This document shows, one piece after another, positions 1 through 64,000 of a stretch of DNA of 64,000 nt. The translations under genes and the position numbers were made by a program. The DNA comes from Nitrospirota bacterium (GTDB taxonomy: Bacteria > Nitrospirota > UBA9217). The notes under the pieces are model-generated. The model made no database searches, was not told the DNA's origin, and worked only from the letters and a program-made list of their open reading frames with translations. The stretch's first letter is position 1. The number at the start of each line of letters is the position of its first letter. Location: the NCBI GenBank assembly GCA_963751455.1, contig CAVVUN010000003.1, positions 374,507 to 438,506 on the forward strand. The letters run 5' to 3'.

Positions 1-31
1 GACTACAATCAAAATTCTGAAGGGAGACGCT

Positions 32-1060
32 ATGAGACCGAAGGACGTTATTTTAAAGGCTTTCGAAGGAGGCAAGCCGGACAGACTTCCGGTTACGCTT
101 TTCGGCGCCGGAATGTGGAGCATTAAAGATTGGGGCACCTCGTTTCAAGCTCTTTCACGGGATGCTGACAAAATGACGTCTATGCTCGTGGAAATGGCTC
201 CGAAGCTTCAGTGCGACATGGTATATCCGGGTTCCGGCTACAACAACTTCCACGCATCTGCGCTGGGCGGCAAGATCAAATTCCGCGAGATAGGCGCGCC
301 CGACCTGGAAAACCACTTCGTGTCTTCAGAGGAAGATCTTGCGAAGCTGAATTTGTCCGATCTCGATAAGGATGAGACGATCAACACTGTAAAGAAAGCT
401 CTCCGCCGGACCAAGGCGAAGATTGGTGACACCTATGTGGTAACCATGACTGCCTGGGGCCCGTTTACCCTGGGCGCGCGTCTTGTTGGAGAAGAAACCA
501 TGATGAAGGCGACATTTAAAAAACCCGCCTTTGTCGAGAAGGTAATCAACTTTGCTACCGACCTCCTGATCCATCTGTACGAGCCGATTGTTTCGGACAA
601 AACTCTCGACGTCATAAGCCTTGCCGATCCGACCGCTTCAGGTGACCTCATATCCAAAAAACAGTTCGAGAAATTCGCCGTGCCCTACCTCAAGAAATTC
701 ACGGACTGGGCAAAAGCGAAAGGCGTACATACACTTGTCCATATTTGCGGCAATACGACCGACCGGCTGGATCTTTTTCCGCTTACCGGAGCAAGCTGCA
801 TCAGTCTCGATCATAAGACCGATATAGCAAAGGCAAGGGAAACGCTCCATGGCAAGATGTGCTTCGGTGGAAATGTGGACCCCGTGAAAATCATGCTGAA
901 TGGCACGGTACAGGATGTAGAGAAGGCATGTACGGATATCATAAATGCGACCGGCAGGGACGGTGGTTTCGTTCTTATGCCGGGCTGCGACATTCCGCCG
1001 ACCGTACCCTATGACAACATCAGGAAATTCATCCAGGTGGCTCACGAGACGAAGATGTGA
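32..1060 (+). CDS. MtaA/CmuA-type (URO-D fold) methylcobamide:thiol methyltransferase
   Basis: 342 aa; GPFTL motif, Zn-ligand motif VHICG and C-terminal PGCD, GNVDP; SD agggag upstream. Confidence 0.85.
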   Translation: MRPKDVILKAFEGGKPDRLPVTLFGAGMWSIKDWGTSFQALSRDADKMTSMLVEMAPKLQCDMVYPGSGYNNFHASALGGKIKFREIGAPDLENHFVSSEEDLAKLNLSDLDKDETINTVKKALRRTKAKIGDTYVVTMTAWGPFTLGARLVGEETMMKATFKKPAFVEKVINFATDLLIHLYEPIVSDKTLDVISLADPTASGDLISKKQFEKFAVPYLKKFTDWAKAKGVHTLVHICGNTTDRLDLFPLTGASCISLDHKTDIAKARETLHGKMCFGGNVDPVKIMLNGTVQDVEKACTDIINATGRDGGFVLMPGCDIPPTVPYDNIRKFIQVAHETKM

Positions 1061-1411
1061 TCGTAACCACGGATAAACACAGGTCCGGCTTTGCCGGACA
1101 CACAGATAACAACCATGAGAAAAGAGTAAATGAAACAAAAAATTAGAGCTTGTCGTGTGTGTACTCCAGCGTACCCATTTACTATTTGTTCAATATACTT
1201 ATGCTTATCCGTGCGTTTCGCGAAGCGAAACCCGTGGTTCCAGTTTATAAATATTCCGTGTAAACCGGGTTAGAGGGCATTACAAATCGACAAGGAGGTG
1301 ACAGGCCTTAATCAGAAGTTGAAAGGAGGTCGATTCGTGGGTTTTTTAGAGGAGTTGAAAAAATTGTTTTTCCGGGCGCAAGAAGTGTCCGGGCAAAGGG
1401 AGGCAATAAAA

Positions 1412-1855
1412 ATGGCAGATAAAAAAATGACTTTAGAAGAAGTAAATGAGTACATGAAAAAGCAGTGCGGTTTTGTTCCGCGCATGTTCCAGATCATCAA
1501 CACGGTGACACCGGAACCGGGCAGGACGTTTGCAGACTTCTATGCTAGCATATTTGCCGACGGCGCGCTTTCGCGCAAAGTGAAAGAGCTGATGTTCATG
1601 GCAGGCGGCGTATCATATTGTTCGCCGCGGTGCATCATCCACGTGATCCCCGCCATCAACGCGGGTGCGACCACGGGCGAGATCTTCGAGGCCGCTTCTG
1701 TAGGCATGATCCTGGCAGGCTTCGTGCCGGGAGGCCCCGGCATACCGTACGCTTTCGAGTATGCGCTGAAATGCCTCGACATCGAGGCCAAATACCGGAA
1801 GGGCGAGAAGTGGGAGTATCTTCCTCAGCCCAAGTTCGACCACGGCGTGTTCTAA
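1412..1855 (+). CDS. Carboxymuconolactone decarboxylase/AhpD-like protein
   Basis: GALSRKVKELM...CSPRCIIH...AINAGATTGEIFEA pattern; ATG 1412 after ggagg (ORF is open from 1298). Confidence 0.75.
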   Translation: MADKKMTLEEVNEYMKKQCGFVPRMFQIINTVTPEPGRTFADFYASIFADGALSRKVKELMFMAGGVSYCSPRCIIHVIPAINAGATTGEIFEAASVGMILAGFVPGGPGIPYAFEYALKCLDIEAKYRKGEKWEYLPQPKFDHGVF

Positions 1856-1870
1856 ACTAATATCGACAGC

Positions 1871-1895
1871 GGGGGAGCGTTTCGAAGGCTCCCCC
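1871..1895 (+). terminator. Putative intrinsic terminator
   Basis: gggggagc-gtttcgaag-gctccccc hairpin followed by gttatttt. Confidence 0.55.
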
Positions 1896-1936
1896 GTTAT
1901 TTTGGAATTATCTTTGTTCATAAAAATGGCGTTGTT

Positions 1937-2013
1937 CTCACACAAAGCCACAAAGGCACAAAGAAAACAGGTTGTAATATTTTTTCCTTCGTGTCTCTGT
2001 GCCTTCGTGTGAG
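1937..2013. repeat. Inverted 9-mer array (CACAAAG family), empty copy
   Basis: ctcacacaaagccacaaaggcacaaag ... cttcgtgtctctgtgccttcgtgtgag; related copies at 7680-7797 and 14550-14653. Confidence 0.8.
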
Positions 2014-2051
2014 TCAAAACCGTCCTCGAATTTAGATTAAAGGGGCCAATC

Positions 2052-2999
2052 ATGTTTCGATTTAACAGAGAACAAAAAGTTTTTACCCTTGACGGCATCA
2101 AGATCGGCGGACAGCCGGGTGAAAACCCGCCGCTGCTGATCGCGTCCATGTTTCACAACAAGGACAGGATTTTGACGGACCGGAAGGGCAACTTCGACCG
2201 CGCAAAAGCGGTCGAGTTGATCAGGACTCAGGAAAAGCTTTCCGAGTCTACCGGGATTCCTTCCATGGTCGCCATGGTGGCCAACTCGGCAGAAGAAGCT
2301 AAGATCTACATCGATTTTTACCGCGAGACCACGAAGATGCCCTTCGGCATCGACATGTGGGTGGCAGAAAAAAGAGCGGAGGCAACCGAGTACGTCGCTC
2401 AACTGGGCCTGCAGGACCAGTTTCTGTATAACAGCATCACTCCCTGGGACAAAGACATCAAGGGTCAGGTGCAGAAGCTTAAGGACCTCGGGATCAAGCA
2501 CGTTGTGCTACAGGCCTTTGACGACAAGGACCAGTCTCCGGCCGGCCGCCTGAACTCTCTGGAGAACATCCTGGGACAGGGCGCGGACTGTTTCGAGACT
2601 ATCATAGTTGATACGTCTGTAATGAACCTGCCTGCTACGTCTTTCTCCCTGGTGGCCAACAGGCTGATCAAGGAGAAACTGGGTCTTCCCTGCGGCGGCG
2701 CCTACTCGAACGGGACGCATATGTGGCAAGCGGCGAAAACTATCTGGAGCCTGGACGGGTTCAAGGCGATGGATGCGGTCGCACAGGGCATGGCGTCGGT
2801 CCTGTGGAGCGACTTCAATTTCTACGGCCCGATAGTTACCGCGCCGCGCATTTTCCCCGCAGTAGCTGCCGCGCATATCCTGCTGAGCACGCTCATATAT
2901 CATGAAACACAGACCATGCCCGAAAGTAAAAATCTCCCGATCAAGAAGTACTTCGGGGACTTTCTGGAAAAATTGGAAGCAGGAGCAGCGAGAAAGTAG
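2052..2999 (+). CDS. MtrH-family methyl-corrinoid:pterin (H4folate/H4MPT) methyltransferase
   Basis: N-terminus MFRFNREQKVF..GIKIGGQPGENPPLLIASMF typical of MtrH; YNSI, IVDT, LPCGG..SN, YGPI motifs. Confidence 0.85.
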   Translation: MFRFNREQKVFTLDGIKIGGQPGENPPLLIASMFHNKDRILTDRKGNFDRAKAVELIRTQEKLSESTGIPSMVAMVANSAEEAKIYIDFYRETTKMPFGIDMWVAEKRAEATEYVAQLGLQDQFLYNSITPWDKDIKGQVQKLKDLGIKHVVLQAFDDKDQSPAGRLNSLENILGQGADCFETIIVDTSVMNLPATSFSLVANRLIKEKLGLPCGGAYSNGTHMWQAAKTIWSLDGFKAMDAVAQGMASVLWSDFNFYGPIVTAPRIFPAVAAAHILLSTLIYHETQTMPESKNLPIKKYFGDFLEKLEAGAARK

Positions 3000-3086
3000 C
3001 GCTCTCGCGCTATTTCAAAATGGAAAATGCAAAGTGATAATAAGTCCAATTTGCACTTTGCAATAAGTTATTGAAAAGGAGGATGC

Positions 3087-4115
3087 ATGACCACATTAAG
3101 TGCAAGAGACCGCGTGTTGAAGCTCTTCGCGGGAGAAGAGGTGGACCGGCCGCCGTGCTTCAGCGGCATGGGTAATGTAACCACCGAGGGGTTGAAGTCG
3201 CTCGGTCAGAAGTTCGCGGCCACGCATCTTGACGCAAAAATGATGGCCGCGGCCGCGGCAAGCACATTCAAGCTCTTCGGGTTCGAGTGCGGGGTCTTAC
3301 CGTTCGACCTGTGCATCGAAGCAGAGGCGTTGGGCTGCGAAATCAACGTGTATGCGCACTCTGAGGACCTTCTCTATCCTACCATCAAGAAGAAACTGAT
3401 CCACAACGAGGCTGAGATGGAAATTTCCATCCCTTCCAATATTTCCGAACGCGGCCGGGTCCCGCTGATGAGGGACGCGATCGGGCTCCTCAAGAAGGAC
3501 ATCGGCTCACAAACAGCAATCGGTTCGTACGTTCTGGGGCCTTTCACGCTGGCCGGCCAGGTAATGGAGCTGAACGACCTTCTGAAACTTTCCTTCAAAA
3601 AGCCTGACAAGATCGGCAAGCTCCTTGACCAGCTCTCCGATGTCATTATCCAGGTAGCCGGAGAGTACGAGAAGGCCGGCGTCGATTACATCACCGTGCG
3701 CGAAATGGGAGCGACTTCCGACGTTCTCTCCCCCCGCGTGTTCAAGAGCCTGATCCTGCCGTACCTGAAGAAGATCTTCGACAAGCTTACGGTGCCCAGT
3801 GTGCTGCACATATGCGGCAAAACAAACGATATCGCTCCGTTCATGGTCGAGAGCGGCGCCAGGGCAATAAGCGTGGACCAGAAGAACGACGTAGCTGAAA
3901 CAAGAAAGAAGCTTGGTCCCAAAACGCTTATCTTCGGAAACTATGACCCCTACAACGTGCTGGTTGCGGGCACGCCGGAGCAGGTTCGAGTGACGATCAA
4001 TAAATGCATGGACGACGGTGTAAGCGCCGTGTGGCCGGGATGCGACATCTGGCCTACGGTGCCGGTAGACAATTTCACAACGATGATGGATCAAGTCAGA
4101 AAGTTCAGGAGGTAA
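3087..4115 (+). CDS. Second MtaA/CmuA-type methyltransferase
   Basis: PFDLCIEAEALG, GPFTLA, LHICG and WPGCD motifs; SD aggagg. Confidence 0.88.
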   Translation: MTTLSARDRVLKLFAGEEVDRPPCFSGMGNVTTEGLKSLGQKFAATHLDAKMMAAAAASTFKLFGFECGVLPFDLCIEAEALGCEINVYAHSEDLLYPTIKKKLIHNEAEMEISIPSNISERGRVPLMRDAIGLLKKDIGSQTAIGSYVLGPFTLAGQVMELNDLLKLSFKKPDKIGKLLDQLSDVIIQVAGEYEKAGVDYITVREMGATSDVLSPRVFKSLILPYLKKIFDKLTVPSVLHICGKTNDIAPFMVESGARAISVDQKNDVAETRKKLGPKTLIFGNYDPYNVLVAGTPEQVRVTINKCMDDGVSAVWPGCDIWPTVPVDNFTTMMDQVRKFRR

Positions 4116-4118
4116 TCC

Positions 4119-4811
4119 ATGGCAACGGAAGAGAAGAAGAAGGAGCTTTTGGAGAAACTGCGGAACGCCGTTATCCAGTACGATGAAGATACGTCGAAAG
4201 AGGCCGCTCATGAAGCCCTCAAGGAGGGAATAGAGGCGAACGACGCGATTTTCAACGGCCTCGTCAGCGGTATGGTGGAGGTGGGCAAAATGTTCGAGGC
4301 CCAGGAGTATTTCGTCCCGGAGCTGCTGATGTGCGCCGACGCGCTTTATGCAGGCCTCGACATCCTGAAGCCCCATGTCACGCAGCTCGACCTCGGGGTA
4401 AAGGGGTCGGTCGTAATCGGTACGGTCGAAGGAGACGTCCATGATATCGGCAAGAACATCGTAAAGATGATGTTCGACGTTGCCGGCTTCACGGTCTATG
4501 ACCTTGGCCGCGACGTACCGCTCGATAAGTTCGTTGCCGAACAGATGCGCACTGACTCGGACCTTGTCTGCCTGTCCGCGATGATGACCACGACCATGAC
4601 GGGGATGAAAAAAGTCATCGATGACCTGCGGACCAAGAACCCGAACGTCAAGATCATGATCGGCGGCGCGCCGGTTTCGCAGGATGTGGCCGACAAGTAC
4701 GGCGCGGACGGCTATGCCAAGGATGCGACAAACGCGCTCAAGGACGCCATCAACATGGTTGCGTCCCTGAAGAAAATGAAGGATGAGGTTGAAGCAAAGA
4801 AGGCAAAATGA
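4119..4811 (+). CDS. Methyltransferase corrinoid protein (MtaC/MtbC family)
   Basis: Cap domain EYFVPELL, B12 motif GDVHDIGKNIV, SAMMTTT, IGGAP. Confidence 0.92.
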   Translation: MATEEKKKELLEKLRNAVIQYDEDTSKEAAHEALKEGIEANDAIFNGLVSGMVEVGKMFEAQEYFVPELLMCADALYAGLDILKPHVTQLDLGVKGSVVIGTVEGDVHDIGKNIVKMMFDVAGFTVYDLGRDVPLDKFVAEQMRTDSDLVCLSAMMTTTMTGMKKVIDDLRTKNPNVKIMIGGAPVSQDVADKYGADGYAKDATNALKDAINMVASLKKMKDEVEAKKAK

Positions 4812-5488
4812 AGACCGAGCTCAGAGATGAGTTGCTGAATCAGGGTGCTGCCGTCGTCGGCTTTGCGTGCCTCAAAGGCTACATGAGCGGGGAAATCAGC
4901 CATCTGGAGACGGCTGTATCCATCGGCGTGGATCGGAGATTGAACGAGAACACGCTCAGCCTGCTGATGAAGCTGCAAAAGCGAACTGTCCGAGTTCTCA
5001 AATCCCGTGGATTCCGGACGCTCGCCATACCGCCTGATTCAGACCGCAAAAAAGGCACTTTCATCTCGAAGCTTTATTCGCTCTTTAACCACAAAATGGC
5101 TGCAACCTCCGCGGGCCTGGGTTGGATAGGGAAGAACGGGCTTCTCATCAATCGCGAATTCGGCCCCCGGCTCTCGCTCGTAACAGTGCTGACCGATGCT
5201 GCAATTGATTCGGACATGCCGGTGGAACACTGCTTGTGCGGGGAGTGCAGTCTCTGCGTGCAATACTGTCCATCCCACGCCATCACGGGATCTGAATGGT
5301 CGCGCTCTTCACCCTTCGTGGAACTGGTGCGGCTGAATGCATGCAGAAGTCACAAGGCGACAAAACGGCTGACCGAGGGAAAACCGAATTGCGGTCTCTG
5401 CATCAATATCTGTCCATACGGCAGGAAGGACGATACGGCGACTAAAATAGTTAACCACGGAGACACAGAAGCACGGAGAAGAGATTAA
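4808..5488 (+). CDS. QueG/reductive-dehalogenase-like cobalamin/Fe-S protein
   Basis: HKMAATSAGLGWIGKNGLLI...GPRL, CGECSLCVQYCP and CGLCINICP; ATGA overlap with the corrinoid gene. Confidence 0.75.
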   Translation: MKTELRDELLNQGAAVVGFACLKGYMSGEISHLETAVSIGVDRRLNENTLSLLMKLQKRTVRVLKSRGFRTLAIPPDSDRKKGTFISKLYSLFNHKMAATSAGLGWIGKNGLLINREFGPRLSLVTVLTDAAIDSDMPVEHCLCGECSLCVQYCPSHAITGSEWSRSSPFVELVRLNACRSHKATKRLTEGKPNCGLCINICPYGRKDDTATKIVNHGDTEARRRD

Positions 5489-5628
5489 GTCTCTATCAAT
5501 TAAAGTCTGATATATTGTTGACGCTTCTCCCGGCGTTTCCACCTGCGGCCAGCGTTTAAGAGTGCGAAGCGCGAATGCAGGCTGTGCCTCCGTGGTGAAG
5601 CTTGATTCTTACGTTTTTTGGAGGGTTC

Positions 5629-7614
5629 ATGCTTAAGAAACATAAAGTGATATTCCAGCCTTCGGGCAGGCGCGGTGAGGTGGAGGAAGGCAAAACGATT
5701 CTCCAGGCCGCCCAGTCCCTTGGCGTCGACATTGAAGCGCTCTGCGGCAACAAGAAGGTCTGCGGCAAATGCAAGGTCCGTATCGAAGAGGGCTACTTCG
5801 AGAAGGACAACATCGATTCCGGCATGGCCCACATCTTTCCAGCAGAGCCGTCGCCTGATGAACTGAAGCACATAAAACCGCAGGACGGGCCCGGCATAAG
5901 GCTCGCCTGTCAATGCGAGGTCCGGGGAGACGTCAAGGTGTTCGTTCCCGAACGTTCGCGTGCAGGCAAGCAGGTCGTGCGCAAGGCTGCCAAAGAGCTT
6001 ACGATCAAGATCGACCCCGCGGTAAAAAAGTACAATGTCGAGCTCAAAGCGCCGACACTCCATGAGATGACGACCGGCGATTGGGAGCGGGTTCTCAAGT
6101 TCCTCGAAGAAGATTACGGCCTCAAGGACCTGACGTTCGATTATCTGGTGCTGAAGGGCCTCCAGGACGCTCTGCGCAAAGAAAGCTGGAAAGCGACTGT
6201 TACGGTCTGGATGGACAAGGAAATCGTTAAGGTCGAGCCCGCCTTTGTCGAGCCGAGCTACGGACTTGCTGTTGATATCGGCACCACGACCTGCGTCGGA
6301 TATCTCACGGACCTGAACACGGGCAAGGTCGTGAACACCGAATCCATGATGAACCCGCAGGTGCCCTACGGCGAGGACGTGATGTCGCGCATCACCTACG
6401 CCATGAGCAATCCCGGAGTCGGTCTGGAAACGATGCAAAAGGCGATCATTCAGGGCTTGAACGAAATCATCGAACGCGTGGTGAAGGATATCGCAAAGGA
6501 CGGCCCGAACCCGGGTTACGTAATCGACGACCTTACGATCGTTTTCAATACCGCGATGCATCACATCTTTCTGGGGCTGAACCCCGAGTATATCGGACGC
6601 TCGCCCTTCATCCCCGCGGTCCAGAGCTCGCTCGACATTAAGGCGCGCGATCTCGGTCTCAGGATCAATCCGGCGTCGTACATTCACGTTCTTCCGATTG
6701 AAGCCGGCTTTGTGGGCGCGGACAATGTGGGCGTCTTGATCGCGGAGGAGCCCTACAACCAGGATGAGAATGTGTTGATCATCGACATCGGGACCAACGG
6801 CGAACTTCTCCTGGGCAACCGCAACAGGGTCTGTTCTACGTCCTGCGCGACCGGCCCTGCTTTCGAGGGTGCCCAGATCAAGTTCGGCATGCGGGCTGCT
6901 CCTGGAGCGATCGAAACGGTCGAAATCGATCCGGTAACCAAGGAAGCGCGTTATAAAGTGATCGGAAGGACGGACTGGTCCGTGCCGCATCAGCAGATGA
7001 ACACGAAAGGCCTCTGCGGCTCAGGCATTATCCAGATCGTTGCGGAGATGTTCAAGGCCGGCATCATCGACAAATCCGGCAGGTTCGTAATGGACCTTGG
7101 CACTCCGCGCGTCAGGAAGGACGCCGAGGGCAGGCCCGAATACGTGCTGGCCTGGGCATCCGAGACTTCGATCGGACAGGATGTGACCGTGACCCAGGGC
7201 GACGTGCGCGCTCTCCAGCTTGCAAAAGGCGCCCTCTATACCGGAGCGAAGCTCATGATGAAAAAGCTTGGCATCACGACGCTCGATCGGGTTATCCTTG
7301 CAGGCGCTTTCGGGAGCCATATCGACCGCGAAGCGTCGCTCACGCTCGGTCTGTTTCCGGACTGCAGCCTTGACAAGGTTTACGCGGTCGGCAACGCGGC
7401 AGGCGACGGCTCTCGCATGGCGCTCCTGAATCGCGGCAAACGCAAAGAGGCAAACGATAGGGCACGATGGGTGGAATTCGTGGAGATCGCGACAGACCCC
7501 GCGTTCGAGAAGGAATTCATGATGGCGATGCATATTCCGCACATGAAGGATAAGTTCCCGAACCTGAAAGAGTTGCTCGAAAAATCCAAGAGCGCCGTCG
7601 AGATAAAAGCGTAG
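5629..7614 (+). CDS. ATP-dependent reductive activator of corrinoid proteins (RACo/RACE, ASKHA domain with N-terminal 2Fe-2S)
   Basis: CGNKKVCGKC...RLACQ ferredoxin domain; DIGTTT, DIGTNGE, GPAFEG, GLCGSG, LAGAFG, GNAAGDG motifs. Confidence 0.92.
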   Translation: MLKKHKVIFQPSGRRGEVEEGKTILQAAQSLGVDIEALCGNKKVCGKCKVRIEEGYFEKDNIDSGMAHIFPAEPSPDELKHIKPQDGPGIRLACQCEVRGDVKVFVPERSRAGKQVVRKAAKELTIKIDPAVKKYNVELKAPTLHEMTTGDWERVLKFLEEDYGLKDLTFDYLVLKGLQDALRKESWKATVTVWMDKEIVKVEPAFVEPSYGLAVDIGTTTCVGYLTDLNTGKVVNTESMMNPQVPYGEDVMSRITYAMSNPGVGLETMQKAIIQGLNEIIERVVKDIAKDGPNPGYVIDDLTIVFNTAMHHIFLGLNPEYIGRSPFIPAVQSSLDIKARDLGLRINPASYIHVLPIEAGFVGADNVGVLIAEEPYNQDENVLIIDIGTNGELLLGNRNRVCSTSCATGPAFEGAQIKFGMRAAPGAIETVEIDPVTKEARYKVIGRTDWSVPHQQMNTKGLCGSGIIQIVAEMFKAGIIDKSGRFVMDLGTPRVRKDAEGRPEYVLAWASETSIGQDVTVTQGDVRALQLAKGALYTGAKLMMKKLGITTLDRVILAGAFGSHIDREASLTLGLFPDCSLDKVYAVGNAAGDGSRMALLNRGKRKEANDRARWVEFVEIATDPAFEKEFMMAMHIPHMKDKFPNLKELLEKSKSAVEIKA

Positions 7615-7741
7615 TTCTATTGCGGATTGCGGAATGGAAGCTCATCGGTCATGTTTTTACTCAGTACCGGGATCTAATGTTCACACAAAGCCACAAAGCT
7701 TTCAAAGAATAATAAATCTTAAGTTTTTCTTCGTGTCTCTG

Positions 7742-7783
7742 CCTGCACCCAGCGATTACGAGTGCTTGCGCGAGTGCAGGGTG
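7742..7783 (+). mobile_element. 42-bp CCTGCAC...GTGCAGGGTG element inserted in a 9-mer array
   Basis: Empty site tcgtgtctctg|tgccttcgtgtgag at 1989-2013; here the same sequence is interrupted by 42 bp. Confidence 0.75.
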
Positions 7784-7852
7784 TGCCTTCGTGTGAGTTC
7801 GCTTTTTGCTTTGGGTCTGAGGCGTTGCCTCGTTAATCTCTATGTGAATATC

Positions 7853-8170
7853 ATGACAACGGTAAATATAAATACAGGGGCATGCGGGTATACTGTTACG
7901 ATAACAGCAGAAAAAGCCGCTGACGGCAAGATAAGAATTACCCTGGAAACCGAGTGTGAAATGGTCAAGAAGATGCTCGAGGACATCCAGGTCCTCGACC
8001 GTTTCACGCCCTTCAGCGGGTTTCTGAATAATCCGGTGTTCCAGTCCGCAGCGAAACATCTGAAACACCCTGCCTGTATTGTGCCTGCTGGCATTCTCAA
8101 GGCCGTCGAAGTGGAAGCGGGCTTGAATGTCGCACACGACGCGAGCATCATTTTCGAAAAGCAAAAATAA
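7853..8170 (+). CDS. Small conserved hypothetical protein (DUF6951-like, Cys/His motif)
   Basis: GACGY...ETECE...HPACIVP.GILKAVEVEAGL; start chosen at ATG 7853 because the upstream extension is repeat DNA. Confidence 0.65.
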   Translation: MTTVNINTGACGYTVTITAEKAADGKIRITLETECEMVKKMLEDIQVLDRFTPFSGFLNNPVFQSAAKHLKHPACIVPAGILKAVEVEAGLNVAHDASIIFEKQK

Positions 8171-8305
8171 TTCCCGGACCTGATGATGCGGATCATGCGC
8201 GTTCGGAAGAGCTTTTCAACTCATACCGAAATCGCTGATCATCAGGCTTCCGGTTTTATTAACTAAAGAAAAGAACCCCGGCGTGGTACAATAAAAGAGA
8301 CGATC

Positions 8306-9004
8306 ATGGGGAAAATATTGATACTGGCCGCATACAGTGTCTATGCGGCCTTCTGGGTCCGTTTTTTTTTACATGCGCTCGTCTGGTGGCGCGCACTGCA
8401 CCGGCTTGACGCCGTTGTCTCCGCGCCTCAAGCGTCGCGGTTGAAGGCTTATGCCCTTACCGGCCTGGATGTTCTGTTCCTCGGCAGACTGTTAAAAGTA
8501 AATGCCGCGCTTTGGCTCGGTGAATGGGTATTCCATGTGACCTTTTTTCTGGTCCTTGCGCGTCATCTGAGGTATTTCCTGGATCCGGTCCCGTCTTGGG
8601 TCTGGTCTGTCCAGACACCGGGCTTAGTCGCAGGCTATATTCTGCCGCTCTCATTGGCATACATTCTTCTCGTGCGGATTCTCGGAAAGCGGCAGAAGTA
8701 TGCTTCTCCCGGGAATTTTTTCCTCCTTACGATAGTGCTTATGATCAGCTCCCTCGGCGTTCTCATGAATTTCTACAAACCAAATCTCGTTGACGTAAAA
8801 CTGTTCATTCTCGGGATAATAGGCTTTTCACCGAAGCCTGCTCCTGAAAGCGTTCTGTTCATCATTCATTTTTTACTGTTTCTCGTACTCGTCCCGCTGC
8901 TCCCGACTCATATTTTTACGGCGCCGCTCGTTATGCTCGAGGCGAAAAAACGCGAGCAGGCGCTGCATCTCATAATGCACGATGCAAACGAGGCAGGCCG
9001 CTAA
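8306..9004 (+). CDS. NarI/HdrE-like membrane cytochrome b subunit
   Basis: Five hydrophobic segments; four candidate haem His (FHV, RHLRY, IHF, THIF); adjacent to a CCG-domain gene. Confidence 0.7.
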   Translation: MGKILILAAYSVYAAFWVRFFLHALVWWRALHRLDAVVSAPQASRLKAYALTGLDVLFLGRLLKVNAALWLGEWVFHVTFFLVLARHLRYFLDPVPSWVWSVQTPGLVAGYILPLSLAYILLVRILGKRQKYASPGNFFLLTIVLMISSLGVLMNFYKPNLVDVKLFILGIIGFSPKPAPESVLFIIHFLLFLVLVPLLPTHIFTAPLVMLEAKKREQALHLIMHDANEAGR

Positions 9005-9029
9005 GGAGTAGACTGACGGCCCTTACCAC

Positions 9030-10229
9030 ATGAAGAATATACGTAAATTCACCGAAGAGCTTTCTTCCCTTCAGATCCTCAAGATCGATGCCTGCACTCA
9101 GTGCGGCGAATGTCTCCGGCACTGCCCGGTCCAGGATGTTACCGGGAATCCGATTGTTTCGCCGCCGGAGAAGATCCGAATGTTCCGCGAATTCATCCGG
9201 GCAAGTGAGGGACTGAAAGCGACGCTCTTCGGCCCCCGTGAAGTCGACCGGAAGCTGCTCGAGGACTTCACACGCGCTGTCTATGAATGTACTACCTGCG
9301 GCGCCTGCGGACAGAACTGCCCGGTGGGCATCTTCAGCCAGCGGCTCTGGCCCGTTCTGAGAAAAGAAATGGTGAAGCGGGGCCTCGGTCCGATCGGGGT
9401 CCAGACCGGCATGCCGAAGGCCATAAAGAATTCCGGCAATCCGTACGATAAACCGGCAGCCGAACGCTACAAGCCCTGGCTTCCGGAAAACGTGAACCTC
9501 GCGGAGAGGGCGGATATCGCTTACTATGCCGGTTGTACAGGCGCGTACGAAGCCCAGCCGATGGTGCGGGGCGATGTGCTGGTCCTGAACGCAATCGGAC
9601 AGGATTTCACAATGTTGCCGCCTGAAGAGGAGGTATGCTGCGGCTTTCCGCTGTTCATTACCGGTCAGTATGACCTGCTGAAGGAGCTTATAACAAGACT
9701 CGTTGACGGATACGCGGCAAGAGGGGTCAAAACTCTGGTATGCTCGTGTCCGTGCTGTGTTAATATAATGACCAGAGACTGGCCGCTCTATTATGGTCAG
9801 CAGCTTCCCTTCAGGATCAGGCACATCTCCCAGTTTGTCGTGGAAGCCATAAACAGCGGGAGGCTCCGCTTCAAGCAGTTGAGCGAGTCGGTGATCTACC
9901 ATGACCCCTGTTATCTTTCGCGCGGCGTAGGTGTGATCGAAGAGCCGCGGGCCGTGCTCAGGAGCATCCCGGGTGTAACGCTGCTGGAATTCGAACGTCA
10001 CGGCCTGAATTCACGGTGCTGCGGTTCGGGGGGCGCTGCCCGCAAAGTATATCACGAGAACGCCATTGCGATGGGAAGGTTGACGATCGACGAGGCCGTT
10101 GCCAAAAAAGCGGACCGCCTGATCCTGAGCTGTCCGGCCTGCTACGCCAAGGTAAACGAAGCAATGCACGGATATAAGAACCAGATCCGGATCACGGACA
10201 TCATGGAGCTGGTAAGCGGATTGATTTGA
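9030..10229 (+). CDS. HdrD-like Fe-S oxidoreductase (2x[4Fe-4S] plus two CCG domains)
   Basis: CTQCGECLRHCP, CTTCGACGQNCP, YAGC/VCCG/SCPCC and HDPC/RCCG/SCPAC. Confidence 0.85.
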   Translation: MKNIRKFTEELSSLQILKIDACTQCGECLRHCPVQDVTGNPIVSPPEKIRMFREFIRASEGLKATLFGPREVDRKLLEDFTRAVYECTTCGACGQNCPVGIFSQRLWPVLRKEMVKRGLGPIGVQTGMPKAIKNSGNPYDKPAAERYKPWLPENVNLAERADIAYYAGCTGAYEAQPMVRGDVLVLNAIGQDFTMLPPEEEVCCGFPLFITGQYDLLKELITRLVDGYAARGVKTLVCSCPCCVNIMTRDWPLYYGQQLPFRIRHISQFVVEAINSGRLRFKQLSESVIYHDPCYLSRGVGVIEEPRAVLRSIPGVTLLEFERHGLNSRCCGSGGAARKVYHENAIAMGRLTIDEAVAKKADRLILSCPACYAKVNEAMHGYKNQIRITDIMELVSGLI

Positions 10230-10395
10230 AATTTTGATGCACGGGACACGGATTTGCACGGAAGAGTCGGATTTAAAATCGTTAAATGCATTTATTCTTT
10301 ATGATACTGATGTTTTTACGACTCTTTTAGATATCCTAATCCGGATTTTCCGCTTTTATCCGTGTCCAATTCGTCTTCTGTGACTAAGGTGAATT

Positions 10396-11652
10396 ATGAG
10401 TCATTTTTCCATTAAATGCAGAGCGTGCGGCAAGAAACTTACTAATTCATACTGCGCTTTCTGCGAACACTGCAAAGACGCGCTCCTCGTGACTGATTAT
10501 CAAGACAGCCGCTTTGCTGAGCGGCCGTCCGAAGGCGTCTGGCGCTTTAACTGGCTACCGGTCCACGATAAGGGCTTCGCGCAACCCGGTCCTCTCGTAT
10601 ACCGCTCGGGCGGACTTTCCGGCGTTGTGGGCCTCGAAAACCTCTATATAGCTTTTAACGGCTATTGGCCTGAAAACGGCGCCCTGCTCGAGACCTGTAC
10701 ATTCAAGGAATTCGAGGCAGCAGTGGTTCTTCAGAATGCACGGGAGAACGGGGTCGAGGGTCTGATTGTAGCATCTGCCGGAAACACGGCGCGCGCTTTC
10801 GCTCACCTGTCCGCGCTCACAGGCTTTCCGGTCATCATTGTGGTTCCCCGAATGTGCGTTTCCGAGATGTGGTACGGCGAACCGCGATCGATCGTACACA
10901 CACTCGCAGTCGGAGACGGTGATTACTCGGATTCGATCGATGTTGCAAAGCGGATTGCCATGACGCTCGGCTTTCCCTTTGAAGGCGGAGTAAAAAACAT
11001 CGCGAAACGCGACGGTCTCGGGATCGTTATGATGGAAGCTGTCTCTAAAATCGGCACTTTGCCGGATCATTATGTACAAGCAGTCGGGAGCGGAACCGGC
11101 GCCATAGGCGCGTGGGAGATGGCTGGGCGCTTCGTACGGGACGGCAGGTTCGGCTCCCGGCTGCCGGTCCTTCACTTGGCGCAGAACCTGCCCTTTGCGC
11201 CAATGGTCAACGCGTGGCGAAAGAGCAGCCGTACTCTGTTTCCCGATGATCTGAACCCAGAATTGATTTCGCACATTACAACGCGGGTCCTCTCCACTCG
11301 GTATCCGGCGTACGCGGTAAAGGGCGGCGTCTACGATGCGCTGGTCGCGACCAATGGAAAAATGTACGGCATAGAAAACGACGATGTGTATGCGAGCATG
11401 GACCTGTTCCAGAAAACCGAAGGAATCGACATCGTACCCGCATCGGGTGTGGCTGTTGCCGCGCTGATCAAGGCGGTCAAAACGGGCGCTATCGGGAAGA
11501 AAGAAACGGTCCTTCTGAACATTACCGGCGGGGGCGAAAAACGCCTGCGTCAGGATAAAAAGACCTACTCCGTTGTACCGCACTATATTTCAAAGACGGT
11601 AAGCGAAAAAGAGATCGAGGAGACGCTGTGCAACGTCCTGAAGAAGAACTGA
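10396..11652 (+). CDS. Cysteate synthase (threonine-synthase-like PLP enzyme)
   Basis: FNGYWPE.GA...TCTFKEFEA (PLP Lys), ASAGNTARAF, EGGVKNIAKRDGLG, QAVGSGTG, LLNITGGG; overlaps a sulfopyruvate decarboxylase gene. Confidence 0.85.
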   Translation: MSHFSIKCRACGKKLTNSYCAFCEHCKDALLVTDYQDSRFAERPSEGVWRFNWLPVHDKGFAQPGPLVYRSGGLSGVVGLENLYIAFNGYWPENGALLETCTFKEFEAAVVLQNARENGVEGLIVASAGNTARAFAHLSALTGFPVIIVVPRMCVSEMWYGEPRSIVHTLAVGDGDYSDSIDVAKRIAMTLGFPFEGGVKNIAKRDGLGIVMMEAVSKIGTLPDHYVQAVGSGTGAIGAWEMAGRFVRDGRFGSRLPVLHLAQNLPFAPMVNAWRKSSRTLFPDDLNPELISHITTRVLSTRYPAYAVKGGVYDALVATNGKMYGIENDDVYASMDLFQKTEGIDIVPASGVAVAALIKAVKTGAIGKKETVLLNITGGGEKRLRQDKKTYSVVPHYISKTVSEKEIEETLCNVLKKN

Positions 11653-12860
11653 TTAATATTCTCAAAAAGAACCGGGTTGATTTTACCGCCTCCCTGCCGT
11701 GCGAGAAGATCAAGACGCTTCTTGAAATGCTGCCGACGGCCTTTCAGCATGTTTATCTGACGAGAGAGGAAGAAGGCGTCGGTATCTGCGCGGGCGCCTC
11801 GCTTGCCAATAGACGCCCTGTAATGTTTGTTCAGAGTTCAGGCATCGGAAACATGATCAACGCTTTGCTTTCCCTCACCGCATTCTATCAGTTTCCACTC
11901 GCCCTGTTTGTCAGCCGCCGCGGAGTCTATCAGGAAAAAATAGAGGCGCAGTTGCCCATGGGCCAGAGACTGCCCGGCATACTGTCAGGTGCCGGTATCA
12001 TGTGGACCGAGCTCAATACAATCGATGACTTGAAGAAAGTGGAACAAGAGCTGCAGGAAGTTTACTCGAACAGCAGGATTCATGCGTTTTTGATGAGCCC
12101 GAAGGTGTGGGAGGGGTCAAATTGCGGATCTCGGAGACCTGCACCCAGCGGTGACGAGTGCGAACGCGCGAGTCTCGCACCCAACGCCTTCGAGTGCGAT
12201 TGCGCGAGAGTAGGGTGTGCAGGGCGTTCGGATTGCGGAATGAAAGGCGCAAAAAAAAGTTCTCAATCCGGACCCTGGACCCTGGACCCCGCATCATCAT
12301 CGCCCTCGCTCACCCGCTATGACATTATCAATCTCGCAGCGCCGTACCTCGAGGGCAAAGTCGTGGTAAGCAACCTGGGCTGGCCTTCCAAAGAACTCTT
12401 TTCCGTCAGACACCAACCCTCCAACTTCTACATGCTCGGAAGCATGGGCATGGCAACCCCAATCGGCCTCGGCATTGCTCTGACGTCGAAAAAAAAGGTC
12501 ATCGTGATCGACGGAGACGGAAGCCTCCTCATGAACCCCGGCACGCTTGCCACTGCCGCATCTCTCGCCCCGAGGAATCTAACCATCCTTTGCATTGATA
12601 ACGGCGCTTATGGATCAACCGGTAATCAGCCGACTCTGACAGGAAGCTGTGTCGACTTGGAGCACGTTGCGCGCGGATTCGGTTTTGTGAATACGGTGAA
12701 AGTTGCCGCGGCCGATAAACTCGTGAACGTAATGAAGCAGCCTCCGAAAGAATTAACGTTTATCCATGCCCTTGCAGTGCCCGGCAACAAGGATGTGCCG
12801 AACATCACTACACATCATCTCGAGATCAAGAGACAGGTACAGGGATTTTTGAGAGGGTGA
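11628..12860 (+). CDS. comDE: Sulfopyruvate decarboxylase, fused alpha-beta
   Basis: Alpha: SLPCE, TREEEGVGICAGA, QSSGIGNMINAL; beta: NFYMLGSMG, ThDP motif DGDGSLLMN...DNGAYGSTGNQ. Confidence 0.85.
   Translation: MQRPEEELINILKKNRVDFTASLPCEKIKTLLEMLPTAFQHVYLTREEEGVGICAGASLANRRPVMFVQSSGIGNMINALLSLTAFYQFPLALFVSRRGVYQEKIEAQLPMGQRLPGILSGAGIMWTELNTIDDLKKVEQELQEVYSNSRIHAFLMSPKVWEGSNCGSRRPAPSGDECERASLAPNAFECDCARVGCAGRSDCGMKGAKKSSQSGPWTLDPASSSPSLTRYDIINLAAPYLEGKVVVSNLGWPSKELFSVRHQPSNFYMLGSMGMATPIGLGIALTSKKKVIVIDGDGSLLMNPGTLATAASLAPRNLTILCIDNGAYGSTGNQPTLTGSCVDLEHVARGFGFVNTVKVAAADKLVNVMKQPPKELTFIHALAVPGNKDVPNITTHHLEIKRQVQGFLRG
12137..12226 (+). mobile_element. Two nested 45-bp CCTGCAC-family elements in-frame within the ComD-ComE linker
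   Basis: Outer acctgcacccagcg...cgcgcgag|tgcagggcg is interrupted at 12173-12217 by tctcgcacccaacg...gagtagggtg. Confidence 0.65.
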
Positions 12861-12954
12861 GTTGATCCGTTTCAACGCGATCGAACGGCATGTTAACGTT
12901 AGGCGGCTAAGTCTTGCACAAATCGGTAATTGTTTGCAAGCTAAGGGAAAAAAG

Positions 12955-13527
12955 TCACAAACCGCCGCATTTTTCCTTATATATCAACCTAACGCGTCCT
13001 TCAGGCTTATCGTTCGCAACCTGAAGCATTATGCATCCGCTCGGCGTGCTCCAAATATCAAGCCTCCAGTAAAACGATAATTCACCGGGTTTTGCTGATT
13101 TCGACGGCAGACCAAACTCCAGAACCAGGATATTGAAATAATCCTTATAAGCGCTCAAAAGGTTATCGCGTGCTTTTGACCGGCTTTGTTCGATTTTGCC
13201 TTCAAATTCAAGCTCGACCTCATACAGCTGTGAACTGATGAATTTTAAAATCGTTTGTTTTATCGCAGGCGTGAAAAGGCCGGCCTTTCTCGCAACCCCG
13301 AATCCCCTGGATAAATCAACACCCTGAAATTCCTTTATCCTATTGCAGAAGTAATAGTCTCCTTCTTTGCCGACAGAGAAATACGCTCCGCACTTGTCCT
13401 TAGCATTTTCAAGCGTCATCCTCCAATATAGGCCGGCGTATCCGGTAATGTCCCGATTTTCATCGGCGCACGTAGATTGCCCGAAGAAAAAGACACAAAA
13501 CAAAATAATGGCAATGAGATATTTCAT
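12955..13527 (-). CDS. Hypothetical exported protein
   Basis: Signal-peptide-like MKYLIAIILFCVFFFG preceded by aaggag. Confidence 0.55.
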   Translation of the reverse strand: MKYLIAIILFCVFFFGQSTCADENRDITGYAGLYWRMTLENAKDKCGAYFSVGKEGDYYFCNRIKEFQGVDLSRGFGVARKAGLFTPAIKQTILKFISSQLYEVELEFEGKIEQSRSKARDNLLSAYKDYFNILVLEFGLPSKSAKPGELSFYWRLDIWSTPSGCIMLQVANDKPEGRVRLIYKEKCGGL

Positions 13528-13943
13528 GACGCTCCTTGTTTGATGTCCCGGTATAGTCATACTCTGAGCTCTGGTCTATACCACTGCTTCTGCTTTGACA
13601 TAGGAGATGCAGAAAAATAGTTGAAACCTGCGTTGAACCGAGTTCACATGCCGCGAAGTGATCGGCGTGGAACGGTGAAAATCACAAAAATATTCTGACA
13701 GAAATCCGAATCTGCAAAAGATTAAAACTGCTGCAGGTAAAGCTAGCGTGGAAAAGAAAGATGTTGCGGCGAGGCGAAATGAGTCTAGCAATCGTCTTTT
13801 AATGTGTCAACAAAATAATGCAGAAAGAGAGATCATTCTCCGGGTAATGCAAAGGACATTTTGAAGAAGTCACAACATGCTCTATGATTATTTGCGCAGA
13901 CCGAAGAGTCGATAATATTGACGGGTGCTGCGGCGCAGGAACG

Positions 13944-14525
13944 TTATAACTTCCCCGTCTTCTGATACTCCTGCACATAAACCTTGATGGCACGCAGTAT
14001 AATCCAGTCCAGGGTCACGCTGTTATCGGATGCGATTTGAACGAGGGCGTCGATGGTCTCTTTGTCGATGGTGGGTTGAACTGTTGAGGATGATTCCTCG
14101 GAAGAAGAGGGCGCCACTGCTTCCGGGCTCTCGACTGCGGCTTCGGGATTTCGTTTTTGATGCTCCTTACGAAGAAGTCCCATCAAACTCTGCACGTCGC
14201 CGCCCATGATCGCTTGCCGCACATCTTCGGGAACTTCAATAGGCTTCTCATCCGGCTGTTGACGGGGCTCTCCTATCTTTGCTTCAGGCGACTTCATCCC
14301 CGGACCGATGCCGGGCATCATTCCGGTCATGCCCATCATCATACTTGCCAGGTTCCGGGCGTATTCGTTATCAGGCATCTCATCTTTCAGGAATTGGTCC
14401 AGCTTTCCTTCTGCCGCAGCCTGTGCCATGCGGTCTGCAAGGAGTGATCCCTGTTCCTCTTCCTGCTCAAAATTATTCTTTCTTCCGAAGGCCTTGTTCG
14501 GCGGCTTGGGTAACGGTTTGTCCAT
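13944..14525 (-). CDS. Hypothetical protein, possible C-terminal ribbon-helix-helix
   Basis: 193 aa ORF, SD aagg; C-terminus IDKETIDAL...VTLDWIILRAIKVYV. Confidence 0.6.
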   Translation of the reverse strand: MDKPLPKPPNKAFGRKNNFEQEEEQGSLLADRMAQAAAEGKLDQFLKDEMPDNEYARNLASMMMGMTGMMPGIGPGMKSPEAKIGEPRQQPDEKPIEVPEDVRQAIMGGDVQSLMGLLRKEHQKRNPEAAVESPEAVAPSSSEESSSTVQPTIDKETIDALVQIASDNSVTLDWIILRAIKVYVQEYQKTGKL

Positions 14526-14670
14526 AATAGAATTCCTTAATTAATGTATCTCACATACCCTGCTCTTTCGAAAACGCTGGCATAAACAAAGTCGTGAAAC
14601 TAAAATATATTTGCTTTAATGTGTCTCTTCGTGCCTTTGTGGCTCCGTGTGAGCAATGCATTTCTATAAT

Positions 14671-15369
14671 TCACGTAAAGTACGCCGAAAAATACGGCTT
14701 GATCGCCTGCAGCGAATCTTCTGCTGCAAGCGGCAGCATTGCCGCGAAGCAGTCGAGGTTTACGAGTGCGTTGATGTTTGCGTCTTTCTTTGCAGCGTCC
14801 CTCAGCCGGTTTGCAAAATCACGGTTTACGATGCTTACTTCCCCGTAGACCTTAAGAAGCCCGTCAAGCCCCCATTCAGCGGGTTTCCCATCGTGGTGGC
14901 GGTAATACTGCACCATAAGGTACATCGACACCATTCTGAAGATCGTCTCATCCAGGGACGCGAACGGGAGGTGGAACCTTACCATCGGCTTCAGGTGCTC
15001 CATGATCGGACATCCGCTCGTGGTCATGATAATACCGATCAGCGGGCTGAGGCCCTGCTGAATCGTTGTATCTTTAGTGTATGTCCGGTCTGCGGTAGTA
15101 ACAGTGACCCCGACACTCTCATAAGAAAGCATGTCCTTGAACTGTTCCGCTATGTCCGCAAAATTCAGAGCTATCGGACAGTATGTACGGACTTGAGCGT
15201 CAAGCGGACAGTTTTCACATCGTTTATGGTTGAGCAGCGTCCAAACCGGCGGGTCCTGCTTCTTTTCGAGGATAAGGCCGAGCGTCTGATCGTCGAGCAG
15301 AAGATTAAAAGTGGTTATTGAACCGTTTTTGAACCTGTAAGAATAAATGATCTTTATAGGGTTCGTCAT
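14671..15369 (-). CDS. Conserved hypothetical protein (DUF6901-like)
   Basis: CENCPL...CP...SGCP...KPMVRFHLPFAS motif; ATG 15369 after ggagg. Confidence 0.7.
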   Translation of the reverse strand: MTNPIKIIYSYRFKNGSITTFNLLLDDQTLGLILEKKQDPPVWTLLNHKRCENCPLDAQVRTYCPIALNFADIAEQFKDMLSYESVGVTVTTADRTYTKDTTIQQGLSPLIGIIMTTSGCPIMEHLKPMVRFHLPFASLDETIFRMVSMYLMVQYYRHHDGKPAEWGLDGLLKVYGEVSIVNRDFANRLRDAAKKDANINALVNLDCFAAMLPLAAEDSLQAIKPYFSAYFT

Positions 15370-15576
15370 CAGACCTCCCGCTTTCCGTCTGATGTACAAT
15401 ATACCACGCTCGATATGTTGTCAACAGTCCATACCTCCCTGTCAGGCTGATGGTCAAAATGTTATTGCAGACATCGATAAGAACGGGTAAACTGCTGAAC
15501 TTGGTACGGATAAATAGAGAACAGCCAGGTGTTCGTCCACGTGAAGCTTCACGATTCGTATTAAAAAGGAGAGAGA

Positions 15577-16005
15577 ATGGCACAGGCAAAACAGGGAGAT
15601 ACGGTCCAAGTGCATTATACGGGTAAACTGGAAGACGGCAAGGTTTTCGATACGTCACGAAACCGCCATCCGCTTCAGTTTATCATCGGCAACGGGCAGG
15701 TAATAGTCGGGTTCGAGCAGGCTGTGAGCGGCATGAATATCGGAGAATCGAAAACCACCAAGATCCCGATGGAGAAAGCATATGGACAGCGGCGTGATGA
15801 TTTAATCATTACCATGAAGCGGGACCAGCTCCCCCTTGAGGCCGAGCCCAAAGTCGGCCAGCGACTCGAGTTCACGCAGCCCGACGATAAAGTCATACTT
15901 GTAACCGTCACCGGCATAACGGAATCCACGCTCACGCTTGACGCTAATCATCCTCTGGCGGGAAAAGAGCTTACCTTCGATCTAGAGCTTGTCAATATTT
16001 TATAA
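15577..16005 (+). CDS. FKBP-type peptidyl-prolyl isomerase (SlyD/SlpA-like, no His-rich tail)
   Basis: VHYTGKLEDGKVFDTS, DANHPLAGKELTF. Confidence 0.92.
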   Translation: MAQAKQGDTVQVHYTGKLEDGKVFDTSRNRHPLQFIIGNGQVIVGFEQAVSGMNIGESKTTKIPMEKAYGQRRDDLIITMKRDQLPLEAEPKVGQRLEFTQPDDKVILVTVTGITESTLTLDANHPLAGKELTFDLELVNIL

Positions 16006-16088
16006 CAAGAAAAGGATCCTGTCCTCCAAAGGCTGTCATGGAGTTCAAGATCCTTTTCTTTTTTCTCAAGAGACCTTTTCCTGCGCTG

Positions 16089-17762
16089 CTACCTCGCGAG
16101 CAATTTCCTCACATACAGCTGCTGCACAATCGACAGCAGGTTGCTCAGTGTGATATAGAGGAGCAGCCCCGCCGGCAGCCACGCAAAAAGAAAAATAAAG
16201 GCAACGTTCATGAACATCATGATTTTGGCCTGCTGCGGGTCGGGAGTGGCCGAAGTCATCTTCATCGTGGCAATCATGCTGACTCCCATAAGAACCGGCA
16301 GGATATAGAAGGGATCGTGAACGGAAAGGTCCTTTATCCAGAATGAAATGAACGGCGCCTGCCGAAGCTCGATCGAGACCGACAGTACGTTGTAGAGTGC
16401 GACGAAGAAGGGCAGCTGCAGAAGCATCGGAAGACAGCCGCCGAGCGGATTCACCTTGTGCTCCTTGTACATCTTCATCATCTCCTGGTTCATCCGCTGC
16501 GGATCTTTCTTGTATTTTTCGCGAAGAGCAGTGATCTGCGGCTGGATCTTCTTCATTTCCTCCATGGCTGTCGCGCTCTTCAGCGAAGGATAGAAAAGTA
16601 AAGCCCTAACCACAATGGTAAGAAGGATGATCGCAATGCCGTAGTTGCTCGTTATTCTGTAGAACTGCTGAAGCAGCCAGAACATCGGCTTCGCCAGTAT
16701 TCCGAACCAGCCGTAGTCCACCATCTGCTCCAGTCCATGACCCTGCTCTTTGAGCAAAGTATAACTCTTCGGTCCTGCATAAAGCGCATAGGTACGCGAA
16801 TCCGTTTTTTCTTTTACCGTCAGACTCGTTGTAAGAAGGTCTCCGGTTTTCGCTGCTCCCGGTGTTTTTGTGCTGGTTAGTATTCCGGGGGTTCCATTGA
16901 CCATCGTAGCGGTAAAGTACTTGTCCTCGTGCCCGAACCATCCTATCGTACCGGTGTATTGCGCCTCGCCCTTGATTTTATCCAGCTTGTCGGTCGTAAC
17001 TTTTCCGTCCACGTTTGCTACCAGCCCCACGCGGCCGCTCGCGTCGCTGCTCAGCTTGTCCGCAATTCCGAAGTCCGTGCCGAGAAAAATATTGTACCCG
17101 TCAAGGGCTTTCGTGTTCACGGCAATGTCAACCTTGTAGTTGTTGTTGTGAAAAGTCAGTCGCTTTTCAATTGTGATTCCGCCCGGACCCGCATACGTCA
17201 AAACAAGAGTGTCCGTGGGCTTGTCCTTGCTGAGCCGGATGCCTTCCGAACTGGCACGGTATTCAACACGTGAAATCTTGTACAACGCCTTGTCAAGCGG
17301 AATAAGTGTCAGCGGTTCAACGATGTCTTTTCGGTCGATATTATATGCCGGTACGAGCTGCACGTTGCCAAGTTCCCGTTGCGGCTTCTCTTCCTTCGGC
17401 GCCTGTCCGGTTATCTTTTTATACGTCGCTATAAGACCGACCTCTTTTGTGTCCGCTTCGCGATGACCTTTCAGCTCTATCCCCGTGATCACGCCGCCTG
17501 CCGTATTGACCACAGCCTTCACGAGGTCTGTTTCAATGACAATCTCCCTGCCCTTTGCAGCCTGTTCAATCCTGGCCGCTGCCGCTTCCGGGGTAAGCGC
17601 CGGCTGCGAAGCCTGCTTTTCGGTCTTTTCGACCGCCTTTTCTTCCATGGGTGCCTCGGGAACCGGGCCTTTCACGGACGGCTCAGGAGCGAAGAAACGC
17701 ACGTATACCAGGAATACTATCAACGACAGGGACAGTGCTAGAATAAAACGACGTGTTTCCAT
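16089..17762 (-). CDS. yidC: Membrane protein insertase YidC
   Basis: Periplasmic domain, DYGWF, NPLGGCLPMLLQLP, PAGLLLY; canonical operon. Confidence 0.97.
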   Translation of the reverse strand: METRRFILALSLSLIVFLVYVRFFAPEPSVKGPVPEAPMEEKAVEKTEKQASQPALTPEAAAARIEQAAKGREIVIETDLVKAVVNTAGGVITGIELKGHREADTKEVGLIATYKKITGQAPKEEKPQRELGNVQLVPAYNIDRKDIVEPLTLIPLDKALYKISRVEYRASSEGIRLSKDKPTDTLVLTYAGPGGITIEKRLTFHNNNYKVDIAVNTKALDGYNIFLGTDFGIADKLSSDASGRVGLVANVDGKVTTDKLDKIKGEAQYTGTIGWFGHEDKYFTATMVNGTPGILTSTKTPGAAKTGDLLTTSLTVKEKTDSRTYALYAGPKSYTLLKEQGHGLEQMVDYGWFGILAKPMFWLLQQFYRITSNYGIAIILLTIVVRALLFYPSLKSATAMEEMKKIQPQITALREKYKKDPQRMNQEMMKMYKEHKVNPLGGCLPMLLQLPFFVALYNVLSVSIELRQAPFISFWIKDLSVHDPFYILPVLMGVSMIATMKMTSATPDPQQAKIMMFMNVAFIFLFAWLPAGLLLYITLSNLLSIVQQLYVRKLLAR

Positions 17763-17775
17763 TTAACCTCCGGGA

Positions 17776-17985
17776 TCAATGAACAGGGTCGTATCCGCCG
17801 GGATGAAACGGATGACATTTGGCGACTCTGCGCACTGTCATCCAGATCGCTCTCAAAACGTTTTTTTTCGTGAAGGCCTCAATCGCATACTCTGAACAGG
17901 TCGGGGTAAACCGACAGGTCGGCGGGAAAACCGGAGACAGATAGCGACGGTACAGACCAATCGTGAAGATGAACGCTTTTTTCAT
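17776..17985 (-). CDS. yidD: Membrane protein insertion efficiency factor
   Basis: [11 protein letters not shown]...[12 protein letters not shown]. Confidence 0.96.
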
Positions 17986-18350
17986 GATGCGGTGCCTTCC
18001 GGCTTCAGATTGCGAAGAGCGGTGCGCTGCAGAATTTTTTGGACGGTTTTCAAAATCTCTTCATAACCGGCGGAGGAAATTTCGCGCCGTGCGACAAAGA
18101 CGAGGTCATACCCTGACGAATAACCTTGTAAAACTTTCATGATGCAGGCCCGGATGCGGCGCCTCAGCCGGTTTCTCCCGACTGCATTTGCCAGCTTCTT
18201 GCTGACCGATATTCCGACCCTGAAATTTCCTGTGTCGTTCTGCGCATAAAACAGAGAAAGACCGTCAACCGACAGTCTTTTTCCTTTCATGACAGAGACA
18301 AATTGCTTGTTTGTTCGTATGCGCTCGCTTTTTCGATATGCGTACGGCAT
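17982..18350 (-). CDS. rnpA: Ribonuclease P protein component
   Basis: [18 protein letters not shown] (RNR motif). Confidence 0.95.
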
Positions 18351-18368
18351 GCGCGTTGGGCAGTCGAT

Positions 18369-18506
18369 TTATACCGCGAGCCGTTTTCTTCCTTTTGCCC
18401 TGCGGCGGTTAATCGCCTTTCTGCCGCCCGCGGTCTCCATCCTCGATCTGAAACCCTGCGATCTTTTCTGTTTGAGATTGCTCTTTTGCGCTGTTGTTTC
18501 GGACAT
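18369..18506 (-). CDS. rpmH: 50S ribosomal protein L34 (not in the ORF track, 45 aa)
   Basis: Translated by hand: [45 protein letters not shown]; SD aaggag. Confidence 0.93.
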
Positions 18507-18540
18507 CACCCTGCTCCTTCGCGTTTTTGAATAGGGGGGT

Positions 18541-18568
18541 ATTATAAGACAAAACGCAAATATGTCAA
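18541..18568 (-). promoter_or_regulatory. Sigma70 promoter of the rpmH operon
   Basis: TTGACA-N16-TATAAT on the minus strand. Confidence 0.7.
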
Positions 18569-18633
18569 GCGAAAAACGAGCCTTCTTCGAAGGTTACAGA
18601 ATGAAGAGAATTTCTCATCGGCGGGGAGAAGGA

Positions 18634-18663
18634 CAGGACCCCGGGAGGCTTCCCGGGGTCCTG
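18634..18663. terminator. GC-rich hairpin downstream of the SRPBCC gene
   Basis: caggaccccggga-ggct-tcccggggtcctg, perfect 13-bp stem. Confidence 0.55.
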
Positions 18664-18692
18664 CACGCACGGTTCACTAGTAAAACACGATG

Positions 18693-19385
18693 CTACGCTG
18701 CTCGCATCATCTCTCCGGACTCAATCATGTTCTTGAACTGACGCAGTTCTTTTTTCAGCTGTTTTTCTGTTATATATTGGAACAGTTTTGAGGTTGCTCC
18801 TATGGCGCCCGGGACCGCATAGCTGGCCTTGAAAAACAGTTCCGTGCCGCCGGGAACTCTCTTGAATTCGACACTGCCCTGGTTCTGCACTTCGGCGCTG
18901 GGAAGGGAATGCCAGCTGATCAACTGGTTCGGAATGTCCTCGATCATATCCGCATCCCATTCGAAACTGAATCCGCCCGGCACGCTGGCTACCCAGTGAG
19001 ACCGGCGGCTGTCGAGAACTTTTACTGATTCAAGATGCTCCATGAAGCGCGGCAGGTTCTCGAAGTTATGCCAGAAGCGATATACCTCTTCGGGGCTCCG
19101 ATTTATGATAATACTCGTTTCTACATCCACGCTGCTCACCATTGTGCTTGTGTCCATACCCATTGCCTGGTAAAGCGGGTCGTAACCTGTCGTCCCCCTG
19201 TAGAACAGATAGCCGCCTATGATAGAGAGAGCGGCCTTGGCCTGCACGGTATCTTGAGTCAGGCCGTACAGGGCGAGCGCACTGCCCCCCAAAATTGAAG
19301 CCCAACGCTCGGCTTTTCCGACATTGATGTTGTTTGTCGAACCCTTCATTCCTTTGAGGATATCTGATTTTGTACTGACTGGCAT
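18693..19385 (-). CDS. SRPBCC/cyclase family protein with N-terminal DUF2892-like region
   Basis: NVGKAERWAS; INRSPEEVYRFWHNFENLPRFMEHLESV. Confidence 0.85.
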   Translation of the reverse strand: MPVSTKSDILKGMKGSTNNINVGKAERWASILGGSALALYGLTQDTVQAKAALSIIGGYLFYRGTTGYDPLYQAMGMDTSTMVSSVDVETSIIINRSPEEVYRFWHNFENLPRFMEHLESVKVLDSRRSHWVASVPGGFSFEWDADMIEDIPNQLISWHSLPSAEVQNQGSVEFKRVPGGTELFFKASYAVPGAIGATSKLFQYITEKQLKKELRQFKNMIESGEMMRAA

Positions 19386-19631
19386 GATTGGTTTCCTCCT
19401 TTTGCTTGTCTCTGAAATTCTTTTGGAGGCCCGCGGCCTCCTATTCAAATTCTAGCATCATCTTACAGGATTTTTTTTCTTATTGAAAACATGTGAGACT
19501 AAAGGCAGCCAGCGAGCATCCAATTGATAACAAAGACACGGCATTTTTCTCGTCCTTTGACTTTTAAAATATAATTTGGTAGTCTGCGTCCAGTAAAAAG
19601 ACATTAAACCAGTGCCGATAAAGTTTTTGAA

Positions 19632-20072
19632 ATGAAAAAAGGGGTCGATTTCATAGGTGTAGGAACAGGTGCTGTTATCCTTAACGGAGACGGCAAGGTG
19701 TTCCTCGCCCTACGGGGGAGGGAAGCGCGCAATGAATCCGGCAAATGGGAATTCCCCGGCGGCTGCGTCGAGTTCGGAGAAACGCTCGAACATGCACTTG
19801 CTCGCGAGGTCATGGAAGAATACGGCTTCGAGATCGAAGTGTTGGAGCTTCTCGACGTAGTAAATCACATCATCCCGGCAGAAAAACAGCATTGGATCTC
19901 GCCAACCTTTCTGTGCCGATTCAGGGGCGGAACAGCTGTTATAAAAGAGCCTCACAAGTGCGATAAAATCGGATGGTTCAGGCTTGATGAGATACCTGAA
20001 CAGCACCTTACAATTGCTTCTAAGAAAAGCCTGGAAAGCCTGAGAAAAATACGAGCTCATCGAGAGGAGTAA
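19632..20072 (+). CDS. Nudix hydrolase
   Basis: Nudix box GGCVEFGETLEHALAREVMEEYG. Confidence 0.92.
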   Translation: MKKGVDFIGVGTGAVILNGDGKVFLALRGREARNESGKWEFPGGCVEFGETLEHALAREVMEEYGFEIEVLELLDVVNHIIPAEKQHWISPTFLCRFRGGTAVIKEPHKCDKIGWFRLDEIPEQHLTIASKKSLESLRKIRAHREE

Positions 20073-20107
20073 AAGTGAAGGGAAAGTCAAAAAGGCAAGG
20101 AGACAAG

Positions 20108-20776
20108 ATGTCTTCCCTTTATCCGGTCAATGCCCTGCTTATTCTGGGGCCTACCGGTTCTGGGAAAAGCCCTCTCGGTGAATTGATAGCCACACGCGGT
20201 TTTCTCGGAAGACGCTCGCATCACCTGGATTTCGGATCGGAACTTCGCTCAATCTCTTCCGGGATTGGCGCTGATTCGTACTCCCGGTCTGAAAGGGATT
20301 TTATACTCGGCGTTCTGGAAAGCGGTCTACTCCTGGAAAACGAGCACTTCCGCCTTGCGAGAAAGATCATAGAGTTGTTTCTTGAGCGCTCTCGTTTCCG
20401 TCCGGGAGACGCTCTCCTTCTGAACGGGATACCGCGGCACACCGGCCAGGCGCGCGACATCGCGGCTATTGCGAACGTTCAGGCAGTCATTGTCCTTAAC
20501 TGCTCCATTGACTCAATTATTATAAGAATAGAGGAAAATACAGGCGGTGACAGGCTCGGACGGAATGATGATACACGGCAGTTGGTCCAGAAAAAACTTG
20601 ATATCTACCGGGAGCGGACCGCGCCCCTGGTGGAACACTATGCGGCAGGCGGATGTCGTATCTATCACATCGATATCAATGAGAGAACCTCATCAGGATC
20701 AGCGTATCACACGCTTTCATCGCTTGCCGCCGCTGACCCACCAATCGCCTTTGTCGCTGAACCACCACAGCGATGA
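20108..20776 (+). CDS. Adenylate-kinase-family nucleoside monophosphate kinase
   Basis: P-loop GPTGSGKS, LNGIPR, RNDD...KLDIY. Confidence 0.75.
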   Translation: MSSLYPVNALLILGPTGSGKSPLGELIATRGFLGRRSHHLDFGSELRSISSGIGADSYSRSERDFILGVLESGLLLENEHFRLARKIIELFLERSRFRPGDALLLNGIPRHTGQARDIAAIANVQAVIVLNCSIDSIIIRIEENTGGDRLGRNDDTRQLVQKKLDIYRERTAPLVEHYAAGGCRIYHIDINERTSSGSAYHTLSSLAAADPPIAFVAEPPQR

Positions 20777-21292
20777 ATCTGTTTCGAGAATTGTCTTTGC
20801 AAGCTGTTTTGCCGAATCCGTCACAAGCCGTCTTAGTGAGAACTCAAGCCATTCGTCGGCATATTTGTTTCCCAGGTCTTTGTATTCCTTGAGTGCCAAA
20901 ATCATCTCGAGCTGATCCGCATCCCGGGCCAGTTTCGACTCTTCGGTGTTTCCTTCGGTGAATTCGAGAATGAGTTTCTTTATCTCTTCTCCGAACGGCA
21001 GTGTTTGTGCGAGATCATCCACGGCTTTTTTCTCATGCGCTTCGACGTATTTCTTGTTTACATAGTTAAGATCACCGGTCCGCGCCTCCGGCAGATCGTG
21101 AAAAAGACACATTTTGAGTATTCTGTCGACGTCTATGCCTGCAGCCATCTTACCAAGCGTATAGCCGATATAGGTTGTTCGAAAAATATGGTCCGCAACC
21201 GATTCCACGCCAGACCCAAGAAACTGAAACCCGCTTCGGGGCGTCCGTTTCAACATGCCCGCCTCAAATAAGAAATTAGCAATGTTTTTCAT
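20717..21292 (-). CDS. HD-domain hydrolase (YfbR/5'-deoxynucleotidase-like)
   Basis: ESVADH, FHDLPEARTGD, DADQLE. Confidence 0.88.
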   Translation of the reverse strand: MKNIANFLFEAGMLKRTPRSGFQFLGSGVESVADHIFRTTYIGYTLGKMAAGIDVDRILKMCLFHDLPEARTGDLNYVNKKYVEAHEKKAVDDLAQTLPFGEEIKKLILEFTEGNTEESKLARDADQLEMILALKEYKDLGNKYADEWLEFSLRRLVTDSAKQLAKTILETDSSLWWFSDKGDWWVSGGKR

Positions 21293-21329
21293 GACAGTCT
21301 TGAACTCTTCTCTAATTTTTTTTATTTTT

Positions 21330-21610
21330 AAAATTAATCACAAAAGATATTTTGCTATTTCCTGACCGATATCCACAAGCCGGCAGTTGTCTTATTACTA
21401 AAGACTGTATATATAAATAATTAGTAGTAGTAGTAATATAGTGTGTGAAAATGTTGGAACTCCGATCAATGCTTTGAAAAGGATATAAAAAATGTAAGCA
21501 TTAAGCTGTAGAAACAGATGTGAGTTTTTGAAGAAACAGGTGTTGATATCCTTGCCGGCCGAAATGTTCACAGGTTATCCAGCGACAACCCACACAGATC
21601 TGTGCATTAA
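21330..21610. other. Probable oriC unwinding region (AT-rich DUE, DnaA-trios, degenerate DnaA boxes)
   Basis: atatccaca 21369; (TAG)4TAA 21422-21436 abutting tgtgaaaat 21444 and tgttggaac 21452; more box-like 9-mers at 21541, 21564, 21575, 21601. Confidence 0.7.
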
Positions 21611-21960
21611 CCAGGAGGCCAGGAAAATCTACGGCCGGAAAGAATATGAAGATGAATGTGAAATACTGTCTGGCCCGCGTCTGCGCCGTTATTGATGACG
21701 AGCCGGTACCCGTTCGTATCGAGTCCTTTTTGATGTACAATCTTTTTCGCCGCTAAAAAGAGGTGCCCGATGAGATCCTTGTCGGTTTCTGCCATGCTGT
21801 GAATGTCAGAAATGTGTTTTTTTGGAACGACGAGAATGTGGACCGGCGCCTGCGGCTTCACATCCTGAAACGCTGTTGCGAGATGGTCCTCATACACGAT
21901 TACGGAGGGAACTTCTTTTTTGATAATCTTACAGAAAAGGCATTTAGAATCAGAACTCAC
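21607..21960 (-). CDS. Histidine triad nucleotide-binding protein (HinT-like)
   Basis: [22 protein letters not shown]; GTG start. Confidence 0.93.
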
Positions 21961-22298
21961 TTATTCCCCCCCTGGTCTTTCTGAAAGCTTCTGAAAAAGC
22001 AGCTCCGATTTCCGGTGTGGCATGCCGGCCCGGTTTGTTCCACTTTGATCAGGAGCGTGTCCAGGTCGCAGTCGTACAGGATCTCTTGAACACGCTGAAT
22101 GTGTCCCGACGTCTCTCCCTTTTGCCAGTATTTCTGGCGAGACCGGCTCCAGAACCAGGTGAGCCCGCTCTCTACGGTTTTGCGCACTGATTCTGCGTTC
22201 ATGTAGGCGACCATGAGGACTTCGTTAGTGCGCCAGTCCTGAATAACAGCCGGGATAAGACCCTTCTCGTCGAATTTAAGCTTTTCGGGAATAATCAT
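21957..22298 (-). CDS. hisI: Phosphoribosyl-AMP cyclohydrolase
   Basis: [29 protein letters not shown]. Confidence 0.95.
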
Positions 22299-22600
22299 AA
22301 TTGATCCGATTTTTATCATAAATCGAAATAAAAGTCCAGAACCTTGCTGCTCGTCCAAAACGGAAAGAGCGAGGCTGTTTCAGCAAGAAATATTGATACA
22401 TTCAAAAAAACGAAATTCACCCGAGACGCTGAGACACAGAGAAAAAAAGACCTTAAAGATGTCGTTTCCTACGCGCCCAGTGTGACACTGCGGTTAATCC
22501 GGCTTTTACGAGTCGAGCAAATATTTCTTTTACGAAAATGCGCCAAAAAAAACCGGCCTCTCTATGAGGACCGGTTATTATTAAACCTCGCTATGTCAGT

Positions 22601-23074
22601 TTAGACAAAAAGATTAATTTGAGAATCCGATGCGGCGTCGAGCCAGGTCGCGGCCCCGCCGAACTCAACTCCATCGATAATGTCCTCGTGTTTGATGCCC
22701 ATTACATCCATCGTCATTTGACAACCGATAAGCTTTACTCCGCTCTCCCTGGCAATGCCGAGCAGCTGTCCTATGGTTGCTACGCCGTGCTTCTTGAACA
22801 TCGATTTCATCATGCCGGTTGCCATGGCCTCCATGCCTGGCATGGACGCTATGAGCGTCGGGATAGGAACCGGCATAGGCATGGCCGGGTTTCCCAAAGG
22901 AGAAATTTTCAGTTTCTCCGCGTTCTCTTTTTTTATGATTTCGAGCCCATAGAATGTGAAAAAGATGGTTACATCAACATCCATGGCCGCAGCGGTAGTC
23001 GCAAGGATCAGGGGCGGATACGCCATGTCGAGCGATCCCTTGGATGCGATAATCGTCATTTTTTTCTGTGCCAT
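22601..23074 (-). CDS. DsrE2/DrsH-like sulfur relay protein
   Basis: SKGSLDMAYPPLIL, FFTFYGL, IGCQMTMD. Confidence 0.85.
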   Translation of the reverse strand: MAQKKMTIIASKGSLDMAYPPLILATTAAAMDVDVTIFFTFYGLEIIKKENAEKLKISPLGNPAMPMPVPIPTLIASMPGMEAMATGMMKSMFKKHGVATIGQLLGIARESGVKLIGCQMTMDVMGIKHEDIIDGVEFGGAATWLDAASDSQINLFV

Positions 23075-23085
23075 CGGATACCTCC

Positions 23086-23343
23086 CTAGGCTGTTTTCCT
23101 GATATAAAACGAGAACGAGCCAGACCCCTCTTCAACCTTTACGAGTTCATTACCCGTTCTTTTTGCCCAGGACGCCATATCGTTTTTGGATCCAGGGTCG
23201 GTTGTCTCAACTTTTAAAATCTGGTCCTTGGACAGGGCTTCGACGGCTTTTTTGGTTCTCAAAATGGGCAATGGACAGTTTAAACCCTTAGCATCCAGTA
23301 CCTGATCCGGTTTAATATCGACAGACATGTTTTTCACCTCCAT
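23086..23343 (-). CDS. tusA: Sulfur carrier TusA
   Basis: LDAKGLNCPLP, TTDPGS. Confidence 0.9.
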   Translation of the reverse strand: MEVKNMSVDIKPDQVLDAKGLNCPLPILRTKKAVEALSKDQILKVETTDPGSKNDMASWAKRTGNELVKVEEGSGSFSFYIRKTA

Positions 23344-23367
23344 TTTTTATAATGAAACAGCTGTTTG

Positions 23368-23396
23368 ATAATATCAATGAATAGTTTCGAAGTCAA
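23368..23396 (-). promoter_or_regulatory. Sigma70 promoter of tusA-dsrE
   Basis: TTGACT-N17-TATTAT on the minus strand. Confidence 0.55.
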
Positions 23397-23733
23397 GCAA
23401 TTTTTTACATAACAATTTAACACATATAAATCAATTACATACATACGTGAAAAAAATATTGTTATTATCTGCCAAATAGAAGCTATATTAAACGCTGTTT
23501 AATCAGGACGCTGGAGACGCACGGAAAAATACCTTGCCTCGAAGACGGGGTTCTGATATAGTCAGTTCTCGCTGACCGCTGCGAAACGTCCTCGTCACAC
23601 TATATTTTGCAATATGCATGCTAGGCATAGTCCGTTATGGCCATACAAAATCACGCAAAATAAAGGGTTCAAAAAGCGGACTATAAGCCTCCGAGCGAGA
23701 ACCAAACATTCCGAAATATAAGAGGAAATATCG

Positions 23734-23753
23734 TTGTCCACAGGTGTGGATAA
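23734..23753. promoter_or_regulatory. Inverted pair of DnaA boxes upstream of dnaA
   Basis: TTGTCCACA (23734-42) and perfect TGTGGATAA (23745-53). Confidence 0.85.
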
Positions 23754-23790
23754 GCATGTTTGTAACCAGGACTATTTTTGGGGTTTTTTT

Positions 23791-25119
23791 ATGGATCAGG
23801 AAAGAGTTTGGGAAGAAATACTGTTATTGATAGAAAATCGAATGTCCAAGCAGGGTTACGACACCTGGTTCAGTCAGTCTAAACTCATGTCTCTGGACGG
23901 AAACCGGCTTGTTATCGAGGTACCGAGCAAGTTTCACAGAGATTGGATCAGGGAACATTACTGGAGCACCATATCCGATGTTATAAAAGAAGTTACGAAA
24001 AAAAGCGACATGGATATTGATTTTTTCGTACAGCCTCAGGCAACCAAAAAAGCAGTGCGCCACGTAAAAGAAGACAAGAAAGAAGTCCGTGAAGAGAAAG
24101 TCGGCTTTTTTGAACGAAAATATACTTTCAATAACTTTGTTGTGGGTCCCAGCAACCAGTTCGCGCATGCAGCAGCCAAGGCGGTGGCTGACGCCCCCGG
24201 CAGAGCATACAATCCACTCTTTATTTACAGCGGCGTCGGACTGGGGAAAACACATCTTGTGAATGCCATTGGGCATCATATTCAAAGCAAATCTCTCAAA
24301 ACCAAAGTTGCATATCTTTCATCGGAACAATTTACAAACGAGTTGATCAACCGCATGAGTCATCAGCGGATGGAAGAATTCAGGCAGAAATACCGTAACA
24401 TGGACGTGCTCTTGATCGACGATATTCAGTTTATCGCAGGCAAAGAACGGACGCAGGAAGAATTCTTTCACACGTTTAACACACTCTATGAGACGCAGAA
24501 ACAGATCGTGCTGACCAGCGACCGACAGCCGAAGGAAATTCCCGATATCGAAGAGCGACTCCGGTCACGATTTGAGTGCGGATTGATCTCGGACATCCAG
24601 GCGCCGGACCTCGAAACAAGAATCGCGATTCTGAAGAAAAAAGCGGAGTTCTGGGGCATACGCCTGCCCGATGATGTTGCGGAATTTCTTGCGTCAATGA
24701 TGAAAAACAACATCAGAGAACTGGAAGGCGGGCTCGTGAAACTGGGCGCCGTTTCCTCCCTGACCAATACCGAGATCACCCAGGAGCTTGCGCAGAACGA
24801 GCTTAAGTATATCCTCGACAATCGCGAAAAAATTATAACAAACGAGCTGGTCCAGAAGGTTGTCGCGGAAACCTTTGGAGTAAAAATATCCGATTTGAAA
24901 TCTAAACGCAGAACAAAGGCAGTAGTTTTGCCGCGCCAGGTCGCGATGTATCTCTGCAGACACCAGGCCGGATCTTCGCTTCCCGACATCGGCAACTTTT
25001 TCGGCGGCAAGGATCACAGTACGGTTATCCACGCCTGTAAAGTCATAGAGGAGAAGAAGGAAAAAGACGCGGAACTCCGGGCGCGCATAGAGATGTTGAT
25101 TAAGCAATTAAGGCACTGA
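23791..25119 (+). CDS. dnaA: Chromosomal replication initiator DnaA
   Basis: YNPLFIYSGVGLGKTHL, LLIDDIQF, KDHSTVIHA. Confidence 0.98.
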   Translation: MDQERVWEEILLLIENRMSKQGYDTWFSQSKLMSLDGNRLVIEVPSKFHRDWIREHYWSTISDVIKEVTKKSDMDIDFFVQPQATKKAVRHVKEDKKEVREEKVGFFERKYTFNNFVVGPSNQFAHAAAKAVADAPGRAYNPLFIYSGVGLGKTHLVNAIGHHIQSKSLKTKVAYLSSEQFTNELINRMSHQRMEEFRQKYRNMDVLLIDDIQFIAGKERTQEEFFHTFNTLYETQKQIVLTSDRQPKEIPDIEERLRSRFECGLISDIQAPDLETRIAILKKKAEFWGIRLPDDVAEFLASMMKNNIRELEGGLVKLGAVSSLTNTEITQELAQNELKYILDNREKIITNELVQKVVAETFGVKISDLKSKRRTKAVVLPRQVAMYLCRHQAGSSLPDIGNFFGGKDHSTVIHACKVIEEKKEKDAELRARIEMLIKQLRH

Positions 25120-25206
25120 TTATTAAGGAAAACAATTAAAATATTTGTTGCTATTTACCGGCGATTCTGATAGTATTCTTGGACCACTCACAGGAGGCTT
25201 CATCAG

Positions 25207-26322
25207 ATGAAACTGAAGATCAAGAAAGAAGAAATCCTGAAGGGTTTGCAGAGGATCCAGGGCGTCGTTGAAAAGAAGAATACGATGCCGATTCTCTCCA
25301 ACATGCTTTTGACAGCAGACAGCGCCGGCGTCGAGATAGTAGCAACGGATCTTGAGATAGGGCTTCGCGGGCGATATTCCGCTGAGGTTGAAAAACAGGG
25401 CGCGGTGACCGTATCCGCCAAGAAAATGTATGAAATCGTTCGCGAGCTGCAGGCGGAAGATATTCAACTCAGCGTTGAAGACGGGAACTGGATAAAGTTA
25501 ACATCCGGCCACTCGCAGTTCAAGCTTGTGGCGCTCCCGAAAGAAGAATTCCCCGCCCTTCCGGAAGTCCCGGAAGACGGTATGATCGCCATAGAGGGCG
25601 GAACTCTTCGCGAAATGATAAAAAAGACGCTGTACTCGGTCGGCGAAAACGATGCACGATACGTTCTGAACGGTTTATTCGTGCACATGTCCGCTTCAGG
25701 CAAGGGACTGAACATCCGCATGGTCGGTACAGACGGCCACAGGTTGTCGATGATCGACCGGGTTGTGGACGCCAAGCATAAAGAAGAGAGCATGATCATA
25801 CCCAAGAAGGCAATGATGGAGCTTCGCCGGCTTCTTGAGGAGGATTCATCAAACGCCGAGTTGCGCCTGGGGTTCAGCAAGAACCATGCGGTTTTCAAAC
25901 GTGATTCCCTGATTATGGTTTCGAAGCTGATCGACGGCAATTATCCCAACTATCTCCAGGTCGTTCCTTCGAAGAGCACGAAGAAGGTCGTCGTTGACAA
26001 AGACATCTTCACCCACGCGGTGAAGCGGGTTTCGATTTTGTCGAAAGAAAAAACGAACGCCGTGAAGATGCAGCTCGAAAAAGACAAGCTGCTTCTCTCG
26101 ACCAACAATCCGGAAGTGGGCGAGGCCAATGAAGAGCTCTCCGTCGAGTACAAGGGCGAAGCGATAACGATCGGTTTTAATTCCCGCTATCTTATGGATG
26201 TACTTGGCGCAATGGATCGCGCGACGATTGCCATCGAGCTGAGCGACGCTCTCAGCCCGTGTTTGATGACCGAAGTAGGCGACGATCATTACAAGTGCGT
26301 TGTTATGCCGATGAGAGTGTGA
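25207..26322 (+). CDS. dnaN: DNA polymerase III beta clamp
   Basis: ATDLE, GTDGHRL, GFNSRYL, VMPMR. Confidence 0.98.
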   Translation: MKLKIKKEEILKGLQRIQGVVEKKNTMPILSNMLLTADSAGVEIVATDLEIGLRGRYSAEVEKQGAVTVSAKKMYEIVRELQAEDIQLSVEDGNWIKLTSGHSQFKLVALPKEEFPALPEVPEDGMIAIEGGTLREMIKKTLYSVGENDARYVLNGLFVHMSASGKGLNIRMVGTDGHRLSMIDRVVDAKHKEESMIIPKKAMMELRRLLEEDSSNAELRLGFSKNHAVFKRDSLIMVSKLIDGNYPNYLQVVPSKSTKKVVVDKDIFTHAVKRVSILSKEKTNAVKMQLEKDKLLLSTNNPEVGEANEELSVEYKGEAITIGFNSRYLMDVLGAMDRATIAIELSDALSPCLMTEVGDDHYKCVVMPMRV

Positions 26323-26345
26323 CGACATTCTTTGAATGTCGAATG

Positions 26346-26412
26346 GGAAATTGAAAATTGAAAATTGAAGAAATAGCAATGCAATTTGATATTTCCAATT
26401 TTCATTTTTCAA
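26346..26412. repeat. AT-rich inverted 7-mer array (AAATTGA ... TCAATTT)
   Basis: aaattgaaaattgaaaattga ... tttccaattttcatttttcaa; similar arrays at 3016-3063, 35928-35985, 39366-39472, 41560-41617. Confidence 0.75.
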
Positions 26413-26443
26413 TGGAGTAACGGAGTACGACGTGAGGGATTGA

Positions 26444-28882
<2,439 letters not shown>

Positions 28883-28910
28883 TTTGGAGCGAGCCGACCG
28901 TGTCGGCGTT
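28883..28910. repeat. Short palindromic extragenic repeat
   Basis: tttggagcgagccgaccgtgtcggcgtt; near-identical copy tttggagcaagccgaccatgtcggcgtt at 44030-44057; both follow a stop codon directly. Confidence 0.7.
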
Positions 28911-28981
28911 ATAGGCGGCGAGTTATCGCCGGTTTCAGAAAAAACGGCAACACGGTTGCCTTGGTCCAAAAAAGAGATTAT

Positions 28982-31483
28982 ATGGAATCACAAGAGATAA
29001 AATCACAGATCAATATCGAAGAAGAAATGAAAACCGCATACCTCGATTACTCCATGAGCGTAATCGTGGGGCGGGCTCTTCCCGATGTCCGGGACGGATT
29101 AAAACCCGTACATCGGCGCATTCTCTACGCGATGTTTCGCGAAGGACTCCTGCACAATAAAAAATACTCCAAGAGCGCCGGTGTTGTCGGCGAAGTCCTG
29201 AAGAAGTACCATCCTCACGGCGACAGTGCGGTTTACGACACCATGGTCAGGATGGCGCAGGACTTCAACCTGCGCTACCTTCTCGTGGACGGGCAGGGCA
29301 ACTTCGGGTCCATCGACGGTGACCCGGCAGCGGCGTATCGTTATACCGAGGCCAGGCTCACCAAGCTGGCGGAAGAGCTGCTTGCGGACATAGACAAGGA
29401 AACCGTTGATTTCGTCCCGAACTTCGACGACACGACCGTGGAACCTTCGGTTCTTCCCACGCGCGTGCCGAACCTGCTGATCAACGGTTCAGCCGGCATC
29501 GCGGTCGGCATGGCAACGAACATCCCTCCTCACAATCTCACCGAAGTAGTCGACGGCCTCGTCATGATGATCGACAATCCCGAAGTTTCCATCCCGGAGC
29601 TGATGACGGCGATCAAGGGGCCTGATTTTCCAACCGCAGCGTTTATCCACGGCTATGAGGGGATCAAGCAGGCGTACATGACAGGCCGCGGCATCGTACA
29701 GATGCGCGCCCGGGCCGTGATCGAGGAGGGCAAGGGCGACCGCGAGACTATCGTTGTAAGCGAACTGCCGTACCAGGTGAACAAGGCCAGGCTGCTCGAA
29801 AGGATCGCGGAACTGGTCCAGGAGAAAAAAATCACGGGTATTTCCGAGATACGGGATGAATCCGACCGCGAAGGCATGCGGATCGTGATCGAGCTTAAAA
29901 AGGGCGAAATAACGAACGTTATTTTGAACCAGCTTTATAAACATACCGCGATGCAATCGACGTTCGGGGTCATCATGCTTGCGCTCGTAAACAACCAGCC
30001 GCGCATCCTGAACCTCCGCAAACTGCTCTCGAATTTCATTCAGCACCGACGCGAAGTCGTTGTGCGGAGGACTAAATACGACCTCAGGAAAGCCGAGGAG
30101 CGGGCGCATATCCTGCTCGGCCTCAAGATCGCGCTCGACAACCTTGATGCGGTGATCGCGCTGATCAAGGCGTCGGCAAATCCCGAAGAAGCCAAAAACG
30201 GACTGGTAAGAGAGTTCAAACTGTCGGAGATACAGGCGCAGGCCATTCTCAAGATGCGGCTGCAGCGCCTTACAGGACTGGAGCGGGACAAGATTATCGC
30301 GGAGTATGATGAAGTGATCAAGGAGATAGCCCGCCTGAACGAAATTCTCGGCTCCGACGCGCTCGTGATGAAAATCATCCGTGACGAACTGCTGGCGGTA
30401 AAGCAGGAATATGGTGATGAGCGGCGGACCGAAATCGTGGCCCAGACCTCGGAGATCGATATCGAGGACCTTATCAAGGACGAAGACATGGTGATTACGA
30501 TCTCCCATGCAGGCTACATCAAGCGAAACGCCCTGACCACATACCGGGCCCAAAAACGCGGGGGCAAGGGCAAAATCGGCATGGAGACCAAGGAAGAGGA
30601 TTTCGTCGAGCGGCTTTTCATGGCCTCTGCGCACAGCTATATTCTCTTTTTCACCAACAAGGGAAGGGTATACTGGCTTAAAGTCCACCAGATTCCTGAG
30701 GCGAGCAGACAGGCCAAGGGCAAGGCCATCGTCAACCTGATTCAAATCAGCCAGGACGAAAGGGTCACGGCCGCTCTTCCCATTCGGGGATTTGCTCCGG
30801 GCCACTTCATCCTGATGGCAACCAAGAAAGGCATCATAAAAAAGACCGAGCTGGAGTCCTACAGTCACCCCAGGCCTTCCGGCATCATCGCAATTAAGCT
30901 CGAAGAAGGCGACGAACTCATCTCAGCCGAAGTGACGGACGGCAAGCGGGACGTATTTCTCGGGACCCGGGACGGCCTCTCCATCCGCTTCTCCGAGGAC
31001 GACGTTCGCGAAATCGGCCGTACCGGCAAAGGAGTCATCGGCATACGGCTCAATGAAGGCAATGGGGTTGTCGGCATGGAAATCGTGCGTGACGACTCCA
31101 CGATACTCACCGTGACTGAAAAAGGCTACGGCAAGAGAAGCACACTTGAGGACTACCGGAGCCAGGGCAGGGGCGGCAAGGGTATTATCACGATCAAAAC
31201 GACCGAAAAGAACGGCCGGGTAATCGGCATGGCCCAGGTGTCAGAGGAAGACGAGATCATTCTCATTACGGGCAACGGTAAGGTTCTTCGAATCAGGACC
31301 AGGGACATCTCGGTGCAAGGCCGGAATACACAAGGCCTTCGTCTTTTTGACATTGAAGAAGGAGACAAAGTAGTCAGTTTCGCCAAACTGGTCGAACGCG
31401 AGGAAGAGAAAGAACCGGACGCGGAGAAAAGCGGTGCGCAAACGCCGGAACCCGAAGGAGGGGAGGGTTCGGCCGGATCATGA
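28982..31483 (+). CDS. gyrA: DNA gyrase subunit A
   Basis: [23 protein letters not shown], GyrA box QKRGGKG. Confidence 0.98.
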
Positions 31484-32268
31484 AGAAGACCCTTGCGGTT
31501 CTCCTGCTCGGAATCATTCTTTCAGGATGTGAAGCACTCGACAAAACCGCCATCAACGAATACGAGGATGCTACCCGCAAGTGGAATGCGGGCGATTACC
31601 CGACCGCTGTCAGGATATATTTCGGGATCGTCAAAGAGCATCCGCGCAGCGCGCGGGCGGACGACGCGCTCTACTGGGCAGGAGTGACCCAGTTCCTGTA
31701 TATGGGCCAAACGGAGATGGCGCTTGAGACGCTCCGCCTGCTCCTCAAAAGGTATCCGAACAGGGACATGGCCCCCCAGGCGCAATGGTATATCGCCCAG
31801 ATTTACGAACTCGGATATAATGAATACGGGAAGGCGGGCGAGGAGTATAGAAAGGCGATAGAATATACGAATCTCGAGGTAAGGGAAAAAAGCCTTTACA
31901 GCCTCGCTGACTGCCTTTTCAGAATCGGCAAGACAGACGAGGCGAAAGAGGTCTGGACCCGTCAAATAACGGAATTCCCCGCCGGGCCGAATGTAAGGCT
32001 GGGCTATTACCGGCTCGGTACAGCGTCCTTCTCCAGGGGCGAGCTCAATACGGCGGAGTCCTTCTACCGGAAAGCTCTTGAAAATAACCCGGACCGCGAG
32101 CTTGCAATCAAGGCCAAATTCGCGCTTGCCGGCTGCCTCGAGGCAGGCGATAACCTGACGGAAGCGCTCAAGTTCTATAGAGAGATCGAGCCCGATTATT
32201 CCAACAAAGAGGCAATCCAGATCAAGATCAAGGCGCTCGAGACCAGGATCAGAAAGAAAAGTTATTGA
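31480..32268 (+). CDS. TPR-repeat lipoprotein (BamD/CpoB-like)
   Basis: Lipobox LSGC; repeated [19 protein letters not shown] helices. Confidence 0.75.
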
Positions 32269-32295
32269 CAACCCAGAAGGAGAATGATACTTTAA

Positions 32296-33591
32296 ATGCT
32301 TGATTTGCGGTTGGTAAGGGAGCACGTCGAGGAGGTCAAAGCAGGGCTTGCCCGGCGGGGCATGACCGTCGACTTCACCGAGTTTCTCGCACTTGACGCG
32401 AAACAGCGCGCGGCGCAGCAGGAAATTGAAACACTTCGCCGCAAACGCAATGAAGTTTCCCAGGAAATCGGCCGGCTCAAAAAGGCCGGTCAGCCTGCAG
32501 AGGACAAGGTCGCCGAGATGCGCCGCGTCGGAGATGACATCGCGGCGCTCGAGAGCGGCACCCGTGAGCTGGAAGAAGCGCAGCGTAACCTCCTGCTCAC
32601 GATCCCGAACATCCCGCACGCCTCAGTCCCCATCGGCAAAGATGAGAACGACAATGTAGAGATCAGGCGCTGGTCGCCCCAGGGCGATCAACCCCCTCAG
32701 TTCTCCTTCGAACCGAAACCGCACTGGGACCTTGCAGAATATCTGGACATCATCGATTTCGACCGGGCCGGGAAAATCACCGGGGCCCGTTTTGCTCTTT
32801 ACAAAGGCATGGGCGCCCGACTGGAGCGGGCGCTGATTAATTTCATGCTCGACCTCCACACTACGGAACACGGCTACCTGGAAGTTTTGCCGCCGTTCAT
32901 GGTGAATAAGACCAGCATGACGGCGACAGGTCAGCTTCCAAAGTTTGAAGAAGAACTGTTCAAAGTCGACAATGGCGCCTTCTATCTTATTCCCACGGCG
33001 GAGGTGCCGGTCACCAATATCCACCAGGACGAAATCCTGGCCGAGGAGAGCCTTCCGGTGCTGTACACGGCATATACGCCGTGTTTCAGGCGCGAGGCAG
33101 GATCGTACGGCAAAGACACCAGGGGGCTCATACGGCAGCACCAATTCAATAAGGTCGAGCTTGTAAAGTTTTCGAAGCCTGAAAGCTCGTACGATGAACT
33201 CAAGAAGCTCACCGCGAATGCCGAGGAAGTGCTCAGGCGGCTCGGCCTTCCGTACCGGGTGATCGTGCTGTGCACCGGCGACATAGGTTTTTCTGCAGCG
33301 AAGACGTACGATATCGAAGTCTGGCTGCCGGCGCAGAATCGTTACCGGGAAATATCATCGTGTTCCAATTTCGAGGAATTCCAGGCCCGGCGCGGGAATA
33401 TCCGTTATAAACCGGTTGGCGGGAAAAAGACGGAATTCGTGCATACTCTGAACGGATCCGGACTTGCTGTTGGCCGCACCGTGGTCGCTATCCTTGAGAA
33501 TTATCAGCAGCCCGACGGCAGTATAGTAATACCAGAAGCGCTCAGGAAGTACATGGGAGGGGCGGAGAAAATAACGAAGGGCGCGAGATAG
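32296..33591 (+). CDS. serS: Serine-tRNA ligase
   Basis: [37 protein letters not shown]. Confidence 0.98.
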
Positions 33592-33644
33592 AAGGGATGC
33601 AGGAAACAGGATGTCGGATGCATCGTCCATCGAGTTTCTAAACC

Positions 33645-33730
<86 letters not shown>

Positions 33731-33784
33731 TAATCAAAAGAATTGAAAATTGGACAACGTTATAATCAAGTAATGAAGCAACAC

Positions 33785-33874
33785 GGAGAGGTGGCCGAGC
33801 GGCTGAAGGCAGCTGCCTGCTAAGCAGTTGTGGGGGTAACTCCACCCCGGGTTCGAATCCCGGCCTCTCCGCCA
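33785..33874 (+). tRNA. tRNA-Ser(GCT)
   Basis: ct-gct-aa loop, long variable arm, CCA. Confidence 0.95.
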
Positions 33875-34033
33875 TTTTTACCGGATTGAGCTGCTGATCT
33901 CGTCAGCGGTTGAGTAACGATATAAAGTTGCGATGTCGTTGTAGATTTTTTCTCTAAGGGTTTTTTATTTTTGAAGAAAGCATAGTCAAGAATACAAAGC
34001 CGAACAGGCTAATTTCAAGGAGGACATTTTTCA

Positions 34034-34543
34034 ATGAAGAAGACTATTTCAGTGTTGGTTGTACTGGTCTTGGCCTTATCCTTCGGAGCATGCAAAAAGA
34101 AGGAAGAAAAGTCGCAGCTGCCTGGCGGACATCCGGGCGCGCAGGGAAGCATGTCTCCAGGAGCAATGCCGAATGCGCCCAAGGTGCAGCGGACCGTAGT
34201 TGTTTCAAAAGAAGTGGCGTCGAAGTGGAAAGCGGTCAAGCTTGCCGTTGAGAATAAGGCAAGCAAGACAACGAAAGAGTATAGCATCAACATCGGTTCC
34301 GAACTTGCTGTTCCGGGCACAGCCATAAAGGTGAAGATACTTTCGTTCCTGCCGGACTTTAAAATGTCCGACAAGGAATTTTATTCCGCATCGGAAAAGC
34401 CTAACCAGCCCGCGGTGCAAATTGCGGTAACCGAAAGCGGCAAGGAAGTTTTTAACAACTGGTTGTTCTCGATGCAGCCCGGCGTACACCCGTTCCAGCA
34501 TCCGTCAATCGGCCTCGTGCTCCTTGGCGGAGTTTCGAAATAG
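34034..34543 (+). CDS. Lipoprotein (DUF2155-like)
   Basis: Lipobox FGAC; FLPDF...NQPA...WLF...HPFQHP. Confidence 0.7.
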   Translation: MKKTISVLVVLVLALSFGACKKKEEKSQLPGGHPGAQGSMSPGAMPNAPKVQRTVVVSKEVASKWKAVKLAVENKASKTTKEYSINIGSELAVPGTAIKVKILSFLPDFKMSDKEFYSASEKPNQPAVQIAVTESGKEVFNNWLFSMQPGVHPFQHPSIGLVLLGGVSK

Positions 34544-34607
34544 TCCCGGCAAGACAGGGACAGAATTTAACACGGATGCGTATTTTGCATCCGTGTGCTT
34601 TTCCAAT

Positions 34608-34684
34608 GCGCCCATAGCTCAGTTGGATAGAGCGACGGACTACGAATCCGTAGGCCAGAGGTTCGAATCCTCTTGGGCGCACCA
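34608..34684 (+). tRNA. tRNA-Arg(ACG)
   Basis: acgga-ct-acg-aa-tccgt, T-arm, CCA. Confidence 0.95.
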
Positions 34685-34846
34685 GTATTAAAGCACAAAG
34701 AAACGTGCGGGGACAATAAAACGAGTGGTCGGAGAATAGAACCTCTGGCCCAAGGGGCTTCAGGGGAAGGATTCCCCTGAGCTTCGGGGGAGATCCAGAG
34801 GGGGCGAGCCCCCTTCTGGGGAGCCCTTTACGGGCGACGGCTAGAC

Positions 34847-34869
34847 GGTTCGAATCCTCTTGGGCGCAC
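34847..34869 (+). repeat. 23-bp direct repeat of the tRNA-Arg 3' end (att-like)
   Basis: ggttcgaatcctcttgggcgcac, identical to 34660-34682. Confidence 0.85.
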
Positions 34870-34906
34870 GCACCAATTGAACCAATGCGGAATAAGAATT
34901 GCGGAG

Positions 34907-35010
34907 CCTGCGCCCAGCGGTTATGAGACCCTTGATTCCCGTCTCGCGACTGTCAGCGAGATGGTACGACAATGAGTCTAAGTATTGCGCTATGCCGCGA
35001 ATGCAGGGTG
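34907..35010 (+). mobile_element. 104-bp CCTGCAC-family palindromic element (long form)
   Basis: About 80-85% identical by eye to the reverse complement of 61771-61873; interrupts ttgcggag|tgcggaatg. Confidence 0.8.
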
Positions 35011-35016
35011 TGCGGA

Positions 35017-35520
35017 ATGAAAGACAAAACAGAGAATCCAACTCACAGGAGCGACGAGTATTTTATGCGCTTGGCCTTGGCCGAGGCAGAAAAGGCAGCT
35101 GCGCTGGGAGAAACCCCGGTCGGCGCAGTTCTTGTCATCAGCGGTGACGTTATTGCCGCTGCTCATAATATGCGAGAAACGTGGCAGGACCCGACTGCTC
35201 ACGCAGAAATGCTCGTGCTGCGCGAAGCGTCGTTGAAGCTGGGCAGATGGCGCCTCGAAGAGGCCTCTCTCTACGTGACTCTTGAACCGTGCCTTATGTG
35301 CGCAGGCGCACTTGTGCTTGCCAGGATCGACCGGCTTGTTTACGGATGTCGCGACCAGAAGGCAGGAGCGCTTGGCTCGGCCTACGATGTAGTACGAGAT
35401 GGTCGGTTAAACCATACGTACCGGATCACTCCGGGCATCCTCGAAGCGGAATGCCGCGAACTGCTTCAGATTTTTTTCGGGAAGCTGAGGACGAAAAATC
35501 TACTGACAACTCACAACTGA
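35017..35520 (+). CDS. tadA: tRNA adenosine(34) deaminase
   Basis: DPTAHAE, TLEPCLMC. Confidence 0.95.
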   Translation: MKDKTENPTHRSDEYFMRLALAEAEKAAALGETPVGAVLVISGDVIAAAHNMRETWQDPTAHAEMLVLREASLKLGRWRLEEASLYVTLEPCLMCAGALVLARIDRLVYGCRDQKAGALGSAYDVVRDGRLNHTYRITPGILEAECRELLQIFFGKLRTKNLLTTHN

Positions 35521-35591
35521 CAACAGATAGTAAGCCGGCGTTGCAATTATGTGGTAAGATGTCCGTTGCGGGTTATACGTTAAGTAGTTCC

Positions 35592-35681
35592 GGAGAGGTG
35601 GCCGAGCGGCTGAAGGCGGCAGTCTCGAAAACTGTTGTGGGGGTAACTCCACCGGGGGTTCAAATCCCCCCCTCTCCGCCA
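35592..35681 (+). tRNA. tRNA-Ser(CGA)
   Basis: ct-cga-aa loop, long variable arm, CCA. Confidence 0.95.
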
Positions 35682-35827
35682 TAAAAATTGCGGATTTCAC
35701 CCTGCTCTAGCGATAGCGCGGGTACAAGCGGAATGCGGAATTCGGAATAAAAAAAGACAAAACAGATAAACGGGCGGTTGCTGAATTTTCAATCCGCAAT
35801 CCGCAATCAAAAATTCGAAATTGAAAC

Positions 35828-35915
35828 GGAGAGGTGGCCGAGAGGCCGAAGGCGCACGCTTGGAAAGCGTGTTTAGGGTAACCTAACGTGGGTTCGAATC
35901 CCACCCTCTCCGCCA
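35828..35915 (+). tRNA. tRNA-Ser(GGA)
   Basis: tt-gga-aa loop, long variable arm, CCA. Confidence 0.95.
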
Positions 35916-36003
35916 TTAATACAAGAAAGAATTGAAAATTGAAAAATGTAAATTTTAAATTTATAATTTTCAATCTGCAATTTCCAGTTCTTTAAGATTT
36001 CGC

Positions 36004-36116
36004 GCTCATGAGCCCGGGTCCTGCGCAACCGCGGTCCCGTGAACCCCGTCAGGTCCGGAAGGAAGCAGCGGTAAGCGGGTTCCGGGTGTGCCGCAGGGAA
36101 GCCCGGGTTTGTGAGC
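36004..36116 (+). ncRNA. ffs: Small SRP RNA (4.5S)
   Basis: Helix-8 signature gtcaggtccggaaggaagcagc within a long hairpin; upstream of dnaX; ends approximate. Confidence 0.93.
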
Positions 36117-36283
36117 TTTTTTGGTTTATACAAGAGGTTTTTGCCGCAAATGAACGCGAATGTTTGCAGCACAGCATTACTTAAAAAGAGCAATTGGGTA
36201 CGGATGAACGAGGACTGCATTTTATGGCCTTCGTCCATACCACAAATTTCCAATTTGCAGTTGCAGCGGCCGGAGGCCGTGCT

Positions 36284-37945
36284 ATGAGTTACCAGGTGCT
36301 TGCCAGAAAATGGCGACCGCAGATTTTTGACGATGTGGTCGGCCAGGCGCATATAACGCGCACCCTGCAGAATGCAATTGAGTCGGGCAGGCTGGCTCAC
36401 GCGTTCCTGTTTTCAGGACCGCGGGGTGTGGGCAAGACCACGACGGCCCGTATCCTGGCCAAAGCGCTCAACTGTTCAACCGGACCGACGCCGACCCCGT
36501 GCGGAAAATGCGATTCATGCCGGGAGACCGCAGCCGGCACTTCCGTGGATGTGATCGAAATCGACGGCGCATCGAACCGCGGTATCGAGCATATCCGCGA
36601 GTTGCGCGAAGCCGTGAAATACGCCCCGGCGGGCGGCAAGTACAAAATTTATGTAATTGACGAAGTACACATGCTTACGAACGAGGCGTTTAATGCCCTG
36701 CTCAAGACCCTTGAAGAGCCGCCGCCGCATGTGATCTTCATATTTGCCACAACCGAACCGCAGAAGATCCCCGCTACCATTCACTCCCGGTGTCAGCGTT
36801 ACGGATTCAAGCGCATTCCGCTCAAGGAAATCATAGACCGGCTTCGCAGGATTGCCGATGCCGAATCCATACAAATCAGCGACCAGGGACTGGCCATGAT
36901 CGCACGCGCGGCCGAAGGCAGCATGCGTGATTCGCAAAGCCTTCTGGACCAGGCCGTGTCATACAGCGGCATGCAGATCAAGGACAGCGACCTTCAAGCC
37001 ACCCTCGGCACCGTTGCACAGGAAGCGCTTTCGAAATTCACGGAGGCGCTGTTGAACCGTAATGCCGGCGAACTGATCAGTTTCGTGGACGGCCTTCTCG
37101 AGCAGGGCCACGACATGCGACAGTTTCTCTCCGGTGTTGTAGAGCATCTTCGGAACCTTCTGATCGTGAAGACCGCTCAGGAGCCGGCGGAAATCCTCGA
37201 GCTGCCGGCTGCAGATATTGAAGCTATCAAGCTGCAGGCCGGGAGCGCCGAGACTTCACAAGTACTCATGCTCTTCGACAGTCTGTCAAAAACACTGGAC
37301 GACATGAAATGGTCGCCTCATCAGCGGTTTACCCTTGAAATCGGCCTGATCAAAGCATGCAATCTTCCGCCCCTCAAGCCGCTTGCCGAAGTATTGGATC
37401 ATATGAAAGAGCTTGAAGCGCGGCTCGTTACAGGGCAGATATGCACGCCTGGAGCCGCGACCAGGATAAACGAGCGGACCGAATCGTATGCCACGGTTGC
37501 GAAACCGTCGGCGCCATCGCCTCAGCCGGTTATTCCAGCCGGTGGCGGGGAGCAGGGCGACGTATGGAATAGGGTCATGACGGAACTGAAAGCGAAAAAA
37601 CCCGGCATCTTTTCCGCTCTATGCCAGAGCAGGATTGTAAGCCTAACGGACAACGAACTCGTTATCGGAGTTCAAGGCAGCGCTTTTCAGATAGGAAAGG
37701 TTGAGGATCAGGAAAGCCGCAGCATTATTGAGCTTATCGCCCAGAACATCCTGAACCGGAAAGTCCGGCTCAAGGTCCAGGCGCTTGCGCAGGAGGTGAA
37801 GGCCTCGCCCAAGGCAAAGGCGCAGGCGCAGGCGCAGGCGCAGGCGCAGGAAAAAAATAAACCCAGGGAGCAGGACGCTCTCGTTCAGGACGCTCTCCGA
37901 ATTTTCGGAGGAGAAGTAATCGAGCAGGACAAGCCCGAAGACTAA
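36284..37945 (+). CDS. dnaX: DNA polymerase III gamma/tau
   Basis: MSYQVLARKWRP, GPRGVGKT, DEVHML, SRC; SD ggagg. Confidence 0.97.
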   Translation: MSYQVLARKWRPQIFDDVVGQAHITRTLQNAIESGRLAHAFLFSGPRGVGKTTTARILAKALNCSTGPTPTPCGKCDSCRETAAGTSVDVIEIDGASNRGIEHIRELREAVKYAPAGGKYKIYVIDEVHMLTNEAFNALLKTLEEPPPHVIFIFATTEPQKIPATIHSRCQRYGFKRIPLKEIIDRLRRIADAESIQISDQGLAMIARAAEGSMRDSQSLLDQAVSYSGMQIKDSDLQATLGTVAQEALSKFTEALLNRNAGELISFVDGLLEQGHDMRQFLSGVVEHLRNLLIVKTAQEPAEILELPAADIEAIKLQAGSAETSQVLMLFDSLSKTLDDMKWSPHQRFTLEIGLIKACNLPPLKPLAEVLDHMKELEARLVTGQICTPGAATRINERTESYATVAKPSAPSPQPVIPAGGGEQGDVWNRVMTELKAKKPGIFSALCQSRIVSLTDNELVIGVQGSAFQIGKVEDQESRSIIELIAQNILNRKVRLKVQALAQEVKASPKAKAQAQAQAQAQEKNKPREQDALVQDALRIFGGEVIEQDKPED

Positions 37946-38084
37946 TGTGCCCCGCTACAGAGAGTGAACATTTAAATTTCTTATATAGTGATAAACTTGT
38001 TTTTTGTTGCAAAACCCCAAAATATCTTTTATTATGGAAATTCCATCAGGAATTATGGACGGCTCACATTGTTAAAGGTGCTCA

Positions 38085-38405
38085 ATGTCTAAAAATATTA
38101 TCAGCAATTTGATGAAACAAGCCCAGCAGATGCAGGAGCGGGTAAAGAAGCTTCAGGAAGAGGCAGCCGGCAAGACCGTAGAGGCATCGTCCGGCGGCGG
38201 CATGGTTACCGTTGTTGCAAACGGCAGGCAGGAAGTGGTTTCGATCAAGATCGACGCTTCTGTTGTAGATCCAAAGGACGTCGAGATGCTGCAAGACCTG
38301 GTTACCGCGGCCGTAAATGAGGCCCTCAGGAAATCACAGGATCTCATGAAAGAAGAGATGGCCCGGCTTACCGCCGGCATGGGTATTCCTCCAGGGCTTA
38401 TATAA
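38085..38405 (+). CDS. ybaB: YbaB/EbfC nucleoid-associated protein
   Basis: MKQAQQMQ, SGGGMVTV, MLQDLVTAAVNEA; position between dnaX and recR. Confidence 0.93.
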   Translation: MSKNIISNLMKQAQQMQERVKKLQEEAAGKTVEASSGGGMVTVVANGRQEVVSIKIDASVVDPKDVEMLQDLVTAAVNEALRKSQDLMKEEMARLTAGMGIPPGLI

Positions 38406-38507
38406 TAATTGCACGATTACGGGATGCGGAATGAACATCGACTTCGCACTTGACGCCGCAGTTCGAACTTGAACAGGGAGCGCGTCGGTCAGGACAGGAC
38501 GGCGGCG

Positions 38508-39176
38508 GTGAAAGAACAAGACAGAAGTCAACCGCCTGCAGGCGCGAAGCGGCACGCTAAAGCGGCCGCTCAAGCCGCCCAGGTCTCAGGCAAGACTCTC
38601 GCCAGGATGGTCGAGGCCTTCATGAGGTTTCCCGGCATAGGCAAAAAAAGCGCAGAGCGGCTCTCCTTTGCGGTGCTCGGCATGACAAGGGAAGACGCGG
38701 CCGGGATTGCCCAGGCGATTCTCGATCTTAAGAACAATACCCGCTACTGTTCGGTATGCAACAATATTACCGAAGATGAAGTATGCAGCATCTGCAGGGA
38801 CGTTACACGAGACACATCCCGGCTCTGTGTTGTTGAAGAGCCGAGCAACATCCTTATTCTCGAAAAGACCGGCATATTCAGGGGCCGTTACCATGCGCTT
38901 CTTGGCGCACTATCCCCGCTCGACGGCATAGGGCCCGAGGACTTGAAGATCGAAGGCCTGATGGAGCGGATCCGGACGGGCGGGATCAAAGAAGTAATCA
39001 TCGCGACGAACCCCACCGTAAAGGGCGAAACCACGGCCCTCTATCTTTTAAAGATGATCAAGCCGTTCGGCGTCACGGTAAGCCGTATTGCCTACGGCCT
39101 CCCGGTTGGCGGAGATATCGAGTACGCCGACGAGAACACGGTCCAGCGGGCGCTCGAAGGCAGAAGAGAAATGTAA
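38508..39176 (+). CDS. recR: Recombination protein RecR (start uncertain)
   Basis: PGIGKKSAERL, C4 zinc finger, Toprim VVEE, ATNPTVKGETTA. Confidence 0.95.
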   Translation: MKEQDRSQPPAGAKRHAKAAAQAAQVSGKTLARMVEAFMRFPGIGKKSAERLSFAVLGMTREDAAGIAQAILDLKNNTRYCSVCNNITEDEVCSICRDVTRDTSRLCVVEEPSNILILEKTGIFRGRYHALLGALSPLDGIGPEDLKIEGLMERIRTGGIKEVIIATNPTVKGETTALYLLKMIKPFGVTVSRIAYGLPVGGDIEYADENTVQRALEGRREM

Positions 39177-39184
39177 AACAATTT

Positions 39185-39352
39185 GTAACTACTCAGGTCA
39201 TTTTTTTATCCGCAGATTACGCAGATTTCGCAGATAAAAACAAAACCAGAATTCCGGTTTTAGAATCTGCGTCAATCTGCGAAATCTGCGGATAGAAGGG
39301 CTTTTTCTTAGATTTGTCTTAATGCTGTTCTGAAAAGAAGCTGAATGGTTAC
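39185..39352. mobile_element. 168-bp MITE with 12-bp TIRs and 8-bp TSD
   Basis: GTAACTACTCAG...CTGAATGGTTAC flanked by aacaattt at 39177-84 and 39353-60; carries a cgcagat inverted array. Confidence 0.85.
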
Positions 39353-39497
39353 AACAATTTTATTTGCAAATTGGAAAATTCAAGAGTTAAAATTGCAAAT
39401 TTTTGGTGTGCCTTCGGCACAACATAACGTAAATCAATTTCCATTTTGAAATTTGCATTTTGCAATTTTCAATAATCAGTGTTCTCGGAGGTTTGTT

Positions 39498-40073
39498 ATG
39501 GCAGAAATGATAGAAATCAGGTGGCACGGCAGAGGCGGCCAGGGCACGGTAACTGCGGCCAAGGTGCTTGCGGATGCATGTCTTTCGGGCGGCCGCCAGG
39601 TGCAGGCCTTCCCGGAATACGGGCCCGAGCGGGCCGGAGCGCCGCTTCGCGCATACAACAGGATCAGCGAGAAGGTACTGCGCATGCACTGTCCGGTTCT
39701 GAATCCGGGCGTGGTTGCCGTAGTCGACGCCTCGCTCCTGGACGCGATCAACGTTGCCGAGGGCGCGAAAGACGATGCCGTTTTCGTCGTGAACACCAGC
39801 AAGGACCCGCAGGAGGTGAGGGCGAAGTTAAAGGCGAAGCCCTCGCAGAAGGTGTTTACGGTCGATGCCAGCAAAATCGCAGTAGAAACAATCGGCCGGG
39901 CCATGCCGAACGCATCCATGCTCGGTGCCGTCAACAAGGCGACCGGAATCGTAAGCATGGAAGTGCTGCTCGATGATGTTAAGGGAAGCTTCGGCAAGAA
40001 GTTTGTCCAAAAAATCATCGACGGGAATCTCGCGGCTGTCAAACGCGGGTACGAGGAGGTAAAGCAGGGATGA
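39498..40073 (+). CDS. porC: Pyruvate:ferredoxin oxidoreductase gamma
   Basis: EIRWHGRGGQG, YGPERAGAP. Confidence 0.9.
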   Translation: MAEMIEIRWHGRGGQGTVTAAKVLADACLSGGRQVQAFPEYGPERAGAPLRAYNRISEKVLRMHCPVLNPGVVAVVDASLLDAINVAEGAKDDAVFVVNTSKDPQEVRAKLKAKPSQKVFTVDASKIAVETIGRAMPNASMLGAVNKATGIVSMEVLLDDVKGSFGKKFVQKIIDGNLAAVKRGYEEVKQG

Positions 40074-40363
40074 AACAGATGAACTGGAAAGAACTGCCGC
40101 ATGCAGGCACCGTATTGAAGGCCGGCAACGCGCATGACTATAAAACCGGATCGTGGCGGTCATCCAAGCCGCGCTGGATCGAGGAGAACTGCATTCAATG
40201 CATGTTCTGCTGGATTTATTGTCCGGATTCAGCCGTAAAGGTAAAAGATGAAAAAATGACAGGGTTCGATTACGACCACTGCAAGGGCTGCGGTGTGTGC
40301 GCCATGGAATGCCCGGGCAAGAAGGGCAACAAGGCGATTGTGATGGAAGAGGAGGGCAAATAA
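40070..40363 (+). CDS. porD: Pyruvate:ferredoxin oxidoreductase delta
   Basis: KTGSWR, two CxxCxxCxxxCP motifs. Confidence 0.9.
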   Translation: MKQMNWKELPHAGTVLKAGNAHDYKTGSWRSSKPRWIEENCIQCMFCWIYCPDSAVKVKDEKMTGFDYDHCKGCGVCAMECPGKKGNKAIVMEEEGK

Positions 40364-40364
40364 C

Positions 40365-41555
40365 ATGGCTGCTACTGCAACGAAGATCAAAGCGGTCACC
40401 GGTAACCAGGCGGTTGCCGAGGCGCTCCGCCAGCTGAATCCCGATGTCATGCCGGCGTACCCCATTACACCGTCGACCGACATCATGCAGCGCTACACCG
40501 AGTTCGTATCAAACGGCAAGGTGGACACCGAAATTATTCTCGTTGAAAGCGAGCACAGCGCGATGAGCGCGGCCATCGGGGCTGCGGCCGCGGGGGGCAG
40601 GGTCGCGACCGCGACTAGTTCCCAGGGCATGGCGCTCATGTGGGAAATGCTCCATATCGCATCGGGATACCGGCTGCCGATTCTGATGGCGCTTGTAAAC
40701 AGGGCGCTTTCCGCGCCGCTCAATATCCACGGTGACCATTCGGACGGCATGGGAATGCGCGACTGCAGCTGGATACAGCTTTTTTCGGAAAGCGCCCAGG
40801 AAGCGTATGACAACACGATTATGGCATATCGCATCGCAGAGCACAAAGACGTGCGGCTCCCGATCGCGGTCAACATGGACGGTTTCATTATCAGCCATTC
40901 AATCGAGAGCATGCAGTTCATGACCGATGACGACGTTAAGAAGTTCGTCGGCGACTATCTTGCAGTTGACCCCCTACTCGATCTCGATAATCCAAAGAGC
41001 ATCGGCGCACTGGTGCTCCCCGATTATTATATGGAACACAAGCGTGCGCAGCATGAGGCAATGCAGAACGTAAAGAAAGTCGTCCAGGAAGTATCCGCTG
41101 AATTCGCCAAACTGACCGGCCGGAAATACGAACTGTTCGAATCCTACCGGCTGGATGATGCCGATGTGGTACTCGTTGCGCTTAACTCCGCAGCCGGCAC
41201 AATTAAGGACGAGATCGACCATTACCGGGAGAAAGGCGTGAAGGCAGGGCTGCTGAAGCCGAGGATGTTCAGGCCGTTCCCGTATGAAGAAGTCGGGGCC
41301 GCTCTCCGGAATGCAAAGGCTGTATGTGTCATGGATCGCGCGGATTCATACGGCGGATACGGACCGCTTTTCATGGAAATTGCCTCGGCCCTCTATGCTC
41401 ATCGCCAGGGCCCGGTTCTGTTTAACAAGATCTACGGCCTCGGAGGCAGGGACCTTATGCCGCATGACGTGGACAAGGTGATTGACGAAACCGTGGAGGT
41501 AGCGAAAACCGGAAAACTCAAGCTGGCGAAGGAATATATCACGGTCAGAAACTGA
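40365..41555 (+). CDS. porA: Pyruvate:ferredoxin oxidoreductase alpha
   Basis: YPITPST, VESEHSAMS, ATSSQG, NRALSAPLNIHGDHSD. Confidence 0.92.
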   Translation: MAATATKIKAVTGNQAVAEALRQLNPDVMPAYPITPSTDIMQRYTEFVSNGKVDTEIILVESEHSAMSAAIGAAAAGGRVATATSSQGMALMWEMLHIASGYRLPILMALVNRALSAPLNIHGDHSDGMGMRDCSWIQLFSESAQEAYDNTIMAYRIAEHKDVRLPIAVNMDGFIISHSIESMQFMTDDDVKKFVGDYLAVDPLLDLDNPKSIGALVLPDYYMEHKRAQHEAMQNVKKVVQEVSAEFAKLTGRKYELFESYRLDDADVVLVALNSAAGTIKDEIDHYREKGVKAGLLKPRMFRPFPYEEVGAALRNAKAVCVMDRADSYGGYGPLFMEIASALYAHRQGPVLFNKIYGLGGRDLMPHDVDKVIDETVEVAKTGKLKLAKEYITVRN

Positions 41556-41630
41556 TCGTATTGAAAATTGGAAATTGCGAATTTGAATTTTTGAATTTTC
41601 AATCTTCAATTTACAATTAAGGAGATACTA

Positions 41631-42587
41631 ATGAGTACACCGACACAGGAAAAACCCCTGACTTTAAAATCCCTGACGCACAAGCAGGAGCTGCTTACAG
41701 GCGGCCATCGGATGTGCGCAGGATGCGGCGCTCCGACGATTGTTCGCCAGGTGCTGTTGGCTATCGATGAGCCGGTTGTGATCGCAAACGCGACAGGCTG
41801 CCTCGAAGTCTCGACCTGCCTGTTTCCGTACACGGCTTGGCGGGTGCCTTGGATGCACAGCGCTTTCGAGAACGCTGCCGCCACTGCTTCCGGCATTGAA
41901 GCAATGTACCGGGCGCTCAGAAAAAAAGGCAAGATCAAGAAAAACGTTAAATTTATCGCTTTCGGCGGCGACGGAGGCACCTATGACATCGGATTCCAGG
42001 CCCTTTCCGGCGCCATGGAACGAGGCAATCAGCTTCTATATATCTGTTATGATAACGGCGCGTATATGAACACAGGCATCCAGCGCTCAAGCGCCACGCC
42101 GTTCGGTGCGGACACGACCACCCAGCCGGTAGGTTCGAAAGTGGCGGGCAAGACCCAGCGCCGCAAGGACCTCACCCGGATCATGGCCGCCCATAACGTT
42201 TCCTACGCTGCACAGGCTTCGCCGCACAACTGGAAAGACCTGATGATCAAGGTCAAAAAGGCGCTGGCCACGAACGGCCCGGCGTATATGGGGATTATTT
42301 CTCCGTGCAACCGCGGCTGGAGAACACAGACGAACGATTCGATCCAACTTTCAAAGCTGTCCGTCGAAACCTGCTACTGGCCGCTCTATGAAGTGGAAAA
42401 CGGAAAATGGACCATCAACTTCGATCCCAAGGACAAGAAGAAGGCGGTTGCTGAATGGCTCAAGCCCCAGGGAAGATTCAAGCATCTATTCGCTCCAGGC
42501 AACGAAGCGGTGCTTGAGCAGTTTCAGAGACTCGTTGATGAGGACTGGGAAAGTCTGAAGAAGCTTCAAGAGATGTCGAAAGGTTAA
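41631..42587 (+). CDS. porB: Pyruvate:ferredoxin oxidoreductase beta
   Basis: CAGCG, TGCLEV, GGDGG...DNGAYMNTGIQ. Confidence 0.92.
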   Translation: MSTPTQEKPLTLKSLTHKQELLTGGHRMCAGCGAPTIVRQVLLAIDEPVVIANATGCLEVSTCLFPYTAWRVPWMHSAFENAAATASGIEAMYRALRKKGKIKKNVKFIAFGGDGGTYDIGFQALSGAMERGNQLLYICYDNGAYMNTGIQRSSATPFGADTTTQPVGSKVAGKTQRRKDLTRIMAAHNVSYAAQASPHNWKDLMIKVKKALATNGPAYMGIISPCNRGWRTQTNDSIQLSKLSVETCYWPLYEVENGKWTINFDPKDKKKAVAEWLKPQGRFKHLFAPGNEAVLEQFQRLVDEDWESLKKLQEMSKG

Positions 42588-42801
42588 TGACAACTTTCTT
42601 GTCAGGAACAAGTTCATAGCCGGGTGAAATTTGCCCGGCTATTTTTCTTGAAACGATGCGCCAAAAATGAGCTTGAAATATATCGTTTTCTGTGGTTTAA
42701 TACGCTTGAACCGTGTTTCAACAGGAGAACGGCGCACAGTGGTTTTGGAGTGAGTGCATTCCCACAGCGTGCTGCGGGAAGCCTCCACAAGGAGATGTAT
42801 A

Positions 42802-43296
42802 ATGCTCGGTTCCGACTTGGTAATGTATGATGAAGAATTTAAGCAAATAGACGCCGAGCTCCAGCGCCTTCTTGCGCAGGCCAACGCCAAGGTCGTGTTC
42901 CTTGTTGATAAGAACGGCCAGCTGATCGCGGCAACCGGAGAGACGGAAAACCTTGACACCACATCGCTCGCTTCGCTTACTGCAGGAAACATCGCGGCTA
43001 CGGGCGGCATGGCAAAACTGCTCGGAGAAAAGGAATTTTCCATACTCTTCCACGAAGGCCAGCGGGATAATATCCACATTTCCATCATTGGGCAACGGAT
43101 CATACTGGTTGTAATCTTCGATCAGCGCTCATCGCTCGGGCTCGTCCGTCTACGGGTCAAGAAAAGCGCCGAAATGCTCGGTACCATATTTGATGAGCTC
43201 CTCAAAAAAGTCGAAACGGAAAAGGGTTCCGGCAAAGCCGGCGATTCGCCCTTTGCTGAGATAACTGACGAAGATATTGATAAACTCTTCGGTTAG
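42802..43296 (+). CDS. mglB: Roadblock/LC7 GTPase-activating protein MglB
   Basis: LVMYDEEF, SLASLTAGNIAATGG, FAEITDEDIDKLF; precedes mglA. Confidence 0.93.
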   Translation: MLGSDLVMYDEEFKQIDAELQRLLAQANAKVVFLVDKNGQLIAATGETENLDTTSLASLTAGNIAATGGMAKLLGEKEFSILFHEGQRDNIHISIIGQRIILVVIFDQRSSLGLVRLRVKKSAEMLGTIFDELLKKVETEKGSGKAGDSPFAEITDEDIDKLFG

Positions 43297-43429
43297 CCAA
43301 CCTCGGATATCCTAGTACATTAAAAGAAGCATTCTGGAGTAAGCCGAAGCACAGTGAATACATTTTTGATAACTTTAAGGATCGAAGGATTGCCCGGAGC
43401 TTGCTCCAGAGGGCTGTAATTACCGTCTA

Positions 43430-44029
43430 ATGTCTTTTATCAATTATTCTTCAAGAGAGATCAACTGCAAAATCGTGTTCTATGGGCCCGGACTGTGCGG
43501 CAAGACGACGAATCTGCAGTATATCTATAAAAAGACTAATCCGGACAGTAAAGGCAAGATGATATCGCTTGCCACTGAGACGGAAAGGACCCTCTTCTTC
43601 GATTTTCTTCCTCTCGCCCTCGGCGAAATTCGCGGCTTTAAGACGCGATTCCATCTTTACACTGTTCCCGGCCAGGTCTTCTACGATGCAAGCAGAAAGC
43701 TTATTCTGAAGGGCGTGGATGGCGTGGTGTTCGTGGCCGACTCCCAGATTGAGCGCATGGAAGCGAACATTGAAAGCATCGAGAACCTGCGCATCAACCT
43801 TTCCGAACAAGGATACGACCTGGACAAGGTTCCCTTCATTATACAGTACAACAAGCGCGATCTCCCGAATGTGGTGCCGCTCGAAGAAATGAAAAACGCC
43901 CTTAATCCACGGAAGGTCCCCGACTTCGAAGCCGTTGCAACGGACGGAACGGGCGTGTTCGATACATTGAAAGCGATAGCGAAGCTCGTTATTATGGAAC
44001 TCAAGAAGGGCCAGGAGGGCGGCGGGTAA
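43430..44029 (+). CDS. mglA: Small Ras-like GTPase MglA
   Basis: [34 protein letters not shown]. Confidence 0.96.
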
Positions 44030-44132
44030 TTTGGAGCAAGCCGACCATGTCGGCGTTTAAGTGGTTTCAGTATAAATAACTCGTTGACATATCAGGCAAT
44101 ATATGGTATTTATACCAGCCTAATTTAATCAT

Positions 44133-44208
44133 TCCCGGATAGCTCAGTCGGTAGAGCGGGTGGCTGTTAACCACCATGCCGCAGGTTCGAGTCCTGCTCC
44201 GGGAGCCA
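44133..44208 (+). tRNA. tRNA-Asn(GTT)
   Basis: ct-gtt-aa loop, T-arm, CCA. Confidence 0.95.
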
Positions 44209-44306
44209 GTTCGATGCGCCCTGCCTCTCAAAGAGAGGCAGGGCTTTCTCATGGCAAGCCAGTCGAGTCCACTTGAGCATCGAACTGCGCTGAGCGAAGT
44301 CGAAGG

Positions 44307-44326
44307 GAGTCCTGCTCCGGGAGCCA
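44307..44326 (+). repeat. 20-bp direct repeat of the tRNA-Asn 3' end (att-like)
   Basis: gagtcctgctccgggagcca, identical to 44189-44208. Confidence 0.85.
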
Positions 44327-44335
44327 TATCATTGT

Positions 44336-44367
44336 AAAGCCAGGTTTACAAAAACCTGGCTTTTTTT
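44336..44367. terminator. Bidirectional intrinsic terminator
   Basis: aaagccaggttt-acaa-aaacctggcttttttt between convergent units. Confidence 0.7.
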
Positions 44368-45716
44368 CATTCAGGCAGCAGCCCTAAATTTTTCATCTTG
44401 GTACGGAGTTGTTTTCTGGTGATTCCCAATATCTCTGCGGCCTTGCTCTGGTTCCAGAAAGTGCCGTTCAGCGCTTTGATAATAAGCCGCTTTTCGGTTT
44501 CCAGCAGGTTCATCTCATCAAAACCCTGCACGTCCGGGCCTTCCAGCTGAAATTTGGCAGGCAGATATTTACGCGTAATCGCGATGTTCGGACACAAAAT
44601 ATATGCGCGCTCCACAACGTTTTCCAGCTCCCTGACGTTGCCCGGCCAGTCATAATGGATCAAAGCGTCCATGACATTGTCCTCGAAGCCCTTGATATGC
44701 TTTCCTTCGGTCGTATTCATTTTTTCAAGAAAGTGCTGGGCGAGAAGCGGTATATCGTCTCTGCGCTCTCTGAGCGGCGGCATTTTAACGGTCACCACAT
44801 TCAGACGGTAATAAAGATCTTCCCGGAACCGCTTGTTGGCGACCTCAAGCTCAAGCTCTTTATTTGTCGCTGCCACGATCCTCACATTGAGCTTGATCCG
44901 GTTGTTTCCGCCGACCCGCAAGATCTCCCGCTCTTGCAGGAACCGAAGGAGTTTTTTCTGGAGGATAATGTCCAGATCACCGATCTCGTCAAGAAAAACA
45001 GTCCCTCTGTCGGCGAGCTCGAGAAGCCCCGTTTTTTTCTCGTGTGCGCCCGTGAAAGCGCCCCGCTCATGGCCGAACAGTTCGCTCTCCATGATTTCGT
45101 TCGGGATGGTGGCGCAGTCCACTGTCATGAAAGGGCCTGCGGAGCGTTCAGAACTGTGGTGAATGGCGCGCGCAATCAACTCTTTTCCGGTCCCGCTCTC
45201 TCCTACTACGAGAACGCTAGACTGGGTCTTCGAGACTATCCTTACTGTTTCGAACATCTCCTGCATGACCGCACTCTTGCCGATAATGCTGTTGAAGGAG
45301 TACTTCTCTCTCAGTTCCGATTTAAGTGCGATATTTTCCTGTTTCAGTTTGTATTTTTCTATCGCTTCTTTCGCAACCGTGAGCAATTCATCGGTGTTCA
45401 CCGGTTTCGTCAAATAGTTGAATGCGCCCCGTTTCATCGCTTCCACAGCGTTTTCTATCGTGCCGAAAGCGGTGATTACGACGACCGGTACGCTGACATC
45501 CCGTGATTTGATGTACTCAAGAAGCTCTATCCCGGACTTGCCCGGCAGCTTGAGGTCTGTTATGACGAGGTGCCACTCTTCCTGGTTGAACTTTTCGATC
45601 GCCTCTTCGGACGACTGTGCGGTCTCAACGCCGTAGCCCTCCCCTTTCAAAGCGGTCGAAACGATCCTCAGTATGTTCTTTTCGTCGTCCACGACGAGAA
45701 TATCATGTCCCCGCAT
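44367..45716 (-). CDS. NtrC-family sigma54-dependent response regulator
   Basis: Receiver VVDDE/DLKLP, GESGTGKE, GAFTGA, Fis-type HTH; start 45716 or 45722. Confidence 0.95.
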   Translation of the reverse strand: MRGHDILVVDDEKNILRIVSTALKGEGYGVETAQSSEEAIEKFNQEEWHLVITDLKLPGKSGIELLEYIKSRDVSVPVVVITAFGTIENAVEAMKRGAFNYLTKPVNTDELLTVAKEAIEKYKLKQENIALKSELREKYSFNSIIGKSAVMQEMFETVRIVSKTQSSVLVVGESGTGKELIARAIHHSSERSAGPFMTVDCATIPNEIMESELFGHERGAFTGAHEKKTGLLELADRGTVFLDEIGDLDIILQKKLLRFLQEREILRVGGNNRIKLNVRIVAATNKELELEVANKRFREDLYYRLNVVTVKMPPLRERRDDIPLLAQHFLEKMNTTEGKHIKGFEDNVMDALIHYDWPGNVRELENVVERAYILCPNIAITRKYLPAKFQLEGPDVQGFDEMNLLETEKRLIIKALNGTFWNQSKAAEILGITRKQLRTKMKNLGLLPE

Positions 45717-47325
45717 ATTCATGTACCGGCAGCGCAATGGTGATCTTTGTTCCTTTGCCCAACGTGCTGTCCACGGCAATCTCTCCCTTGTGTTCTTTCA
45801 CGATTCTATCGACGATTGCGAGTCCCAGGCCGGATCCTCTCGTCTTGGTAGTATAGAACGGTTTGAAGATACTCTCAATATGTTCCGGCTGTATTCCCAT
45901 GCCGGTGTCCTGAATCTGCAGCATTGTCATGGTACCCGCTGCCTCGGTTGTTACCGTTATGGTGTCACCTGCTTTCGACGCATCGAGCGCATTAAGCAGC
46001 AGGTTCATTAATGCCTGCTTCAACCGGGAGAAATCGCACTGAAGCGGCGGAATGTGCTCGTCCGTCAGGATGACTATCTCGATGTTCCGGTCCGTCGCCT
46101 CCTGCCGGATAAGCTCGACGGTGGTCTTGACGATCGCGTTGAGGTTGCCCGTCCTGAGCTTGAGGGGGGCGGGCTTCGAAAACCCGAGAAAGTTCGAGGT
46201 GATGTCGTTCAACCGCATGACTTCTTCCTCGATTATCGAGAGAAACTCAGTGAGGATCTCTCCTTGAAAATTCTTCTTGAGATAGGACGTTGCCAGACGG
46301 ATGGAATTCAGCGGATTTTTTGTCTCGTGCGCCACAGTCGTCGCCATTTCTCCCAGGGCGGACAGCCTTTCCAGCCGCGCTTTCTCCGTATTCGCCCTCT
46401 CGAGCGCAGTCAGGTTGTATTTCAAATCCTTTACCATTTGGTTGAACACTTCCACCAATTCCTGTATTTCATCGCCGCACGACTCACGGTACACGACGCA
46501 TTTCCTGCAATCCCCGATCTTCTGGGCAAAGGCCCCCTGTACCTTCCCATGGCAGAACGTGCCCGCAACTGCCCAGCACCGTGTTTTCCCATATGACGGA
46601 CAGTCCGTCTTACTGCAGTCGAGCCGTTTCCAGCAACGGACAAGCCCCGGATTTTCAACCTCCACCGCCAGGTTGCCGGTTTGCACGTCGACCATAGTTT
46701 CCTTCAAGCGCTTCAACGGTTTCGTGAGCAGCCGGGAGACCGCAAAGGCGCCCGCGATCCCGAAGAGCAGGATGATCCCCGTGATCATGGAGATATAGCG
46801 TCTGAGGCTCTTCAGTCGTTCCTCGATTCCGGCGTCAATGGCCCCGATCGAGTACGCTACAATGGCTACACCCAGGGTCTCGCTACCTATCTTGATCGGC
46901 ACGGAAAATTCTTTCAACTGCTCTCCTGCAGCGGAATATTCCCTTACTGCTTCACCGCCTCCGGAAAGTGCAGAGAGCGGCTCCGGAAATGTATGTTCCA
47001 AGAGACGCGTACCGAGGAGCGCCCTTCGGGTATGCGCAACAACGACCCCGTCCCGGTCAACGATCATTACGTACGCGCAGGCAGTGGCCTGCTGTACCAT
47101 GGTAACGAGTTCGTTGAGCCTCAGCGGATCAAACATCAGCAGTGCTCCCTCTGCGTCATGAGCGAGGTTCCGCGTCATGGCAAGGCTGTTCTCGAAGGTG
47201 TTCTGCCTGAGTGACTCTTTCTGATAATTTAAAATCAGGGTCGTGACCGCCATCATAGTCAGCACGATGAGAAAGGTCACGGCTATTGAAAATTTCAGCC
47301 CGAGGCTCACCCTACTTCGCTTCAT
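45703..47325 (-). CDS. Sensor histidine kinase with a Cys-rich insert in the HAMP domain
   Basis: Two TMs, HAMP, AHETKNPL H-box, NALDA/DTGMG/GSGLGL. Confidence 0.92.
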   Translation of the reverse strand: MKRSRVSLGLKFSIAVTFLIVLTMMAVTTLILNYQKESLRQNTFENSLAMTRNLAHDAEGALLMFDPLRLNELVTMVQQATACAYVMIVDRDGVVVAHTRRALLGTRLLEHTFPEPLSALSGGGEAVREYSAAGEQLKEFSVPIKIGSETLGVAIVAYSIGAIDAGIEERLKSLRRYISMITGIILLFGIAGAFAVSRLLTKPLKRLKETMVDVQTGNLAVEVENPGLVRCWKRLDCSKTDCPSYGKTRCWAVAGTFCHGKVQGAFAQKIGDCRKCVVYRESCGDEIQELVEVFNQMVKDLKYNLTALERANTEKARLERLSALGEMATTVAHETKNPLNSIRLATSYLKKNFQGEILTEFLSIIEEEVMRLNDITSNFLGFSKPAPLKLRTGNLNAIVKTTVELIRQEATDRNIEIVILTDEHIPPLQCDFSRLKQALMNLLLNALDASKAGDTITVTTEAAGTMTMLQIQDTGMGIQPEHIESIFKPFYTTKTRGSGLGLAIVDRIVKEHKGEIAVDSTLGKGTKITIALPVHEYAGT

Positions 47326-48970
47326 TTTGTTCTATCCATTCCCGCAGACTGTCGAAATCCTTGTCATCCGCGGCTTTGAACTCCACAACCTGGGCCGCGG
47401 ACAGGATACGTTTGTCGTTGAGCTCCAGGACGCTTTTTCGAACCTGCTTGATCATTTTTCCGTCGGCGTTTTTCGTTGCGGCAAAAGGCCAGTTTGCGAT
47501 GTAGGGAGTCTTTGCCAGAATGCGGATCTGGTCGAGATCGATCTCTTCTTTCAAAACACTTGGAGCCGATTCCCGGACAAAACCCGCGTCCGCGGTTTTT
47601 CGATACACGTTCAAGATGACTTCTTCCTGCCTCTTTCCGTCCCGAAGTTTCAGGTCCTTGAAGACATTGATGCCGTTTTCCTGAAGAAACAGCTTCTGCG
47701 CCAGGAACCCCCCCGCGGATTTGTACGACACAATCATGACGTCCTTGCCTTTCAGGTCGTCAAGGGTCCTGATGGGGCTGTTCTTGTGAGTAATGATAAT
47801 GCCCCGGAAAATGTCGCCAGAGGATTTTAGCACCGTCGTGGCAAAGGCGCGCAGATGCCCGCCGTCGGCAAGCTGCGTGTAGATATAAGGGTTGGAGTAG
47901 GAAAATTCCACATCGCCCCGCTTGACCATATCGAAAAAATCCTCAAAGTCCTTCGGAACCACGAGCTTGAATTCATACCCCGTTTTGCGGCTCAGATAGC
48001 GCATGAGCGGGTCGAAACGTTCGAAGAGCGTGATAGCGGAATAAAGCGGAAGATGGGCGACTTTCATGGTGTTCTTTCCGTATACCAGATAATTCTTCCC
48101 GGTAAGGTTCTTGACCATGACCCGCACCACGTCAAAGTCCCGGTCCTCGGCTGGAGCGAACCCGTCCACGTCCTTCATGGCTGCGATAAGTTCCGAGTGC
48201 CGCGTTTTATTAATGGACAGGAGCGCCCGCCGGATGGCGGCGATCTGGGCTTCCGGCAAGCGGGCAGAAGCGCAGATGGCGTACTGGGGAATAGCTTCGG
48301 ACGTTTTAATGATCCTGAGACCGTCATCGAGGTACTTTTTCGCCACTCGCTCACTCAGGCCGCCTACATCGTGCCTCCTTGCCAGGACTGAAAGCGCAAC
48401 CCGGTCTTCCTGTTCCAGATAGTCCACGGACGCGAATTGATCGAAGCTGATACCCACCTCTTTCAGCATCACAGCCGGGATAAGATAAGACGAGGACGAA
48501 TGGACATTCCCAAGGGCGAGCCGCGTTCCCCTGGCATCGATAATTTTATTGATGGGAACGTCGTTTCGCGCAACGATGACGCTCTTATAGGTAGATGAAC
48601 CGCCCAGAATGGTTTTTGCGAGAGGAATCACTCCATATTGGTGTTTGACCTCGCAATAGGTCGACGGATCGAGATATGCAAGGTGTGCACGGCCCCTGCC
48701 GATGCTTTCGATGGCTTCCTGGTGGGTCGAAGCGATCTTCAGGATTACTTTCCGCGATAGGGACCTTTGAAGATGGTCCCTGAGGGGCAGGAATTTCTCA
48801 TACATAAGACTGACGTCTTCCACGGGCGGAATAATAAAGATCAGGGAAGAACCGGCAGATGCGGCAGTCCGCTCACTCTGCGTTCGTTCCGTATATCCAG
48901 CCGTAATACCGACGAGTATCATGAATGCCGTTATTACAAAGATCAGCAGAAAGAAAAGCCTTTTTTTCAT
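47312..48970 (-). CDS. Tandem PhnD-like (phosphate/phosphonate-binding fold) periplasmic protein
   Basis: N-terminal anchor; two repeats with YKSVIV..SSSSYL and FRGIII..SAGGFL; no ABC permease or ATPase nearby. Confidence 0.8.
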   Translation of the reverse strand: MKKRLFFLLIFVITAFMILVGITAGYTERTQSERTAASAGSSLIFIIPPVEDVSLMYEKFLPLRDHLQRSLSRKVILKIASTHQEAIESIGRGRAHLAYLDPSTYCEVKHQYGVIPLAKTILGGSSTYKSVIVARNDVPINKIIDARGTRLALGNVHSSSSYLIPAVMLKEVGISFDQFASVDYLEQEDRVALSVLARRHDVGGLSERVAKKYLDDGLRIIKTSEAIPQYAICASARLPEAQIAAIRRALLSINKTRHSELIAAMKDVDGFAPAEDRDFDVVRVMVKNLTGKNYLVYGKNTMKVAHLPLYSAITLFERFDPLMRYLSRKTGYEFKLVVPKDFEDFFDMVKRGDVEFSYSNPYIYTQLADGGHLRAFATTVLKSSGDIFRGIIITHKNSPIRTLDDLKGKDVMIVSYKSAGGFLAQKLFLQENGINVFKDLKLRDGKRQEEVILNVYRKTADAGFVRESAPSVLKEEIDLDQIRILAKTPYIANWPFAATKNADGKMIKQVRKSVLELNDKRILSAAQVVEFKAADDKDFDSLREWIEQNEAK

Positions 48971-49251
48971 AATGCTTTATTATACGCATGAAGAACAATA
49001 ATTTGCAATAAACAAAAAGCAATTGGCTATTTCCTTCACTTCCGGGTGTTTTTTGGACTAAGGCAACCCGTGTTGCCGTTCAACACCACGCTATCACGGA
49101 CGGCGCGGTTCAAATAACCATAAATGAAATATGTGCCCCTGATAACTGAAAGGTTATCAGCCGGGCTGGGTAGTGACTGAATGTTGTCCATTTTAAGACA
49201 GCCGGAAGCAGGGAAATAAAGGGAACGACCGATTTATCCTAGGATTTCTGA

Positions 49252-49268
49252 CTGGCATTATCCTTGCT
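49252..49268 (+). promoter_or_regulatory. Sigma54 (-24/-12) promoter
   Basis: cTGGCAttatccTTGCT, GG-N10-GC. Confidence 0.8.
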
Positions 49269-49323
49269 TTGAAATAAGTATCGCATTGCAGGGCTAATCA
49301 GCTTTTACAAAAGGATATTAACG

Positions 49324-49587
49324 ATGCATCGAACAGATAAGACGCTTGATATAAAAGGGCTGGTCAGCCCGCGGACGGAATTGATAACGGAGAAGATGCT
49401 GACTGCATTGGAACCGGGTCAGGTTTTGACGGTCGTCACAACCGATAGAACCATAAGACAAAAATTGCCCTTACTATGCCGAATACTGGCGTGCACGCTT
49501 CTTGAAATGACAGAAGAAGGCGGAGCCCTTTATGTTTATATTCAGAAAATAAAGGTCTGTGAGACAGCTGCCGCTGACACCCGGTAA
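49324..49587 (+). CDS. TusA-like protein lacking the CPxP cysteine
   Basis: LDIKGLVSPRT...LEPGQVLTVVTTD. Confidence 0.65.
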   Translation: MHRTDKTLDIKGLVSPRTELITEKMLTALEPGQVLTVVTTDRTIRQKLPLLCRILACTLLEMTEEGGALYVYIQKIKVCETAAADTR

Positions 49588-49652
49588 TGGCAGGCTGATG
49601 CGTCGACGAAGGATAATCGATCTTCAGCTTTCGAGTTCCGACAAGAATAAAA

Positions 49653-51335
49653 GTGGCGCGCCTGAAAAAGGAGGGAGTTTTGGATAACAGGAAACTTGAG
49701 CATTTGATCCTGATATTCCTCTGTTTCCTCGTTATCGTACCGGTTCTGTACATCTTCCGCTTCGCCGATACCAATACTTTTACGAGCTGGAAATGGGTCT
49801 TCACGGATAAAGTCTTTCTGAGGACCGTTCTGCTGCTTTTCCCCGCCCTGGCCGGCGCCTATGCTCTATCCCGCAAGCCCCTTCAGGGCCCGCAGGGATA
49901 CATGGTTCTTTTTTTCCTGTCGTTCGCAGCTACCCTTCCGTTGTGGGGACAGCCGGAAACCATCCTTGACGCATCGCGTTATTTTCTCCAGGCAAAAGCG
50001 CTCAAAGAATACGGGGCGATATATTTTTTCAGGGAATGGGGAAGGGCAATCACGGCATGGACGGACTTGCCGCTCGTCCCGTTTATCTTTGGTCTCGTTT
50101 TCTCCTGGATCGGCGAGGCCCGTGTTTACATTCAAGCCCTTACGTCGATGCTCTTTTCTTTGACGGTAGTGCTTACCTGCCTCATCGGGAAAAAAATCTG
50201 GGATGAAGAGACAGGGCTTCATGCAGGCATGCTTCTTCTGGGAATTCCGTATCTTCTCGTGCAGGTGCCGCTCATGCTTGTCGATGTGCCGACGATGTTT
50301 TTCATGGCGCTCTCGGTATATCTCTTTCTCTGCAGTCTGCAGGAGGGCGGAACCTGCCGGGCAATTGCATCAGGCCTTGCGATAACGATGGCTTTATTCT
50401 GTAAATTTTCGACATTGCCCATGCTTTTGATTGTTCCCGTCATGCCCTTCATTTTTTTCAGAGAAAATCTGAAGACCGCTATCAAGAGGACACTCGCGGT
50501 GCTGCTGGTTGCCGGTCTCTTTTCCGGCACACTCATCGCCTCGAACAGGGACATCCTGCTCGAGCAGATCATGCTGCTCAAAACCTATCAATTGCCGGGC
50601 CTGAGCCGCTGGGGCGAAGGATTCGTATCCACCTTCTTGTACCAGATTCATCCGTTCATAACGTGCTTTGCACTTTATGGAACATATCGAGCAATCAGGC
50701 AAAAAGACGCCCGGTTCCTGATAGCCGGATGGTTCATGATTGCGGTGGTGTTTCTCAGAGTAACGAGGATACGGTACATGATACCGCTGTTCCCGCTTTT
50801 TGTGCTCATGGCTTCATACGGCCTCAATCGCATCCGGGACAGCGGGAGCAGAAGGTTTATCGCTTTATGCATCGCGGCCTCGTCTCTTGTCATAGCCTGC
50901 GGCGCCTATCTTCCGTACCTCAATTCGACTTCCCTGACGAATCTTAAAAAGGCGGGAGAGTACCTTGATGCGGTCAACAGCCCCTCGGCCGAGGTATATG
51001 TGCTGCCGCAGAGGAGTTCGTCCGGGAGCACCATTCCTGCTATAGCCTTGCTCGATTATTATTCCGACAAGAAAATCGTTTCTCCTCAGGATTGGCAGCT
51101 CCTTCCCGGATACGAAAATGCCAGGCAATCTTCGCTCAGATTTACGTGGGAGATGAAAAAACCCGCATTCTATTCAGCCTCGGCAGCGGAGAGCGCGCGG
51201 GCAATCGTTGTAATAGCGGATCAACGGCTTGATAAAGCAGGTGCCCCGTCAGGCTTCAGGGTACTAAAGATATTCGACGCGGCCGTGGAAGATTTTAAAT
51301 ATCAGACAATTGTAACCGTCTATGGAAAGGACTGA
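49653..51335 (+). CDS. GT-C fold (ArnT/PMT-like, family 39/83) membrane glycosyltransferase
   Basis: Multiple TMs; DASRY, DLPL, LVDVP, CKFS pattern; start uncertain. Confidence 0.65.
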   Translation: MARLKKEGVLDNRKLEHLILIFLCFLVIVPVLYIFRFADTNTFTSWKWVFTDKVFLRTVLLLFPALAGAYALSRKPLQGPQGYMVLFFLSFAATLPLWGQPETILDASRYFLQAKALKEYGAIYFFREWGRAITAWTDLPLVPFIFGLVFSWIGEARVYIQALTSMLFSLTVVLTCLIGKKIWDEETGLHAGMLLLGIPYLLVQVPLMLVDVPTMFFMALSVYLFLCSLQEGGTCRAIASGLAITMALFCKFSTLPMLLIVPVMPFIFFRENLKTAIKRTLAVLLVAGLFSGTLIASNRDILLEQIMLLKTYQLPGLSRWGEGFVSTFLYQIHPFITCFALYGTYRAIRQKDARFLIAGWFMIAVVFLRVTRIRYMIPLFPLFVLMASYGLNRIRDSGSRRFIALCIAASSLVIACGAYLPYLNSTSLTNLKKAGEYLDAVNSPSAEVYVLPQRSSSGSTIPAIALLDYYSDKKIVSPQDWQLLPGYENARQSSLRFTWEMKKPAFYSASAAESARAIVVIADQRLDKAGAPSGFRVLKIFDAAVEDFKYQTIVTVYGKD

Positions 51336-51336
51336 T

Positions 51337-51383
51337 TGTCCCAAACGGGACAAGGCGTTCTTATTGGTGTCCTGTTTAGGACA
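51337..51383. promoter_or_regulatory. Two palindromic enhancer-like sites TGTCC-N6-GGACA
   Basis: tgtcccaaacgggaca (51337) and tgtcctgtttaggaca (51368), 31 bp apart; related tgtccattttaagaca at 49185. Confidence 0.7.
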
Positions 51384-51476
51384 ACATATCGGCCGCACTA
51401 CCGCAGAGTCAATATCATTTCCGGCGAACACTCTTAATTTTAAAGCATTTCCTTATAAAAATTTTTATTTTCAATC

Positions 51477-51493
51477 TTGGTATCTCAAATGCA
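51477..51493 (+). promoter_or_regulatory. Sigma54 (-24/-12) promoter of the yeeE operon
   Basis: tTGGTAtctcaaATGCA, GG-N10-GC. Confidence 0.65.
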
Positions 51494-51550
51494 ATGTTTT
51501 GTCAGGAGCACACGGCATCGGAATAAAAAACTGACCATAGGAGGTATGAG

Positions 51551-52985
51551 TTGGCAAGCACTGCAGACAAGAAAAAATTATGGGCGTTGATCATAACCGG
51601 CTTTTTCGCATTGGTCAGCGTCACGACGTATGCCTATAACGAATACTACATCTACCTGTCGGCCTATCTCTGGTTCGGCTTCATTTACGGCATGTGCCTG
51701 CAGTACGGCAGGTTCTGTTTTGCTTCGGCGTTCAGGGACCTGTTCGCCGTCGGCGTCCCCGCATGGTCGTCGGCATCATGATCGCGACGATCTTTTTCGC
51801 CTTTGTTTCCTCCTTCGTGACCGCAACCGGCTTCAGCACCTTCCATCCCTCCCCCTCGGGCAGTTCATTCCGATCGTTGCCGGCCTGATATTCGGGATCG
51901 GCATGGTGCTGGCCGGCGGCTGCGCCTCGGGCTCGTCTGTACAAAACGGGCGAAGGGAACGGGGTGGCGCTGCTCGTCATCCTGTCGATCAGCGTGACCC
52001 AGGCGTCGTTCGCCGACGTCGGCGGGACTGGTTCAACAAGCTGGTCCCCGCATCCTGGCATGCCTCGGCGATGGCAAAGAAGCTGCCCGAGGTCATCAAT
52101 GTCGGCGACGGGTGGCTGGACCAGTACCTTGCCGGATATGTCTGGAACCATCCGACCCTGACGTTTGCCAAGGTTCTGGGATGAAGAATGAATCGTTCCT
52201 GGGCGCCTTTGGCGGCAATTTCTTCGTGGGCGTCGTTCTTCCGGCGTTGCTGCTGCTGACCGTCGTCTACTTCATCTGGGCCAAGGAACCGTACACGCGA
52301 GACGCTTGATGCAAGAGCAGGGCGCGCTGACGCTTCAGGGACCATTTCACCGGCTTCTGGGGCATGGTCCTGTCCTCGAAAAGGACGTCCATCGCGGGGC
52401 TGATCCTGGGCGTCGCCTGCGGGCTCCAGATGTTCGTGATCGAAGGTCTGCGCATCAAGTTCGGGGTCAGGAACGCCGGGGAGATACTTTCGCGGATGGG
52501 CTCCGATTTCGGCCTTTCGGTCAGGGCACGGTGTTCGATCCCGGCTACTGGTACGTGACGACCCAGGAGGCCCAGTGGGTCGGCTGGGTCATGCACAAGC
52601 TCGGCTGGAACAACATGGACAACATCTTTTTCGGCTATATCAACGGCATCCCAATCCCGCCCTCAACCCGGCCGACTGGATGTCGCTTCGCGCTGATCGG
52701 CGGCGCGGCGGTCATGGCGCTTCTGAGCAATGAGTTCAAGTTCAAGAAGCCCACGCTAGGACCAGGCCGACGTGGGCGATCCTCGGCGGGTTCTTCATGG
52801 GGATCGGTTCCCGGCTCGGGCTCGGGTGCAATGTCGGCGCGTTTTTTGTGCGTGCCGCGAACGGCGATGTGGGCGGATGGCTGTTCGGCATCGGCATGAT
52901 CGGCGGCGCGTTCATCGGCGTCAAGTTCTTCAACTGGTGGACGGAGAGAAAGATGAACCGGGAGCTTGCAGCGCTCGATCTCTAG
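51551..52985 (+). pseudogene. YeeE/YedE thiosulfate/sulfur transporter, multiply frameshifted
   Basis: Motifs GRFCFASAFRD, GMVLAGGCASG, RLGLGCNVG occur in order across about 8 or more frame changes. Confidence 0.85.
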
Positions 52986-53102
52986 AAGGCAGACCCCCTC
53001 CGGGAAGCACGGAGCACTGCGTAGTGTTCCGGTCGCATGGTCTGCTCCGTGTCTCCCGGTCTTTCCTGCAGATCCGAACGAGAAATAAAAGGAGGAATCG
53101 TC

Positions 53103-53358
53103 ATGGCCATAAAATTCGATAAAAAAAGTGAGGGGTCTACTCCCTCGACTGCAGCGGATATGTCTGCCCTCATCCGCAGATCTATACGAAGAAGATGCTC
53201 GAACGGATCAAGCCGGGCGATATTCTGCAAGTTACGTTCGACAATCCTTCATCCTCGGAATCCATTAATGGCCATGTGCGCGGCAAGCGGCAATGAGATC
53301 ATCGAGCAGGATCTCCAGGGCGGCAAATACACTGTACAAGATAAAAAAATCGGCGTAA
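53103..53358 (+). pseudogene. TusA/YeeD-like sulfur carrier, frameshifted
   Basis: MAIKFDKK then, in another frame, LDCSGYVCPHPQIYTKK...FDNPSS. Confidence 0.8.
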
Positions 53359-53429
53359 GAGCCGTATCGGCAAAGGGCGCGCATGGGCTGCGACGCCTGC
53401 TGCCACTATTCGGATTGCGGAGGATTTCT

Positions 53430-53615
53430 ATGGACAAGACGCTCATTATCGTGATTGTCATTGTAACGCTGTTCACAGGGTTCCTGATCGGCTTCAGCGT
53501 GCCGCCTTTTATCCAGGCAGGTGTTTTCAGCGAACGGAAGGAAAAGGGCGTGGAATCGAAGATCGACAAGAAGATGGAGCAGTACTACAAGGATCTCTAC
53601 AAAAGCGACGAATGA
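53430..53615 (+). CDS. Small single-TM hypothetical protein
   Basis: 61 aa, SD ggagg, hydrophobic N-terminus, ends QYYKDLYKSDE. Confidence 0.7.
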   Translation: MDKTLIIVIVIVTLFTGFLIGFSVPPFIQAGVFSERKEKGVESKIDKKMEQYYKDLYKSDE

Positions 53616-53648
53616 CGCGCTAGATCAGAGGCGACAAGGGAGGAACAG

Positions 53649-53859
53649 ATGGAGATCAAGTGGATCGCAGCTCTCGTTATTGCCCTGCTCTTGGGGCCGC
53701 TGCGGGATTCCGGTTATCGATCTCAGTCCGGGATACAGCCCGGCTATTTTGAAAAACAGGAAGCACCGGCCTACGGCGTGTCGGACGATAAACCGATGGG
53801 TTCGGAATTCGGCAAAGAGATACGAGGATTATTTCAAGAAGTTATATAAAAAGGAGTAG
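53649..53859 (+). pseudogene. Small single-TM hypothetical protein, frameshifted
   Basis: MEIKWIAALVIALLLG...IQPGYFE; C-terminus YEDYFKKLYKKE in another frame. Confidence 0.6.
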
Positions 53860-54014
53860 TGAGTACCCAGGTCAGCTACTTCGCTTCGGTGCAAGGCGCG
53901 CAGAAAAATTAACGGATTTCAATGGTTACTCAGAACCCCCACCGTTGTTTGATGCTCCTGTATCGGCCGCGCGCGCTTATTGCACCTGTGTCAGCAGCAG
54001 ACCTGAGCAGTCAC
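53859..54014. mobile_element. 156-bp MITE with 12-bp TIRs and 8-bp TSD
   Basis: GTGAGTACCCAG...CTGAGCAGTCAC flanked by aaggagta at 53851-58 and 54015-22. Confidence 0.8.
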
Positions 54015-54052
54015 AAGGAGTAAATAGATACTATCAAAAAGGAGGGGGTAAA

Positions 54053-55077
54053 ATGATCAAAAAAATTATTTCAACTGTTTTTCTTCATCATGGCTTGCTG
54101 CATCCGGGCTGTCGTATGCCGCGGCTGGGTGAACCCGGACCTGCTCGTCACCCCGAGACTGTTGAGGCCAACGTCGACAAAGCGGACTGGGTAGTCGTCG
54201 ATTGCAGGGACCTCAAGGAGTATGCAAAGGGACATATTCCGGGCGCGATCAGCTTCGGCAAGGAATGCAAAAAGGCGATGCGCGACGGCACTGCGAGAGT
54301 GTTCAAAGACACAAGAAATATGAACACTTGTTCGGCAAGGCCGGCATCGGCAACGACACGAATGTTATTTTTTACGGAGAGCACAAGGTAACCGACACGT
54401 TCAAGGACGTCCACGGTCGCCTTCTGGGTCATGGAATACCTGGGCCACGACAAGGCCCACGTTCTGAATGGGGGCATCGATGCATGGCTGAAAGAAGGCA
54501 AAAAGCTGACGAATGAACCGACGATAAAGCCGGAGAAGACGTTCAAGGCAAAGGTGGTCGCCAGCCGGTATGCTTCCACAGACGAGATGCTCCAGATAGC
54601 GCAGGGCAAGAAAAAGGGCGTCACGGTGATCGATGCGCGGTCCAAAAAAGGAGACATGAAGGCGAGGACATCCGGGCGCTGCGCGGCGGCTACGTGCCAC
54701 ATACAACGGCCAATATCCCTCATACCGAAACGATGGACCAGGAGAAGGACCCAAAGACCGGCAAAGGACAAGGACAACGGATATCATTTCCTGCGGAGAG
54801 GGTTGCGGGTTTCTATAAGAACCTCGACAAGAACAAGCGCACGATCGCCTACTGCCAGACCGGCACGCGTTCGACCTTGTCCTATCTCGAAATGAGACTG
54901 CTCGGGTTCAAGGAGCCCGCCAACTGGGATGATTCCTGGATCGTCTGGGGCAACAATCTCCGGTACCCGGTCGCAAACGAACAGTGGATGAAATTTCGAA
55001 AGGCTGAGCAGAAGGTCGAGAAGGAAATCGGAAAGCTGAAGGAAGCAATGCCGAAAAAAGAGGAGCCCAAGCAGTAG
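54053..55077 (+). pseudogene. Exported tandem-domain rhodanese/sulfurtransferase, frameshifted
   Basis: YAKGHIPGA, LNGGIDAW, IDARS, GHIP, active site YCQTGTRS, DDSWIVW spread over several frames. Confidence 0.85.
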
Positions 55078-55142
55078 GGTAGTTTGTGCAGAAAAGGTGA
55101 TCTCAGCTCACTTTTTTAGCAAAAAGGGGGAAACGTATACCT

Positions 55143-56914
55143 ATGCAGGAAAAAACGAAAGGAATGAGTGAGGACTGGCTGGCATTATGGCTCGGCCTGT
55201 TCATCTTTGTCCTGTCCCTGGGCGTGTTCCAGGGAGCGGACATCCTGGGCTGGGGCATCAACACCTCGGTCTGGACAGACCCGGCCAAGGCCATGTCCCC
55301 GGTATCGAAGAAATACCAGCCGCGTCAAGGGCGAGATCACCAAGATCGACGGACAGAAAGCTGACGCTAAAGAAAGGCCGACGGCAAGGAAGAGACCATC
55401 ACCGTCAAGGAAGACACGGCAGCCCTCAAGGTCGGCGACAAGTACGAGAAGAGCCGGCATGTCCGGGCTTCACGGCACTGCTGCTGACCTACCTCGCCAT
55501 GCTCGTGGTCATGAGCGTCGGCGCGATGCTGCTCGGAACCGACGTCAAGAAGTTCGCCATCGGGTTCACGGTCGTGTTCTGGATCAGCTATGCCTGCTGG
55601 TTCGCGGGCCACTTCGCCTATATCGCGGCAACCAAGGACAAGCTGGGGGCGTTCAAGATCCCCTGGTCGCTAAGCCTGACCGGGGAATCGGGCTTCATCT
55701 TCGCCCTGCTCGCCGGTCTGATCGTCGGGAACTTCTTCCCCAAGATTGTCTGAGAAACTGAAAGAGGCAGCGCGGCCGGAGCTCTACATCAAGACCGCCA
55801 TCGTGATCATGGGCGCGGGACTGGGCCTCAAGGCGGCGGAGTCGTTCAGCCTGGCCTCGAACATCATGTTCCGGGGCCTCTGCGCCATCGTCGAAGCCTA
55901 CCTCATCTACTGGGCCGTGGTGTACTACATGGCCCGAAAATACTTCAAGTTCAGCAGGGAATGGGCGGCACCGCTCGCCTCGGGCATCTCGATCTGCGGC
56001 GTCTCTGCGGCGATCGCCACGGGCGGCGCCATCCGCGCCCGTCCGGTGGTACCGATCATGGTGTCGTCGCTGGTCGTGATCTTCGCCGTGGTCGAGATGA
56101 TCATCCTTCCCTTTGCTGCGCAGACCTTCCTCTGGAAGGAGCCGCTCGTGGCGGGCGCCTGGATGGGCCTGGCCGTCAAGACCGACGGAGGCGCGGTCGC
56201 TTCCGGCGCGATCACCGACGCCCTGATCCGGGCAAAATCGCTCGAAGCGCGGGCATCAATTACCAGGAAGGCTGGATGACCATGACCGCCACGACCGTGA
56301 AGATGTTCATCGACATCTTCATCGGCATCTGGGCGTTCCTGCTGGCCATCATCTGGTGCGCCAAGATCGACTGCAAGCCGGGCCAGAAGGCCGTCCCATC
56401 GAGATCTGGCACCGGTTCCCGAAGTTCGTGATCGGCTATGTTCTCACCTTCTTCCTCCTGCTGGTCCTGTGCTGGCCGGCCACAACGGCGATCAGCCCCG
56501 GTCGAGAAGGAGATCAAGGCCGCGAAGTCGGAGATCGCGGCGGCAGAGAAGCAGCTGGCAGCGCAGGCAGCCGGCCAAGGAGCAAGCGCTGCCATCCAGG
56601 AAAAGATCAAGGCACGGGCGCAGGACAAGGTGAAGAGCCCTGGGCGACTGCAGATCAAGGCGCCCGAAGGCGACCCTGGCAGCGGCCGAAGGACATGCGG
56701 CGCCACCGGCGAAGGCAACGTCTTCCGGGTGATGTTCTTCGTGTTCACCTTCTTCACCATCGGCATCGTGTCGAACTTCAAGAAGCTCTGGGAGGAAGGC
56801 ATCGGCAAGCTGATGGTCGTGTACGTGGTCGCGCTGTTCGGGTTCATCATCTGGGTCGGCCTGTTCATCTCGTGGCTCTTCTTCCACGGCGTGAAGCCGC
56901 CGATCGTCGGATAA
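55143..56914 (+). pseudogene. YeiH/putative sulfate exporter family transporter, frameshifted
   Basis: SEDWLALWLG, RPELYIKTAIV, GISICGVSAAIATGGAIRA, FPKFVIG across several frames. Confidence 0.8.
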
Positions 56915-56945
56915 ATTACATGATGAGGGGGCATTAAGGAGATAT

Positions 56946-57127
56946 ATGGCGGCAGATAAAGTCGCTAGCAGAACAGGTAAAGCTGGCCGAAGAACTGAAA
57001 AAGATGGAATATGAACCGCTGCTTCCGGTCGAGAAACAGCTGATCGGGTGGAGCGTAGGCCTGGGAACAGCGCTGCTTGTTCATCCTGTATTTCGTAAGC
57101 GCTTTCTTTTTTCCGAGCGGTCATTAA
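56946..57127 (+). pseudogene. Small membrane protein associated with the exporter, frameshifted
   Basis: SD aaggag; KMEYEPLLPVEKQLIGWSVGLG followed by a hydrophobic tail in another frame. Confidence 0.55.
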
Positions 57128-57136
57128 GATCTGTAA

Positions 57137-57478
57137 ATGGAAGGCAGTACGTTTCCCCTCGTACTGTGCAGACCAGGCGGGGCCGGTCGCAAACCGGCCC
57201 CGCATCCTTTGCCGAGGTACCAAGCAGTGCATACCGATGAATATGAGATTTGTCTTGCACGAGAACTGGCGGTCTGCGCCGATTATATCAAAAAGTGCCG
57301 CCTCCGTCTGAAAGAGATGGAATCACGCCATGGGATGACAACCGAGGTATTTCTTGAGCAAGTCCGGCTCTGCTCCGGCAAGGGATGTATCGACTGGAAG
57401 AGCATTTGCGAGGAGTTTGAACGCTGGAAGCTCAAGCATCACGAGTATCGGCAATTGCTGGACAGCATGAAAATATAA
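57137..57478 (+). CDS. Hypothetical protein (start uncertain)
   Basis: HTDEYEICLAREL...ESRHGMTTEVF...W helical pattern. Confidence 0.5.
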   Translation: MEGSTFPLVLCRPGGAGRKPAPHPLPRYQAVHTDEYEICLARELAVCADYIKKCRLRLKEMESRHGMTTEVFLEQVRLCSGKGCIDWKSICEEFERWKLKHHEYRQLLDSMKI

Positions 57479-57581
57479 CAGTTTGCCCGAGACTTCCTGC
57501 TCCTATTTCGAAACACCCTCTCTTCGCGAAGCTGCTGCCGCGGCTCTTTACGCTTGAGCCCAATGATCTTTGGTCCTCTTC

Positions 57582-58850
57582 TCATTCAGCCTGGTGAAAG
57601 TGGTCATGCTGATTCGTGCGCGGTTTGTGAAGAAAACCGGTAAGAACGATGGCCACAGCGGCAAAAGCTGCTGCCATAAAAAAGCTTGAAGAGAAGCTGC
57701 CCGTTCTTTCAGCCAGAATACCCGCAATTGAAGGACCCGCGATCTGGCCCAAGCCGAAGATAAACGTGATGAAGCCGAAGGCCGCGAGCGCCTTATTGAT
57801 GCCGACATACTCGCTGACCGCTGCGACCATGATCGAGGGGATCGACCAGGCCACGATGCCGTAGAAGGCGATTGAAAGATAAAGAAAGAAGGGTGGCAGT
57901 TTTGCGGCGACCAGGAGATAGGCGAGCATTTGGAGCGCAAACACTATCATCAGGCCCGCCTTTCTCCCTAGCCTGTCCGAGAGCGTTCCGAATACCGGAC
58001 CCGAGAACAGGCTTAAGAATCCCACCCAGGACCAGAAGTTTCCGGCTATCGTTTCCGAAAAACCGCGCTCGTTCACGAGAGTGGTCACGATGAAGGTTGC
58101 GTAGATCACATATGTGTACCCGAACAGAAAATATATAGATCCGAGCAGATAGAGAGTCCTGTTCTTATAGATGCTTTTATCGGCCGGCCGGGCAAGATGC
58201 TCGTGCGTGATTTCCTTTCCCTCGCTCCCCAGCGGCTGCAGGTCCTTCTCGCCGGGTCTGTTCCTCAAAAAAATGTGCCCGATAACCGCTACCATTGTCA
58301 CTGCTCCGGCAAGTATCATCCAGTTGGTTCTCCAACCCTCGGGACCGACCTTCCTGTTGACATAGGGTATCAGTTTACCCGCGATTATGATCGCGAACCC
58401 GCTGCCGATCACGACAAACCCCGCTGCCCGCCCCCTGATTGTACGGTCGAACCAGGCGGTAATCAGGCCCATCACGGGCACATTTGCGGCTCCGCTGCCC
58501 ATACCCGTGATGAAATAGAGAAAGAGTATTGCACCGAAGCTGTCCGACCGGCTGATCAGCGCCATGGAAAGGCCGATGACCAGGAGCGCGGCAACGATCA
58601 GGCGGCGCGATCCGATCTTGCCTGCAATGTGTCCGCATAGCAGCACGGAAACAAGATAGCCGATAAAGTTCCCGGTGCTGATGAAGCCGACCTGAGAATA
58701 GGAGAGTTTGAGCGTGGATGCCATGGAGGGAAGGAGCATTCCAAGTGCGAAACGGCCGAAGCCCAGGCAGGCGATGATGCAGAGCATGCCGGTGAAGACG
58801 ATGACCCAGGCGTAGTGAAAAGGAAGACGCGAGATTCTTGATTCAGTCAT
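57582..58850 (-). CDS. MFS transporter (YbfB/YjiJ-like)
   Basis: GFGRFALGMLLP, LSDRLGRK, about 12 TMs. Confidence 0.88.
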   Translation of the reverse strand: MTESRISRLPFHYAWVIVFTGMLCIIACLGFGRFALGMLLPSMASTLKLSYSQVGFISTGNFIGYLVSVLLCGHIAGKIGSRRLIVAALLVIGLSMALISRSDSFGAILFLYFITGMGSGAANVPVMGLITAWFDRTIRGRAAGFVVIGSGFAIIIAGKLIPYVNRKVGPEGWRTNWMILAGAVTMVAVIGHIFLRNRPGEKDLQPLGSEGKEITHEHLARPADKSIYKNRTLYLLGSIYFLFGYTYVIYATFIVTTLVNERGFSETIAGNFWSWVGFLSLFSGPVFGTLSDRLGRKAGLMIVFALQMLAYLLVAAKLPPFFLYLSIAFYGIVAWSIPSIMVAAVSEYVGINKALAAFGFITFIFGLGQIAGPSIAGILAERTGSFSSSFFMAAAFAAVAIVLTGFLHKPRTNQHDHFHQAE

Positions 58851-59001
58851 GGAACGAAATATAGCATTTCTTCCTGAAACGGCAAAGAAAAATATTGGGA
58901 TCATCTTCGTCGCATGCATACCGCTTCTCCTTGACTGGGAAGCTGACAAGAGATAGCCTTTAATTGAAGTAAGTTACAGGAACGTCTGAGGAGGTAATAC
59001 T

Positions 59002-59535
59002 ATGATACAGCTACTCGCAAAAAACTGGTGGGCTGTGGAATTGAGGGGGGCGCTCACTATTGTCTTCGGGCTTCTCGCTCTTTTTATGCCTGCGATAACG
59101 CTCAGGGCACTGGTACTGCTCTTCGGGATATATGCTTTTGCTGAAGGTATAGTTTTGCTTGCGATGAGTTTTAACAGGCATAACGTGCATTGGTGGATCA
59201 CGCTGCTCCAAGGGCTTGTCGGGATAGGCGCAGGCATCGTTACGTTCATCTGGCCTGGAATCACCGCTGTTGTACTGCTTACCATCATTGCAGTCTGGGC
59301 GCTCATAACGGGCATCCTCGAGATCGTGGGAGCGATCCGGCTTCGGAAGGAAATCCGGGGTGAATGGCTGATGATCCTGAGCGGCGTTCTCTCGCTGGTC
59401 TTTGCCTATATACTCCTTTCGAATCCTGGAGCCGGCGCATTGGCGCTTGTCTCGGTGATCGGCATATATGCCGTTATATTCGGCATTCTCCTGATGCTGC
59501 TGGGCTTCAGAATCCATAGGATGATGCCTGCATGA
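59002..59535 (+). CDS. HdeD/DUF308 membrane protein
   Basis: NWW..LRG, WPGIT, AIRLRKEIRGEW; SD ggagg. Confidence 0.85.
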   Translation: MIQLLAKNWWAVELRGALTIVFGLLALFMPAITLRALVLLFGIYAFAEGIVLLAMSFNRHNVHWWITLLQGLVGIGAGIVTFIWPGITAVVLLTIIAVWALITGILEIVGAIRLRKEIRGEWLMILSGVLSLVFAYILLSNPGAGALALVSVIGIYAVIFGILLMLLGFRIHRMMPA

Positions 59536-59564
59536 TGGCCGGGCACCGCGCACGTATCAAGGAT

Positions 59565-59596
59565 AAAGAGGCTGATAAGAATCAGCCTCTTTTTTT
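59565..59596 (+). terminator. Intrinsic terminator
   Basis: aaagaggctgat-aaga-atcagcctcttttttt. Confidence 0.8.
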
Positions 59597-59756
59597 CTGG
59601 TTTTAAACATTGGGTTTAAACGATAATGGCATATGCGTGACGATGACGAAGGGAGAGGAAAGTTGCTCTAAACGAGGTTCACTTGCGCCCGGAGCATCTG
59701 GGTCGCTCGACATCCCGGCGGGAAGGCTCAAGGACAATAGAGGTCGTGCGATTTCC

Positions 59757-60164
59757 TCAGGTCACGATCTCTCCCAGGCTCTCTTTTTTCCTGTACACAG
59801 TGCCCTGAAACAGCGCGATCGCGTTGCCTGCCTCGTCTTTCACGTCAATAATGTACGTTGCCAGTCTCGGATTAAAGGAGACTTCGCGGCCCTCGGCAAA
59901 GAGCGTCCCCTTTTTCGCTGCCTTGAAAAACGATATGCTTACGTTGATTGCAACAGCCAGTGTGCCGTGGGAATTGGATGCAGCGGAAAAGACAGCGTCG
60001 GCAAGAGAGAAGATCGCGCCTCCATGGACCATACCGGCGCTGTTCAGGTGATGTTCTTTTAATTCCATTTTCGCCCTGGCGGTGCCTTGAGAAAATTCCA
60101 GCATCTCTACGCCAAGGTGCGCTGCGTAGCGGTCGTTATCCACGAATTTTTTTAGCGTTTCCAT
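59757..60164 (-). CDS. PaaI-family hotdog thioesterase
   Basis: HLNSAGMVHGGAIFSLAD. Confidence 0.9.
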   Translation of the reverse strand: METLKKFVDNDRYAAHLGVEMLEFSQGTARAKMELKEHHLNSAGMVHGGAIFSLADAVFSAASNSHGTLAVAINVSISFFKAAKKGTLFAEGREVSFNPRLATYIIDVKDEAGNAIALFQGTVYRKKESLGEIVT

Positions 60165-60185
60165 AAATCAGTCCTTTCGTGGTTC

Positions 60186-60248
60186 GTCATTTCGACCTGC
60201 GGGAGACATCTTTGTTTTCGGCAGATTTCTCGCTTCGCTCGAAATGAC
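60186..60248. repeat. REP-like palindrome
   Basis: gtcatttcga...agatttctcgcttcgc-tcgaaatgac inverted ends. Confidence 0.6.
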
Positions 60249-60400
60249 ACCGATAAAGGTACGATGGAGCTGCCTCATTATAGCAAATTACCGAGTCACA
60301 ACTCAACTATAGTATCATTTTATATATTTACAAAAGAATGCATTGTGGTTTATAATAACGGCCGTTTCGGATAAAATCCTTTTCGATGGAGGAAATCCGC

Positions 60401-61744
60401 ATGGTTTGGAATAGAGAAGAAACCCTTTCCCGACAAGAGCTTACGAAACTTCAGAGCGAACGCCTGCAGAGGGTATGCGAGCGGGTTTACACGCGCGTGC
60501 CCTTTTACAAAAAGAAGTTCGACGATATGGGCGTGAAACCATCGCACGTGAAGGATATTCAGGATGTCGTGAAGCTGCCGTTTACGAAAAAAGCAGACCT
60601 TCGCGAAAACTATCCATACGGGCTTTTTGCAGAACCGCTCGAAAATATCGTCCGGATCCATGCCTCCTCCGGCACCACGGGAAAGCCGACGGTCGTTGCC
60701 TATAACAGGAACGATATCAACCTCTGGGCCGAAGTGATGGCCCGTACGTTCACTTGCGCGGGCGTTACCAGCAGGGACGTGGTCCAGAATGCCTACGGCT
60801 ACGGGCTCTTTACCGGAGGCCTGGGAGCCCATTACGGAGCTGAGAGAATCGGCGCCTCGGTTATTCCGATCTCGGGCGGCAATACGCAAAAACAGATCCT
60901 GCTCCTCCAGGACTTCTCCAGCACAGCAATCTGCTCGACCCCGTCCTTTGCGCTCTACATTTATGATGTCGCCTGCGAGATGAAAGTGGATCTCGATACC
61001 ATCAAGCTCCGGGTGGGTCTCTTCGGCGCTGAGCCCTGGACCGAAGAAATGCGGCGCGAGATCGAGGAGCGGCTGAGGATCAAGGCAATCGATATATACG
61101 GCCTCTCCGAGATCATCGGTCCGGGCGTTTCATCCGAGTGCATCGAGGCGCAGAATGGTCTTCATCTGAACGAGGACCATTTTTACCCTGAAATCATCAA
61201 TCCGCAGACCGGCGAGCAGCTGCCCTACGGAGAGGAAGGCGAGTTGGTTATAACGAGCATGTCCCGCGAAGCCATGCCTCTTATCCGGTACCGTACCGGC
61301 GACATTACGAGCCTGAACCCGGAAAAGTGCGCATGCGGCAGGACGCTTGTCCGGATGAGGCGGGTACGGGGACGCGCCGACGATATGCTCATAATCCGCG
61401 GCGTTAACGTGTTCCCGTCGCAAGTCGAGTCGGTCCTGCTCCGTTCAGAACAGGTAGCCCCGCATTATATAATCGAGGTGAACCGCAGGGGAAGGCTCGA
61501 TGAGATGAACGTGCACGTTGAAGTTACGCCGAAGTTCATGGAAGTGATGGCAAACAAGGTTCTGTCTACGGACCTCAAGGCCTTTGCGCAGGAAGAGGAA
61601 GAACTCATACACCTGAAGCGCGACATCCAGAAGAACGTCAAGGACATCATCGGCGTAAACACGGAAGTGACGCTCCGGCCGCCGAACGCGATCCAGCGCA
61701 GCGAAGGAAAGGCCAAGCGGGTGATCGACAACCGGCCGAAGTAA
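60401..61744 (+). CDS. paaK: Phenylacetate-CoA ligase family
   Basis: [32 protein letters not shown]. Confidence 0.92.
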
Positions 61745-61770
61745 GAAAAACCATTTGCCACGGATGAACA

Positions 61771-61873
61771 CACCCTGCACTCGCGCTAGGCACAATACGT
61801 AGACCCGTTGTCGTACCATCTCGCTTAGAACCGCGAGACGGGAGTCAAGGGCCTCATAAACGCTGGGTGCAGG
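61771..61873 (-). mobile_element. 103-bp CCTGCAC-family palindromic element (long form)
   Basis: Homologous to 34907-35010; interrupts tatcag|tgttcatccg of a 9-mer array. Confidence 0.8.
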
Positions 61874-62027
61874 CTGATAGACACTGATAAAAGCAGCGCA
61901 ATTTAGGCCGCGAATAAACGCGAATTTATGCGAATAGAAAACATGAGCAGCAAGCTTTAATTCGAAGTTTTGGTTCCTCCGTGTTCCTCCGTGTCCATCC
62001 GTGGTTAAAATATTAAGGAAGCAATAC

Positions 62028-63770
62028 ATGAAAGCAATTCTTTCCGGCAATGAAGCAATCGCCCGGGGATTCATCGAGGCGGGCGGCAAGCTTGCCGCGG
62101 CCTATCCCGGCACCCCGAGCACCGAAGTGCTTGAAACCCTCTCTCATATTGACGGTATCCACGCCGAATGGTCGGTAAATGAAAAAGTGGCCCTCGAAGT
62201 TGCAATCGGCGGCGCTCTATCAGGTGTTCGCAGCCTCGCATGCATGAAACATGTCGGCGTCAATGTGGCGGCCGATCCACTCATGACCGTTGCCTATACC
62301 GGAATCCACGCGGGGCTGGTCCTCTTTGCTGCCGATGATCCGGGCATGTTCAGTTCCCAGAACGAACAGGACACGCGCCATTTCGCACGGCAGGGCAAGA
62401 TCCCGTGTCTCGAGCCCTCCGACTCCTCGGAAGCGAAACACTATATAAAAGCCGCATTCGAGCTGAGCGAGTCGTTTGATACGCCCGTTATCCTGAGGAC
62501 CACAACGAGAATCTCGCATTGCAAAAGCGTCGTCGAAACCGGCGAACCTGAAAACGTGCCGGGCCGCGGCCCTGCGCGCGACTTCGGCAAGTATGTGATG
62601 CTTCCGAGCAACGCCAAGAAACGTCATGTCGTGGTCGAGGACCGGATGATCAGGCTGAAAGAGTGGGCCGAGAATACACCCCTCAATCAGGTGATTGACG
62701 GCAACGCGGAGATCGGGTTTGTCACCTCGGGCATCTCGTTTCAGTACGTTCGCGAGGCCTTTCCGGCTGCAACGGTGCTTAAGCTCGGAGCCACCTTTCC
62801 GCTGCCTGAAAAGCTCATACGGAACTTTGCAGCATCGGTAAAGCGGCTTGCGGTCGTGGAGGAACTGGACCCTTTTCTTGAAGAGCAGATCAAGGCAATG
62901 GGAATCATGGTCCATTTCGGGAAGAACGTTCTGCCGCTCTGCGGCGAATTCAGCCAGCGGCTGGTGCGCGAAAAGATAACCGGTCAGGCGCTGCCGGGCA
63001 AGCAAGCGGCAGGCGGCCTCATCATGCGGCCGCCCACTTTCTGCCCCGGCTGTTCGCATCGCGGTTTATACACCATTTTGTCAAAGCTCAAACTCTATGT
63101 CTGCGGCGACATCGGCTGCTACACTCTGGGCGCGCTTCCTCCGTTTTCCGCGATGCACACCTGCATCTGCATGGGCGCCAGCATATCCGCGGCTCACGGC
63201 ATGGCAAAGGGCTTGGCGCTTCAGGGAATAAAGCAGAAACCGGTGGCGGTCATCGGCGACTCGACCTTCCTTCATTCGGGGATCACGGGCCTGGTCAATA
63301 TGGTTTACAACGGCGGCGACGCGATCGTGATCATCATGAACAACGATACGACGGGCATGACGGGCGGACAGGAGCATGCCGGCACCGGCAGGTCCGCCAC
63401 AGGGGCGGCGGCGCCCCGGCTGAGTATCGGGAAGCTGTGTGAGACTATCGGAGCGAAGCGGGTGCGTGAGATCGACACCTACAAGATCAGCGAGCTCGAG
63501 AAAGTCATGAAGGAAGAGCTTGTGGCCGACGGCACGTCCGTGCTGATATCGAACCAGCCGTGCGTGCTTCGATACCGCGTGTCAAAGAATCCGTATACCG
63601 TGGAAAGAAAAACCTGCAAGGGCTGCAAGCTCTGCCTCAAGGCCGGATGTATCGGACTTTCTTTCACTCCGGAGGGCAAGACCGGATATGTACAGATCGA
63701 TCCGCTCCTGTGTAACGGCTGCGGCGTATGCGCGCAGTTGTGTACGTCGGGCTCTATGAAAGCAAGTTAG
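62028..63770 (+). CDS. iorA: Indolepyruvate:ferredoxin oxidoreductase alpha
   Basis: GNEAIARG, YPGTPSTE, MKHVGVNVAAD, CPGCSHR, GDSTFLH, C-terminal 2x[4Fe-4S]. Confidence 0.93.
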   Translation: MKAILSGNEAIARGFIEAGGKLAAAYPGTPSTEVLETLSHIDGIHAEWSVNEKVALEVAIGGALSGVRSLACMKHVGVNVAADPLMTVAYTGIHAGLVLFAADDPGMFSSQNEQDTRHFARQGKIPCLEPSDSSEAKHYIKAAFELSESFDTPVILRTTTRISHCKSVVETGEPENVPGRGPARDFGKYVMLPSNAKKRHVVVEDRMIRLKEWAENTPLNQVIDGNAEIGFVTSGISFQYVREAFPAATVLKLGATFPLPEKLIRNFAASVKRLAVVEELDPFLEEQIKAMGIMVHFGKNVLPLCGEFSQRLVREKITGQALPGKQAAGGLIMRPPTFCPGCSHRGLYTILSKLKLYVCGDIGCYTLGALPPFSAMHTCICMGASISAAHGMAKGLALQGIKQKPVAVIGDSTFLHSGITGLVNMVYNGGDAIVIIMNNDTTGMTGGQEHAGTGRSATGAAAPRLSIGKLCETIGAKRVREIDTYKISELEKVMKEELVADGTSVLISNQPCVLRYRVSKNPYTVERKTCKGCKLCLKAGCIGLSFTPEGKTGYVQIDPLLCNGCGVCAQLCTSGSMKAS

Positions 63771-63802
63771 AGCAGTAAGGCGTGAGATGTTCTAGTCAGT
63801 TT

Positions 63803-63886
63803 ATCCGCAGATTACACAGATTTTTCAGATTAAGTCAAATTTAAATACGGCTTTAAAATCTGCGTTCATCTGCGAAATCTGCGGAC
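63803..63886. repeat. Inverted 9-mer array (CGCAGAT family)
   Basis: atccgcagattacacagatttttcagat ... atctgcgttcatctgcgaaatctgcggac; homologous to 39208-39293. Confidence 0.8.
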
Positions 63887-63906
63887 AAAGATTATAAGAG
63901 GTAATC

Positions 63907-64000
63907 GTGAACGTTTTCAATATTCTTATCAGCGGCGTGGGCGGGCAGGGCGTGCTCCTGACGAGCAAGATCATTGCAGAGGCGGCGCTTCTTCAGGGCC
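63907..64000 (+). CDS. iorB: Indolepyruvate oxidoreductase beta, 5' part only
   Basis: GTG start; NILISGVGGQGVLLTSKIIAEAA; runs off the window. Confidence 0.85.
   Translation, partial: MNVFNILISGVGGQGVLLTSKIIAEAALLQG

Follow-up and report, generated by a model that had tools for sequence, protein, structure and literature searches.

A conserved Nitrospirota operon joins corrinoid methyl transfer, an HdrD-like pair and two coenzyme M-precursor genes

Introduction

What use would a bacterium have for genes that methanogens employ to make, methylate and recycle coenzyme M (CoM)? The question is raised by a stretch of 64,000 nucleotides from an uncultured Nitrospirota bacterium (assembly GCA_963751455.1, contig CAVVUN010000003.1, positions 374,507 to 438,506), hereafter the window, in which one conserved block holds genes for B12-dependent methyl transfer, a pair resembling a membrane disulfide reductase and two CoM-precursor genes of archaeal type. 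A sequence-only reading of this DNA had proposed that the host makes CoM or a similar sulfonate thiol and passes methyl groups from methyl sulfides, methyl-CoM or halomethanes through a corrinoid protein to tetrahydrofolate (H4folate). Its observation is confirmed here and its interpretation is partly supported. Bacteria with this block would likely make and methylate a "methanogen" cofactor with no methane formed. A search of the published literature returned no description of such an operon.

A native, conserved and probably inducible operon

All twelve ORFs at positions 32-12860 are present, open and co-oriented on the + strand, as first described. Family scans uphold the nine identities originally given, while genes for a CMD protein, a QueG-like protein and a DUF6951 protein had been omitted. 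The block extends leftward past the window, as expected: a thirteenth gene, a 107-aa receiver-like ORF whose stop lies 1 base left of the window start, is preceded by a sigma-54-type site. The host is bacterial, with DnaA and GyrB, both above family cut-offs, and an rpmH-like ORF, identified by eye, on the same contig. Four intergenic spacers of the block carry repeats that recur genome-wide, one of them matched 90 times by blastn, itself included, on 12 of 15 contigs; the claim that these repeats are shared with the dnaA region could not be reproduced, as the spacers have zero further matches at E<=1e-4 in the rest of the window. Since the repeats are shared across the genome and GC3 of the block genes (0.61-0.76) lies near that of housekeeping genes (0.66-0.69), the contig is not chimeric and the block is native to its host. 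The genome has sulfite-reductase genes, and a search for Wood-Ljungdahl genes, proposed at the outset, found them outside the block, with a separate AcsE-like ORF that has no similarity to the operon MtrH. McrA was sought in this genome and not found, in agreement with the earlier remark that no Mcr was in view.

The gene block is a conserved Nitrospirota operon. Cysteate synthase occurs in 41 of 201 Nitrospirota genomes, operon-type MtrH in 45 of the 201, including all 41 with the synthase, and an HdrD ortholog, dsrB and AcsB in 39 of the 41 each. ComDE lies directly downstream of the synthase in 70 of the 72 loci long enough to judge (of 77 bacterial loci), and an HdrD ortholog lies <=3 kb upstream in 64/69. 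Methyltransferase genes are linked in 46/50 bacterial loci, so the sulfonate genes stay with the methyltransferases in relatives, a linkage on which the sequence-only reading had staked its case. Where the operon is split (genome G148), its parts are retained in the genome, and in two genomes (G029 and G036) only the methyltransferase half is present, with no detectable synthase. The DUF6951 gene (7853..8170, + strand; PF22263) is found in 61/80 loci and sits after RACo in nearly all; in three loci (L008, L171 and L194) it is directly joined to the synthase gene and hdrED is absent, which implies that the hdrED pair is not always needed.

Genes for a PAS/GAF kinase and a sigma-54 regulator lie upstream of the operon, and a sigma-54 motif is present in 9/18 upstream regions against a background of 0.3%. 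A chemoreceptor gene is inserted in 8/77 loci. The G148 operon contains an importer, whose binding protein scores 205 against an SsuA-family cut-off of 163.5, and orthologs of this sulfonate importer occur at two further loci (L036 and L037). FolD lies within the operon in 10/80 loci, and MetF directly upstream in four of the retrieved genome stretches and in 9/36 metagenome loci over 7 kb.

Methyl transfer and its direction

MtaA1 (32..1060, + strand) is a divergent Zn (His-Cys-Cys) S-methyltransferase of the UroD family with H237, C239 and a C-terminal Cys; it scores 175 bits with PRK06252, under the cut-off of 244, and forms its own clade outside MtaA/MtbA. It is a candidate for the substrate-side enzyme. 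MtaA2 (3087..4115, + strand), a second Zn S-methyltransferase, reaches 261 bits against the same cut-off and scores under both the MtaA and MtbA equivalog cut-offs. With 4AY7 as its best PDB match (E 2e-42) and a position as sister of MtaA and MtbA (moderate support, 83/91), it appears the best candidate for the methylcobamide:CoM step. The HxCG motif is kept in 22/22 MtaA1 and 57/57 MtaA2 orthologs, the C-terminal Cys motif in 22/22 and 56/57. Between the two lies a methyl-corrinoid:pterin methyltransferase of the MtrH/MtgA family (2052..2999, + strand; NF002142, 326 bits, cut-off 287), with matches to MtrH chains of solved structure and to a methylcorrinoid:tetrahydrofolate methyltransferase. 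A corrinoid protein follows (4119..4811, + strand; PF02310 and PF02607; TIGR02370 204 against 215), the tree of which indicates no substrate, then a putative QueG/reductive-dehalogenase-like double [4Fe-4S] protein (4808..5488, + strand; PF13484, with weak QueG/RDH scores far under cut-offs) and RACo, the ATP-dependent reductive activator of corrinoid proteins (5632..7614, + strand), with Fer2, linker, middle and C-terminal domains.

In its His-Cys-Cys Zn enzymes, corrinoid protein and reductive activator the set resembles the soluble systems of methylotrophic methanogens (MtaA, MtbA, MtsA), but the block has no MtaB/MttB-type, substrate-specific first methyltransferase, contains a soluble MtrH-like enzyme and a bacterial RACo, and serves no Mcr that consumes methyl-CoM. 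Type 1 mlp clusters (Kountz and Balskus, PMC10418091) likewise have two MtaA-like enzymes with an S/Se-type Zn site, a corrinoid protein and RACo, co-oriented and in anaerobes; their definition, however, bars any folate methylase from the surrounding 20 kb, whereas here MtrH separates the two enzymes, and the main text of that paper does not mention Nitrospir*, cysteate, ComDE, Hdr or MtrH. The mec dichloromethane cassette also combines a sensor kinase and regulator, MtaA/CmuA- and MtrH-type methyltransferases, a corrinoid protein and an activator (10.1101/2021.08.30.458270). A mec/cmu-like cassette for halomethane catabolism, with CoM as C1 acceptor, is nonetheless distinctly improbable: mec as described has no sulfonate-synthesis or Hdr genes and different hosts, its homologs above 35% identity were found in public genomes only in three Dehalobacter strains, and Nitrospir* is never mentioned (10.1101/2021.08.30.458270). 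The cation antiporter gene is absent from the block, and the His-Cys-Cys site reported for S/Se transferases (PMC10418091) is intact in both MtaA1 and MtaA2. Nothing specific was found for halomethanes as a methyl source, and this part of the sequence-only reading is not established.

The enzyme identities behind the proposed transfer to H4folate stand; its proposed direction and substrate are tentative, since an MtaB/MttB-type enzyme is missing from the block and a soluble system would have to work uphill to bring a thioether methyl group to a pterin. Methyl groups might instead run from Wood-Ljungdahl methyl-H4folate through the corrinoid to CoM and sulfide or methanethiol, with methyl sulfides released as an electron or sulfide sink. 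Such a flow is the thermodynamically easy way for a soluble system, fits the MetF and FolD copies equally well, and has a parallel in a clostridial MtaA-like enzyme whose methyl acceptors are selenide and, at a lower rate, sulfide (PMC10418091). It is unlikely: the sensor kinase, chemoreceptor and importer better match scavenging, and within the block there are no energy-conserving methyltransferase subunits. In 10/13 Methanosarcinaceae genomes the best match of the corrinoid protein is the corrinoid domain of fused proteins of 630-670 aa, which we take to be of the MtsD/F/H methylsulfide type, a point in favor of methyl sulfide release; the tree, in contrast, does not place the Nitrospirota corrinoid clade with them.

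A new split methionine synthase or methionine salvage, in which MtrH would charge the corrinoid with a methyl group destined, by way of an MtaA-type enzyme, for homocysteine, would suit the scarcity of the MetH homocysteine-binding domain, which is found in only 1/41 synthase-positive genomes and is missing here, as is any PF01717 match. It is very improbable, and is not needed, given a MesB-like core methionine synthase in 39/41 positives (20/24 negatives); this genome too has a MesB-like gene, frameshifted in the assembly with His-Cys-Cys kept. The MesB label is presumptive and draws on family traits, a weak PF01717 match and passages of PMC7857596. The sulfonate and Hdr genes would also be left unexplained.

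Sulfonate genes and the last step to CoM

The cysteate synthase (10396..11652, + strand), of MA3297 type, scores 483 bits with TIGR03844 (cut-off 325) against 89 bits for the best ThrC model and stands apart from ThrC in the tree; the genome encodes a separate ThrC. Overlapping it by 25 nt is a fused sulfopyruvate decarboxylase, ComDE (11628..12860, + strand), with 185 against 148 for the alpha model, 214 for beta, slightly below 221.5, and 203 against 312 for Ppd. A split with 100/100 support separates ComDE from phosphonopyruvate decarboxylases. Grouping with ThrC or Ppd, which the sequence-only reading had named as evidence against itself, was thus not found. The ComDE linker, of 66 aa (24-49 in 50 orthologs), contains, in frame, one copy of a repeat that is found across the genome.

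To our knowledge, ComF (COG1900) is the only enzyme known for the last step of CoM synthesis. No COG1900 member, ComF or the proposed back-up L-ASST, was found in any of 61 genomes, and none of four scanned candidates could be pinned down as the aspartate aminotransferase ortholog. For these reasons we only infer CoM itself as the product; what holds of the original claim is the identity of the precursor enzyme families and their linkage. The Type 2 (phosphoserine) CoM pathway of Methanosarcinales and Methanomicrobiales (cs MA3297, comDE MA3298, MMP16/ComF MA3299; PMC12068725, PMC12713407) likewise places a cysteate synthase beside a fused ComDE, each of the family seen here, and in both systems the aminotransferase lies outside the cluster. 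An MMP16-like neighbor is present in 3/3 archaeal loci (confirmed in L061), whereas the block lacks one, has a bacterial host and is linked to methyltransferase and HdrD-like genes. Loss of ComF does not stop the growth of M. acetivorans if sulfide is provided, and the paper that describes this cites an uncatalysed reaction between sulfide and sulfoacetaldehyde (PMC12068725). Alkene oxidisers are bacteria that make CoM, but their XcbA-E pathway starts from phosphoenolpyruvate and uses unrelated enzymes for epoxide metabolism (PMC9457059); none of its genes is in this block.

The absence of ComF would also suit a sulfonate other than CoM. Sulfoacetaldehyde would then become isethionate, taurine, a new thiol or a methylated sulfonate, and this product, or a different thiol, would be the target of the methyltransferases. 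Bacterial cysteate synthases do serve other ends (one belongs to a peptide-synthetase cluster of Streptomyces), Desulfurobacterium has a fused ComDE as well, and phosphoserine is the starting point of sulfonolipid synthesis. This alternative is rather unlikely, since reductase, taurine aminotransferase and acyltransferase genes are not recurrent in clustered loci, and the kept neighbors are of MtaA type and HdrD type, the best characterised of the families that use CoM. Xsc above cut-off is absent from 41/41 synthase-positive genomes, which leaves no sign of the desulfonating route known for sulfoacetaldehyde.

The HdrD/cytochrome b pair and a small thiol protein

Of the HdrE/HdrD pair first named, the HdrD half is upheld. 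The HdrD-like subunit (9030..10229, + strand) has two ferredoxin motifs and two complete CCG domains and is 38% identical over 395 aa (E 2e-103) to a Methanohalobium HdrD-like protein, against 24-29% for other CCG proteins; the cluster cysteines are invariant across the alignment, the Methanohalobium sequence included. The tree does not resolve its kinship with methanogen HdrD. HdrE's place is taken by a DsrM/NarI-like membrane subunit (8306..9004, + strand; NF038037, 59 bits) that is only weakly like methanogen HdrE. H77, H87 and H188 are conserved in 59/59 aligned rows and H202 in 57/59, and the four His predict a dihaem cytochrome b. In pairing a full-length HdrD homolog and a cytochrome b, the block recalls HdrDE of methylotrophic methanogens, from which the DsrM-like character of the membrane subunit in most loci sets it apart.

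The CMD/AhpD-fold protein (1412..1855, + strand; PF02627; a longer start near 1337 is possible) has a single invariant cysteine (SPRCxxH): C74 and H77 are invariant in 16/16 and C70 is variable. Its model is closest to lpg0406 and TM1620, neither at E<=0.001. The AhpD-type fold, with OsmC- and DsrE-like genes beside some loci, could suggest that CoM is chiefly a thiol for protection. It would buffer redox state, take up methyl groups, render methylating or metal(loid) species harmless and rescue the corrinoid, and would be kept reduced by HdrD/cytochrome b and the AhpD-like protein. CoM shields M. acetivorans from peroxide (PMC12713407), and methyl-selenide recycling has been proposed for Type 1 mlp clusters (PMC10418091). 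Such a role is improbable, as it leaves MtrH, MetF and FolD unexplained and the CMD protein lacks a second cysteine; moreover, SelA is as common in synthase-negative kin (21/24) as in positives (37/41), and SelA is missing from G029 and G036, which do have the methyltransferases.

Proposed function

From gene content and context, a CoM-type thiol is probably made and methylated. Our favored, though tentative, explanation goes further and sees the block as an inducible module that would make CoM or a close thiol and shuttle methyl groups between methyl-sulfur compounds and tetrahydrofolate, likely into the Wood-Ljungdahl pathway. By family membership, cysteate synthase would convert phosphoserine and sulfite to cysteate and ComDE would decarboxylate sulfopyruvate to sulfoacetaldehyde; in between, a putative general aminotransferase would yield the sulfopyruvate. 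Reductive thiolation to CoM without ComF, the weakest step, might use the cell's own sulfide or another enzyme. MtaA1 would take methyl groups from methanethiol or a methyl-thioether and load them onto the corrinoid protein, once RACo has activated it. MtrH would hand them on to H4folate, to be oxidised or built into acetyl-CoA, and MtaA2 could store methyl groups on CoM as a reversible buffer. With one corrinoid protein, methyl-CoM sits on a side branch, off the obligatory path. More speculatively, HdrD/cytochrome b may exchange electrons between a thiol/disulfide pool and membrane quinone with no known CoB, and the single-cysteine CMD protein might be the second thiol. The kinase, the sigma-54 regulator with its motif and the chemoreceptor speak for this explanation and would fit inducible scavenging, and the importer and the FolD and MetF genes give it a sulfonate and a folate link. 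Against it weigh the missing COG1900 protein, the side-branch position of methyl-CoM, the lone methyltransferase half in G029 and G036 and the three loci that lack hdrED.

Near the block end, a conserved 193-aa protein (13944..14525, - strand) accompanies 26/77 bacterial loci. A Pfam scan gave no family, with weak ribbon-helix-helix leads and Atlas leads of 0.87 only; the protein is a probable accessory of the block.

A Native Operon and Its Left Flank

Twelve co-oriented genes with open reading frames occupy positions 32-12860 of the forward strand of the window (G000:C3:374507-438506), in a Nitrospirota genome of 5.7 Mb on 15 contigs (100% complete, 5.4% contaminated). They encode, in order, MtaA1, a CMD protein, MtrH, MtaA2, a corrinoid protein, a QueG-like protein, RACo, DUF6951, a DsrM-like membrane subunit, an HdrD-like protein, cysteate synthase and ComDE. 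Family scans upheld every gene label of the sequence-only reading and added the CMD/AhpD-like, QueG-like Fe-S and DUF6951 genes to its list. The operon is real, native and widely conserved. Because its spacer repeats are found genome-wide and its GC3 is like that of housekeeping genes, the block belongs to this bacterium; with the conserved loci in relatives, these features rule out chimera or contamination as its origin.

The cluster had been expected to continue to the left of the window, and it does. A 107-aa receiver-like ORF ends at position -1, and a sigma-54-type site with one mismatch to the motif lies at -353. The left flank also holds genes for a divergent CobW-type GTPase, a divergent NMT1/SsuA-like binding protein, and a histidine kinase of PAS/GAF type accompanied by a sigma-54 regulator. 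Related loci repeat this gene set. The sigma-54 motif occurs in 9 of 18 upstream regions against a background of 0.3%, and three of the misses are too short to include its usual position. In eight of 77 bacterial loci, a chemoreceptor gene is inserted in the operon.

Apparently, the operon is undescribed. No publication was found on it, or on Nitrospirota together with coenzyme M (CoM), methyltransferase and corrinoid, in a search that lay mostly outside the subscription literature and supplements. Two Nitrospirota genome surveys leave coenzyme M, methyltransferase and cysteate unmentioned in their main text (PMC11033732; PMC13657043).

Cysteate Synthase and ComDE

The synthase scores 483 with TIGR03844, against a curated cut-off of 324.9. 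In a tree of 17 rows it stands apart from threonine synthase (ThrC) with support of 100/100 and is sister to three archaeal enzymes (93/94). The host genome also has a separate ThrC of its own, and these three observations together rule out a displaced ThrC, an alternative that would have refuted the earlier assignment. The gene is thus a cysteate synthase of the TIGR03844 family, with a predicted activity of converting phosphoserine and sulfite to cysteate. A cysteate synthase gene (43%) is also found on Streptomyces plasmids, within a peptide-synthetase cluster containing dpgABC (L251:4980-6281).

The ComDE of the window exceeds the cut-off of the alpha model and falls slightly below that of the beta model (214 versus 221.5); all three orthologs tested exceed both. 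In a tree of 39 rows, ComDE falls with the enzymes of Methanohalobium and ANME-1, across a 100/100 split from ten proteins over the phosphonopyruvate decarboxylase cut-off. Family scores and this split rule out a displaced phosphonopyruvate decarboxylase, in agreement with the ComDE label of the sequence-only reading. The backbone within ComDE is poorly resolved, so the donor lineage cannot be named. Desulfurobacterium, including named species, and a Heimdallarchaeota bin also encode fused ComDE that falls on the same side of the tree (P0157, P0165, P0132). The linker between ComD and ComE in the window (12111-12320) contains, in frame, one of 48 copies of a palindromic repeat spread over 10 contigs; the linker measures 66 aa versus 24-49 aa in 50 orthologs.

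A lone bacterial cysteate synthase is not diagnostic; 70 of 72 loci pair the synthase with ComDE, and it is this pairing that speaks for the type 2 CoM route.

Distribution and Metabolic Background

Among the best 80 loci that encode relatives of the synthase, 74 bear the title Nitrospirota or that of a subgroup, three are archaeal, two are labelled as other bacteria and one is an unlabelled bin; none has the title of a cultured isolate. Of the two differently labelled loci, L039 nests among Nitrospirota in trees and L010 has an identical gene order and 79% identity. A homologue search with the synthase returned, among the matches listed, only relatives of 76-100% identity and carries no information on range beyond the phylum. 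The synthase is present in 41 of 201 sampled Nitrospirota genomes (39 over the cut-off), and in 31 of 53 within the host's family. The MtrH of the operon occurs in 45 of the 201, including all 41 carriers of the synthase; an HdrD ortholog is found in 39 of the 41. Since the carriers are related and non-independent, these figures are counts, not a statistical test. The two signature genes of the archaeal route are found in about one-fifth of the sampled Nitrospirota, in every case alongside a methyltransferase module and lacking the known final enzyme. Pipelines that score cs, comDE, mtaA or hdrD as methanogen markers would misread such genomes.

Four genomes have MtrH without the synthase. In G032 and G161 the contigs end inside the operon. 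G029 (L107) and G036 (L108) have the methyltransferase half without cs-comDE, followed by radical SAM, SAM methyltransferase and B12 radical SAM genes; upstream of it lies a second HdrD/cytochrome b pair, which is divergent. Both encode a split MetH and gave no MesB-like or SelA match.

dsrB and AcsB are each present in 39 of 41 carriers, and in 21 and 23, respectively, of 24 kin without the synthase. Because both are equally common in these kin, the operon counts as an accessory to a background of Dsr and Wood-Ljungdahl genes. The host genome itself encodes dsrAB, dsrMK, AcsC, Fhs, an AcsE-like ORF, FolD and MetF elsewhere, among them Wood-Ljungdahl genes, for which the earlier reading had proposed a search.

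The Last Step of Putative Coenzyme M Formation

That the host makes CoM or a similar sulfonate thiol was proposed in the sequence-only reading. The part up to sulfoacetaldehyde stands on the cysteate synthase and ComDE families, which the operon shares with the type 2 CoM pathway; the part beyond it differs, as the known last enzyme, ComF (MMP16, COG1900), was found in none of 61 Nitrospirota genomes, which include the 41 carriers, in a search whose control was positive in 3 of 14. The MMP16 of L061, used as a tblastn query, gave no match in the host genome. Since the genes reach only sulfoacetaldehyde by family evidence and no COG1900 was found, CoM is a product that we infer. In Methanosarcina acetivorans, loss of cs or comDE is described as causing CoM auxotrophy, and MMP16 as the main last-step enzyme, dispensable when sulfide is supplied (PMC12068725). 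A sulfide-producing host could provide the sulfur for this step. If CoM is made, the operon would represent a third way of finishing it.

HdrED as the missing CoM synthase is weakened by three loci that lack the hdrED pair. A DsrE-like gene lies between cs and comDE in L042 and near both in L039 and L055, which may point to a sulfur relay in these few loci. Xsc matches of 338-369 bits in 34 of 41 carriers are far under the cut-off of 676 and are read as acetolactate synthase. Class I/II aminotransferases are encoded in the host genome; of the four scanned as candidates for the aspartate aminotransferase (AspAT) that acts on cysteate in the type 2 pathway, none passes an AspAT model, and AspAT motif searches gave no match.

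An MMP16-like gene lies beside cs-comDE in all three archaeal loci. In the archaeal bins L050 and L074, cs-comDE is divergent from a row of hdrC-hdrB-hdrA-MMP16-like genes (hdr labels read by eye), and Hdr genes thus flank the pair in archaea too.

The Methyl-Transfer Genes

Both MtaA1 and MtaA2 keep the His-Cys-Cys zinc site, which is described as typical of sulfur and selenium transferases (PMC10418091). MtaA2 is over the cut-off of the PRK06252 (methylcobalamin:CoM) subfamily and under those of the MtaA and MtbA equivalogs; MtaA1 is over none. In a tree without MtsA, MtpA, Mlp or Mec sequences, the MtaA and MtbA of Methanosarcinaceae are the sister group of MtaA2, at moderate support (83/91), and a separate clade unites MtaA1 with a third paralog of the host genome (L088:9393-10418, on contig C15). 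In L008/L121, an ortholog of this third paralog lies 2.6 kb past comDE.

The MtrH-family enzyme (2052-2999) matches solved MtrH and methylcorrinoid:tetrahydrofolate methyltransferases. FolD lies inside the operon and MetF directly before it in relatives, which ties the operon to the folate methyl branch.

The best-match signal of the corrinoid protein for fused Mts-type proteins, a possible clue to the substrate, was not borne out by its tree. A new methionine synthase appeared strong at first and became unneeded once a MesB-like gene was found; PF01717 misses most MesB-like proteins. A selenium link fails because SelA does not discriminate carriers of the synthase. MttB had no match in the host genome, and a search for methylthio-alkane reductase gave four PF00148 matches of 297-435 bits, all in a single nif-like cluster.

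HdrD, Its Membrane Partners and the CMD Protein

Of the HdrE/HdrD pair proposed earlier, the soluble half holds. The HdrD-like protein contains two ferredoxin motifs and two complete CCG domains, and is 38% identical to and co-linear with the Methanohalobium protein L122, with all cluster cysteines kept. L122 owes its HdrD label to its gene pairing and its host organism; no HdrD-specific model was among the returned matches. In the HdrD tree, which has long branches, kinship with methanogen HdrD is poorly supported.

The membrane half differs from methanogen HdrDE: the window subunit is not orthologous to HdrE. Two NarI-family partners are interchangeable among loci, the DsrM-like type of the window, with four conserved His, and a second type found in 9 of 77 bacterial loci. 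The profile of the window type reaches the methanogen subunit at E 2e-4, versus 1e-16 for the second, closer type. The host's own DsrM was probably among the sequences behind the window-type profile; the DsrM score of that profile is therefore inflated and was not used.

The CMD protein is the most conserved product of the operon (92-98%, 80 loci) and has one invariant cysteine, which, as a guess, would be the second thiol for HdrD. Fold and Atlas searches with it returned AhpD/CMD relatives or unnamed clusters and nothing else.

A Possible Coenzyme M Cycle

The operon would be like a methylotrophic CoM methyltransferase system joined in its workings to the type 2 CoM pathway. It nevertheless departs from each named family in a defining feature, having neither ComF nor Mcr, a folate methylase within the cluster and a membrane subunit not orthologous to HdrE. 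Its enzyme families and gene linkage stand as observations; its product, substrate and direction are inferences from them. Methyl groups would pass on one corrinoid protein among three nodes: H4folate, CoM and a second sulfur compound. Uptake, with methyl groups drawn in, would be the favoured direction, in view of the sensor kinase, the sigma-54 site, the chemoreceptor inserted in some loci and the importer found in some relatives. The importer may bring in either CoM as a cofactor or methyl-CoM as a substrate. The main rival is downhill methyl flow, the reverse direction, which fits the identical gene set.

A tentative and rather unlikely reading is that Nitrospirota with Dsr and Wood-Ljungdahl genes run a CoM cycle free of Mcr and CoB, in which CoM is made along the archaeal route except for a new final step. 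Methyl groups would move between H4folate and methyl sulfides from the environment, or methyl-CoM that methanogens leak, and HdrD would couple a thiol/disulfide pool to quinone with a protein cysteine as second thiol. Whether this is a new kind of bacterial C1-sulfur metabolism is equally doubtful. In contrast to methanogenesis and alkane activation, the host has no Mcr, in line with the earlier reading, which had no Mcr in view (no PF02249 match in a genome 100% complete with 5.4% contamination).

Like the type 1 mlp cluster, the operon combines at least two Mlps with a corrinoid protein and an activator in one orientation; that cluster has no tetrahydrofolate methylase homolog within 20 kb, whereas the operon has its MtrH-family gene inside. 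Its parts list overlaps with that of the mec cassette. In a study of MecE, MecB and MecC, CoM reportedly served MecC as an acceptor in vitro, which could bear on the operon's novelty. In the literature, CoM works with alkyl-CoM reductases in archaea and in alkene metabolism in bacteria, and published bacterial synthesis is described as following a phosphoenolpyruvate route unrelated to the archaeal ones (PMC9457059).

If the proposed cycle were true, anaerobic bacteria would for the first time be seen to use CoM to carry methyl groups, and there would be a candidate mechanism by which sulfate reducers turn over methyl sulfides. The enzymology of anaerobic methanethiol and dimethyl sulfide turnover by these organisms is not known to have been settled, and the operon supplies specific candidate enzymes. 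If CoM is made, bacterial methyl chemistry may compete with or feed on methanogens in soils, peat and aquifers.

Other Features of the Host Genome

The hemE region occurs twice in the host genome with small differences (C12:17575-23564; C2:30026-34876), consistent with the 5.4% contamination. Three genes, all outside the operon, are frameshifted, probably by sequencing indels: the MesB-like gene (C11:7870-8890), dsrA (C2:327010-328180) and metF (C8:146171-147042). A group II intron-type reverse-transcriptase ORF (L001:5478-6842), and integrase-like pieces with small toxin-antitoxin-like genes (L001:1-3600), all labelled by eye, lie 13-18 kb to the left of the window. A pair of OsmC-like and DsrE-like genes, which flanks the operon in some relatives, is found in the host genome at G000:C15:735087-737807, beside another GAF-type sensor gene.

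Follow-up and report, generated by a model that had tools for sequence, protein, structure and literature searches.

The window analysed here, a stretch of 64,000 nucleotides from a Nitrospirota bacterium (GenBank assembly GCA_963751455.1, contig CAVVUN010000003.1, positions 374,507 to 438,506 of the forward strand), carries on its + strand two overlapping genes for a predicted cysteate synthase (CS; 10396..11652, 418 aa) and a predicted fused sulfopyruvate decarboxylase, ComDE (11628..12860, 410 aa). The original prediction had named both enzymes and an overlap of 25 nt (11628-11652) between their open reading frames; our coordinates confirm the overlap, and family scores, motifs and identity to archaeal proteins bear out the assignments. 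CS scored 483 bits against the TIGR03844 cut-off of 325 (324.9), keeps the PLP lysine and phosphate-loop motifs (TFKE, SAGN and GSGTG) and is 46-48% identical to archaeal enzymes encoded next to MMP16, with LSTRYP where the aligned archaeal enzymes have LSNRxP. It is predicted to form cysteate from phosphoserine and sulfite, and it is distinct from the housekeeping thrC, a separate gene of the same genome (C2:391693). Little of the CS tree was resolved, and its outgroup was very long. The ComD part of ComDE scored 185 bits against the TIGR03845 cut-off of 148, and the ComE part scored 214 bits, slightly under the TIGR03846 cut-off of 221.5; the phosphonopyruvate decarboxylase model TIGR03297 gave 203.5 bits, below its cut-off of 312.5. 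The GDGS...N motif is invariant in the alignment, and ComDE is 41% identical over 409 aa to a Methanosarcinaceae ComDE that adjoins MMP16.

The comDE gene opens with a GTG within the final codons of CS, preceded by GAGGAG 5 nt upstream, and homologous ComDE proteins start at the equivalent residue in the alignment. We surveyed the overlap in the best 80 of 122 loci, setting aside three archaeal loci and six that could not be scored (ComDE out of view, or frameshifts), which left 71 bacterial loci. The genes overlap by 25 nt in 38 of these and by 28 nt in 31, and a DsrE-like gene is inserted between them in two. Because an overlap of one or the other length recurs in 69/71 scorable loci, it is not due to chance, and the coupling of the pair that had been predicted is upheld. 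Where a locus extends 600 nt or more downstream (72 loci, again among the best 80 of 122), ComDE follows CS in 70 cases. The archaeal pairs (n = 3 loci) do not overlap and are spaced by 10-22 nt.

CS and comDE form the end of a 13-gene operon, conserved across Nitrospirota, that encodes corrinoid methyl-transfer and HdrED-like proteins; every operon gene within the window is on the + strand. The first gene, which encodes a small receiver-like protein, lies just outside the window. The second encodes MtaA1 (32..1060; PF01208), a protein like the Zn-thiol methyltransferases of the MtaA/CmuA family, which has the HxC...C zinc motif and scored 175 bits against NF004889, below the cut-off of 244. 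An AhpD/CMD-like protein with a CSPRC-IIH motif follows (PF02627; conserved part 1412..1855, longest open reading frame from 1298); it is 86-97% identical within its family and matches AhpD (5dik) with E 5e-6. The MtrH/MtgA-family methyltransferase (2052..2999; PF02007; 326 bits against the NF002142 cut-off of 287) is predicted to transfer methyl groups from methyl-folate to a corrinoid. MtaA2 (3087..4115), of the methylcobalamin:coenzyme M methyltransferase family, exceeds the NF004889 cut-off (261 bits against 244), carries the HxC...C zinc motif and matches M. mazei MtaA (4ay7) with E 2e-42. The cognate corrinoid protein (4119..4811; PF02310/PF02607) matched only itself at E<1e-8, and no other protein of this kind was found in the genome. 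Next come a short QueG-like 4Fe-4S dicluster protein (4808..5488; TIGR00276 58.5 bits, cut-off 200), a RACo/AcsV-type corrinoid reductive activator (5602..7614; PF14574, PF17651, PF17650 and PF00111) and a DUF6951 protein (7853..8170, longest open reading frame from 7634; PF22263). The consensus of 60 DUF6951 sequences shows three conserved cysteines and one histidine; sequence searches found no solved relative, and Atlas returned DUF6951 clusters only. The two genes before CS encode an HdrE/DsrM-like membrane cytochrome b (8306..9004; DsrM 59 bits, cut-off 300) with four conserved histidines (77, 87, 188 and 202) and an HdrD-like protein (9030..10229; two copies of PF02754; TfrB 186 bits, cut-off 385) with two 4Fe-4S motifs and two complete CCG motifs. 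A separate dsrMKJOP adjoins dsrAB in the same genome. One strict pattern for a sigma-54 promoter had no match in the 740 nt upstream of the operon.

Among the best 80 of 122 loci, 46 have at least 9 kb upstream, and MtaA2, the corrinoid protein, the QueG-like protein and RACo are encoded in 43 of them; HdrD is missing from 5 of the 70 loci in the same set with at least 1.5 kb upstream. MetF and FolD are recurrent inside or beside the operon. We found CS in 39 of the 221 Nitrospirota genomes sampled. All 39 have an MtaA2 ortholog, and CS occurs in 39 of the 43 genomes with MtaA2; these genomes are kin, so that such counts are not independent. In two genomes, G049 and G056, the methyl block is complete although CS, ComA and the SsuA-fold gene described below are missing: the AhpD/CMD-like, QueG-like, DUF6951 and both MtaA genes are present, with an HdrD-like gene nearby. 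The methyl block may therefore run on imported coenzyme M (CoM) or another thiol, and the AhpD/CMD-like, QueG-like and DUF6951 proteins, being kept without CS, are more likely tied to the use of CoM.

To our knowledge, ComF is the only enzyme family for the last step of CoM synthesis. A whole-genome search of the 100%-complete host genome gave no match to PF01837 (COG1900), and none of the 39 CS-positive genomes, including one in a single contig (G200), had one. TIGR03287 reached at most 28.6 bits in the host genome, from the ferredoxin region, and an archaeal MMP16 query likewise matched through its ferredoxin part only; the same methods, as a control, recovered MMP16 in 3/3 archaeal loci. 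The absence of this family suggests that the cofactor is likely finished in another way. As the original prediction had stated, no aminotransferase or last-step gene is in view: neither an aminotransferase nor a COG1900 gene is among the 27 open reading frames of window positions 1-31.5 kb, and the window beyond 31.5 kb was covered by the genome-wide COG1900 searches. Those searches also speak against the two places it had considered for the familiar last-step gene, elsewhere in the genome or just upstream, with no PF01837 in the host or in any CS-positive genome. An aminotransferase beside the pair is not expected, because Methanosarcina uses a non-specific enzyme for the transamination of its CoM pathway (PMC12068725, accessible part); the host genome has 12 PF00155 matches and a class V aminotransferase gene beside serA.

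The operon itself encodes proteins that might perform the reductive thiolation, namely the CMD-like, QueG-like, DUF6951 and HdrD-like proteins, all put forward by the original prediction, or a zinc-containing MtaA paralog. These candidate genes run in the same direction as the pair in 42-43 of the 46 long loci (best 80 of 122), and QueG-type B12/Fe-S enzymes can cleave C-O bonds reductively. DUF6951 and CMD also accompany CS-ComDE in locus L177, where no corrinoid genes are in view; the QueG-like and HdrD genes, however, are out of view there too. Moreover, QueG-like, DUF6951, CMD and both MtaA genes persist without CS in G049 and G056, and CMD accompanies the Xcb pathway, which forms CoM without sulfoacetaldehyde. 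We consider it unlikely that any of these proteins is the thiolating enzyme; the four named earlier look more like users of CoM than like its synthase, and CMD was downgraded for both of the latter reasons. The gene that tracks the pair best is not among the four and lies outside the window.

This gene, 6.4 kb beyond the window (C3:367167-368105 of the host genome), encodes a protein of the SsuA/Thi5 fold. An ortholog is present in 42 of the 221 genomes, including 39/39 CS-positive ones, and absent from G049 and G056; orthologs of 43-44% identity occur in two of the three archaeal genomes having MMP16. Its structural model (pLDDT 96) matched SsuA/TauA best and then the enzyme Thi5, with TM 0.73-0.79 and 16-18% identity, and TauA was the best solved match by sequence. 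The fold is common to SsuA/TauA binding proteins, to the Thi5 enzyme and to the cytoplasmic regulatory domain of CmpC. Unlike the SsuA/TauA importers, the protein begins at the first strand, with no signal peptide (by inspection), has no permease gene beside it in the host genome and is His-rich, with H13, H79, E81, H121, D147, C257 and H305 invariant in 104 sequences; it scored 94 bits against an importer binding-protein family cut-off of 163.5. A conserved protein with no Pfam or NCBIfam match (13944..14525, - strand), absent from the candidates of the original prediction, also tracks the pair, occurring in 36/221 genomes and 34/39 CS-positive ones and being absent from G049 and G056. Its C terminus looks, in our reading, like a putative ribbon-helix-helix regulator.

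Because the SsuA-fold protein coexists with MMP16 in archaea, it is no simple replacement for MMP16, and it could be an enzyme, a sensor or a chaperone. We tentatively suggest that sulfide produced by the cell may add to sulfoacetaldehyde held by the cytoplasmic SsuA-fold protein and that the adduct or disulfide may be reduced by HdrED; this last step is the weakest link of our proposal. It is rather unlikely that an unlinked gene performs it. L-ASST may be the backup for MMP16 in M. acetivorans, and it is absent from these bacteria. Alternatively, CoM may be made with an uncatalysed last step that uses abundant cellular sulfide and thiols, the SsuA-fold and 13944..14525 proteins acting as a cytoplasmic sulfonate sensor that regulates CS-ComDE, a possibility that we regard as slight to modest. 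Both dsrAB and sat are present in the host genome. The accessible part of PMC12068725 reports that high sulfide (1.5 mM) hides the effect of deleting MMP16 in M. acetivorans, and it cites uncatalysed CoM formation. MCR genomes without MMP16 are listed in Table S1 and Fig. S1 of that paper and may bear on the last step. The SsuA-fold gene often adjoins genes for a histidine kinase, a sigma-54 regulator or the 13944..14525 protein, and in L198 an HTH-like gene, neighbours that fit a sensor role, as does the coexistence with MMP16. By contrast, the kinase and the sigma-54 regulator remain in G049 and G056, where the SsuA-fold gene is missing, that gene overlaps ComDE by 4 nt in L177 alongside CS, CMD and DUF6951, and so many invariant His, Cys and Glu residues would seem to exceed the needs of simple binding. 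The uncatalysed step and thiolation by an operon protein are both sub-cases of the explanation that we favour, set out below. A broader version, which we find doubtful, is that the cytoplasmic SsuA/Thi5-fold metalloprotein is a second COG1900-independent CoM synthase or its sulfur partner, common to Nitrospirota and several non-methanogenic archaea, that CoM is a common thiol of anaerobic bacteria, and that the AhpD-like/MtaA-like module fits either the cysteate or the Xcb route and, in the sulfate-reducing Nitrospirota, serves folate methyl transfer without methane.

Gene context indicates that the product is probably CoM. CoM is the likeliest product because the AhpD-like protein adjoins the unrelated Xcb CoM pathway elsewhere: in L138, L157 and L158 (3 of 18 non-Nitrospirota loci) a gene of its family immediately precedes Xcb genes. 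NCBIfam scores in L157, with cut-offs in brackets, were 455 (150) for XcbA, 297 (280) for ComA, 558 (575) for XcbC, 674 (600) for XcbD and 412 (450) for XcbE, and a relative of MtaA1 (41% identity) follows these genes, adjoining xcbE. Against this, the CMD family is also present in L179 and L182 (20 kb each), with no CoM gene in view. In the host genome, tblastn with XcbA and XcbB gave no match beyond lyase paralogs of 31-39% identity, and ComA (PF02679) was found in none of five genomes, the host included.

We give a lesser chance to the reading that the product is instead a CoM analogue or some other C2 sulfonate (isethionate, taurine and a directly formed methylthio compound are examples) and that the methyl block uses a different thiol. 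The absence of COG1900 from all 39 CS-positive genomes, the survival of the methyl block without CS in G049 and G056, and the score of MtaA1 under the CoM-methyltransferase cut-off are consistent with this reading. However, Xcb, a pathway known to yield CoM, is accompanied by the CMD family and the MtaA1 relative; across 77 bacterial loci (among the best 80 of 122) the pair has no recurrent reductase or transaminase neighbour, IsfD- and SauS-type genes included; and a thiol is what two Zn-thiol methyltransferases and a disulfide reductase with two CCG motifs would suggest. A role in sulfonate catabolism had also been considered in the original prediction, and fares worse; sulfoacetaldehyde would then yield acetyl phosphate or acetaldehyde, plus sulfite. 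The best Xsc score, from a gene surrounded by ilv genes, was 344 against a cut-off of 676, a glycyl-radical enzyme was absent from 8/8 CS-positive genomes, and making cysteate merely to strip sulfite from it would be futile. A serine-palmitoyltransferase-like protein (gene at C7:19619; 568 bits, cut-off 640) could in principle accept cysteate for sulfonolipids, but that would not need the coupled ComDE, and we hold catabolism and sulfonolipids together to be very unlikely.

The host genome lacks MetH and MetE, which raised the reading that the operon substitutes for a methionine synthase. PF02574 and PF01717 had no match in the host genome (PF01717 also none at E<=10), and across the 39 CS-positive genomes PF01717 was found in none and a short stand-alone PF02574 in two; the recurrence of MetF and FolD in or beside the operon fits as well. 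Against this, the host genome has a MesB-like gene in two pieces (C11:7870-8864), called from its motif HCC...D...PSCG and missed by two weak PF01717 protein queries, as well as AcsC/D genes. MesB is reported in Nitrospirae in Table S1 of PMC7857596, and there are entire families, f4 (0/5) and f25 (0/5) among them, with neither MetH nor MetE nor the operon. With the MesB-like motif in hand we dropped this reading as most improbable.

On balance we favour an explanation in which the pair leads to CoM that is finished without ComF and used by the operon as a methyl carrier and redox thiol, with no MCR. Judging by family membership, CS would form cysteate from phosphoserine and sulfite, supplied through serA/serC-like genes and sat/dsrAB; a housekeeping enzyme would transaminate it to sulfopyruvate, and ComDE would decarboxylate this to sulfoacetaldehyde. 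Methyl groups would then pass from methyl-folate to CoM, or back, by way of the MtrH-like protein, the corrinoid protein, RACo and MtaA2. Conjugation or oxidation of CoM would fall to MtaA1 and the AhpD-like protein, and HdrED would draw on quinol to return CoM disulfides to the thiol. MCR (PF02249) was found in none of eight CS-positive genomes, the host included, which leaves no MCR to make CoM-S-S-CoB as a substrate for HdrED. CoM is likely used, as far as gene content indicates, for vitamin-B12 methyl transfer without methane formation in an uncultured sulfate reducer and many of its relatives.

Coenzyme M has been known chiefly as a cofactor of archaea that produce methane. Its last archaeal-type step has only recently been assigned to MMP16, with an unexplained backup, and bacteria that have the first steps without the MMP16 family offer a natural test of an alternative last step. 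If CoM is the product, a methanogen cofactor extends to sulfate reducers without MCR (39/221 Nitrospirota sampled), the cs/comDE genes and CoM become weaker markers of methanogens, and an undescribed methyl-sulfur metabolism is indicated. We did not find the operon or a Nitrospirota cysteate route described in the literature searched, subscription papers being mostly outside it, and the accessible parts of PMC10681998, PMC13730134 and PMC10033605 yielded nothing on the operon.

The operon resembles the MtaA/MtbA/MtsA and RamA systems of Methanosarcina in its MtaA-family zinc motif, corrinoid protein and reductive activator, and HdrED in its membrane cytochrome b and two-CCG subunit, although HdrD and HdrE here score below the curated cut-offs of the related models that they match. 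Unlike Methanosarcina, the operon has no recognised MtaB/MttB-type substrate enzyme and no MCR, and its connection to folate is through MetF, FolD and an MtrH-like protein that is soluble. The gene order parallels the Type 2 (phosphoserine) CoM pathway of M. acetivorans (cs MA3297, comDE MA3298 and MMP16/ComF MA3299; PMC12068725, accessible part), with CS followed by fused ComDE and an aminotransferase outside the cluster. It differs in its bacterial host, in having no MMP16, L-ASST or MCR, in the 25/28-nt overlap and in being joined to a methyl-transfer/HdrED operon. The Xcb pathway of Xanthobacter autotrophicus Py2 also makes CoM in a bacterium (PMC9457059, accessible part), but with non-homologous enzymes, and no alkene-oxidation context was seen here. 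Archaeal-like comABCDE genes have been described in the Desulfobacterota class 'Anaeropigmentia' and 14 other bacterial genomes (bioRxiv 10.1101/2021.03.22.436540, accessible part), which are likewise archaeal-type CoM genes of anaerobic bacteria with no known use; they follow the PEP route, and that part of the source describes no operon with CoM users. Haloalkane systems are a further parallel. The Cmu and Cdm systems (PMC13222342, accessible part), and the Mec system with them, resemble the operon in combining URO-D-family methyltransferases with an activator, a corrinoid protein and a methyltransferase on the folate side, and no CoM synthesis or HdrED genes were found reported for them. 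CdmB, which is without zinc in the same source, matches MtaA2 weakly (E 5e-4).

The cysteate synthase gene (CS, 10396–11652) and the gene for a fused sulfopyruvate decarboxylase (ComDE, 11628–12860) have 25 nt in common, and both coordinates and overlap of the original prediction were verified. CS scores 483 bits against the cysteate synthase model, above the cut-off of 325. ComDE passes the ComD model (185, cut-off 148), lies slightly under the ComE cut-off (214 versus 221.5) and scores well below that for phosphonopyruvate decarboxylase (203.5 versus 312.5); across 409 residues it is 41% identical to an MMP16-adjacent ComDE from a member of the Methanosarcinaceae. It starts with GTG, with GAGGAG 5 nt upstream, and its homologues begin at the equivalent residue. 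The linker between its ComD and ComE parts (12110–12310) is Cys-rich and not conserved, and exceeds that of relatives by about 30 residues. We surveyed CS–ComDE loci with one genome per species. The best 80 of 122 loci comprised 77 bacterial loci, nearly all with record titles naming Nitrospirota, and 3 archaeal loci. Among the 71 of these bacterial loci that could be scored (6 could not), the overlap was 25 nt in 38 and 28 nt in 31, and 2 had an inserted DsrE-like gene. Two records titled Betaproteobacteria (L045) and Rokuibacteriota (L074) carry Nitrospirota-type CS–ComDE (79% and 68%), which may reflect misbinning or transfer.

CS and ComDE end a co-oriented row of genes: small receiver-like gene, MtaA1, the AhpD-like CMD, MtrH-like, MtaA2, corrinoid protein, QueG-like, RACo, DUF6951, HdrE-like, HdrD-like, CS and ComDE. 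The row was complete in six of eight same-family loci and partial in two. Among the best 80 of 122 loci, 46 had at least 9 kb upstream; MtaA2, corrinoid protein, QueG-like and RACo were present in 43 of these, and MtrH, DUF6951 and HdrD in 42. FolD was found in 11 of the same 80, and MetF lies upstream of the row in several loci. The HxC...C zinc motif is intact in MtaA1 and MtaA2 alike, and MtaA2 exceeds the cut-off of the methylcobalamin:coenzyme M (CoM) methyltransferase model. The HdrD-like protein has two 4Fe–4S and two complete CCG motifs and the HdrE-like protein four conserved histidines; their genes are distinct from the dsrMK genes of the host genome (G000). On balance we favour a reading in which the pair would supply sulfoacetaldehyde, the cell would complete CoM without a COG1900 protein, and this CoM would serve folate–corrinoid–CoM methyl transfer and also thiol redox, recycled by HdrED. 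That the pair's end product is CoM we consider probable. Archaeal-like PEP-route CoM genes in bacteria have already been noted (bioRxiv 10.1101/2021.03.22.436540, excerpt); our literature search found no description of this operon.

The host genome, in which the window spans C3:374507–438506, is rated 100% complete and 5.4% contaminated. Judged by motifs and sequence, its genes include dsrAB, dsrMKJOP, sat and those for Wood–Ljungdahl corrinoid proteins, a set that makes the host a likely sulfate reducer. It is also a predicted mercury methylator, with hgcA (393 bits, cut-off 275) and hgcB (121, cut-off 99) at G000:C15:162101–163479 (L206). A third MtaA-like paralog (G000:C15:1155392–1156417, minus strand; 31% identical to MtaA1) shows HQCG and PSCD motifs and is unlinked to corrinoid genes. 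Directly upstream of the window, L001:13650–19909 holds a histidine kinase, a sigma-54 regulator, a CobW-like GTPase and the small receiver-like gene, which recur ahead of the operon; L001:5385–6749 (minus strand) holds an ORF judged from its sequence to be reverse-transcriptase/maturase-like, of group II intron type. The operon is followed by yidC, rnpA, dnaA, dnaN, gyrB and gyrA (16089–31483), so it adjoins the probable replication origin region.

The known last-step CoM enzyme is MMP16/ComF of COG1900 (PMC12068725, excerpt), an idea also present in the excerpted text of PMC4045070. A whole-genome profile search of G000 gave no PF01837 match, and TIGR03287 and an archaeal MMP16 query matched only ferredoxin regions; such searches recovered MMP16 in all three archaeal loci. 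Among 221 phylum genomes, each at least 90% complete, sampled and mutually related, CS occurred in 39 (38 above cut-off) and PF01837 in 6, with none in the 39 CS-positive genomes, single-contig G200 included. These results lend no support to the earlier suggestion that the last-step genes lie elsewhere. MCR was not found in any of the eight CS-positive genomes searched, nor ComA in any of the five genomes searched. The system would work in the manner of the type 2 archaeal CoM pathway; with both MMP16 and MCR looked for and not found, it falls short of full membership. The lack of an aminotransferase in the operon is ordinary, because this step is non-specific in Methanosarcina (PMC12068725, excerpt) and G000 encodes a class V aminotransferase beside serA along with 12 PF00155 matches.

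One gene outside the window tracks the pair. An SsuA-fold gene (C3:367167–368105), 6.4 kb ahead of the window, has orthologs in 42 of the 221 genomes, namely all 39 CS-positive genomes plus G001, G052 and G022, and CS is no more than 10 kb away in 14 of the best 80 of 122 loci, in some of which the methyl block (the operon upstream of CS–ComDE) is not in view. By inspection the protein has no signal peptide, opening at its first beta strand, and in G000 no permease adjoins its gene. All 104 sequences compared share H13, H79, E81, H121, D147, C257 and H305, and its predicted model (pLDDT 96) matches SsuA and TauA, followed by the enzyme Thi5 and the regulatory domain of CmpC. Its named relatives belong to Methanoperedens, Hydrothermarchaeales, Hecatella and Asgard archaea, and two of three archaeal genomes having MMP16 also encode it. 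From this co-occurrence and the MMP16-bearing archaea, the gene is tied to the cysteate route, yet is no clean ComF replacement. For the last step our tentative preference is that sulfide adds to its substrate on the SsuA-fold protein, with HdrED then carrying out the reduction; uncatalysed chemistry is an equally doubtful explanation, and L-ASST or uncatalysed sulfide chemistry are possible backups for the MMP16 step in the excerpted part of PMC12068725. The SsuA-fold protein could instead form a sensor–regulator pair with the product of the gene at 13944–14525, which shares its distribution less completely (34 of 39 CS-positive genomes) and is its frequent neighbour. In archaeon G228 the SsuA-fold gene lies opposite genes for an ATPase, a HypB-like GTPase and a small Cys-rich protein, resembling the trio beside CoM genes in PMC12068725 (excerpt). 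A 3-kb contig of a Nitrospirota bin (L198, G121:C49), possibly a contaminant, carries an HTH-like gene along with a second SsuA-fold gene and an E1-like one, and these resemble genes of G228.

MtaA2 orthologs occur in 43 of the 221 genomes: the 39 CS-positive genomes, G001 and G052, where the operon reaches a contig end, and G049 and G056, where neither CS nor ComA was found. The latter two (loci L120 and L121) retain the block from the receiver gene through DUF6951 and carry radical SAM, SAM methyltransferase and B12 radical SAM genes in place of CS–ComDE; both have a PF01837 gene and lack the SsuA-fold ortholog. The block can therefore exist apart from the CS route, which counts against our favoured reading. 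Their gene content also separates the last-step candidates. The original prediction had offered neighbouring operon proteins; its QueG-like, DUF6951 and CMD candidates persist there without CS, and an HdrD-like gene lies nearby, so that these proteins more probably use CoM than make it.

Sulfoacetaldehyde catabolism, an alternative raised at the outset, found no support: the best Xsc score in G000 was 344 bits (cut-off 676), from a gene located within a group of ilv genes, and the eight genomes searched yielded no glycyl-radical enzyme. We also rejected the operon as a methionine synthase. Such a role had seemed possible, since neither MetH nor MetE was found in G000, and no full MetH or PF01717 match among CS-positive genomes; but G000 has a MesB-like core methionine synthase gene (G000:C11:7870–8864, minus strand), and whole families lack MetH, MetE and the operon alike. 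This gene, called by motifs (PMC7005905, excerpt), spans two reading frames and is missed by PF01717; Nitrospirae are among MesB holders (PMC7857596 Table S1). The hemE-like, folP-like and acs genes of G000 are likewise split, which suggests assembly indels. A serine-palmitoyltransferase-like gene (568 bits, cut-off 640) among lipid-type genes at G000:C7:16901–21821 (L204) marks a possible sphingolipid or sulfonolipid cluster.

A search with a profile built from divergent relatives of CMD retrieved at least 55 metagenome loci, with 37 Nitrospirota-type and 18 others among the matches listed. In three of these 18 (L138, L157 and L158) a CMD gene, 64–73% identical, lies directly ahead of genes of Xcb, the bacterial CoM pathway, which uses unrelated enzymes (PMC9457059, excerpt). 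At L157, scores against cut-offs were 455/150 for XcbA, 297/280 for ComA, 558/575 for XcbC, 674/600 for XcbD and 412/450 for XcbE; a 41% relative of MtaA1 follows, with FolD, OsmC-like and second CMD genes in the vicinity. The CMD module lies beside two unrelated CoM routes, a context that use of CoM by the module would account for best. L179 and L182 (20 kb each) have a CMD gene and no CoM gene in view, which counts against this link; the remaining 12 of the 18 loci are each shorter than 4 kb. L177 has the order CS, ComDE, SsuA-fold gene, DUF2096, CMD and DUF6951. The Atlas places the CMD family in a Chloroflexota-rich cluster, a cluster-level label rather than the loci's own taxonomy. L157:9992–18692, L158:3858–13249 and L138, all non-Nitrospirota contigs, hold a full Xcb cluster with CMD and OsmC-like genes; these clusters also carry a Zn enzyme, MtaA-like or MetE-like, and adjoin cbb3-type oxidase-like genes, and no alkene monooxygenase is in view. 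In Methanosarcina, CoM can serve as a thiol antioxidant (PMC12713407, excerpt). G000 has an OsmC-like and DsrE-like pair at G000:C15:735087–736116 (L209), relatives of which are located in the operon or next to it in other Nitrospirota, and also in the Xcb clusters.
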